NCBI GenBank assembly: GCA_050613775.1
Contig: JBODTK010000016.1
Coordinates: 124,001-188,000, forward strand
Direction of reading: 5' to 3'
Length of the DNA stretch: 64,000 nucleotides
DNA from: Neocallimastix sp. 'constans'
Taxonomy: Eukaryota
In this document: piece by piece, positions 1 to 64,000 of the stretch
Numbering within the stretch: position 1 is the first letter of the stretch
Layout: every line of letters begins with the position of its first letter
Made by a program: the position numbers and the translations under genes
Notes under the pieces: generated by a model
The model's database searches: none
Told to the model about the DNA's origin: nothing
Seen by the model: only the letters and a program-made list of their open reading frames with translations

Positions 1-559
1 TATTATATGTATAATGTGGCTTATATATTGATTTACATACAATAAATTTCAATACATTCGAATTATTTCTCATTATTTCATATATTCTAACAATATAATT
101 TTTTTTTTTTTTACGAATTATTTATTATAATTTTTTTTTTTTTTTTTTTATCGCCGCATTTATTGCAAACTTTAATCTTTATTTATTTATTTATTTATTA
201 ATTAATTACATGAATATTTTTTAATATTAATAAAAATAATAAAAAAAAAATATATAAATATTATTGGTCCAATTAGAACATAATAATATTTAAAATAGTA
301 ATTTGAAATAAAAAGTAATATTCAAAATCGAGTGTATAAATAAATTCAGAAAAAAAGTTCATATGCAACGAACCTCACCTCTGAATTATTTATTCTGGAT
401 TAGGGTTTGAACTGACTATCTGAAAGAAATTATGATACTTATTATAAATATAATAAAGAATCAAATTAAAATTAAAACATATTTAAAAATTATAAAAATT
501 TTTAATTCTCATTTTGGAAAGGATTGAATTAATTTTATAAATTTCATCATTTTTTTCTA

Positions 560-594
<35 letters not shown>

Positions 595-724
595 GTTTTA
601 ATATAAACATATATTTAAAAAAGATTTGTAATTAGTTTATGTGATATATAAAAATTAATTAATTTATAAATAAAACATATTTATATATTTTATATAATAT
701 ACTAAATAAAAAAGAGAGATTAAA

Positions 725-2138
725 TTAAATTTTTTTACCTCGAAATATATTAAATCTACTATATTCTTTTTGTCTTCTAAGTTTTTCAAGTTTTTCAAGT
801 TTTTCTTGTTTTTCTTGTTTTTCTTGTTCAATTGTTTTCTTTAAATCTTCGAAAAAGTCTTTAGGAAGTATATTTTTGGGGAAAGAATGTGGTGTATTGA
901 AATATTTTTCACCATCTAATTTAAAACTACCATTTTGTATAATGTCCGTAATAATTTTGCTCCAGTGAACATTGGTTCTTAAAGTTTCCATATTACCAAT
1001 AATAATTAAGGAATTTCGAGCTCGAGTAAGAGAAACATTAACTCGATTAGCATTTCTTAAGAATCCAATTTTCCCATCAGATTGAACTGTTGATAAAATA
1101 ACAATATCATTTTCTTGTCCTTGGTAACTATCGACAGTATTGACTTGAATATTTTTAAAAATATTAGCTTTCTTTAAAAGTTCTTTAAATCTTTTATCAC
1201 TTTCTAAATCAATCATTTCATCATAAAATGAAAATATATTGTTACTGCTTCGATATTTAGTCATTTCTAAAAAATCATTTAACGTATCTTCATAATATTC
1301 TCTTAATTTCTTTTTAATTAGTGATACTTGAGCACTATAAATTGTAATGATAGAAATTCTTTTAGAGAAACAAATATTTGAATAGCAATGTAAAAGTTCA
1401 TTAATACAATTAATAACAAGTTGAGCTTCTTTTTCATTACTTATGGATGAATTATTATTTTGAGTAGTATTCCCTTTTACATTATAAAATACAAGAGGTC
1501 CAAATTTTTTATTATCTTTACACCATTCGCCTATCCATTCTTTGGATTTAACATTTTCACCATCGGAAATTTTATTATCATAAAATGCTTTATTGGCAAG
1601 TCTACTAATATCTGGATGCATACGATATTGAACATTTAAGAGAGTGAGTTCACTCTTAGATCTTTTATAAATACGTTCAAATAAACTTCTTCCATAATTA
1701 CATTTTTGTAATTTATCAGATTTAACGGTTGGTGGAAGTTGTTTAGGATCACCAATTAAAACAACTTGATGAATATTATAAGTGAAAGGAATTAAGGTAG
1801 TTAATTCAATTTTTCATTGAAAGATCTTAATTCCTCCTTACATTCTATAAGAAATAATGGTTCTATTACCTTTATATATGTAGAAATACATTTTCAATAT
1901 AAAATTATATTTTTAATTATATGTATTAGTTTATTTGAATACTAATTTTATTATATATATAGATAATTACATCATCGTAATCCTGCATAGAATCATAAGT
2001 ATCTTTTAGAATAGGAAAACTTTTTCTCCTTACGTCCGCATATGGATCTTTAGTTAATTTCCAATTATATTGACTTTGTGAACAAGCAAAATAGAAATCT
2101 TTGGAATATTTTTTATCTTTATTTTGTGAACTTAACAT
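725..2138 (-). pseudogene. Sen1-like SF1B helicase, copy 1, with an internal deletion and premature stop
   Basis: Exon 1 (2138-1971) and the start of exon 2 (1869) match copy 2. At ~1804-1808 the sequence jumps from 'NEKLN' straight into the region coding 'ELTTLIP', which removes Walker A and DEACQ and creates an in-frame TAA. The C-terminal half (QYRMHP, TVDSYQGQE, RVNVSLTRAR) is retained, with STVR changed to STVQ. Confidence 0.88.
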
Positions 2139-2292
2139 TTGCTTTTACTAAAATATTTTAATTTATAAAACTTTAAAAAAAAAAAAAAGGATAATTTTTT
2201 ATCTTTTATATAAATATTTAATAAAAAAGGCAGAAGTATATGATTGGCACTGAAGCTATGATTGATTCTTTACCAGAAAGTGTCTAAAAATC

Positions 2293-2323
<31 letters not shown>

Positions 2324-3227
2324 TAAATATATTTATTAAAATATTTAATAATTATTTGACCAATAATATATTATATTATATAATATTATATTCAAATATC
2401 AAATTTTAATATAAATTCTTAATGGACATTAAAAATTTTAATTTTAAAAAAAAGTTAAGTTTAAGGTCCATAAATTTTAATCTATATATTTTTTAAATTT
2501 AAATTAATAATATATTATATATTATAATTAAAAATAATAATTATCGATAAGAAAATAACTAGGGTAGGGGTTAATAATAAAATATAATAATTTAATGTAT
2601 GAAATTAATATATAGAAATTGTATTCTTGTGAAAATACGATTATGATTATTAATTTATTAATAATTTAAGTTAATAAAGAAATTATAAATATAATAAAAA
2701 TATATTAATAATTTAGAACTTTGTTCTATAATAATAATAATAATAATAAAATACAAGTAAACTTTTGTTTATTTAGAAGAAGAAAATTAAACAAAAGAAA
2801 AAAAAGAGGAAATTTAATAATAAAATATTAATATTAATAAATAATTTATATAAAACTAACAAATATAAGTAATAATAAAATGTTTATTAATTATTTGTAT
2901 TGTTTATAAAATTATTTTATTTTTATTTGTAGTTAACATTAAATATATTAAAAACTATTATTTATATTTAAAGGGTAAATATAAATAATAAAGGTTACTT
3001 TACAAGTACTTTAACGAAGTAATAAAGTGGTCTCGTTTGTATAAAATTTTCTTTATACTAGAGTGTTTGGAAAGAAATTTATCAATTATATTAAATAAAA
3101 AAAAATTCAAATAATATAAATATAAAGTAATATAGATAATAAAAATTAAATATGAACAAAAAAATATATTATAATCTATAAAATATATATATAAATATAT
3201 TTAATCGAAAAACTTTTTTTTACTTAA

Positions 3228-3393
<166 letters not shown>

Positions 3394-3545
3394 GAACAAA
3401 GTAATTATTAATATATTTTTAATATATTTATAATTTCTTAATTAACTTAAATTATTAATAAAATTATAATCATAATCATATTTTCACAATAATACAATTT
3501 GTATACATTAATTTCATTTTTTTTTTTTTTTTATTTTTTTTATTT

Positions 3546-3637
3546 CCGGTGTGTACCGCCCTATGCCCCCCTCAAGGCATGGGAATATTAAGGTAGTCAC
3601 AACACTTCGTGTGCTATAGCACAGGCGGATATATAGT
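3546..3637 (+). mobile_element. GC-rich structured island, possible Helitron 3' terminus
   Basis: Palindrome TGTGC-TATA-GCACA (3610-3623) followed ~10 nt later by ATAG|T, resembling the Helitron hairpin plus CTAG|T end. A second hairpin is CCTATGCC/GGCATGGG. Confidence 0.35.
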
Positions 3638-4139
3638 CATTAATTTCATAAAATGTTATATTTTATTATTAAATTACTTATTTTCTTATCAATGTCCATT
3701 AATGTTATAATTAAGGTTTTTAAATAGTATATATTTTTATTATATAAAATTTTGTTATGAATAAAACATAGGAAAAAAGGAAAAATAAAAATTATACAAT
3801 AATTTTAAAAGAAAAAAAATAGAACTTTTTCTCTTTATCTTTTATTTTATATCTTCAAATTTTTTTATTATTATTTTTTAATTTTTTATTTTTTTTTAAT
3901 TTTTTTTTTTTTTTTAATTTTTTTTTTTTTTTTAATTTTTTATTTTTTTTTAATTTTTTATTTTTTTTTAATTTTTTATTTTTTTTTAATTTTTTACTTT
4001 TAAAACTATTATTTGTTATTGTTATATTTAAAAAGGTATAAAATAAACTTTTTTTTTTCAAAATAGTTAAAATAATTTATAAAATAGATATAAATAAATA
4101 AATATATATATATATTATTGCTATTTTTACATTGCTTGA

Positions 4140-4291
<152 letters not shown>

Positions 4292-4522
4292 GTTTTAATA
4301 AAGTATATATATACATTATTAATTTATTTTTTGCAAAAAATTTCATTTTATTTTATTTTTTTATTTTTTTTTTTTCAAATTATTTATAAAGATATTAAAT
4401 TAAATTAATATTAAAATATATTTAAAAATTTAAAAATTATTTATTCTCATTTTGGAAAAGATTGAATTAATTTGATAAATTTCATCAATTTCTAATATTT
4501 TTTTTAAGAAAAAATATAAATA

Positions 4523-7317
4523 TTAATATAAATATAAATTTAAAAAAGATTTGTAATTAGTTAATGTGATATTTATACATTTTATATAATATACTAAATA
4601 AAAAAGAGAGATTAAATTAAATTTTTTACCTTGAAACATATCAAATGTACTATATTCTTTTTGCATTATAAGTTTTTTATGTTTTTCAAGTTTTTCTTGT
4701 TTTTCTTGTTTTTCTTGTTCAATTGTTTTCTTTAAATCTTCAAAAAAGTCTTTAGGAAGTATATTTTTGGGGAAAGAATGTGGTGTATTGAAATATTGTT
4801 CACCATCTAATTTAAAACTACCATTTAGTAAAATATCCTTAATAATTTTGTTCCAGTGACCATTGGTACATAAAGTTTTCACATTACCAATAATAATTAA
4901 AGAATTTCGAGCTCGGGTAAGAGAAACATTAACTCGATTAGCATTTCTTAAGAATCCAATTTTCCCATCAGATCGAACTGTTGATAAAATAACAATATCA
5001 TTTTCTTGTCCTTGGTAACTATCGACAGTATTGACTTGAATATTTTTAAAGATATTAGCTTTCTTTAAAAGTTCTTTAAATCTTCTATCACTTTCTAAAT
5101 CAATCATTTCATCATAAAATGAAAATATATTGTTACTGCTTCGATATTTAGTCATTTCTAAAAAATCATTTAACGTATCTTCATAATATTCTCTTAATTT
5201 CTTTTTAATTAGTGATACTTGAGCATTATAAAATGTAATGATAGAAATTCTTTTAGAGAAACAAATATTTGAATAGCTATGTAAGAGTTCGTTAATACAA
5301 TTAATAACAAGTTGAGCTTCTTCTTCATTACTTATGGATGAATTATTATTTTGAGTAGTATTCCCTTTTACATCATAAAATACAAGAGGTCCAAATTTTT
5401 TATTATTTTTACACCATTCACCTATCCATTCTTTGGATTTAACATTTTCACCATCGAAAATTTTATTATCATAAAATGCTTTATTGGCAAGTCTACTAAT
5501 ATCTGGATGCATACGATATTGAACATTTAAGAGAGTGAGTTCACTCTTAGATCTTTTATAAATACGTTCAAATAAACTTCTTCCATAATTACATTTTTGT
5601 AATTTACCAGATTTAACGGTTGGTGGAAGTTGTTTAGGATCACCAATTAAAACAATTTGAGGAATATTATAAGTGAAAGGAATTAAGGTAGTTAATTCAG
5701 TAGCTTGACATGCTTCATCAATAATTAAAAAACCAAATCCTAAATTTTCGATACATCTGTTACCACTACTACATAATGTACAAACAATGACATTGGCTTC
5801 CCTTAATTCCTTACTTAATTCATGCTCATCTAAATCATTATCAGCACAATATCTAAATGATTTAATATATTCTTTATCTTTTTCTTCTATATAAAAAAAG
5901 ATATATATGTATATAATAAAAAATTTGTTTATATTATTTATATATAATTAATAAAATTTAAATTAATCATCCAAATTTTATTATTTTATATTTGTTATCA
6001 TTATTTATTATTATCATTATTATTATTTAATATTTCATTGATTTACCTTTTTTTAATCTTCTAATAATTTCATCACAAGCATAATTACTTGGAGCACAGA
6101 CAAGAATTTTTGATTCATTTCCAGTAAGAATATTATATTGTAATTCTCGATCAATAATCGCAACAAGTACTGAAGTTTTACCTGTACCAGGTGGACCATG
6201 AATTAATGAAATCTTTCTATCTTTAACTTTAGTTAAGGCAGATGCTTGAGATTCATTTAATTTGTATTCATTAATCACATTTTGTGTAATATTGGTATAT
6301 TCTGGTCCAAAATATTTTATGCTTCTATTACTTATATTGCTAATTTTCCCACTGGTAATAATTTTACAAATAGGTAAGGAAGAATTTTCAACAAAATAAT
6401 TTAAGGTTCTATATTCTTTTATAATTGCTCCGAAGGACATGATATGAATACAAATCCATTGTCCTCTTTCTCTAATAATTTCATATTGAAGTTTCTCAAT
6501 TTTTTCGCGAGGCATACGGGTCATACAAAATGTATTTATTTTATCATCAAGAGATAAGATATTTCCTAAATTTAATGATCTCATTTTTTTAATAAAATCA
6601 TCATCATCATCATTATTTTCAGAATCAGAACTATCTAAAGAAAAAGTAGATTCATCACTGTTATTGTCTTTTACTATACTATCAGATTTTCTGTAAAACA
6701 TAAGGGTATCAAAGTATATAGTTTTGAAATCATCACTAATTTTTGCTAAATAAAGTAAATCATTCCTTTTTATTTCACCAGAAGATCTTGGTTCTTTATA
6801 TTTTCTTTTTTTATTATGGATAAAATCCATTCCATCATATCCAGATAAAAAATAGTAAGGCATAACAATTTTTAAATAATAGGTAGGATTATCAAATAGA
6901 AGCAATGAATCATTATTACTTTTAAAAGCTTTTATATCAACTTTAACAGCAAGCGCTTTGAAGTTTATTTTTTTCTCATTCAATTTTTCATTGAAAGATC
7001 TTAATTCTTCTTTACATTCTATATGAAATAATGGTTCTATTACCTTTATATATGTAAAAATACATTTTCAATATAAAATTATAATTTTAATTATATTTAT
7101 ATATATTAATTTATTTAATACTAATTTTATTATATATATAGATAATTACATCATCGTAATCCTGCATAGAATCATAAGTATCTTTTAGAATAGGAAAACT
7201 TTTTCTCCTTACGTCCGAATATGGATCTTTAGTTAATTTCCAATTATATGGACTTTGTGAGCAAGCAAAATAGAAATCTTTGGAATCTTTTTTATTTTTA
7301 TCTTGTGAACTTAACAT
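4523..7317 (-). CDS. Sen1/senataxin-like SF1B (Upf1-family) helicase, copy 2, intact, 3 exons, ~842 aa
   Basis: Exons 7317-7150, 7043-6047 and 5886-4523 with GT-AG introns splice in frame (2529 nt). Motifs: HGPPGTGKT, LVCAPSNYACDE, IIDEACQATEL, GDPKQLPPTV, SLFER, QYRMHP, TVDSYQGQE, NRVNVSLTRAR. Confidence 0.92.
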
Positions 7318-7366
7318 TTTTTATTTTATTAATTATTAATAATGTGGTAAAAAGTAGAGAATATTG

Positions 7367-7397
<31 letters not shown>

Positions 7398-8029
7398 TAT
7401 TTAATTTTTATAAAAAGTTAATATATTACTATAATAATTTATTTAGCAAAAAAAAAAAAAAAATGAATAATTTATTTTCTTTTTATATAAATAAAAATAA
7501 TAGAATATTATATATATTTAAATTTTAAATTTAATATTTTTTTTTTTTAATTATAAAAATATTTAATAATTATTTTTATATAATAATATAATATATTATA
7601 TTATATTATATTATATTATTATATATTTTATTATATTATATTATATTATATTCAAATAACAAAATTTAATATAAACTACGTGTTGGACATTAATAATATA
7701 AAATAATTATTATACTATAATTTAATAATTAAAAATTCTGTATATCTCATATGTCTATTTTTTTTTTTTTTTTTAAATTTAAATAAATATACAATTAAAT
7801 ATATTATTAAAAAATATAGTTTAATTTTATTATAAATAAAAAAAAAAAAAAAAAAAAAAATACAAGAATCAAATAATAAAATAATAAAGCAATTAAAATA
7901 ATAAAAGTTAAATAAGAATAAAAAATGCATTATATCAATAAAGAAAAGTGTATAAAAATATATATTTTCGATAACAGTTCATGCCAAGTTTGAATGTAGA
8001 ATATTCATAATATCAAAAATTATAAATTC

Positions 8030-8360
8030 CTTTCGTTTAACAACTAGTGTAGCATATTTACTGATTTCAAAGGTCATTTCATTTTTTGATACCCCATATC
8101 GTAAGTATTATTTAAAAGTTAACAAAAGAGAATTTCGTATAGACCAATAAGGCAATATCGTCAGCAAATAAGTCACTTCATCATTTTTTTTTCTTTCAAT
8201 AATTATAGCATTTCTTAGATTTATCAAAATATGTCATTGATAAATATTTTAATTAAAATAAGTACTAAAAGACATCCTTGGTGAACACCACTATGTATTG
8301 GTGTATTAGAAATTCTTTTTATAAATTATCTTAAAATTTATATGAACTTTCGAAGTAAGG
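8030..8360 (-). mobile_element. Degenerate non-LTR retrotransposon (LINE) reverse transcriptase fragment
   Basis: Minus-strand translation gives PIHSGVHQGCLL..IFINDIF (GVxQGxPLS motif, 8289-8275), LFADDIALL (8168-8157) and WG..EMTFEISKYATLVV. Stops and frameshifts are present. Confidence 0.85.
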
Positions 8361-10155
8361 AATAAATTTTAATAATTATTAAGAAATTTCTAGATATAAT
8401 AAATATTAATGTTACTGGATAAATTCTGTAATTTTTTTTTTTTTAATCGAAATTATTGCAAACTTTAATTTTATTTATTTATTTATTTATTTATTTATTA
8501 ATTACAGGAATATTTTTTTTTAAAATAAATACAGAATAAATAAAAAAAATAAATATTATTTGTCCAATTTGAACATAATAATTATAAATAGTAATGTGAA
8601 ATAAAAGTAATATTCAAAATAAAGTTAGCCTGTCTTATTTTCATTTTCAACGTTAATGTTCCTAGTTAGTTTGTGTTTATTCCATTGGAATAGCAATTCT
8701 TATTGAATACAGACCATTTGTTACAACCATCAGAATCAGTACTTGATTCTATATTATTCATACAGTGTTTACATTACTGTTTAATATCTAGCAATATTTG
8801 GTAATAACAAAAAATTTTCCATAAAGAATTTCAAATCGAGAATTACTATTTTTTCTATATCAAAAAATTTCTTTGATATTTCCTATTTTTTTTTTTTTGT
8901 ATAAATGATAAGAAAATAACTAATTTAATAATAAAATATAATATTTTAATGTATGAAAAATTAATGTATAATTCTCATGAAATATAGTTATAATTTTATT
9001 AATAATTTAAGTTAATTAAGAAGTTATAAATAAATTAATATATTTATAATAGTAAATATATTAAATTGTAAAAATAATTTAAAACTCTGTTCTATAATAA
9101 TAATAATAAAATACAAGTAAATTTTTGTTTATGAAGAGAAGTAAACAAAAGAAAAGAAAGAGGAAATTTAATAATGAAATATTAATATTAATAAATAATA
9201 TATATAAAACTAACTAGTATAATTAATAATGCATGTATATTAGTTATTAGTGTTGTTTATAATATAAAATTATTTTATTTTTATTTGTAGTTTACGTTAA
9301 ATATATTAAAAACTATTATTTATATTTAAAGTAAATATTAATAATAAAGGTTACTTTACAAGTACTTTAACGAAGTAATAAAGTGGTCTCGCTTGCCTGT
9401 ATAAATTTTTCTTTAATAAAGTAGAGTATTTGGAGAGAAATTATCAATATCTATAATTATATTAAATTATAATAATAATAACAAATGTCAAAATTTGTAA
9501 ATATGGAAATTTATAAATATGTATAAAATATATTTTAGATTTATAAGAACCATATTTTTTAGATAAATATATTATTTTAAGAAAGAATATATTCACAATA
9601 TATTATTTTATTTAAAAAAAAAAAAAAAAACAATAATAATAAATATAAAATTATAAAATTAATAAATTAAATAAAATTGATAATGTCCAGTAATAATTAT
9701 TATAATTTAGGTTTTTAAATAGTAAATATTTTATTATATAAATAAATTAAAAAAAAAATGTATAAAACATATTTTAGATTTGCAAGAACCAAATCTTTTA
9801 ATATAAATATATTAATTTAAACAATACATTCACAATATATTATTATTATATTTTATAAAAAAAAAAATAAATTAAAATTAATATTGTCCATTAATAATTA
9901 TTATAATTAAGGTTTTTAAAGATTATTTATTTTTAAAATAAATATTTGTAATAAATAAATAAATAAATAATAAAAAAAAAAGAGGAAAAATAAAATATAC
10001 AATTAATTAATAATTTTATTTGAAAAAATAGATCTTTTATTTTTTATTTTTCATTTTTCATTTTTTTTATTTTTTTTTTTTATTTTTTATTTTTTTTTAT
10101 TTTTTATTTTTTTTTATTTTTTTATTTTTTTATTTTTTTATATACCATTTTTTTC

Positions 10156-12238
10156 ACTCTTGTCCTTGGAAATTATCGACAGTATTGACTTGAATATTAA
10201 AAATATTAGCTTTCTTTAAAAGTTCATAAATGTTGAATCATTACCTAAATTAATCATTTCATCATAAAATGAAAATATCTTATTTCTGCTTCAATATTTG
10301 ATCATTTCTAAAAAATCATTTAACGTATCATTATAATTTTTTCTTAATTTCTCTTTAATTAATGATATTTGAGCATTAAAATATGTAATGATAGAAATTC
10401 TTTTAGAGAAACAAATATTTGAATAGCTATGTAAAAGTTCATTAATACAATTAATAACAAGTTGAGCTTCTTTTTCATTACTTATGGATGAATTATTATT
10501 TTGAGTAGTATTCCCTTTTACATCATAAAATACAAGAGGTCCAAAAATTTTATTATCTTTATACCATTCACCTATTCATTCATCGGATTTAACATTTTCA
10601 CCATTGGAAATTTTATTATCATAAAATGCTTTATTGGCAAGTCTACTAACATCAGGATGCATACGATATTGAATATTTAAAAGAGTGAGTTTACTCTAAG
10701 ATCTTTTATAAATACGTTAAAATAAACTTCTACCATAATTACATTGATTTAATTTATCAAATTTAACGATTGGTGGAAGTTATTTAGAATCACCAATTAA
10801 AACAACTTGAGGAATAATATAAATGAAAGGAATTAAAATAATTAATTCAGTAGCTTGACATGCTTCATCAATAATTAAAAAACCAAATCCTATATTTTTG
10901 ATACATCTGTTACCACTACTACATAATGTACAATGACATTGACTTCCTTTAATTCCATACTTAATTCATGCTCATCTAAATCATTATCAGCACAATATCT
11001 AAATGATTTAATTATCTTTTTCTCTATATAATAAAAGTAATATATAACAAAAAATATGTATAAATTATCTATATATAATTAATAATATTTATATTAATAA
11101 TTCAACTTTTATTATTTTGTATTTATTATTATTTTTATTTTTATTATTATCAATATTATTATTTATTTATTATTTTTATTTTGAATTTATTATTATTATT
11201 ATTTATTATTTTATTAATTTACCTTTTTTTATCCTCTAATAATTTTATCACAAGCATAATTATTTGGAGCACAGACAAGAATTTTTGAATCATTTCCAGT
11301 AAGATTATTAAAGTGTAATTCTCGATCAATAATCGCAACAAGTACTGAAGTTTTACTTGTACCAGGTAGACCATGAATTAATGATATCACTCTACCTTTA
11401 ACTTTACATAAAGCAGATGCTTGAGATTTATTTAATTTATATAGCTTTTAATCACACTTTTTGTAATATTGGTATATTCTGGTCCAATATTACAAAAAGT
11501 GTGATTAATGATACTATCAATTTTTCCACTGATAAAAATTTTACAAATAGGTAAGGAAGAATTTTCAACTAAATAATTTAAGGTTCTATATTCTTTTAAA
11601 ATTGCTCTGAAGGACATAAGATGAATACAAATCCATTATCCTCTTTCTTTAATAATTTCATATTGAAGTCTATCAATTTTTTCAGAGGATATACAGGTCA
11701 TGCAAATTATATTTAATTTATCATCAGGAGATATAGTGTTTCATAAATTTAATGATCTCATTTTTTTAATAAAATCATCATCAACATCATCATCATCAAA
11801 ATCAGAACTATCTAAAAAAAATTAGATTCATCGTTTTTTCACTTAAAAGCTTTTATATCAACATTAACAGCATGAGCTTTGAAATTTATGTTTTTCTCAT
11901 TCAATTTTTTATTGAAAGATTTTAATTATTCATTACATTTTATATGAAATAATGTTTCTATTGCTAATGTATATTTATAAATATATTTTCAATATAAAAT
12001 TTTATTTTTAATTATAATTGTATATATGAGTTTATTTAATACTAATTTTATTAGATATATAGATGATTACATTATCGTACTCCTGCATAGAATGATAAGT
12101 ATCTTTTATAATAGAAAAAAAAATTCCCTTATATCAGAATATGAATTTGAAGTTAATTTCTAACTATAAGGACTTTGTGAACATGAAAAATAGAAATCTT
12201 TGAAGTCTTTTTTATCTTTATTTTTAGAACTTAAACAT
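10156..12238 (-). pseudogene. Sen1-like helicase, copy 3, decayed and 3'-truncated
   Basis: Collinear with copies 2 and 4. There is a frameshift just after the ATG, an internal deletion near 11830, Walker A mutated to HGLPGTSKT and multiple stops. It ends at VDNFQGQE* (~10156), so motif VI is missing. Confidence 0.9.
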
Positions 12239-13079
12239 TTTTTTATTAACTATTAATAATAATGTAAAAAGTAGTGAATATATATATATATATAATTTTT
12301 ATTTTTATTTTTATTTTTATTTTTTTTAAACTTTTATAAAAAGTTAATATGTAATTATTAATTTAATTATATAATACTTTCAAAAAAAAAATTGGATAAT
12401 TTATTTTTTTTATATATACACAATATGTATATATATATTTTTAAAAAAATTTTAAAGCTTATTTTTTTTTTTTTTTTATATTATAATATTATATTCAAAT
12501 ATCAAACTTTAATATAAACAATAATTTAATAATACAAATTTCTGGACTTTATGTTTTTGTTTTTTTGTTTTGTTTTTGTTTTTTCGTTTTTTTGGTATTT
12601 TTTTTTTTTTTAAATTTAAAAAAAAAAATATTATTAAAAATATAATAAAAAATAAAAAAAAAATAAAGAAAATAAAATATTCCATTTTAACAATAAAGAA
12701 ATTAATTTTGATAATAAAAATTAAATAGGAATAAAAAATTTATTTTATCAATAAAATAAAAATAAATATATATGTATTCGGTAGACGGTTCATGGTTTTA
12801 ATATCATTGTATAGTTTATTCAGAGTACTTTCAGAAAATGTATTAGATTTTTGAATTTAAAGTTGCGTCAGATTTTTAATTTATAATTTTAGTATTGTTT
12901 GTAATTGAATTTTTTATTAATTACTTTTTGTCATGAGCAACATGACATCGAGAAATAATTAATAAAATATATTGAACAATATTATTATTCTGAAGCGTTA
13001 TTTTGTAAAGTGATGTCAAATGATTTAAAAATAAATTGCAATTACCTTATTTAACAATCCTAATTCCGGAAGATTCCAT

Positions 13080-13498
13080 ACCAGTAAATAATTTAAATAA
13101 TCTTTAAGGGCAAAAGGAAAATCTTCTTCTCTTTTTGCCTTTACTTTATTTAATATATTCATCTATTGTGACATATCATTTTCAGCCACTTCATATTCTC
13201 CTCTTAAATAACTTATAATTGCAAAAGAGTATTCATTCCAATTATATCTTCATGAATTTTTTTATTTATGGTATTTTTGTTAATATAACGGACTTTTGTA
13301 ATTTTTTTTTTTTTTAAATTCTTTTAGATCATATGCAGCTGTTTTCTTTTCATACTTTTGTTTTTTATATACTACATCTGTAGTTAAATATTCCTCCAAA
13401 TCATTTTCTCTGAGGATGTCCTTTAAACTATCATATCATATTTTAAAAAATTTTCCACACAATATGACTTCCTTTTTGAAAGTAATTAAGTGGTTCAT
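13080..13498 (-). mobile_element. Degenerate Ty1/copia-type Gag fragment
   Basis: Translation ..LCGKFFKI*YDSLKDILRENDLEEYL..KVRYINKNTINKKIHEDII..AIISYLRGEYE fits the copia Gag N-terminal pattern (LxGxNYxxWxxxMxxxL...L..Y). Stops and frameshifts are present. Confidence 0.55.
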
Positions 13499-14205
13499 TC
13501 GATAAATTTTTAATTTAAAATTAATATTATAATGACTATAATAGATTCAATAATTATATAGTTATTCTACAATTTTAAATTTTAATATTTCGTTAAAATT
13601 TCATTAAAACTTTAAAATGCCAATGTTCGCATAAGAAAAAATAAATAGATTATAAATAACGTAATAATTAATAATAGAAAACAAATTAATTTAGGATTAT
13701 ACGTTTTATAAAAAAAAAAAAGATTTTTATTAACAATAAAAAATAATATAAAATTACATTTAAATTTATTTATTACTAAACTATAAACTAAACTATCTTT
13801 ATATTATCTAATTTTATTATTTTGTTTATTATTATATTTGAATTTTTTTTTTATTATTACAGGATTCTATTCTTGCTTTTACACCTATTTATACTTTTAG
13901 CAAAGTTAAAGTTGGTGGCATTTTAAGAATATTTTAGAATAAAATAAAATATTTATATTGAATTAAAATTAATAATATAGTTTTAATTATTATTTTAATG
14001 AATAATTAATTCATATTATTATATTATTTTATGTGAATCCATACACATGATATCTAATAATTTACATTTAATTATTGATTAATATAAATAATGTTAATTT
14101 ACATTTTAATTTCAGTTTTTTAAATATATATTTATTATTTATATTTTAATAAGATATATGATAATTTCATTTATTTTTTAAATAGTGCAAAAAAATTTTA
14201 GTTTA

Positions 14206-14339
14206 TATTTATAATTATTTATTATAAGGTTTTTAAAAATTCATTTTAAAATCAAAACATATTTAATAATTTTAAAAATTTGATATTTCCATCTTCGGAA
14301 AAGATTGAATTAATTTGATTAAATTCATTAATATCTATT

Positions 14340-14373
<34 letters not shown>

Positions 14374-14670
14374 AAGTATTAAATATAAATTTAAAAAACA
14401 TTTATAATTAGTAAATATGATATATTAAAATTAATTTATTAATAATACATATTAATATAAAAATATGGAACTCTAAAAAAATAAAAAAAAAAAATTAATT
14501 GAATTTTTTACCTTTTAATACTTTAATTATATCAAGTTATTTATAATTATTTATTATAAGGTTTTTAAAAATTCATTTTAAAATCAAAACATATTTAATA
14601 ATTTTAAAAATTTGATATTTTCATCTTCGGAAAAGATTGAATTAATTTGATTAAATTCATTAATATCTAT

Positions 14671-14702
<32 letters not shown>

Positions 14703-14868
14703 TAAGTATTAAATATAAATTTAAAAAACATTTATAATTAGTAAATATGATATATTAAAATTAATTTATTAATAATACATATTAATATAAAAATATGGAA
14801 CTCTAAAAAAATAAAAAAAAAAAAATTAATTGAATTTTTTACCTTTTAATACTTTAATTATATCAAGT
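14206..14868. repeat. ~331-bp tandem duplication of the last codons and 3' flank of helicase copy 4
   Basis: 14206-14537 and 14538-14868 are near-identical. Confidence 0.9.
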
Positions 14869-17701
14869 CTATGTTTTTCTTTTTGACTTTCATATTTTTC
14901 TTGTCTTTCCGGTTTTTCTTCATCAATTGTTTTCTTTAAATTTTCGAAAAAGTCTTTAGGAAGAATGTTTTTGGGGAAATAATGTGGTGTATTGAAAAAT
15001 TTTTTACCTTCAAATATAAAATTATCATTTGATTTCATATCCTTAATAATTTTTAACCAATGGTCATTAGTACATAAAGTTCTCATATTACCAATAATAA
15101 TTAAGGAATTTCGAGCTCGAGTAAGAGAAACATTAACTCGATTAGCATTTCTTAAGAATCCAATTTTCCCATCAGATCGAACTGTTGATAAAATAACAAT
15201 ATCATTTTCTTGTCCTTGGTAACTATCGACAGTATTGACTTGAATATTTTCAAAAATATTAGCTTTCTTTAAAAGTTCTTTAAATCTTGAATCACTTTCT
15301 AAATCAATTATTTCATCATAAAATGAAAATATTTTGTTATTAAATTTATTTTTAGATATTTCTAAAAAATCATTTAACGTATCTTCATAATACTCTCTTA
15401 ATTTCTTTTTAATTAATGATACTTGAGCATTATAAAATGTAATGATAGAAATTCTTTTAGAGAAACAAATATTTGAATAGCTATGTAAGAGTTCATTAAT
15501 ACAATTAATAACAAGTTGAGCTTCTTCTTCATTACTTATGGATGAATTATTATTTTGAGAAGTATTCCCTTTTACATTATAAAATACAAGAGGTCCAAAA
15601 TTTTTATTATCTTTACACCATTCGCCTATCCATTCTTTGGATTTAACATTTTCACCATCGGAAATTTTATTTTTATAGAATGCTTTATTGGCAAGTCTAC
15701 TAATATCTGGATGCATACGATATTGAACATTTAAGAGAGTGAGTTCACTCTTAGATCTTTTATAAATACGTTCAAATAAACTTCTTCCATAATTACATTG
15801 TTTTAATTTACCAGATTTAACGGTTGGTGGAAGTTGTTTAGGATCACCAATTAAAACAATTTGAGGAATATTATACTTGAAAGGAATTAACGTAGTTAAT
15901 TCAGTAGCTTGACATGCTTCATCAATAATTAAAAGACTAAATCCTAAATTTTCTATTAATTTGTTACCACTACTACATAATGTACAAACAATGACATTGG
16001 CTTCATTTAATTTTTTTTTTAATTCATGATCATCTAAATCATTATCAACACAATATCTATTTGATTTATTATATTCTATATCTTTTTCTTCTATATAAAA
16101 TATATAATATAAAATACGTTCGTATTATTTATATATAATTAATAAAATTTATTATTTTATATATATTATTATTATGATTATTTATTATTATAACTTATCA
16201 TTTTATTAATTTACCTTTTTTAAATTTGACATTCATTTCATCACTAGCACGATATCTGAATGATTTAATATATTCTTTATCTTTTTCTTCTATATAAAAA
16301 AAGATATATATGTATATAATAAATAATTTGTTTATATTATTTATATATAATTAATAAAATTTAAATTAATCATCCAAATTTTATTATTTTATATTTGTTA
16401 TCATTATTTATTATTATCATTATTATTATTTAATATTTCATTGATTTACCTTTTTTTAATCTTCTAATAATTTCATCACAAGCATAATTACTTGGAGCAC
16501 AGACAAGAATTTTTGATTCATTTCCAGTAAGAATATTATATTGTAATTCTCGATCAATAATCGCAACAAGTACTGAAGTTTTACCTGTACCAGGTGGACC
16601 ATGAATTAATGAAATCGCTCTACCTTTAACTTTACATAAAGCACATGCTTGAGATTCATTTAATTTATAGTCATTAATCACATTTTTTGTTATATTTTTA
16701 TATTCTGGTCCATAATATATTATGCTTTTATTGATTGCAGGATCAATTTTTCCACTGGTAATAATTTTACAAATAGGTAAGGAAGAATTTTCAACTAAAT
16801 AATTTAAAATTCTATATTCTTTTATAATTGCTCCGAATGACATGATATGAATACAAATCCATTGTCCTCTTTCTCTAATAATTTCATATTGAAGTCTATC
16901 AATTTTTTCAGAGGATATACAGGTCATGCAAATTATATTTAATTTATCATCAGGAGATATGGTGTTTCCTAAGTTTAATGATCTCATTTTTTTAATAAAA
17001 TCATCATCATCATCATCATCATCAAAATCAGAACTATCTAAAGAAAAAGTAGATTCATCATAGTCGTTTACGATACTATCGGATTTTCTGTAAAACATAA
17101 GGGTATCAAAGTATATAGTTTTGAAATCATCACTTATTTTTGCTAAATAAAGTAAATCATTCCATTTTATTTCACCAGAAGATCTTTGTTCTTTATGTTT
17201 CGTTCCACTTTGGATAAAATCCATTCCATCATATCCAGATAAAAAATAGTAAGGCATAGCAATCTTTAAATAACATGAAGTATTTTCAAATAGATGAAAT
17301 GAATCATTACTATTCTTAAAAGCTTTTACATCAACATTAACGGCAACATCTTTGAAATTTATTTTTCTCTCATTTAATTTTTCATTGAAAGATCTTAATT
17401 CTTCTTTACATTCTATATGAAATAATGGGTCTATTACCTATATGTATGTATAAATATATTTTAAAATAATTTATTTTAATTAATTATAGTTTAGTATTTT
17501 ATTAATTTACTTAATATTAATTTTATTAAATAAAAAGATATTTACTTTATAGTATTCCTGCATAGAATTGTAAGTATCTTTCAGTATAGGAAATTTCTTT
17601 TTCCTTATATCAGAATATGGATCTGAAGTTAATTCCCATTTATAAGGACTTTGTACACAAGAAAAATAAAAGTCATTTTCTTCATTTCGGGAACTAACCA
17701 T
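14826..17701 (-). CDS. Sen1-like SF1B helicase, copy 4, intact, 4 exons, ~827 aa
   Basis: Exons 17701-17546, 17437-16450, 16289-16215 and 16090-14826 splice in frame (2484 nt). All SF1 motifs are intact. Confidence 0.9.
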
Positions 17702-18164
17702 TATTTTTAAAAATTATTAATAAATATTAAAAATATTAAAATATTAATTATTATTTTGTATAATAAGAAATTATAAAAAAAAAAGATTAGATAATTATTT
17801 TTCTTTTTATATTTTTTTTCTCTTAAAAGTATTTAATTAAATTTTTACGGAAAATGTTTATTTTTTATTGAGGTTTAAATATTATTTATGAATATATTAA
17901 TAATTATTTATATAAATTAAATCAATATATTATATTAAATAAAAAAAAAAAAAAAAAAAAAAAAAAAATAGAAAAGAAAAAACCAATAGTTTTTTTTTTT
18001 TTTTTTTATTTTAAATTAAATTATTTAAAAATATTTAAAAATAAAAATTATTTAATATATTTTCAATAATTTTTATGTCTTTTTTTAGATTATAATTAAT
18101 TATCAAATCAAATATTATATTTATATATTAATTTTTTTATATTTTTTTTGATAATTTTTTCTTT

Positions 18165-18545
18165 ACACTGATATTAACGATATTAACGACTGGAGAACAA
18201 TAGTACCTCCAGTTTATCTCTTAAATGTATTAGAGACTCATTAGATTCTATTCCATACCGTTTCGGTCTTGACACGGACCTCTATCTAAGCAAGGATAAT
18301 ATGAAAGACATTCCCAATATGCCGCATTATACTACGCGTTTCTTTTAAATGATCTACTAAACCGTCATTGAGAAAGAAATAACAACATTAATCTTCTAAT
18401 AAAGCAAGTACTATCTACATTAGCAATAATATAGTCTAGCAATAGGAATACGAATACCAACTTCACTTATAGAGAAAAGCACATTAAGAGGATGAAAATG
18501 GTCAAATATAAATTCAGAAGGTAGTAGGAGTTCATTTAGAAACCT
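18165..18545 (-). mobile_element. Dispersed repeat family, copy A (probable retroposon 3' end)
   Basis: Alignable to the reverse complement of 47395-47722 and 57303-57415. All three share a terminus followed by an A-rich run. Confidence 0.7.
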
Positions 18546-18779
18546 TAACTGTATTATTATTCTCTAATATTAGCACATCAGGATAAAACTGGAAAGACAT
18601 ATGAATATTTTAAAAAAAATTTTTTTTACTATTTAATAATAAAATAAATTAAATTATTCGAATTTTTATTAAAACAATAAATTAAAGATATAGAAGGATA
18701 ATTCTTAAATTTATCCATATTAATATTTCTCCATTTATTTATAAATTAACAACCAAAACCAAAACGCATAATAATATCG

Positions 18780-19510
18780 ATAATTTAATATAAATTATAT
18801 AATTACATTTATCCAATCAAATTACTCAATATTATATAAAAAAGATTTTAAGATTAGATTCGAAAAGTAACCTGTAATAAGATTTTAAAATTTATTTTAT
18901 AATATTAATAAAGGAATGGAATTGGGTTAGGGGTTAGGTTGATGGAACATTTATATGAATTGCAAATTAATTTTGGTTAATTTATTAAAATTGGAGATAG
19001 ATGATTACCATTCAAAATTAATATATCTTTATTTTTAGGTTAAGTCATTCGATAGTGGCTGATCCATACTTTATACATTGATTCTACTAGAGTTGCTATT
19101 TCTGAAGAACCTGATAGTTGAAATGTATCAATTACAGGAATTTGCAAAGTTATTAATTGTAATACCTTTTAATGAAATATTTCAAAAAATGAATAAGTTG
19201 AAGATATTATATGGCAAGATAATAATTTAGAAAAGTACGCTATGACATTTATGCATATACTTACGGAATCATTAAAAAACATATAAAAATGAATCTTTAA
19301 TAATTCCTAATGAGGTTAAAAAAGTTACAAAAGAATTTATTTTAAAGGGTGATTTAGTTGGTGAATTTATTATCGAAAAGTTTGTAGAATCTGTAGGCTT
19401 AGAAGTTAATATTTATATAGTATAGAGATAGTATAAACAATGGAATAAATTCTATATTAATGAAAATAAAAACTGTGAATTTTTTGAATTATTTAAATTA
19501 GTGTTAGAAA
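18780..19510 (+). pseudogene. Decayed D5-like (SF3) primase-helicase fragment, virus-like
   Basis: Frameshifted translation: MNCKLILVNLLKLEIDDYHSKL (cf. NGKSxLxxLLxxxLGDY), TRVAISEEPD (Walker B region), LIVIPFNEIF (cf. RRxxVIPF), YAMTFMHILTE, YKNESLIIPNEVKKVTKEFILKGDLVGEFI..YKQW. No introns. The extent upstream of ~18940 is tentative. Confidence 0.75.
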
Positions 19511-19537
19511 AGTTTAATATTATGTTGAAAATAATAT

Positions 19538-19630
19538 TATTAAAAATTACGAATTAATTGTAGGTAGTTATTAAAAATACGAATTAATTGTAGATAGTTA
19601 TTAAAAATTACGAATTAATTGTAGATAGTA
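19538..19630. repeat. ~30-bp tandem repeat x3
   Basis: TATTAAAAATTACGAATTAATTGTAG(G/A)TAGT repeated three times at the end of the D5 relic. Confidence 0.85.
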
Positions 19631-19739
19631 AATTATACTAATATGATTAATTTAAAATTTCTATTAATTATACAAAATATTAATTTTTGGTATAATAAGA
19701 TTATATGTTCTAATTATATAATTTAATTTAAAATATTAT

Positions 19740-19939
19740 TAATAAAATAAAATATTTTTAATTATTTTTTAAAATTAAATTTAAATAATTTTATATAAAA
19801 TTTTTGTTAAACTAGAAAATAAACATAAATTATTTTTTTAATAAAATAAAATATTTTTAATTATTTTTTAAAATTAAATTTAAATAAATTTATATAAAAT
19901 TTTTGTTAAACTAGAAAATAAACATAAATTATTTTTTTA
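19740..19939. repeat. ~100-bp tandem duplication
   Basis: Two near-identical units containing TTTTGTTAAACTAGAAAATAAACATAAATT. Confidence 0.85.
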
Positions 19940-20879
19940 ACTAGGAAATATAAATTAATAGCTTTTATAATTTTTATAATATCTAATAAATGAAGACTGT
20001 TACCATTAAAGAAAATATAAACTAATATAAATAATTTCAACCATTTATTATTATTTGCTTTTAAAATAATTCATTAATAAATGAAAAATATAATAATTTT
20101 ACTCTTTAATATTATAAAAGATATTTATTATATAAAAAAAATTTCTATTTTCTATAGTAGATTATTTTAATATTTTTTTTAACTGAAAACAATAATAAAT
20201 ATTATTATTTTTTATATTTTTTATATTTCCTGGAAAATATTAAAATATCATTAATAGAACTTTTTTTATTAACAATAATATTAAATAAATCATCTAATGA
20301 GATTTGCTTTTTAGATATCTAACTTTAACATTAGCAATATATAAATATTTTATAGTTAAATTTAGAGTTATGAACTATTAAGACATCTCTTTATAGAGTG
20401 AAGCATTTCTCCATGTTGCATTTCGCCAATTGAAAATTATTAAATGAATGAATATAATATAAATAAATAAATTAGAAAATTACTAATATTGATGTACTTA
20501 TTTTTTTAAAATATATTTTTATAATTAAATATTTTTTTATAAATAATTATTTTATTACTATTATATAAAATATTAAAATATATCTTTATAATTAAATATA
20601 TTTTTATAATTCAATATTATGGATAATATTTTATTACTATTTTACAAAAATTATAAATAATTATATTATTATTTTACATAAATTATAAATAATTATTTTA
20701 TTATTATTTTACAAAAATTATAAATAATTATTTTATTACTATTTTACAAAATATTTAATTAAAATATATTATTTGTTAAAATAAAATTAAAATAATATTT
20801 ATTATTATTACTAACTAAATATTATAAAAAAAGTTTTAAAAAAACATTTTTTGAATTTTTGTACATATATTAATTTATT

Positions 20880-21420
20880 ATATCAATACGCCACTTGATG
20901 AAATATTTATATCAATACGCCGCTTGATGAAATGCAACTCTCCCCTTTTTATTTAACCAATTCCTAATCTACCACCTTTAGCTCTACCTCAATAGGTTGT
21001 CTAGTTACAGAATTTATATTAAACAATATTTTTATAAAACATTTTTTCTTTAACTTGATGTTGTAAAGCATTATAATAACAAATATCAATCATAGATTCA
21101 ATCATTATTTCATTATTGTATAATAATAAATCATCATTTTCTAATTTATTTAATAACTCTTCATAATTAATAATATTGATAAATCCGAATTAAATCTAAT
21201 GCGAGAATTAGTTGGTTCTTTAGTAATAAATTTTATAAGCATTTCTAATAAATAACCTATAGTCTTTCCAGAAAAAAAAACATGAAGATTTATAGTAATA
21301 TCAGTTATAACTCCTGATCTGTAAATGGTAATTGACATTCAGGAATAGTATCGTCAGTCACACCTTTTTGAGAATATATGTTTGAAAATTTATCACTTAT
21401 TTGAGGTTTATAAATATGAT
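20880..21420 (-). pseudogene. Decayed multisubunit RNA polymerase second-largest subunit (RPB2/beta-type) C-terminal fragment, virus-like
   Basis: Ordered motifs across frameshifts: KPQISDKFSNIYSQKGV (cf. PQIGDKFASRHGQKG), IPECQLPFT, GVITDITINLHVFFSGKTIGYLLEML (cf. GIxPDxIINPHxxPSRMTIxxLxE), YYNALQHQVKEK (cf. YYQRLxHMVxDK), TRQPIE-GRAKGGRLGIG (cf. TRQPxEGRxxxGGLRxGEM), HQAA. No introns. Confidence 0.85.
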
Positions 21421-21679
21421 AAGTTTTTAACAAATAGTAATTAGTTTATAATAAAGAATTTAAAATATAAATATCAAATGATTTGATTCTCTTAGGTTTT
21501 CTAAAATTTAGAATTTTCCTGAAAATTTATGCTGAAATTATTAATTTTGTTTTTTTCTTTTAATAAAAAATATTATTTTTAAAATTTAATTTATAAAAAT
21601 TATTATTTAAAAAATTAAATAAAGATAAAGTTTTTTTGTTTTTATAATTTTATTTAATATCCTAAAATGGTTGATTAAA

Positions 21680-21992
<313 letters not shown>

Positions 21993-22302
21993 TTAAAAGT
22001 TATAATAGTTGCAAATCAACTATCAACTATTCAAAAATTTCCAATAAAATATTAAAAATTAAATTTAAATATATATATATTTTTATTTAAAAAAATTATT
22101 AGATATTTTTTTATTATTATTATATATTTTTTATACAATATTCTTTATTTGCAAACAGTAATGAATAAATATTTTTTTTTTTGTTTTGCTGTAGATAATT
22201 ATAATTATTAAAAAATTATATTTGAATTTAATATATAATTATTAAAAAGTTATATTTAAATTTAATACATAGCAAGTTATTCAAAGAAAAATAAATAATA
22301 AA

Positions 22303-24044
22303 ATGCATTTATTTTGTTGTTTTAATATTAATATAGGAAAAAAGAATAAAGAGAAAAAATTTTTAAATAAAGATAATTCAAATATCTTAACTAATCAATC
22401 TATTTCAAATGAAATTATTAAAAATACATATTCAGTGGAAAGAAATGAGAGGAAAAATGTTTCATTAATATCAACAAATAAAACTAATTCTATTGATAAT
22501 AATAATAATAAAATTGAAGATTTAAATACTTCTATTAATACTTCGGTTATAGCTGTCACAGCAAATTCCAATACTTCAAATTCTAATAATAATGAATATG
22601 ATATGAACCATACTAATGTTAGTCATTTGGAAAAAAGCTATCTTCAAGATAAATGTAACTCCTTAAAATTTTGTTCTCCTACAACAGGTTCATCTTTTCA
22701 TTCAAATAATCAGAGTATGATTGATTTTCAATCAGCAGCTTCTTTAAACTCTATCACAGAATCATTTTTTACAACGGCTTCTGAATCTTCGTTAGCATTA
22801 GATATAACAAAAGTAACAACAACAACAACAACAACTATTAATAATAATGATAAAAAATACTTCAATAATCATTCAGATTCTTTTCTTTCAACTACCAATA
22901 ATTATCAGTCATCGCTTTCAAACACTAATACTTCTATTAACGATACCAACTTTACTGATACTAAAACTAAATCTATTAATAAAAATGCACAGTATTCCAC
23001 GGATATTGATTTACAAACTATGACTGCTTCAAAATTAGACAATATTGCTGAAAGAGCTTTAAATCCAAATTTAATTAATTATACCCTTGATTCCGTAATA
23101 AAGAATAGAATTAAAGTATATACTAGAGTAAGGCCATCTACTGGCATTAATGAATATATCATATTAGGTTATTTGGATAATGTTACATTAAGAGAAGCTT
23201 ATGAAGTTTACATGGATTTAGAATATCGTAAAGAATGGGATGATTTAAAACAGCAAATTAATATTTTTGAGAGAAAAAATAAAAAGAAAAAGGATGGAAC
23301 ATCTCCTTCCTCTTCCTCATTGGGTAAAAATTATTTAAAAGATTTTGAAATTCATTGGGAAATAAAGTTACCATGGCCATTTTCAAATCGTGAGTATGTT
23401 TTTGAAAGAAATACATATGAACATAAGGTAAAATGACTAATAAATAATAATTATAATATAATGATAATTATTATTATCGTTTGTTATTATCCAATATATA
23501 ATATACTAATATTTTTATTATTAAAATTATATTTAAATAATTATATACCTATTTTTTTTTAAAGTATAATGATATGATTTTCTTAATTGCAGATAATAGT
23601 TCACTAGATAATGATGAAGAAGTTACACAAGAAGTAAAAAATTTTGGAACTATTCGTATTACCGAATATGAACAAACAACAGTATTTTATTCTGATCGTG
23701 AAGATGGAAAATGCAATGTTTATATGGAGGTATATATTTTTTTTCATATACAATATTAATAATTAATAATAATAATGATTTTTCATTTCCTTTTCTGTGT
23801 ATATATATATATATATATATACTTTTTTTGATAGTATTACGATGATCCAAAAGGAAATATACCATTAATGTTAAAAAATTGGGTTGTTGGAAAAGCAGCA
23901 CCTAATTTTATTATGAATATTGAGAAAGCATGTAAAGAATATAAAGCATTTGAAAAAAGATTGGCAAATAATAAGCATGTGAAAGAATTAAACGAGATTC
24001 TTGGGAAATCTATTCAAGAAGCATTTGATGATTTCGAATTATGA
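22303..24044 (+). CDS. START-domain lipid transfer protein (PCTP/StARD2-StARD7-like) with a long low-complexity N-terminus
   Basis: Exons 22303-23427, 23565-23729 and 23835-24044. Motifs: YMDLEYRKEWD, WEIKLPWPFSNREYV, YYDDPKGNIP..NWVVGKAAPNF..ACKEY. Confidence 0.88.
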
Positions 24045-25036
24045 TAAAAATTAAATAGTAATAATAATTAGAATAATGATAAGAATAAATTTTTAAATAA
24101 ACAATAACAATAACAACAACAACAACAACAAAGAAAAAAAAAAAAAAAAAATAAATTTTAAGCAAATAATAAGTAAATTTATAAAAAAAAATTAATAAAT
24201 ACAAACATATAAATAAAGGACAAAGCTTTTTATTGATAATAATTACAATAACAACAATAAAAAATTATGAAATAAAGATAAGAAATATATTATACAATTT
24301 ATAATTATTAATTTCATTTAATGAAATAATAATAAAAATAAAAAAAGTACAAAATAGCAATTTGATAAAATCAATTAATAAGAAAAGCAACATTGTTAAA
24401 ATATTCTTATTATTCATCAAAAATCATTATATATTCAAAGGTAAATAGAAAACAAAAAAAAAATATATATCGTAATAAAACTATTTAAATTTTATCCTGC
24501 AAAAATTAAAATTAAATTTATAAAAAAAAAGAAAATTTATTTTATAAAAATTATTATTATTATTATTTTTATTATTATTATTATTATTATTTTTATTTTT
24601 ATTTTTTGTTTTTTGTTAATAAGTTACTATCATTTTTTCATTATTTCTAAATTAAATTTTCATGTATTATTTATAAATTTCATATATTTAATAATTATAT
24701 ATAAATTTGAAATTTTGATACATTAATACAATTTAACACATTAAAAACATTTTTATATCATTTATTTCTGTTACTATATGTACAATTTAATTATATATGT
24801 AACATCTATACTTTTATATATTAATCTCAATTTTTAATATTATTAAAAATAATTATTTGAATTTATTAATATTTATTAATATTTATTGTTATTATAATAA
24901 TAATTCTTTTGTATTAAAATTTTGCAATGAATATTTTTTATTTTTTAATTTTTATTTTTTATTTTTATTTTTTTATTTTTTGAGTTTGCACATGTTTTAA
25001 TATATTATTTACTATTTAAATACTTTTTTTATTTTA

Positions 25037-25073
<37 letters not shown>

Positions 25074-25112
25074 ATACACATTTTTATTTTTCTAATTATT
25101 TACGTATTCTTT

Positions 25113-25511
25113 CTAAGATAATTCATTTTGGAAGTAACAAGCAACATAGTAATTCTTTTGTCCATTATAATCATCAAGCCAACATATACCTTCTTTGATA
25201 AGAGATTCCTATCGTGTATTATTTTAAGTTTTGTATACATATTTTCACATTGAAAATTAATGATAAATATTTCCAACTTCTTATATATATATATATAGAC
25301 ATTTTACATTAATATATGTTATTTATTAATATAATTACCAAAGTTTGATTAATACGAAGCAAATCCCAGTGAAGTTCTTTTTGAATTTGTTGAATAGATG
25401 TATAACCAGTTTTCTAGTATATGAAAATTGGTATTTTAAAAGTTTATAATTAATTATATATATATGTAAGTACACACATGTACAAATAATATAATTAATA
25501 TTATTTTATTA

Positions 25512-25553
<42 letters not shown>

Positions 25554-26905
25554 TTATCGTTGTTGTTTTTGTTGTTACAAACCTGAGCAAGTAATAAAAT
25601 ACTTGAGGTATCTGAATTTAGTTCTCTTGGTACTGATTGTACCATTTTCTTATCACCAATTTTTATTATTGAAAAATAGGAACCCAGAATTTCTATTGTT
25701 TTTAAAGCTCTTGTTATATCATCACTTATTATAATTATTATTATTATTATTGTTGTTGTTGTTTTATAATTTTTATTTATTAAATTTATTATGAATTTTA
25801 CCATAGAATAATTAAAATTATATAATATATATATATCATATTAGATAATTATTTTATTTTATTATTAATATTCAAAATTTTAATCAAAAAAAAAAAAATA
25901 AATTTTAGAATTAATTTACACTGTTATTTTTACTGCCTTTTTTCCACGAATTTCAGTTAACGTCTTTTTCAATTCATTAATTTCAATAAGTCCACCATTT
26001 CTTGAACGTGATAAATAACAAACTTGAATAATTTGCACTGCAAGTTCATAATAAAAATCACCTACGCCGAGAATTTCACCCCAAAATCCTTTACTTGCTG
26101 GGTATTAAAACAAATATATATATTAATATAATGTTGAAATTGACAATTTAACATCCATAATAAAATAATAAATAATTATAGGAAATTACATCAAAAAAAA
26201 AAAGGTAGCAATAATACAATAATAAAATTATAAACATATATATAAATAAATAAATTAAAATATATATATAATATAAATTATTATAAATATAATTAAGTAA
26301 TATATATGAAGTAAATATAATATAAATAATAATAAATATATTAAATATTAAATATTAAGTAATAACAATAAATAAATATATAATTATGGGTAATAAATTA
26401 AAAAAAAAAAAAAAAATAAAAAAAAAAGATTACAAGCTAAAGGATCCACACCAATTGAAGTACACATTGATTGGAAATTTTGTCTGAAAGTTTCATCTTT
26501 TTTAATGTCATTTTTATATTTTTTGGCAAATATTTCTAATTGTTCTTTAAATTGTACCATTTGAGATTGCATTTGTTCCAATTGTTGGGTATATAATTCA
26601 TCTCCAATTTTTTGAAAATTTTGCTTTTTTTATTTAATTCGAAATTTGATGATTTCACGTAAAAAGTATATTCATATATAATTATTTTTAATAATGATGG
26701 GTATATATGAATATATATTATATGATATATAAATATTATATTTTAAAATGTTAAAAATATCAAAAAATTTAAATTTTTAAAATGAATGGGATAGACATTT
26801 CAATAAGATTTCTTTAAAATTTATATTTAAATCATAATACATATTTGTAATATTTACATTTAATAACTTTTGCCTTTGAATACCCGCTATACCAACTCTT
26901 TTCAT
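25113..26905 (-). CDS. SNF8: ESCRT-II subunit Snf8/Vps22 (EAP30), ~6 exons
   Basis: MKRVGIAGI start; [54 protein letters not shown] and GICWLDD across GT-AG exons. Confidence 0.92.
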
Positions 26906-27197
26906 TTTGATTAAATATTATTTATTTTATTCTATATATCAAAGGAAGAATAAAAATAATTATAATAATAAAATAGTAAATATTATTACAAAAATAAAAT
27001 ATAATGAATTTTATTTAAACTTTATTTTGGTTTTTATTTTTTATTCTTTTATTTTTTTTTTTTTTTTAAAAAATTATATTAATAAAAATAAAATAAAATA
27101 TATATATTATATATATACATATATACTTTAAAAATTAAAATTTGAATTTTTCATTAAGAAAATTTAATTAAAATTAATATTTTATTAATTCAAAAAT

Positions 27198-27238
<41 letters not shown>

Positions 27239-28038
27239 AATAAATAAATATCGAAAAATTAGAAACCTTCAATATGAAAAAATTACATATAAGATAACAA
27301 AATTGAATATTTTTATTAATATTTAATATATTACTATAATTAGATTTTATATTCATAGATAAATCAGAAACAAAAAGTATGCAACTTTTTCTTGAATAAT
27401 CTCTCTAAATTATAATTTAATAGTAATTAACTAGTGTATTGGGTACATTTGATTTTCGGGTATTAGGGGACTAAAAAACTAAAAAACATATATATAAAGG
27501 TAAAAATAAGAATGAAAATAAAATATAAATATAAATAATAATCAATTTGAATATATGTACTATTTTTATACTTTAAATTTATTATAAAATTAAATTTGAA
27601 AATATTATTTCGTATTTAAAGTTTATTAAAAAGTAGATATATTATTACTCATGGATAATTTTTTTAAAAAAAAAATTAAATTAAAATTAATGAAATATAG
27701 GTAAAAAATAAAGACATAATAGAATTTAAAATAAAATAGGATATTTAATTAAAAGGTAATAAAAATAAAGATTATAATTACATTTTATTAAATACGAAAT
27801 GATTTTTAAAAAAATTAATATATGATTAATAATAATTATTAATTTCTTTATCTTATATATTAAAAAAAAATATGAAATTAAAAAATAATATTAAACTATT
27901 TTTATATTTTTATGTTCTATATTTTTTATTATAAATATAAAAATAAAAATAATAAACATATAAAATTATTGAATCTTAATTAATAGTAAATACTTCAAAA
28001 TCCTAAAAATATATTATGTTGTTATAGTAATAAAAAAT

Positions 28039-28095
<57 letters not shown>

Positions 28096-28721
28096 TTACT
28101 ATTTAAAAACAATATGAAAATCTATTATCGATAGTAAAACTTTACCACTTTATTGTTTTTTTTTTGTTATTAATATATACATATACTATCATTTATTTAT
28201 TATATAATTCTTATCAAATAATAAAATCATTTTACCTATATATAAATATATAAATATTTTAACTAAAGAACCTATTTTCATCTATCATATAAGAAATATA
28301 CTGTAGTATTGATATTAAATAGTTCTAATTTTATTATATTATAGAAAGATATTTAACGATATATTTATGAAATATTAATTAACAATTGGTATAACTACAA
28401 AGTCATATTAACATTTTTATCAAAGTGATAATAATGAAATAATGTATATATCAAACATTAGAATTTTCAAAATGAATTTATGAATAAGAATGCTTTTATT
28501 TCTTTTTTTTTTTTTTAAAAAAAAAAAAAGAGAAACAGCTATTTATGAATTTATTAATAACATATATTTTCTTAATTTTTAGTAATTAATATTAATAATA
28601 TACTAAATTATAATAAAATAAAAAAGGAAAAATACAACAGATTTCAAGTAAAAATATATATATATATAAGAGACAAAAAATAATATATAATTAGAAGAAT
28701 AAAAATAAAAAATTGAAAAAA

Positions 28722-28756
<35 letters not shown>

Positions 28757-28875
28757 AAAAGTCATTAATATTATATATTATACTAACAAATATAGTGGAT
28801 TGATTATTACATAATTATTAAATATATATAGATATATTTAGTTAATTTTTTATATAATTATATTTAATTGATATA

Positions 28876-28924
<49 letters not shown>

Positions 28925-28964
28925 GCTTATTTATTTGTAAAATAACATATATGCAAAAAGTATA

Positions 28965-29694
28965 ATGAATAATTCAAATAATAATATTGCATTAGTAAAT
29001 ATTTTATTAAGTAACTTCGCAAAGGAAGCTCAAAATTTAGTTACAACAGCTCAAAAAATATATGATGATAATAGTAGTATTTCATTAAGTCAATTAGATA
29101 AATTTAATGAACAATGGGGTGTATTAAAAAGTCATTGTTTAACAGTTGGTATAGCTATAGGGGGTTATAAAGATAAAAAACCCGAGTATTTAATTCAAAA
29201 AATTGAACTTCTTGTGACCGAAATTAATAAAAAAAAATTTGAAACTTTTACACCTGTGGAATCCACTGATGTAAATACACCTAAATCAGGTGTCGGTGAT
29301 GATAGTTTGAATACTCTTCCTTTAATTATTATAAGCCTATTATCCACAGTTAAAATGTCTGTGGAAAATTATAATGAAAAAATATTAGGTGAATGCGTAG
29401 CAAATAACAGTAGTCCAATTAATGACAACGATCAGGATCAATCAGAAAGTTCACTTAATGTCACTACATTTGTATTAAAAGATGAAAGTTACACAAATAT
29501 TAATAGTAATTCGGATCATTCTAATCATCAGTTAAATAAGAGTTCTTCAAGTTTCAATCAAAGCTCTAGTACTCTTTCATGTATATCCAATAGTGTTTTA
29601 CAAGCTCTAGAAAATGATAAATATTCAAGCAGAAATAGTAGTAGAAATAGTAGTAGAAATAGTAGTAGAAATAATATTGATAATGAAATACATT

Positions 29695-29775
<81 letters not shown>

Positions 29776-32700
29776 GTAATACTTGTAGTAGTTCTAAAAA
29801 TATTAATAATTCCAGTAATGATATAGAAACAAATGAGAACAAAGTAGTAATTAATCATCCCAATGCTAATGGCCTAACCTATGTACCAAAGCCATTACCT
29901 TTTGGTTTTGAAGAAGAAGAAAAAGAAAATCGAACCCTTGAAGCTACTAACTCTATAGAAAATAAGGATTTCGGAGCTACCCATGAAAGAAATAACTCCA
30001 TACCAAATGAAAAAAGAAGTTTATTGTTTCGTGATAGAAGTAGTTCATTAAATATAGATAATCAGAATCAAGCATCAAGGTTACATGAAGGAAAAGATAG
30101 TAGTGATAATAATGGAAGAAGGTTAGATCCTAATGAGAGTGTGGAAAGACGAGGTCGAGAGGAAATTTCGCAAAATAGGGAAAGATTTGATAGAAATAAA
30201 AGTCGTGATAGAAGAAGAATAGAAGATGGAATGAGAAATGGAGGAGGAAATAGAGGTAGAAGTAAGAGTCGTGATCCAAGAAGAATGGACGGCAATGAAA
30301 GTTTTTCAAGTATGAGAGAGAGAAGTAAAAATCGTGATCATAGAAGAAATGATAGTAATGAAAGTTTTTCAAGTATGAGAGAAAGAAGTAAAAGTCGTGA
30401 TCATAGAAGAAATGATAGTAATGAAAGTTTTTCAAGTATGAGAGAAAGAAGTAAAAGTCGTGATCATAGAAGAAATGATAGTAATGAAAGTTTTTCGAAT
30501 ATGAGAGAAAGAAGTAAAAGTCGTGATAGAAGACGAATAGAGGAAGGAATGAGAGGGGGTGGATATAGAGATAGAAGTAAAAGTCGAGATAGAAGAAGAA
30601 TAGATGGAAATGAAAATTTTAATTCTGCTAACGAAAGAAGACATGAAAAAGAGTCTAGTACTTCAAGTGAGACAAGAGGAAAAGGATCTAGTCGTAATAG
30701 TATTAATTTAGACAATTATAAAAGAAAGGACAGTTTAGAAAATCAAAACATGAGAAAAGAAAAAAGTATGAATAATATAAAATTAAGGGAGGAAACTAGA
30801 GATCATTCATTAATGAAAAGTTGTAGTTCAGATGATGTAAAAAATAGAAGTAAACCTTCAAAGGTAAATGTAGATATTTATCCAAAAAGGTTAGATTCAC
30901 ATGAAAAACCCCCTATTACCCAAATAAAAGGAGATCGTTCGATGACAAGTGAAACTTCTGGATCAAATAGAAATTCACCATTCATAAGTAATTGCAGGAC
31001 ACATACCACAAGAACCCCAAGTATGGAAAATATACCTTCTGCCGTATCTGTAGATTCTGGCACTAAACAAACTCCTCATATTATTCCAGGACGTCAAAGA
31101 AATGTAAGTAATCCTACTCAACATACAACAATGGATGTTAAAACTCCTAGAGTTGTAAACTATGATCCGATTTCAAGAACGCCTAGATTACCACCTCAAG
31201 ACTCCAATAGTGAAACAACAATTAAAACACCTTATTCCTCATATTTAGAAAATGCCAAGACTCCATATTTATCAGAGCCATTTGATGAATCACAAGATCA
31301 TAGAAATTCTCAATATGAAGAAACTTCATCAAATTCCCAAAGGTATAAAGAAAAATTAAGACCCTATGGACAAAATGAAGAATTTGCTCATATTCGTCAG
31401 AGAAGTGATTCAAATCAAGACTATTCTTCTCTTAAATCTATAAAATCTAGTTCAGCTATTCGTAATATGGCGAATCATTATAATAATGGTCAAGAAGGTG
31501 TTAAAAACCAGATTGATAATAGGTATGAGAATTCAAAGTCCATATCAAAGATTAACCATAAGCGAAATTATTCTGAAGGATCTTCTCTTAAACATAGAAG
31601 TGAAATTTCTCCTCTTAATTCCAGTTCATATGATCGATATTCTGTTATGAGTATCGATAATGTAAAAACCATGGAGCGACTTCGTACAAGTGTTCAATTC
31701 ATTAAAAACTTTGATAAATCTTTTAAACCTGAAGGAATGGATAGAAGAAGTTATCTCTATGAGGATTATTTTAATAGAAACAGCAATGGAGAATTAATTG
31801 ATTTACAAATGGTATTAGTTCCATTAAATAATATGTTTGAAATTTGTACAGTGGATTTAAATGAACCTGTTCGATTTGGACGCTCAAATGTGGATAATGT
31901 TGAAAATTTCATATCCTTCAGAAGTCTAGTAATTTCTCGTACACATGCTGAAATATGGAGTGATAATGATAAAGTAAGTTTTATTATTAGTATATAAATT
32001 TATCTATTTTAACTAAAAGAAACAAAGATTTATAGTTTATATGTTATATTAAAATATTATTATTATTATTATTATTATTATTTTTATTATAATTATTATT
32101 AATTATTAATGCTATTGTATTTGTTTATAAAAATTATTTTATTAATTAATAATATATGTTAATTTAATATAAAAAAATAACTTATAAATAATAATCAATA
32201 TGAATATTATTTATATTGTTAAAAAATAAAATAAAAAAAAAAAAAAAAAAAAGATTTTTCTTAGAGATTTAGGAAGCAACGGTGGAACATTCTTAAATGG
32301 TGTAAGAATTTGTCAATATGGAACTGTTTGTGAGCCACATGAAATAAAAAGTGGTGATTTCATTCAATTTGGTCAGGATTTCTTTGAAGGTGGAATAATT
32401 AGTCCAAATATGGAAATACCAGAAAACCGTAAATATATTTATATAATATGAATAAGATTAAAAAAAAAAAAAAAATAAATATAAATAAATTAATAAATAA
32501 ATAAATATGAATTAAAGTAATAATAACTAATATATATATATATATATATAAATTTAAATATAAGCAAAACATCGTTGTGTAAAATTCCAAGTTATATTAT
32601 CAAATTCATTAAACATTAATTTATATAAAAACTATGATACAAAAAGTCAACTAGAGTAAGTATTATCGTGCTTTAAATAATAAATAAATAAAAATAATAC

Positions 32701-33581
32701 AAGATATAGCATTAATAATATTAATATAATATATTTTAATAATAAAAGCAATCCGGAACAAGAAGAGTTAGAAAGACAAAAGAGAGATATAGAACAACAA
32801 ATATTAGAACAAAATGAAAAACTACAAAAGAAAATGGAGGTTAATGTTGTTACCGAACAAGTTCGTGATTTATACTATATTAATATATCTGGTACCAATA
32901 ATAAGATAAGGAAAGCATTAATTAAAATTGATCCTGGGATTGAATTATTTAGTGTAGACTTATCAAATTGGGACCAAAAAACGTAATTACTTATATATAT
33001 ACATATATATATATATATATTTTTTAAGTATAAAATATTTATTAAAACATGTAAAATATTTAAAAAAAAATACCTTAAATATTAACACATTAAATATATA
33101 TAATATTAAATTTATTGCTTATTATTAATATAGATCATTCTTTTCTTCAAAAGATAAATATAAAAATAATAAAATTTTAGTACATGATAGTCGACCAGAG
33201 TATTCAGAAACTCAAAATATAGAGATATTAAAAGAATTACCAAATACAAAAGTATTTAGTATCAAAACAAAGTATTCTGTACTTGGTACTGTGCAGTACA
33301 CTACAAAAAAGAAAGTTCAGATTGTAACACCATTTGGGTCACCTCAATTTTTAATAACAGGTGATTTTAAGGAGCATCAATGGATTATTTTAGAAACTCA
33401 TATTGATAATGATGAGCATAAACAACGCTGTATAGGTGAAGCCAAAGGAAAGGAATATTTAAAAAAAGGAGTTCGTGATTCAAAATGGGAAATTAAATTA
33501 GAAGTTGAAAATAGTAAATTTTCACAATTATTATTTTCATCCTTTTTATTCTTAATAGTTACTGGTGGAGAAACAAATTAG
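28965..33581 (+). CDS. Large FHA-domain protein with a disordered N-terminal region and Arg/Ser-rich repeats, ~5 exons
   Basis: The FHA signature is split by an intron: VRFGRS..FRSLVISRTHAEIW | IFLRDLGSNGGTFLNG..IKSGDFIQFG. It is followed by a coiled-coil exon and a terminal exon ending at 33581. Confidence 0.82.
30255..30620 (+). repeat. 63-nt (21-aa) coding tandem repeat RERSKSRDHRRNDSNESFSSM
   Basis: Three near-perfect units plus degenerate flanking units inside the FHA protein exon. Confidence 0.9.
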
Positions 33582-33660
33582 AATTATATATATATATATA
33601 TTAACCAATTTTTAATTTAAATAAATAATTTAATAATTAAATAATTAAAATAAGTAATTA

Positions 33661-33775
<115 letters not shown>

Positions 33776-34314
33776 CTATTTTAACATATTATAAATATTT
33801 ATACAAAACAGTAAAAAAAATATATATAAAAAAAAAAAAAAAATAAGTAAGAAAGTAATACATATATAAATTTCTATTTAATTTGTTGCAAATTGCAATA
33901 AAATTTTAAATAAAATAAATAGTATAATATTAATATAAATACATATTGAAAAATATAAAAAAAATACAATAAAATAAAAAAAAAAATAAATATATATATA
34001 CATAAATATATTCAATTAAGCAACACAAAATGATATCTTAATATATCTAAAGATAATGAATCAACATTTTTCTGTAATCTTTTGAAATTAGTTATATTTT
34101 ACATATTTAATATTAGACTCATATAAAAATATTTAATAATTTTTTTTCATCTAATTATTATTATTATTAGTAATAATATTTTATTATATTTTATTATATT
34201 TCTATTTTTTATTTTTTATTTTTTATTTTTTTTTTATTTTTTCTATTTTTTTTTTTAATTTTTTTTATCTTTATTTTATTTTATTTTATTTATTAATAAT
34301 AATAATAGTATTAC

Positions 34315-34348
<34 letters not shown>

Positions 34349-34388
34349 CTATTCTTTTTCATATAATTTAATTATTATTTAATTTAAT

Positions 34389-34945
34389 TTATTTTGGTAA
34401 ATAAGTCTTTTTCCAGAGATTAATATCATCCTTATTTTCTAAAATAACTAATGGTTTTCTATCAGATTCTTCCATAACATTCCAGTTTGGAGACTTTTGT
34501 TGTTTTAACCATTTGAAATCTTCCACTAAGTCATATTGATTATTATTTTTATCGATATCAGCAATCTTTTAATATAAAATTTTAAATATAATATAAATAT
34601 ATATGTCATTAAAAAGATTATCACAATAATAATAATTTCTTCTTTTTTTTTCTTTAATAAAAAGTTTCTATAAAACATCTTAGTTTTTATGTATTTTACC
34701 TTAAAGAGTTCGTCTATATTACTAACAGGTAATTCATATTTAGTAAAACGAATACCAACACAATCTTCAATAATTGGATGACTACCACAATGTAAATAAA
34801 CATCAATATTTTTTGAATCATGCATTCTAAACTAAGATTTTATAATTATAAATATTTATTTTTTTAGAAAAAAAAAATGATGTTATAATTTCAATAATGA
34901 CTATACAAATAATGAAAAGAAATACTTCATTTGATATTAAAAATC

Positions 34946-34987
<42 letters not shown>

Positions 34988-36062
34988 TTATTTACTTGAT
35001 GACAAGCTAAAACAAAATAGCAATTATCACAATTATCAATAATCATTGAAGATTTTATTGGATTAACAAAAACAATACAATTTTTAATTTTGTTCATTTG
35101 TAAGATAGCAATGTCAAATTTTATATTGATTAAATCAATCACACATGATTCCAAATCATTTAAGTAAACATCTTTTGTTGTATTTTGTAAATCTTGAGCT
35201 GTTAAATAAGCATTCGTTTTATTGGAAAAAAGAAGAGCATTTTTAGGTACATTGACAATTTCTTTAAAAAGAATTTTAAAAATTTTTATATAAATATTTA
35301 TTATATAAAATTATATATTAATTTATTATTATTATTATTGTTATTGTTATTGTTATTGTTATTTTTTATTTTTTTTTTTTTGAAAAAAAAATAAATAAAT
35401 AATGGTTAAAAATGACAAAAATAATGATAATATAAACCTTTTTTTTCTTCAATTGATTCTGAAGAAGAAAATGTTAAATTGTTAGCAACATCTGTATTTT
35501 TTTTTATTTTGTTTCTTGATTTAAATGAGAATTTTGATTTTGGTGTTAATAAAACCTTTCTTTTGTTTAATTCTTCATTTAATAATTTAATTTGCTAATA
35601 GACATAATTTAAATATAAAGAATATAAAATTCATGGATTAAACATTTATATTTTGAATTAATTTATATTATTTATATACAAAATGCTTTATTACTTTTGA
35701 ACAAGTTTCTTTATCGTGTGGTGGTAAATAAATAGAAGCTGTAATAACACTTTTTTCTAAATTATTAATTCTACTTAATATTTCATTGAATTCATTTTTC
35801 AATTTAAAGGTTGGAATTGAATTATTTAAATTAGTTAAAGTATTTAAAATTGCTATTATATATAGAGTATACATTTAGAAAATAATAATTGATTGAAAAA
35901 AAAAAAAAAAATTTTTTTGTACTTATTAATACGATTAATTTTATTTATTTAATTCTATTCTATTTTATTTTTAATATTATTTAATAGTAAATTACATTCT
36001 TTTTCTGTTTGAAATTCATTCCAGAAATCTGCTGACGCTTCTTTTGTATCTGTCATTAACAT
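34389..36062 (-). CDS. TBCC: Tubulin-specific chaperone C (TBCC/Cin2-like), multi-exon
   Basis: ADFWNEFQTEK start; FVLACHQ | RMHDSKNIDVYLHCGSHPIIEDCVGIRF; VEDFKWLKQQKSPNW. Confidence 0.88.
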
Positions 36063-36241
36063 TTTAATTAAACTATTAAAAAATTTTTTTTTCTATTAAA
36101 AAATAAGAAAAAAAAATCTTTTTTTTTTCTTTTATATTTTCTTAAATTTATTATTTAATTAAAAAAAAAAAATTTAACCAAAAAAATAAAATATTTTAAA
36201 ATATTTTATTTAATAAATTAAATTTTTTTTTTTTTTTTTTT

Positions 36242-36280
<39 letters not shown>

Positions 36281-36689
36281 TTTTAGTTTTGATTTTGAAA
36301 TTTTGAAATTTTATAATGAAATTATGATTAATTGTAATTAATTTTATTATTAATAAGCAGTTTAGGGTGTCATTAAGTATTAAATATCTTTATATTTTAC
36401 TATTTTATCAAATAATTTATAGGAATAAAAAGAAAACCTAATATTAAACATAAAAAAAATCATTCATCGTTTATTATTTTACCAAATTGAAATTTCATAA
36501 TACATTTCAAATAATATATATATATTTAATAATAATAGTAATAATAAAGTAAATATATTTAATAAACTTTTATCAATTTCTATTTATTTGTTTATATTAT
36601 TTTTTACCTAATCTTTTTTTTTATTTTTTTTTTTTTTTGAATAAATAAATATTTAAAAAAAAATAAAAAAAATAAATTATTAAAAATAG

Positions 36690-37675
36690 GTTGTGATGAA
36701 AGTATAATTCCAAAATGTAATGGACTTGTAAAGTCTAAAAAGAAGAATAAGCAAATTGATAAAACTGATAAACCTTTAGGCATTAAAAGAACCTATTATA
36801 TCTTGAAGATTAGAAAAATTATATAATAAAAATTCCGTTATAAAAAAATTATTAAATAAAAAAAATATTGACAGGGATTTTATTTGTAAATATTTTATAT
36901 CAATGAAGGAAAAATTATATAATTGAAATATACTTATTTAAAGTTAGAATAAAAATTATTAAAATTAAAAATTAATATTTAATTATAACTTGAATATGTA
37001 TTTATTGAATATTATTAAATTAAAGTTTTTGTCCGGTTTGGTTATTAACCACTTATTTGGTTATTAAATACTTTTTGATTATTAAATAATATTATTAAAA
37101 AAAAATACAGGATGTTACAACATTAAATCTAACACCGAATCCAACTTTTACACCTTTTAATAAACATTCTTCAATAGTTTTGAGTGCCATAGACAATGGT
37201 GTATTAATACCTCAGTTTATTTTAATTAATTACAATGAAAGAAATGACTGGTAAATATAAAATTTTTTTTTTCATATGGGTGAATGTATATTTTCAGAAC
37301 ATGAATTGAAAAAAGCACCATCAATCATTTATCTTCAATGTAATAAACCCTACGATTTAGAAGGTATTGTTTCAATAAACCCGAAGGACCCAAAAGTTAA
37401 TGAATCTCCTCAGTTTTAAATTCGATATAAATATTTAGAAAAAACATAGTTTAGACGAAGAAACAAATTCTTCAATTTCTCATACGCATAGTAAAGAAAA
37501 GAAAAGCATGATATTATTGCTTCCAATGATTAAAAAATCATAATCGATCATGAAACATATCGATTCCAAATCCAATATTAAACTTAATTTTCCAAATTTA
37601 TCAGAAACTAATAAAAAATCATTGAAATCAAAAGTTTCAAAAAGTTATTCAAAATATATGTACCAAGACAAATGA
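36690..37675 (+). pseudogene. Unidentified exon-like coding remnants
   Basis: Higher-complexity segments follow AG acceptors at 36690 and 37110 (DVTTLNLTPNPTF.., MGECIFSEHELKKAPSIIYLQC..) and are broken by stops. No family recognised. Confidence 0.3.
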
Positions 37676-38463
37676 TAAAGATGATAAACAAAACTATTTA
37701 CATCGTAGTATATTTAATTATTATACTATATAAATATAAAATAAATTTATAAATTTATTTATCTATATATATTTATAAAAATATATGAATAAATAAATAA
37801 ATAAATAAATAAATAAGAATAACCGGGAATAATTGTTACTGTATATGAAACAATAAGAATATTTATTTTAAATATATATATATATTTTATTTATTTATTT
37901 TTTGGTAAAAAATTAATCCCTATATTCAAAATTTTTAGTATAATTTTAATATTAAGACTTAACACTATTATCTAAATATTATATTATTATCTTAATATTA
38001 TTTTGTAATAAATAATTTTTAAATACAAAAATATAATATATATATATATATATATATAACAATAATAATAATAAATATAGAGATAGTAAATAAATATATA
38101 TATATATTATATTTAACATTAGTAATAAAATATAAAATAATCTATAGAAAATAGAAAAAAGAATTAATTAAGCATTTTATTAATAATATTTCAATTATTA
38201 ATTTTTAGGAATTTTCAAAATTTATAAAAGACCATAATTAATTAATTATTTAATGTCACAATTTATTATTATTATTATTTATTAAAATAGATAATATTAA
38301 ATATATATTATATAGAACTTCTTTATAACCATTTATTTATTATATATTTATTTAATATATATATTTAATATATAATTAGGTAATATTTATGATTATTTCA
38401 AAAAAATTTTTTTTTATAGTAGTATTAATACTCATATGAACTGGTTTCTCCATAATTGTTTAT

Positions 38464-38506
<43 letters not shown>

Positions 38507-38597
38507 AATTTTTTTTTCTTTTATTATTTTAATATTAATAATCCTATTAATTTGTCTTAATTTATTATATAATTTAAACTTTAAAAGTTATATATTT

Positions 38598-38636
<39 letters not shown>

Positions 38637-39674
38637 TTTTAATTTTGTATGGAATTAAATTAAATTTTATTTCTTGCTATATGCAATATTGGTTAATTAT
38701 TTATTTATCCAACTATCGAGCTTATAATAAGAAGAAGAAAAATACATAAAATAATAGTGAATCCATTAAAATATATTAATAATGATAGATATGAGAAATA
38801 ATAATAATAATAGTAATAATAAAAAAAAAAAAGAATTAATACTTAGTTTAAATGTTAAAAAAAAAAAATAAATATTGAAATTATATTTATATTTTATATT
38901 TATATAATTTTATAATAATAATAATAATAATTTTTTTTTTTTATTTTTATTTTTTTTTATTTTATTTTATTTTATTTTGTTTTGTTTTATTTCAATTTCG
39001 ATATTAAAATTTAATTAATATAAATCTTTTCTAATTTATTTAGTAATTAATAATTAATTAATTAGATATATATCTATATATCGATTTTAATAATTAATAA
39101 GTTTATTATATTTAATACTACTCTATTTAATTTTTTTTATATTTTATTATTATTAATCTTAATTAATAAAAAATATATAATTTTTTTAATTAAAAATATT
39201 TTAATTAGTATTAATCTAATTTTTTATAGTTTTAATAAACCTAATTTACCTTCTTTAACAATATAATATATATTGTTTTTATATATATATTTTTAATTTA
39301 TTATAAGTTTGATTTAACAATTTATTAAAAATATTAACACTCTATTTTTGATATATAATATATATTATTAATTTTTAATATGACATGATATTATTTCATT
39401 TTTTTTTATCTAATTAAACTACTCAATAATATTAAAATTAAGAAATATGTTATAAAAAAAAAAAAAAATGAACAAAAACTTTTTTATTTTTTAAAAAATT
39501 TTTTTTTAAAAAAAAAAAAAAAAAAGCAAAAGAGAAAATAAAAATTAATAATTACATTTATAGTTTATATATATATATATATAAAAGTAGTTTTAGTATA
39601 CCAACTTTTATTTATAATACACTACATACATAATTATTTGTAATTGATTATAAGAAAAAAATTTTGAAAAAATA

Positions 39675-41535
<1,861 letters not shown>

Positions 41536-42029
41536 AAAAAAAAAAAAAATTAAATTTTATATAATTAATTTTATATATCCAATAACATTTTTTTTTTTTT
41601 TAAAAGGATAGTATCAAAAAAAAATTTTTTTTTTTTTTCATTTTTTCATATTTTTTCTATATTATTATTATTATTATTATTTTTTTTTTTTTTAAAAAAA
41701 AAAAAAAAATTATTTAATTATCGATATTATTTTAAAAAAATTTTTTTTATAATTATAAATGTAATAATTATCCATTCAATTTTTTTATATATTTATCTAA
41801 AATAAATAATTCAATAAAAATTGAAAGCGATAATACTTTTATTATAACTATTAGTATAAATATATATATATATATATAAATAATTTAAGCAATAATAAAA
41901 ATACTATAACAAACTGTATAAAATTTTAAAAATAAAAATAAAAATAAAATAATAACATTTGTATAAATATATAAATGTTATTATAAATGAATAAAATAAA
42001 TGTTTAACCCAAATATTGTATATATATAC

Positions 42030-42083
<54 letters not shown>

Positions 42084-42142
42084 GGAAATTACAAAACAAT
42101 TATCTATATATATTTATTTTATAAAAAAGTGATTAAATTTCA

Positions 42143-42173
<31 letters not shown>

Positions 42174-42434
42174 ATCTAATTAATTAAAATTTCGGTTTTA
42201 AATTTTTTTTTATATTGTTAATATGTATTATCGATATACATATAAATATATATATATATTTTATAAATTAGAAAAGAGAATAAACTTCTACTATTTAATG
42301 GAATAAAATTATTAAAAAAAAAAATATAAAAAATAAAGTTCATATAATATAATGAGAATTTTAAAGTAATTAAGGTATAAATGTCATTATGAATTTGAAA
42401 TTATTTCTATCGAAATAAATAAATAAATAAATAA

Positions 42435-42477
<43 letters not shown>

Positions 42478-42723
42478 AAATCTACAAAGTTGAGTATAAA
42501 CTCGTTATTCTCTAAACTCTTCTTTCAATCCTTGAACAAAGAGAAATATTTTTAGGAGATTCAATTTCCATAGATTTTTTGTTGTTTGAAGAACTATAAT
42601 GATTACTAATTGAGTTAGATGAACTTGAAAACTCTAATGACATAGAAATTGTCTTTTTTATAGTGATAGGTCTTTCCTTACTATACTATAAAATAAAAAT
42701 ATATAATAATAATAATAATAATA

Positions 42724-42758
<35 letters not shown>

Positions 42759-43008
42759 TCTAACATTTATAATAATAATCATATTTTTTTTTTTCTTTTT
42801 CTTCAATCAATTTAAATATTAAATAAAAAAAAAAAAATTAAATATTAAATAGAATTCATTTATTAACTTTAAAAATAAAATGAAAAAATAAAAAAATAAA
42901 TGTAAAATAAATATATATATATTTTATAAAAAATTTTCGAGTAATAAATATATTTAGTTATTTTATATATATGTATAATAAAAAAGTATATAATAATAAA
43001 TTTTATTT

Positions 43009-43055
<47 letters not shown>

Positions 43056-43292
43056 CAATATTATTAATATTAATAATATTAACAATATTAACTATATATA
43101 TATATATTAATTTATTTTTATTATATATAAGAATATTATATTATTACTCCTCTAAAAAAAAAAAAGATTTTTTTTTTTTTTATTTATTAATTTTTATTTT
43201 TATTATTATTATTAATATTTTTTTTTAATATATATATACTTTATTTTATAATAATAAGTATTTTTCTTTCTTCTATGTATATATATTTATAA

Positions 43293-44424
43293 TTATTTTC
43301 CAACAGAATTATTATTCATGGCTAAATTAACACTATTTAAATTCATATTATTCATATGCATTCCCATACCATTCATATTCATTCCACTTAATGCTTTTAA
43401 CGTATTTAAATTAACATTATTCATAGAATTTAAATTACCTAGGGGTAAATTTACATTCATTAAACCCTTATTTAAATTATTATTATTTATATTTGCTGAA
43501 GCTGAAGTTGGTGTTATGTTATTTTGCATTTGTCCTTTATTATTATTACTATTGGCTAAATTTAAAAGATTTAGTGGAGATTGTGTCGTATTATTTTGTG
43601 ATAAAAATTGAAGATTACCATTAGCGTTTATTCCATTATTTAAACCTAAAAGGGGATTAATATTATTTAAATTTATATTTCCTGGATTATTTCCTGCTTG
43701 ATTTAAATAATTTTGCTGTTGTTGTTGTTGAAGTTGATTTATTACTGATGGATTATTCATAGCAGCACCAAATACTGAAAATAAATTATTATTTGATTGT
43801 TGTTGAGAAGTTGGATTATTTATAGGTGACATTTGATTATTTCCTGCAAATGAAAATTGATTCATTGCTAATTGATCTGCTAGTATTTGTCTATTTGCCA
43901 TATTCATATTATTTAATAGTGAGGCATTAATACCATCTGCACTACCCTGTCTTATCATATTCATTAAGGCAATATTATTTAAGTTTGCTTCATTTATTTT
44001 ATTTTCTTCTTCTTCTTTATTATCTATTTATACAATAAATAAATATATTTATATATGGGTATATAAATATATAAATGTTTATTTATTATATAATTATTTT
44101 ATTTTATTTTTATTTATTTATTTATTATTTTTTTTTCCAATAATTATTTTATCATTTTAAAATTTTGAATTTTAAATATATAAATAAATAGAAATTTAAA
44201 GAGAGAGAAAAATAATATAAAATATATAAAATTTATTATAGATAAATTTGTTAATAAATAGGTTTAATTTAATTATATATTGTAAAAACATATATATTTA
44301 TATTATTTAGTATTTCAATTTATATATATAAATATTAAATAAATAAAAAAAAAAAAAAAAAAAAAAAGAATGAAAATTATTTATATAATCTATTTACTAT
44401 ATTTATCTTGTTTTTAATAATCAA

Positions 44425-44482
<58 letters not shown>

Positions 44483-44508
44483 TTGGATAATTGCATATTT
44501 TTTTAAAT

Positions 44509-44543
<35 letters not shown>

Positions 44544-44982
44544 TATATTTATTAAATTTATTCTTACATAAACTTATACCGACTGGACCACGTTCTTCTA
44601 ATTGTTCATAATAAATAAGTAATTCGCTCTTCTTCTTTTCCCAATTTTTTGGATCAAAGTATAAATATAAACCCTTTTCACATCCAATACCTTTTACTAC
44701 ATCTTCACTACCTAATTCTTTAGCCAACCAGATTCCTAGTTTTTTATGATACCTCCAATTTCTATTATACAACTCCTGTGCAGCTGCTTCTTGTATTGCT
44801 TCTTTTGGCATTGTATAAAAAATGTAAAATAGTGTTTCATCTGAAAATACACCAATTTTTGTTATTATTGGAGGTGGCATTTGTGGCAAACTGAAACATG
44901 TCGGTAGCTGATTCTTTGGAAATAATTTTGGTTTGTTTGAAAATGGAGAACTAAATTTTGGATATATTCTTTAATTTTTTTT

Positions 44983-45013
<31 letters not shown>

Positions 45014-45169
45014 TTTTTTTAAAATAATTATAATAGTAATCATAGCAATAATAACATATATTAATAATAGTTATAGTAATAGTAATAATGATAATAATTA
45101 TAATCATGATAGTATATACGTATTATATATTTAAAAATTTAAAAATTTAAATTTAATATTTTAAATGTG

Positions 45170-45208
<39 letters not shown>

Positions 45209-45964
45209 AATAAATATTTAAAATTAATATAAAAAAAATATTTACTTTTTATCATTAAGATCAAATCCAAAAGATAATATATCACTTCCAGTATTCAATA
45301 TATTTTCTTCTCTTTTTGGATCTAATAAACTATTAATTGAGTATTTATCATTTTTATTATCTTTTTGTTTGTTTGTCCCTGATGAAGTAATTGAGTCAGA
45401 TTGCAATGAAATGTTGGAAGTTGAATTTATTAATGAATCTATTATTGGTCCATTTTTTTCATCTTTTGGGGATGTTGTTAATACTTTTTGATATTGATTT
45501 AAATTAAGATTTGACCTTGAATTACTGGGTGATGTAACTTGTGATGTATTTTTTGATGAATGATTTGAACCAGCCTTCACTGAGTATTGAATTTGTTTTT
45601 TCATACCCTTTTTTTTTTTTTTTTTTTTTTTTTTAGTCATGAAAAATAAAAATATTTAATTAATTATGATAAAGATTTATTTATTATAACTTATTTATAA
45701 AAGTATATAATTGTTATCTTTTCTTTTTCTTAAAAATATATATATATGTATAAAAATAATATTTATTAATTATTATATGATATTAATAACAATAAGATTT
45801 TATACATGTTCATCAAAGGAAGTTCTTGTGGAGGTATTTGATAATGCAGGAAAATCATCAGCTGTAAATTCTGCTTTCTTTTTAACTTCCCTCTCCTGAT
45901 GACCTCCAGCTACAGTTGAATATGAAGAAGGTGTTCGAGAATTTAGTAAATCTTTTGATGACAT
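43293..45964 (-). CDS. NOT2: CCR4-NOT subunit Not2/CNOT2 with an Asn/Gln-rich C-terminal tail, 4 exons
   Basis: EFTADDFPAL motif; NOT-box FSDETLFYIFYTMPKEAIQEAAAQELYNRNWRYHK..YLYFDPKNWEK. Confidence 0.9.
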
Positions 45965-46173
45965 TTAAAATTTTAAATTCTACATATTTAATATATATAT
46001 ATATATATATTAAATAATAATTATGAATTATTAATTAATAAAAATTTTAAATTTTATTATATAAGAACATCTTAAATAATAATTATTTATAAATTTTAAA
46101 TTATGGATTATATATAATATTTAATTATTTTATTATATAAACAACTTTTTAAAATTTATATATTTTATTGTCT

Positions 46174-46210
<37 letters not shown>

Positions 46211-46275
46211 AATACAATATAATAAAAGTAATAACATAATATAATTTTAATTATATATGTTATTATTACTATGTA

Positions 46276-46321
<46 letters not shown>

Positions 46322-47394
46322 TTTTCCTTCATTTTTATTTAATATTCTTTTTTTTTGAAAAAAAAAAAAAAAAATATTACAAATTATTTGGATTTTTAGA
46401 TTTTAAAAATAATAATAATAATAATTCCTTCTTTGATAAATTTCTTTTGGAATTTAAATTTCTCTTTAATTTATATAATTACATTGGACATTTAATATAA
46501 ATTATTATATTTCCTTTCCTTATTTTTTATATTTAAATGTATGTATATTAAATTTCAATTTCGATTTGAAAAATATTTTCAATTTTAATATAAAGCAGAA
46601 GTATTACATATTTAAGTATATAAATAAACAATTTCTCATTTAATAAAAATAAAATTTTATTTTCATAATATTAATAATACATCATTGAATTTTTCTTATT
46701 TTTATTTTTTTTTTTTTTTCAGTATATGAAGAGATTTCTAAAGTATATTTTTAAATTCATGACATTTTTATTGATGTTATTAAAAAGTAACAAAAATGAA
46801 ATAATAAAATTTTGAAAAATAAAGATTAATTATAAATAAATAAATAAATAAATTCAATTTACATTTTTAAATTTTGTTTCGTTTATTTTTTATTTTTTAT
46901 TTTTTTTTTTTCAATCTACTTTATATATTTAATTAAATGATAATAGATATATTTTTGCTTTATTAATATAAATTTATATTGTAACAATTAAATAATAAGC
47001 ATTATTAAAAAAAATGTATATATATATAAAATAAATATAAAATAGCAAAATGCACTTTTTTTTTTTACCTAAAATAATTATTGTGTATATATATAATAGA
47101 ATAAAATATAATAAAAAAATTTGAAAAAAAAAATTTTTTTTTTAATTATTTATTTTTAATATTTCACAAAATTATATCATCTAGAAATCTGTTTTATTTT
47201 TTTTTTTTTTTTATATCTTTAAATCTAATTTGTCTAAGATTTGAAATATAAATAAATGAATAAATAATAATAAGTAAATAAATAAATTGTAAATAATTAA
47301 TAAATGAATGAATGGTCAATAATAAGTAAATAAATAAATAATAAAATTATTTTAAAGTGAATATACAAAAATTTCCATATTTATTAAAAAATAA

Positions 47395-47722
47395 CCATGA
47401 TCTATGTTTAGCTATTTTGTTCTGGATCAATCCCGTGACTACCTTCTGAATTTATGTGGGGCAATTTTTATCCTCCCCATAAATGAAATTATTGCTAGAC
47501 TATATAATTGCTAGTACAAAGAACACTTGATTTGTTAGAGGATTAGTGTAGTTATTTCATGCTCGATGATGGTTCAAAAGATCACTGAAAAGAAGCCGTA
47601 TAAAACTGTGTTATCGAGAATATCTTTCATATTAGCCTTGCTTAAAAAATCCAATGAGAGTCTGATACATTAAAGGGTACTGAAGGCCCTTTTGTCCTCC
47701 CCTCTCATTAATCCAAGTCTGT
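47395..47722 (+). mobile_element. Dispersed repeat family, copy B
   Basis: Homologous to 18165-18545 (inverted) and 57303-57415; followed by an A-run. Confidence 0.7.
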
Positions 47723-48095
47723 AAAAAAAATTATAATTTAACTTTTCTTTAATAAGTCAAAAAAAAAAAAAAAAAAAAAAAAGAATTATAATTTATTCTT
47801 TTCTTTAGAAAGCCAATAAAAAAAAATACTATTATATGATTATGTTAAAAAGATATTTCATTCATATATATATATATATTCTTTTTTATATAGTATTTCA
47901 ACTATTTTATAAAGTACCAGAATTTTTTTTTATTTTTATTTTTATTTTATTTTTATTTTTTCAAAAACTTTATTTTACTAATTAAATATAAATATTTTTA
48001 TTAAATAAAAATAATAATAATAATGAAATCGAATCAAATAAAATTTCAAATGAGAAGCTGAATTATCATATATATATAAATTTTACAAAGTAACC

Positions 48096-48128
<33 letters not shown>

Positions 48129-48139
48129 ATTATTAAATG

Positions 48140-48187
<48 letters not shown>

Positions 48188-48248
48188 TGAAAATCAAAAA
48201 TATATTTAATCAAATATAAATCCTTTTATTTATTATATTATAATTATA

Positions 48249-48281
<33 letters not shown>

Positions 48282-48451
48282 TTTTTTTTTTTTTTTTTAC
48301 AATTCACAAATATGTATTTAATGTTTATGAACATATTTTTGTACCTTAAATATTAAAATAAAATAATATAATATATATATATATATATAATTTTTTTTTT
48401 TTTTTATTTATTCTTTTGTTCTTTCGATTACACAAAGTTAAATTTCTTTTT

Positions 48452-53232
<4,781 letters not shown>

Positions 53233-53588
53233 AACTATATATATTTTTATTTTTTATTTTTTATTTTTATTTTTTTTTTTTTTTTTTGTATTATTATTTT
53301 CTTTTTTTAATTAATTAATATAAATATTTAAAAAATGATATTTTACTTTATTTTTCATTTAATTCAAATTTTATTATTGTTATTACCATATATTATATAT
53401 TATTTTTTATATAATTTTTTTTAATTTAATATGAATTTTATTTTATTTTTATTTTTATTTTTATGTTTATTTTTATTTTTATTTAATTTTTATTTTTTAT
53501 TTCATATTTTTAAGTCTTTTTTTATTTCTTTTTCTTTATAAATAATTAATAAAATTTAAAAAATAAAAATTTCAAATTGCTACTTATA

Positions 53589-53631
<43 letters not shown>

Positions 53632-53753
53632 AATAAATTTTATATTCTTGTTTTTACAATGTTACGATAATAACTATTAGATATTAATTATATATATATA
53701 ATTTTTTTTTTTTTTTTATTTTATTTTTTTTTAATTAGCTTAGCTAAAAATTG

Positions 53754-53795
<42 letters not shown>

Positions 53796-54071
53796 TAGAT
53801 AAAAGAATTTTTTCTTAGTTGAAATCTAAATCTCCAAGAAATTACTGTATAATTTCATAATTAATACTCATGTTGAACTTTTAAAAATATATATATATTA
53901 ACTTTATTTTAGTACTTTTATTGATTGTATCTTATATCTTATTTTATTTTGTTTATGTTATTTAATAAAAATATTTAGTATATTTCTATATATATTATTT
54001 TTATAAAGTTTAAATTTATAACACTGTTATTACTATTTTTATAATAAATATATGTATAAATTATTGAATAT

Positions 54072-54105
<34 letters not shown>

Positions 54106-55268
54106 TATATTATTGCTATCAAATTATTACATATAATAATTGAAAATGACTTTAATATCCTTTTTATTAAATTTAAATATACTTTATTCAAAAAAATAAT
54201 AGCAACAAAAAGAATTATATATAAATATATATATATATTATTTTACTCCTGTGAAAATAAAATTTAATGATATGTTATATATATTATAATATTTATTTTA
54301 ACAATATATCTCCTGAATCCTGAAATTATAAAGAATTAATGTTCATTGATTAAAAATTTCAAAAAAATATTTGTTTTATAATTTATATATATATATATAT
54401 ATATTTTTTTTTTTGCTTTGCTTCTTATTAAACTTCTGATAAAATTATATTCTCACAATAATAATAATAAAAGAGATTTATAAAAATGATATTTCCAATA
54501 GAATATATATTTAATTTAATTTATAATAAATTCTTTCAAATTCATTTTGAATTCTTTTTATAAAAATAGTTATTTTTATTTATAAGATAGATATTATATT
54601 TAAAAATTTTTGTGTATAAAAAATTAACAATTAATTATGTTATTAAATTAATATACTAATTTATATAAGTTATTACAAAAATTATAAAATTATAGAATAG
54701 TATAAAAATAATTTTTTTTTTTTTACCAAAGATTATACCAAAATTTTGATTTACTTTTTTACTTTTTATTCAAATAAAGATTGATTTGATATTTTTCATT
54801 ACATCAAAAATATTATATATATATATATAATAGTAATAATTTAATTTTTTAAATAAATAAATAATTAAAAAAATAAAAAAGGTTTAATTTAAAATTATGA
54901 AAAAGTTCAAAATTGGTTATGGATAAAATAAAAATTAATGTTTATTAAAAAATTAAATTGTTTTTAAACCTTTTAAACATTTCATGATTAAATGAATGAA
55001 TAAATAAATAAATAATAAATAAATAATAAAAATTAACAAATATTACAGTAAATTTTGCATATATTAATCAATTTCCTTTTACTATATTTTATTTTATATA
55101 GTTTAATTTTAATTTTCATTTACCAATTCTATTATTAATTATTCTATCTAATAATATATTATTAGATAGAATAATTAATAGTCACATAAATAAATTAATA
55201 ATAATAATACTAATAATTAATTTTATTATTTATTTTATTATTAATTATTATTATTATTAATTATTAGA

Positions 55269-55462
55269 AATATAATCATCATATCTAAACATATTTTAGT
55301 AAATATTAACTATTTTATCATTATTTATTATATATATGATTATTATTAATTTTATTATTTATTTTATTATTATTATTATTATTAATAATAATCATATAAA
55401 TAATAAATAATGATAAAATAGTTAATATTTACTAAAATATGTTTAGATATGATGATTATATT
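55269..55462. repeat. 82-bp near-perfect inverted repeat with a 30-nt spacer
   Basis: 55269-55350 is the reverse complement of 55381-55462 with one mismatch. Confidence 0.9.
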
Positions 55463-56699
55463 ATTTATTTAATATTATTCAATAAAAATAAATAGATAAA
55501 TAACATAATTTATTTAATTATTGTATTGAAATTTGAAAAAAAAAAAAAAATAATAATAATAATGAAAATAAAAAAAATAAAAAAATAATTAGTTATATCA
55601 AAAATATATACTTATAATAATAAAACCTATTTATAGTATAGTTTTGTTTAAACTTCTATTTTATATTTTAATTTTATTTTTTTTTCTTTTTCCTATTTTC
55701 TTTCCTTCCTTCCTTCTTTTCAATGTAATATTACAATATTTATATCATTTTTCTTTCAATATCGCTAACTCACTCATCTTCTTCAAATAATCATTAATTA
55801 TAATAATTATAGTTAATTATTTATATTCTGAACTTTTAATTAAGAAATAAAATAATAATAATTAAAATTAAAATTTAAATTTTTAATTGAATACATTCAA
55901 TTGAATGAAATAAATTAAATAATATATGGCCTATATATTCATACATTTAATTTATTTTCAAAAATTAAAAAAAATTTCAAAAATATAATTAATAGAAAAA
56001 AATTAACAAAAATGGATGATTAATTCAAATTTAATTAACATAATATATTATAAATATATTATATTTTATAGAATTATTATATCGAAAAGTAATTAAATTT
56101 TTAAAATTTAAAAAAAAAAACATAATAAAAATAGAAATAAAATGACTTAATTAAAATATTAAAAAATATATATAAATGATTAAATAATGTTAGAAAAATA
56201 ACAATTATAGTTAATACTATATATTTATTGATATATTCAATTATATTAATTATTACAATATTTTATTTATATGAGTAGGAACTACAATCTAATAATTATA
56301 TTCTTGAATTATTATATAATATATGAGCATTAAAATAATTGGTATGACATCACATGATACCATTAATATATTAATAAGCAATATCATATATTAATATAAT
56401 AATATAAAATATATTACATATAATTATTTAATATACTATAGTAATTATTTTATAAACATATATTTCTAAATTAACAAAATATAATAAATGATAATTGCAA
56501 AAGTTCAAAATTCATAACAAATAATAAATAATTGAATAATTGAATAATAAATAAATATTAAACAATAATTGTATAATAAATAACTAATAACTATTAATTA
56601 ATAAATAATAATAAATGATATATAATATATCATAAATAATAATAAATAATGACATAATCAATAATAATAAATAAATAATCAATAATAATAAATAAATAA

Positions 56700-57000
56700 T
56701 ATATAATAAATAATAAATAATAAAAATAATAAATAATAAATAATTAATAATAAATAATAAATAATAAATAATAAATAATAAATAATAAATAATAAATAAT
56801 AAATAATAGATAATAAATAATAGATAATAAATAAATAATAAATAATAAATAATAAATAATAAATAATAAATAATAAATAATAAATAATAAATAATAAATA
56901 ATAAATAATAAATAATAAATAATATAATAAATAATAAATAATAAATAATAGATAATAAAGAATAAAGAATAAAGAATAAATAATAAATAATAAATAATTA
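56700..57000. repeat. (TAAATAA)n heptanucleotide satellite
   Basis: Repeated 7-mer; gives the spurious YYLLFII ORF. Confidence 0.9.
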
Positions 57001-57302
57001 ATAATAAATATTATATACAAAATATAATACTAGAAACAGATAATATTGGAAAAGGAATGGATAAAAAATATGTACCACTATTGAATCTTTTAATTTTGCT
57101 TTTTAAAATGCTTATAATAGAAAAGAAATTTTTTTTTTTTATCTTTGTTAAGTAGGTTTATGTATCAAAATGACCTTTTAAAGTAATAATTAAAAAGTTA
57201 AATTTAAGTAACCAGTGAACATTTGTGATTTATTAGAATATAAAATAAATTATAAAAAAAATTGATCTTTTATTTAATATTATAATAATAAAATTCATTA
57301 TG

Positions 57303-57415
57303 ACCTAGTCCGTGTCGATGCCGATACAATATGACAAAGAAGCTAATGAGAGTCTGTTACATTTAAAGGAGAGACTGGAGGTCCTGTTATCCTCCCCTTT
57401 CGTTAATCCCAGTTT
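57303..57415 (+). mobile_element. Dispersed repeat family, copy C (short, truncated)
   Basis: AATGAGAGTCTG..TCCTCCCCT..TTAATCC.AGT is shared with 47650-47720; followed by an A-run. Confidence 0.7.
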
Positions 57416-57868
57416 AAAAAAAAAAATTGACCTAAAATTAAATAATATTCAAATATATATATTAAAATTATTTATTAGATCACTAAAAAAAAACTTGAAT
57501 AATAAATATATTTATTTTATTTTTTATTCTTTTAAAAAATATTTTATATCTCTAATTTTATATGGGCATATTTAAAATTATATATATATAAAAAAAATAA
57601 TAATAAGCAGTCTCTTATTCATTAATCATTGGATTAGGTCACAGTAAATTTATGCAATCAATATTAAATTTATCATCAATTTACCAAAAAAGGGCAATTT
57701 TAATTTACAAGTAAAAAAATTTTTTTTTTTTTTTGATGATTTAAATAAATTTAAATCAATTTTATCAATTTTATTATTTTAATTATATTATTCTCCTATT
57801 CTTATTTTTTAATATTTTCAATATAGTTCTTTTTATTATTATTATTTTTTTTTTGCATAAAAAACTTA

Positions 57869-57927
<59 letters not shown>

Positions 57928-58143
57928 CTAGTATAAACTTATTTAAAATTCTAATAAATTACAGTTTAATCTTTATTTGTAATATTATAATAAAAAAGAA
58001 AAAAAGAAAAGAGAAGATATTTTTACAAAGCAAAAAATAAAATATAAATATACATATAATCAAAACAAATTTAAGTGAATAAATATAAATTTTTATTTCT
58101 ATCTTAGCTTTTGTTCTTTTATAAATAAATATAAATATAAGAA

Positions 58144-59533
58144 ATGGATAATGCAACATTAATTAATCAATTATTAGAAAAATATCATAACGATAAAAAT
58201 ATAATTATAAAGGATAAAGAAGGATTCATATTGAAATTAAAAAAGTTAATTGAAGATGGTAAAAAAAGTGTTCAAATTGTAACAGATTTTGATATGACTA
58301 TTACGAGATATTGGAAAGATGGACAAAGATCCGCAACATCTCATAGTATTATAGGAGAAAATCCTTTACTAGCAGAAGAAGTTAGTTTTAATATATATTC
58401 TTAATGTAATTATTTATTTTAATCTAAAAGTACAAAAAAAAAATATATATATATAATTTCATCAAAAAATTGAAATTGATTTAAATTAATTAAATACATT
58501 CTTAATAAATGATTATATATATTTATAATATATTTATATATTAATTATAATTTTCTATATTGCAATAATAAATAAATAAATAAATAAATAAATAACATAG
58601 GCAAGAAACCGTTCCAAAGAATTATTCCGTATCTATTATCCATATGAAATTAGTACTGAAATTAGTTATAAAGAAAAATACAAGTATATGGTAGAATGGT
58701 GGTCAAAAGAACATGATAACATTATTAGTCAAAAATTAACACAAGAATCATTAGATGAAATGATTAAAATTAGACCAGTATCATTTAGAGATGGCTTTAT
58801 TGAATTTTTTGAAATTTGTAAATCAAATGGTATTCCAATTTTAATTCCATCTGCTGGTGTTCAAAGTAATTATATTTACATTCATATAACTTTTTATATT
58901 TTTTATTTTATTTTTTAATAATAAATAATATATATATATATATATCAATTATTATTACTATTATTAGCAATCATTAACATTAATTATTAACAATTATTAT
59001 TATATAATAAACAATTTAAATATTATTATTATTATTATTAAAATTAATTATAAAAATAATAATATTATTAATTATATAATCAATATAAATATATTTCATT
59101 ATTTCAAAATAATAATATTGTTATTTATTATATTCGGGAAATAGATGTTATTGAAGGTGTTTTAAAACAGAATAATTTAGTATATGAAAAATTATATATA
59201 AAGTCAAATCAAATGATATTTTCTCCAGAAACAGGTACTTGTGATGCCTTCTCTGAACCTATTATTCATTCATTAAATAAATATCAATTTAACTTCAAGG
59301 GTAGTGAGTATGAAAAATATATTATAGACAGAAAGAATATATTATTGTTTGGTGATAGTATTGGTGATATTACTATGTCTAAATCCATTGATCATGAACA
59401 AGTTTTATCCTTTGGATTTTTAAATATTGATGTTGAAAAGAATATTGAAAAATATAAGAATGTATATGATATCGTTATTACTAATGATTCCTCCTTTAAT
59501 TTTGCCAATGACCTAATTAATTTATTAAAATAA
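58144..59533 (+). CDS. NT5C3: Pyrimidine 5'-nucleotidase / cytosolic 5'-nucleotidase III (HAD family), 3 exons
   Basis: VTDFDMTITRY, MVEWWSK, SAG, SNQM, IHSLNK and LFGDSIGDITM. Exons 58144-58380, 58601-58865 and 59145-59533. Confidence 0.9.
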
Positions 59534-59619
59534 TATATATTTAAATATATATATATAAATATATATATTATTTTTTAAAGATGATTCTTACTATTTATTT
59601 ATTTATTTATTTATTTTCT

Positions 59620-59728
<109 letters not shown>

Positions 59729-59773
59729 TTATTCAATAGTGAATATAAATTATTAATATAGAAAAAATAGATT

Positions 59774-59804
<31 letters not shown>

Positions 59805-59873
59805 TAGAAATAGGTAAACTTAATAACGAAAATGGATATCTCTCAACGAAACTCAATATAATAAAAATATAAA

Positions 59874-59911
<38 letters not shown>

Positions 59912-59998
59912 ATATGAATTATATATTATTACTATTAGGATTTAAAATAGAAAATTTTTAATTTTATTCAAGTAATATTTAAATAATGATTCACTATA

Positions 59999-60043
<45 letters not shown>

Positions 60044-60301
60044 GTGGTTGTTGTGGTTGTAGTATTTTAGTTCAATTATTTTCGAATGTCATAATCATTC
60101 ATTTTATCACATTGAATTTTATTAAAAAATATATTAAAAAAAATTATTAATAAAAAAAAAAAAAAAATCTTTTTAACAATACAAAATAATATAAATTTAT
60201 TAATTCTTGACACTTGACAATAAAAATAATATTATTTGAGAAAAACCTTTTAAATTTATTTGTATTTTTATTTTTTTATTTTTATTTTTATTTTATTTTT
60301 T

Positions 60302-60338
<37 letters not shown>

Positions 60339-60768
60339 GTGTTTTTAATTGTTTGAAATTTATTTTTATTAATTTTAAACTTGGTTTCATTTTTTTTTAT
60401 TATTATTATTGTAAAAATAAAAATAAAAATAAAAATAAAAAAAAAAAAAAAAAAAAAAAATTATAAAAAATTAAAAAAAAATTAAAAATTTTGGGAAATA
60501 AAAATTAACCCTAATTTTAACTAGGCATTTACAATTTAATCATTTTTATCTATCCATCAATATAATTATAAATAAAAGAAATATGAAAATGTAAAAATAA
60601 TAATAAATAAAAAAATAAAATGATATTATAATAAATTTTATATACTTTATGTTAAAATTTTAATTTCTAAAAAATTAAGTAAAAAAAAAAAAAAAAAATT
60701 CTATACTTGTTTTTAAATTATATATATATATATTTAATAATATAAAAAATATATATATATATAAATTA

Positions 60769-60815
<47 letters not shown>

Positions 60816-60991
60816 AAGAAATGATCTATTCTTGTTCATGAAATATAATATATATATATATAATCCAATTAATATTATTATTTTAATAAATAAATAAATA
60901 AATAAATATATAAATTATAACTTTAAAAAAAAAAAAAAAAAAAAAAAAATAAAAAAAATAAAAATAAATTAAATTATTGAATTAATTTTTC

Positions 60992-61028
<37 letters not shown>

Positions 61029-62381
61029 TTATAGAGTTTCCGCTGCTAAAAGTTTTGGTAATTTTACTTTTGTAAATATTAACATAGCAATCGCTAGGAG
61101 ACAAGCTTTACTGATATTATCACCAATCATACAATACCAAACTTCAGTAAGTCCAGTATGCCATAATTTAGTACAGAGTACCGTAAATACAATTCTTATA
61201 CCCCACATACCGAAAGTTTCAATAATGAAAACATTAACTGTTTTACCAAGACCATAGAAAATACCCTGCATAGCAATCATTAAACCAAAGAAGGGTTCAG
61301 TGAACGCGACAATCTTAAGCATTTTTGCTCCAAGTTCGGCTGCATTAATACTACTGGTGAAAATCCGCATTAAGGGATAGGCACAGAAATACAGAACGAT
61401 ACCACTAACAATCATAATTCCTATGGTAATGAGGGTACTTAATCGCATAATTTTTTTTAATCGACGATGATTCTTCTCACCAAAGGCTACACCTATCATG
61501 GCAGAAGTAGCTGAAGAAAGGCCATAACCTGGGATATAGAAAATTGCTTCTGCATTTACTGCAATTGAATGTGCGGCAAAAACACTGGTACCCATACCAG
61601 AAACAAGACCAGCAAATACAATATAACCTAAGCAGGAAGTAATTTGAGTTCCTGCTGCTGGTAGTGCAATTTTCCAAATTTCTTTAAGAATTACTTTATC
61701 CAATTTAAGACTATTAAAATGTAAATCAAATTCCTTTTTACATTTAAATACAATGAACATTAAAATACCAGATATTGTGAAAGATACAGCGGTGGCAATA
61801 GCAGCACCAGTAACTTTTAAATCAGCAACATATATAAGAAGATAGTCCAGAATCATATTAATACCATTAGCAATTAAATTAACGATCATAGGACTTTTGG
61901 TATCAAGAGTAGCTCTAATACAAGAACCAAGAATGAGAGAAGAAGCTCTGAAGAGCATTGGTATACTAATAATAAAGAAATATTTGGAAGCATTGGGTCT
62001 GACATTTTCTTCAGTTCCCATCCAAATGGGTATAAATTTTGCTAATGAGAGGGCTAACGCACCTACTAAAGCCCCAAATACAAATACTAATATAATTGCA
62101 TGTCCCGCAAGTTTTTTCATTTTATCACTGTTACCTTCTCCTAATGATTTCGACATAATCGCTAAAAGGGCTATACCTATTGAACGTAAAAATGCACCTA
62201 TAAGCCAACCAATGGTAGTAGTAGTACTTACAGCGGCTGTTGCTTCTTCACCTAGATGCCCTACCATAGCGGTATCAACATATTGAAGCAGAGTACTAAG
62301 TACTTCTTCAATAATAGTAGGTATAGCAAGGATAATTATTTCCTTTGTTACACTTTTTTCTTTAGTAGAAGTTGTAGACAT
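61029..62381 (-). CDS. MATE-family multidrug efflux transporter, intronless, bacterial-type (450 aa)
   Basis: LAIPTIIE..VDTAMVGHLGEEATAAV, DTKSPMIVNLIANGINMILDYLLI, GAAIAT; repeated hydrophobic helices; single exon with visibly higher GC. Confidence 0.93.
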   Translation of the reverse strand: MSTTSTKEKSVTKEIIILAIPTIIEEVLSTLLQYVDTAMVGHLGEEATAAVSTTTTIGWLIGAFLRSIGIALLAIMSKSLGEGNSDKMKKLAGHAIILVFVFGALVGALALSLAKFIPIWMGTEENVRPNASKYFFIISIPMLFRASSLILGSCIRATLDTKSPMIVNLIANGINMILDYLLIYVADLKVTGAAIATAVSFTISGILMFIVFKCKKEFDLHFNSLKLDKVILKEIWKIALPAAGTQITSCLGYIVFAGLVSGMGTSVFAAHSIAVNAEAIFYIPGYGLSSATSAMIGVAFGEKNHRRLKKIMRLSTLITIGIMIVSGIVLYFCAYPLMRIFTSSINAAELGAKMLKIVAFTEPFFGLMIAMQGIFYGLGKTVNVFIIETFGMWGIRIVFTVLCTKLWHTGLTEVWYCMIGDNISKACLLAIAMLIFTKVKLPKLLAAETL

Positions 62382-62413
62382 ATTTGATATATTGTTTTAC
62401 TTTTTATTATTAT

Positions 62414-62468
<55 letters not shown>

Positions 62469-64000
62469 TTCCTAATATATATAATTAATTAAATTATCTG
62501 AATTAAATTAAATAGAATTAAACTGAACTGAACTGAAAAAAAAAAAAAAAAAAAGAATTAAAGTGAATATATTATGAATTATATACTATATTGAATTGAA
62601 TTGATTACGAAATAAATTTGATTTATTTAATTTTTTTTTTTTTTTTTTTAAATTTATTATTAATATTTTCACTTTTTTTCCTTTTTTTTTTTTTAATTTT
62701 CTTCCTTTTTTCAATCAAATAATATATATATATATATTTCACTTAAACATATTAATAGTTTACTTTTAAAATTAGGAATACAAATTCAAATAAAAATATT
62801 TCACAAGTAAACTATTCAATTATAATATTATTTCATAGTTTTAATACATGAATATAATTGTTTTTTTTTTATTATTATTATTGTTTATTTTTAATAATTT
62901 TATGATTTAATTTTGTATATATTATAATTCAAAATATTTTAAATGAGATTGTAAAATAAATCAATAAATCAATAATTGATATTAAAATTTAGTATTCGCT
63001 TTATAAAATATTTTCAATATTTTCCCATAGTATTAATAACTTTAAATAAAAAAAAAATATAAAAAAAAAAAATACATTAATTTCCATTCTTTATATAATA
63101 TATTTTTTTTTAAAAAAAAAATTTTTTTGACATAGTTACACATATATTGATTGATTTAAAAATAAAAATTTATATTTATTTATATTTATTTATATTTATT
63201 TATATTTATTTTCATTTAATTATAAATATATATGTATATATATTTTCTTTTAATATTTTATTTAAATATATTTTTATTTATTTATTTATTTATTATTTTT
63301 CTTTTTTTATTGTTTGTTTACTTAAATTTTAAATAATAATAATTTTTAATATATAGGAAATATATATTAATATATGGTTTGAGCGGGAATCAATACAAAA
63401 TTTATATTGGCAATTTTATGTAAATGCGGAAATTTTTTAACTTTAAATATATATATTAAATTATTTCTAATCCTTAATATATTTTATATAAATCTAATAA
63501 TTATAAAATAATAATAAAAAATAAATTATTTCTTTTATTTGGTTTAATTTTTTTTTTTTTTAAATCTTTCCCTTTATTAAAATATACTTCAATTCTATTT
63601 ATATATATATATTTGATTTAAATAATTATTTTACTTATGAATGCACCTTCTTTATATAATAATAATTATAATAATAAATCATTATATTAATATATTTATA
63701 TATTCAATAATGTTTAAATAAAAGTCAATATCATAAATTATATTAAAAATTCTTTTAAACTAAAAAAAGATGAAGAAAAGAAAGAAATATTTTATATATA
63801 AAATTAATAAATTAATCTATTATTATTATTATATTAATTTTATATATCATAGTATAAATATAATTTAAATAAAATAAATTTAAATTATAATAAAAATTAA
63901 TAAAATTAAAATTAAAATTAAAATTAAAAAAAAATCCTTTTAAATGATTAGTTTAAAAAAAAAGATTCCAATTTTTTTTTTTTTTTTATATAAAAATAAT

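What the first reader, a model, noticed from the sequence alone, without database searches (positions are those of the whole stretch)
18780..21420. Cryptic endogenous giant-virus relic: D5 primase-helicase and RPB2-type RNA polymerase pseudogenes side by side
Seen in sequence: two intronless, frameshifted, convergent relics about 1.4 kb apart. One carries D5/SF3-helicase motifs and the other carries five ordered RPB2 C-terminal motifs; short tandem duplications separate them. Established knowledge: a D5-like primase-helicase and a multisubunit RNA polymerase are both core Nucleocytoviricota genes, and D5 is not a normal nuclear fungal gene. Inference: this is a fossil insertion of a large DNA virus of this host lineage. 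It sits at the junction between the accessory and housekeeping compartments and is not recognisable from the ORF track.
Basis: partly seen in the sequence, partly recalled or inferred. Interest (0 to 1): 0.88.

Follow-up and report, generated by a model that had tools for sequence, protein, structure and literature searches.

The report
Fossil fundsalphavirus fragment in gut fungus
A fungal chromosome carries two broken genes, a viral-type DNA helicase and an RNA polymerase subunit, lying tail to tail, which are most likely a dead copy of a virus-derived element already reported from anaerobic gut fungi in 2020, so this is a further example of a known kind of viral fossil.

Summary
A D5-type SF3 helicase relic (18826-19556, +; 60% identical to Anaeromyces robustus ORX79232, 10 stops, 4 frameshifts, 110 residues lost) faces an RPB2 C-terminal relic (21427-20935, -) across a 1.4-kb AT-rich spacer. 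An intact relative, contig L007, has the same convergent D5-RPB2 pair. The RPB2 relic scores 118 bits against L007, at most 78 against 77 giant-virus RPB2s, and shares L007's unusual CYYxALQHQV motif. The D5 family is multicopy and often intact in Neocallimastix, Piromyces and Anaeromyces. Six members lie on contigs whose lengths equal five 'fundsalphavirus' contigs of Gong et al. 2020 (PMC7017919), which reports RPB2 next to D5. So this is a decayed copy of a published Pithovirus-related endogenous element, from a divergent sublineage. 'Giant' and 'primase' are not supported: the published copies list about ten genes without capsid or A32, and Pfam finds no primase domain in this D5 family. 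Read-level contiguity could not be tested.

The parts
18826..19556 (+). D5-type SF3 helicase pseudogene (helicase half only); 10 stops, 4 frameshifts, 110 residues deleted relative to P0002, Walker A unrecognisable
   Evidence: the family profile match starts at 18805
19557..20934 (.). AT-rich spacer (GC 0.11), 1,378 nt against 505 nt in intact L007; holds short tandem duplications (19537-19629 31 bp x3; 19739-19940 99 bp x2; 20586-20809 35/67-bp arrays; 20878-20933 29 bp x2)
20935..21427 (-). RPB2 (second-largest RNA polymerase subunit) C-terminal pseudogene fragment with five ordered motifs; 4 frameshifts; a weak extension reaches 21505
18117..18525 (-). Flanking dispersed repeat, not shown to belong to the element; other copies at 47438-47644 and 57308-57462; one copy ends in an A-run, so it is possibly the 3' end of a non-LTR retroelement (inference)
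14826..17437 (-). Left host neighbour: last unit of a tandem array of intron-containing SF1 helicase genes (AAA_11/AAA_12)
22273..23436 (+). Right host neighbour: first exon of a gene with a weak START-domain match (E 0.00095, below cut-off), beyond a (TAA)110 run

Best explanation
This is a dead, two-gene remnant (D5-type helicase and RPB2, tail to tail) that most likely comes from a fundsalphavirus-type element, the Nucleocytoviricota-related replicon reported from anaerobic gut fungi, and it likely sits in the nuclear genome of such a fungus. Shown: both relics, their lesions, the same convergent pair intact in L007, and membership of the D5 in the Neocallimastigomycota family. Taken from the literature: the parent carries PolB, RPB1, RPB2, D5, an SF2 helicase, a methyltransferase and UDG in a conserved order. 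Inferred: the parent copied and transcribed itself in the cytoplasm with these enzymes; one copy was captured into the chromosome, probably by non-homologous repair, possibly helped by a retroelement; it then lost everything but these two pieces and drifted towards host AT content. The locus makes no working helicase or polymerase subunit.
For: D5 relic 60% identical to A. robustus P0002, grouped with P0002 and P0001 at 100/100. The family has 13 longer relatives at 40-47% identity, in Neocallimastix, Anaeromyces, Piromyces and unnamed records. Six members lie on contigs of 127,315 (two), 168,386, 246,453, 857,073 and 171,537 bp, the exact lengths of five fundsalphavirus contigs in Fig. S2 of PMC7017919, where RPB2 sits next to D5. 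L007 holds intact D5 (+) and RPB2 (-) 505 nt apart. The RPB2 relic scores 118 bits on L007, at most 77.8 on 77 giant-virus RPB2s and 64.3 on archaeal RpoB; CYYxALQHQV is shared with L007 and a Q at that place occurs in 1 of 77 giant-virus sequences. In PDB the D5 profile hits only ASFV and poxvirus proteins. The top structural neighbour of P0003 is a Nucleocytoviricota C962R-like cluster, TM 0.76. Relic GC is 0.22-0.23 against 0.32-0.33 in L007 genes. 12 of 22 listed runs hold half or more of the stretch's words.
Against: The relic's own sublineage (P0002) is only about 45% identical to the main family, and P0002's contig (130,675 bp) is not among Gong's four A. robustus contigs, so the tie to the named group runs through sister clades. 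No PolB, the gene that defines fundsalphaviruses, was seen at this locus, and I had no fundsalphavirus PolB to search with. In the RPB2 tree the relic's branch is long (2.07), support is SH-aLRT only, no eukaryotic Pol I/II/III sequence was included, and the break points came from the L007 alignment, which favours L007. By language-model features the D5's nearest clusters are mostly phage, as are 7 of the 10 structural rows by commonest taxon (phage or bacterial). Contiguity with host genes rests on this assembly alone.
Confidence: 0.86

Rival explanations
1. The fragment comes from a large (100 kb or more) capsid-forming giant virus such as Mycodnaviridae, unrelated to fundsalphaviruses.
For: Zoosporic fungi carry integrated giant viruses with D5 and PolB (PMC13533422, Results part 1). 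D5 and RPB2 are Nucleocytoviricota core genes (established knowledge).
Against: That paper has 0 occurrences of six anaerobic-gut-fungus terms in its main text and 0 in the readable supplements (6 of 10 files unreadable). No IMG/VR contig matched the D5 family patterns. The closest relatives are the compact fungal elements.
Confidence: 0.04
2. The RPB2 piece is a retrocopy of host RPB2 or RPC2, and the D5 piece arrived separately from a phage, plasmid or Polinton-like element.
For: L007 RPB2 is about as close to cellular polymerases as to anything solved. P0003 matches 275 phage records at E <= 1e-5. The Atlas feature neighbours are mostly phage for D5 and eukaryotic for RPB2.
Against: Relic fragments give no Pol II hit in PDB at E <= 10. 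The relic has CYYNALQHQV where yeast RPB2 has YYQRLRHMV and yeast RPC2 YYQKLKHMV. The 10 best phage rows are 23-26% identical. The same gene pair is intact and convergent in L007, which two independent arrivals would not give.
Confidence: 0.02
3. It is a remnant of a yeast-type linear killer plasmid (virus-like element, VLE).
For: VLEs carry Nucleocytoviricota-derived RNA polymerase, helicase and capping genes and occur outside Dikarya (PMC13348850 passages). Chitin-binding domains sit beside the fundsalphavirus genes.
Against: VLEs use a protein-primed PolB, and I recall no D5 helicase in them (recalled, not tested). Gong's PolB tree places these elements near Pithovirus. L007 RPB2 is an ordinary 884+ residue subunit.
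Confidence: 0.03
4. The stretch is an assembly artefact or contaminant, not chromosomal.
For: Fungal repeats, including L007, are seen mis-binned in an archaeal genome.
Against: The stretch is heavily decayed and its AT content matches the host. 12 runs hold 67-91% of its sampled words: 10 feces-metagenome runs of 2018, perhaps one campaign, and 2 runs of one 2024 sample, perhaps the source.
Confidence: 0.05

Closest known systems
Fundsalphaviruses (Gong, Zhang and Han 2020, PMC7017919): Pithovirus-related endogenous NCLDV elements; 41 PolB copies listed in five Neocallimastigomycota genomes
   Same: Same host group (inferred from homologues); RPB2 adjacent to D5; D5 of the same family, six members of which lie on five of the paper's contigs by length; stops and frameshifts also reported there.
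   Different: This copy keeps only two fragments, shows no PolB, and belongs to a divergent D5 sublineage (P0002/P0001 clade, about 45% to the rest) that I could not tie to a contig in the paper. A PolB-based screen would miss it.
Physcomitrella patens NCLDV-like regions (Maumus et al. 2014, PMC4083422)
   Same: Placed inside fundsalphaviruses by Gong; compact (about 13 kb), repeated, rich in transcription and replication genes, lacking capsid and packaging ATPase.
   Different: Plant host; I did not compare sequences.
Mycodnaviridae (Myers et al. 2026, PMC13533422)
   Same: Nucleocytoviricota sequences integrated in zoosporic fungi, with D5 and PolB.
   Different: Up to 350 kb, defined by major capsid protein, near Imitervirales; not reported from anaerobic gut fungi in the text I could search.
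ASFV C962R and poxvirus D5 primase-helicases
   Same: SF3 helicase with D5_N and C-terminal domain; best solved relatives (E 4e-17 and 4e-14).
   Different: 785-970 aa with an N-terminal primase; the fungal family is 586-722 aa with no primase domain found by Pfam in 13 of 13 members scanned.

Membership tests
Fundsalphavirus (Gong 2020) | PolB grouping in the fundsalphavirus clade near Pithovirus | not testable with these tools
   No PolB seen at the locus; no fundsalphavirus PolB sequence was obtained and no host genome is held.
Fundsalphavirus (Gong 2020) | D5 belonging to the fundsalphavirus D5 family | tested here: met
   The relic groups with P0002 in a family whose members lie on five of the paper's contigs; it is a divergent sister sublineage.
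Fundsalphavirus (Gong 2020) | RPB2 adjacent to D5 and of the element's type | tested here: met
   Same pair in L007; the relic is closest to L007 RPB2 among 79 subjects; adjacency in Fig. S2 (strand not visible in the text form of the figure).
Fundsalphavirus (Gong 2020) | Other shared genes (RPB1 halves, SF2 helicase, methyltransferase, RPB5, UDG) nearby | tested here: inconclusive
   None among the ORFs of 110 aa or more in the window or in Pfam scans of 18150-18622; decayed relics could not be sought without reference sequences.
Nucleocytoviricota (virion-forming) | Major capsid protein and A32 packaging ATPase | not testable with these tools
   No host genome held. In the literature no Neocallimastigomycota label appears among the fungal hits of Figs S9 and S10.
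Nucleocytoviricota (virion-forming) | D5 with N-terminal AEP primase | tested here: not met
   No primase-family Pfam hit in 13 long members at E <= 0.05; a very divergent domain is not excluded.
Host RNA polymerase II/III retrocopy | High identity to fungal RPB2/RPC2 and their YYQxLxHMV motif | tested here: not met
Yeast-type linear VLE | Protein-primed PolB and terminal inverted repeats | not testable with these tools
   Only a two-gene remnant is left; no specific inverted repeat brackets it.

The most novel reading that the evidence does not exclude
The parent is not a giant virus but a compact (tens of kb), capsid-less, Pithovirus-related replicon that is still alive in anaerobic gut fungi: a self-transcribing cytoplasmic or insertion-prone element with about ten genes, a primase-less D5 and chitin-binding cargo, a second capsid-less offshoot of Nucleocytoviricota alongside the yeast killer plasmids. 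This relic would mark an older, separate sublineage. Support: conserved gene order within contigs of 18-44 kb and no capsid or A32 labels; the 7 N. constans D5 records I compared are 93-99.5% identical, and one sequence stands under three accessions; the moss relatives are about 13 kb without capsid. Maumus 2014 raised and doubted plasmid and transposon readings for the moss copies. An unrecognisably divergent capsid is not excluded.
Probability: 0.3. Interest if true: 0.72.

Novelty: new member of a known kind. Interest (0 to 1): 0.32.

Why it matters
The locus itself is an ordinary dead copy of a published element. Its use is as a marker: PolB-based screens miss such copies, and the D5 tree shows at least three sublineages across Neocallimastix, Piromyces and Anaeromyces, which points to repeated or long-standing invasion of these rumen and gut fungi. 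The open question it touches is what fundsalphaviruses are. Only 1 paper in the library holds the name, yet intact, near-identical copies are numerous in culturable fungi, so whether they form particles or persist as capsid-less replicons can be tested directly.

Tried and rejected
No whole genome is held for the window, so intact copies and capsid genes could not be sought in it. Direct family scans of the broken frames were weak: Pfam and PHROGs, best E 0.043 'DNA primase'. A word-indexed search with a 46-aa RPB2 piece found nothing. IMG/VR scans with the relic, P0002, the D5 alignment and the L007 RPB2 C-terminal half found no member of the family; the single hit L001 (E 3e-4) falls inside a DNA ligase/polymerase-like ORF and was rejected as chance. 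The metagenome scan gave 5 loci of about 2 kb, too short for gene context. In genome G001, which holds L007, searches for RPB1 and PolB found only large-contig, archaeal-looking genes, and reading 27 other small or medium contigs (25 whole, 2 to 20 kb) by ORF showed retroelement-like and archaeal genes but no further piece of the element (judged by eye). The motif-like stretch near 20420 was tested as the missing RPB2 tail with a profile of 17 tails and gave no hit at E <= 10. The first D5 tree with the distant outgroup P0016 was unstable at the root and was rebuilt without it on 15 rows. Paper searches with no or irrelevant result: 0; 0. Earlier-finding look-ups gave nothing for this genome or sequence.

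Full report
Setting. The window is 17% GC, with intron-broken genes. No whole genome is held. The host is inferred to be an anaerobic gut fungus (Neocallimastigomycota), because the named close relatives of the relic come from Neocallimastix, Piromyces or Anaeromyces, apart from fungal-like contigs filed under Methanosphaera, and because the stretch occurs in feces metagenomes.

The D5 relic is real. One 85-residue frame found a single relative among 1.84 billion representatives (P0001, 60%, E 2.4e-23). P0001 led to P0002, an SF3 helicase of Anaeromyces robustus. P0002 matches 18826-19473 at E 4e-29, while 30 locally shuffled windows reach at most 27.3 bits against 82. A frameshift-aware alignment gives 60% identity over 215 residues, 10 stops, 4 frameshifts and 110 missing residues; P0001 carries the match to 19556. 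The Walker A of intact relatives cannot be recognised in the relic. The family profile finds this one locus in the window.

The D5 family. A search of longer proteins returned 14 hits: 13 at 40-47% identity and one distant. Their clusters hold up to 68 members, many from different contigs of one Neocallimastix genome. The 7 N. constans records I compared are 93-99.5% identical. All 13 carry D5_N or a weak match to it, and none has a primase-family Pfam hit. Solved relatives are ASFV C962R and poxvirus D5 only. The Atlas's best structural neighbour is a Nucleocytoviricota C962R-like cluster (TM 0.76), but its feature neighbours are mostly phage clusters. Phage matches number 275 records, with the 10 best rows at 23-26% identity. 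In a tree of 15 rows without outgroup, the relic, P0002 and P0001 form one clade at 100/100, apart from the other 12.

The RPB2 relic is real and of the same element. The genome scan returned one locus, L007, a 5.1-kb contig filed in an archaeal genome bin, together with retroelement-like contigs that look fungal (my reading). L007 holds an intact D5 on + and an intact RPB2 of at least 884 residues on -, tail to tail and 505 nt apart. This is the layout of the window. L007 RPB2 finds the window relic at E 2e-11 and 8e-7, and at 67-71% DNA identity over 140 and 201 nt. Against 79 subjects (L007, one archaeal RpoB, and 77 usable of 80 giant-virus RPB2s), the relic scores 118 bits on L007, 77.8 on the best virus and 64.3 on the archaeon. 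Relic and L007 share CYYxALQHQV; 49 of 77 viral sequences have M at the Q position, 1 has Q and 27 lack the pattern. Yeast RPB2, yeast and human RPC2 and archaeal subunits have HMV. A quick tree of 31 rows joins relic and L007 at SH-aLRT 98. Caveats: the relic's branch is long, no eukaryotic sequence was in the tree, the viral set was picked by likeness to L007, and the break points came from the L007 alignment.

It is a known element. Gong, Zhang and Han 2020 (PMC7017919) describe 'fundsalphaviruses', Pithovirus-related endogenous elements in 14 fungi of six phyla. I read main-text parts 1-2 of 3 and supplement parts 1-3 and 5-7 of 7, with figures as label text only, so tree shapes and strands were not seen. 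They list 26 PolB copies in N. californiae, 6 in P. finnis, 4 in A. robustus, 4 in Piromyces E2 and 1 in Pecoramyces. Fig. S2 shows a recurring order: chitin-binding domain, methyltransferase, UDG, RPB2, D5, (DnaJ), PolB, RPB1-C, SF2 helicase, RPB1-N. Six proteins of my D5 family lie on contigs of 127,315 (P0065, P0067), 168,386 (P0066), 246,453 (P0069), 857,073 (P0051) and 171,537 bp (P0036). These are the lengths of MCFH01000089 (two copies in the figure), MCFH01000083, MCFH01000069, MCFH01000019 and MCOG01000331.

How it most likely arose. The parent carried its own DNA polymerase, helicase, multi-subunit RNA polymerase and a methyltransferase, which suits cytoplasmic replication (argued for the moss relatives in PMC4083422, Discussion). 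One copy entered the chromosome between a tandem SF1 helicase array and START- and EAP30-domain genes. The route is inferred: non-homologous capture, perhaps aided by a retroelement. A dispersed repeat with an A-rich end lies 300 nt to the left, and Gong noted retrotransposons near some copies. Decay followed: most of both genes was lost, the spacer grew from about 0.5 to 1.4 kb with slippage duplications, and GC fell from about 0.33 to 0.22. No function is expected.

What is not shown. 'Giant' is not shown. Published copies fit in contigs of 18-44 kb, no capsid or A32 is listed in their rows, and no Neocallimastigomycota label appears among the fungal hits of the capsid and A32 trees. The moss relatives are about 13 kb and lack both. 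Mycodnaviridae (PMC13533422; abstract, Results part 1 of 2 and term searches) are defined by capsid and do not mention these fungi (6 of 10 supplements unreadable, and the strain table may be among them). From PMC13348850 I saw passages only. Contiguity was not verified with reads. 12 of 22 listed runs hold 67-91% of the stretch's words, from what may be only two campaigns, one perhaps the source.

Verdict. Observation confirmed and interpretation supported in substance. It is a new, decayed member of a kind described in 2020, from a divergent sublineage. Interest 0.32. The bolder reading, that these elements are live, compact and capsid-less, is open (probability 0.3) and testable, but concerns the family more than this locus.

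Noticed in passing
window 725-17437 (-): Tandem array of four SF1 helicase (AAA_11/AAA_12) gene copies, 87-96% identical at DNA level.
   Followed up: partly
window 18117-18525, 47438-47644, 57308-57462: Dispersed repeat, 71-84% identical between copies; the copy at 57308 ends in an A-run after a short conserved reading frame, like the 3' end of a non-LTR retroelement (inference; no Pfam hit).
   Followed up: partly
window 20371-20460 (-): Short higher-GC island in the spacer with an internal 15-nt duplication, reading IGEMQHGEM in one frame; not matched by an RPB2-tail profile; unexplained.
   Followed up: partly
P0003/P0017 cluster; L002: One D5 subfamily is near-identical across N. californiae, N. 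lanati and N. 'constans' and sits on long contigs (0.69 and 1.5 Mb) with few records per genome; it may be a domesticated or fixed copy.
   Followed up: no
L005:77-2174: A D5-family fragment (+) lies head to head and slightly overlapping with a host-type GRIP-domain coiled-coil gene (-).
   Followed up: no
G001 contigs C49, C44, C47, C5, C12, C18, C22, C23, C39 (L007, L017, L020, L060, L063, L067, L070, L071, L080): An archaeal genome bin holds several fungal-looking repeat contigs (retroelements, a subtilisin-like gene, the D5-RPB2 pair); the D5 is filed under Methanosphaera in public records.
   Followed up: partly
PMC7017919 Fig. S2: Chitin-binding domains recur at the edges of the gut-fungal copies, and a GH18 'zymocin alpha' chitinase domain sits beside the Zancudomyces copy, recalling killer-plasmid cargo.
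   Followed up: no
window 61029-62396 (-): Intronless 455-aa ORF of higher GC (0.33) that reads like a bacterial MATE-type transporter (recalled, not scanned); a possible horizontal transfer.
   Followed up: no
window 21676-22007: (TAA)110 microsatellite between the RPB2 relic and the next host gene.
   Followed up: no
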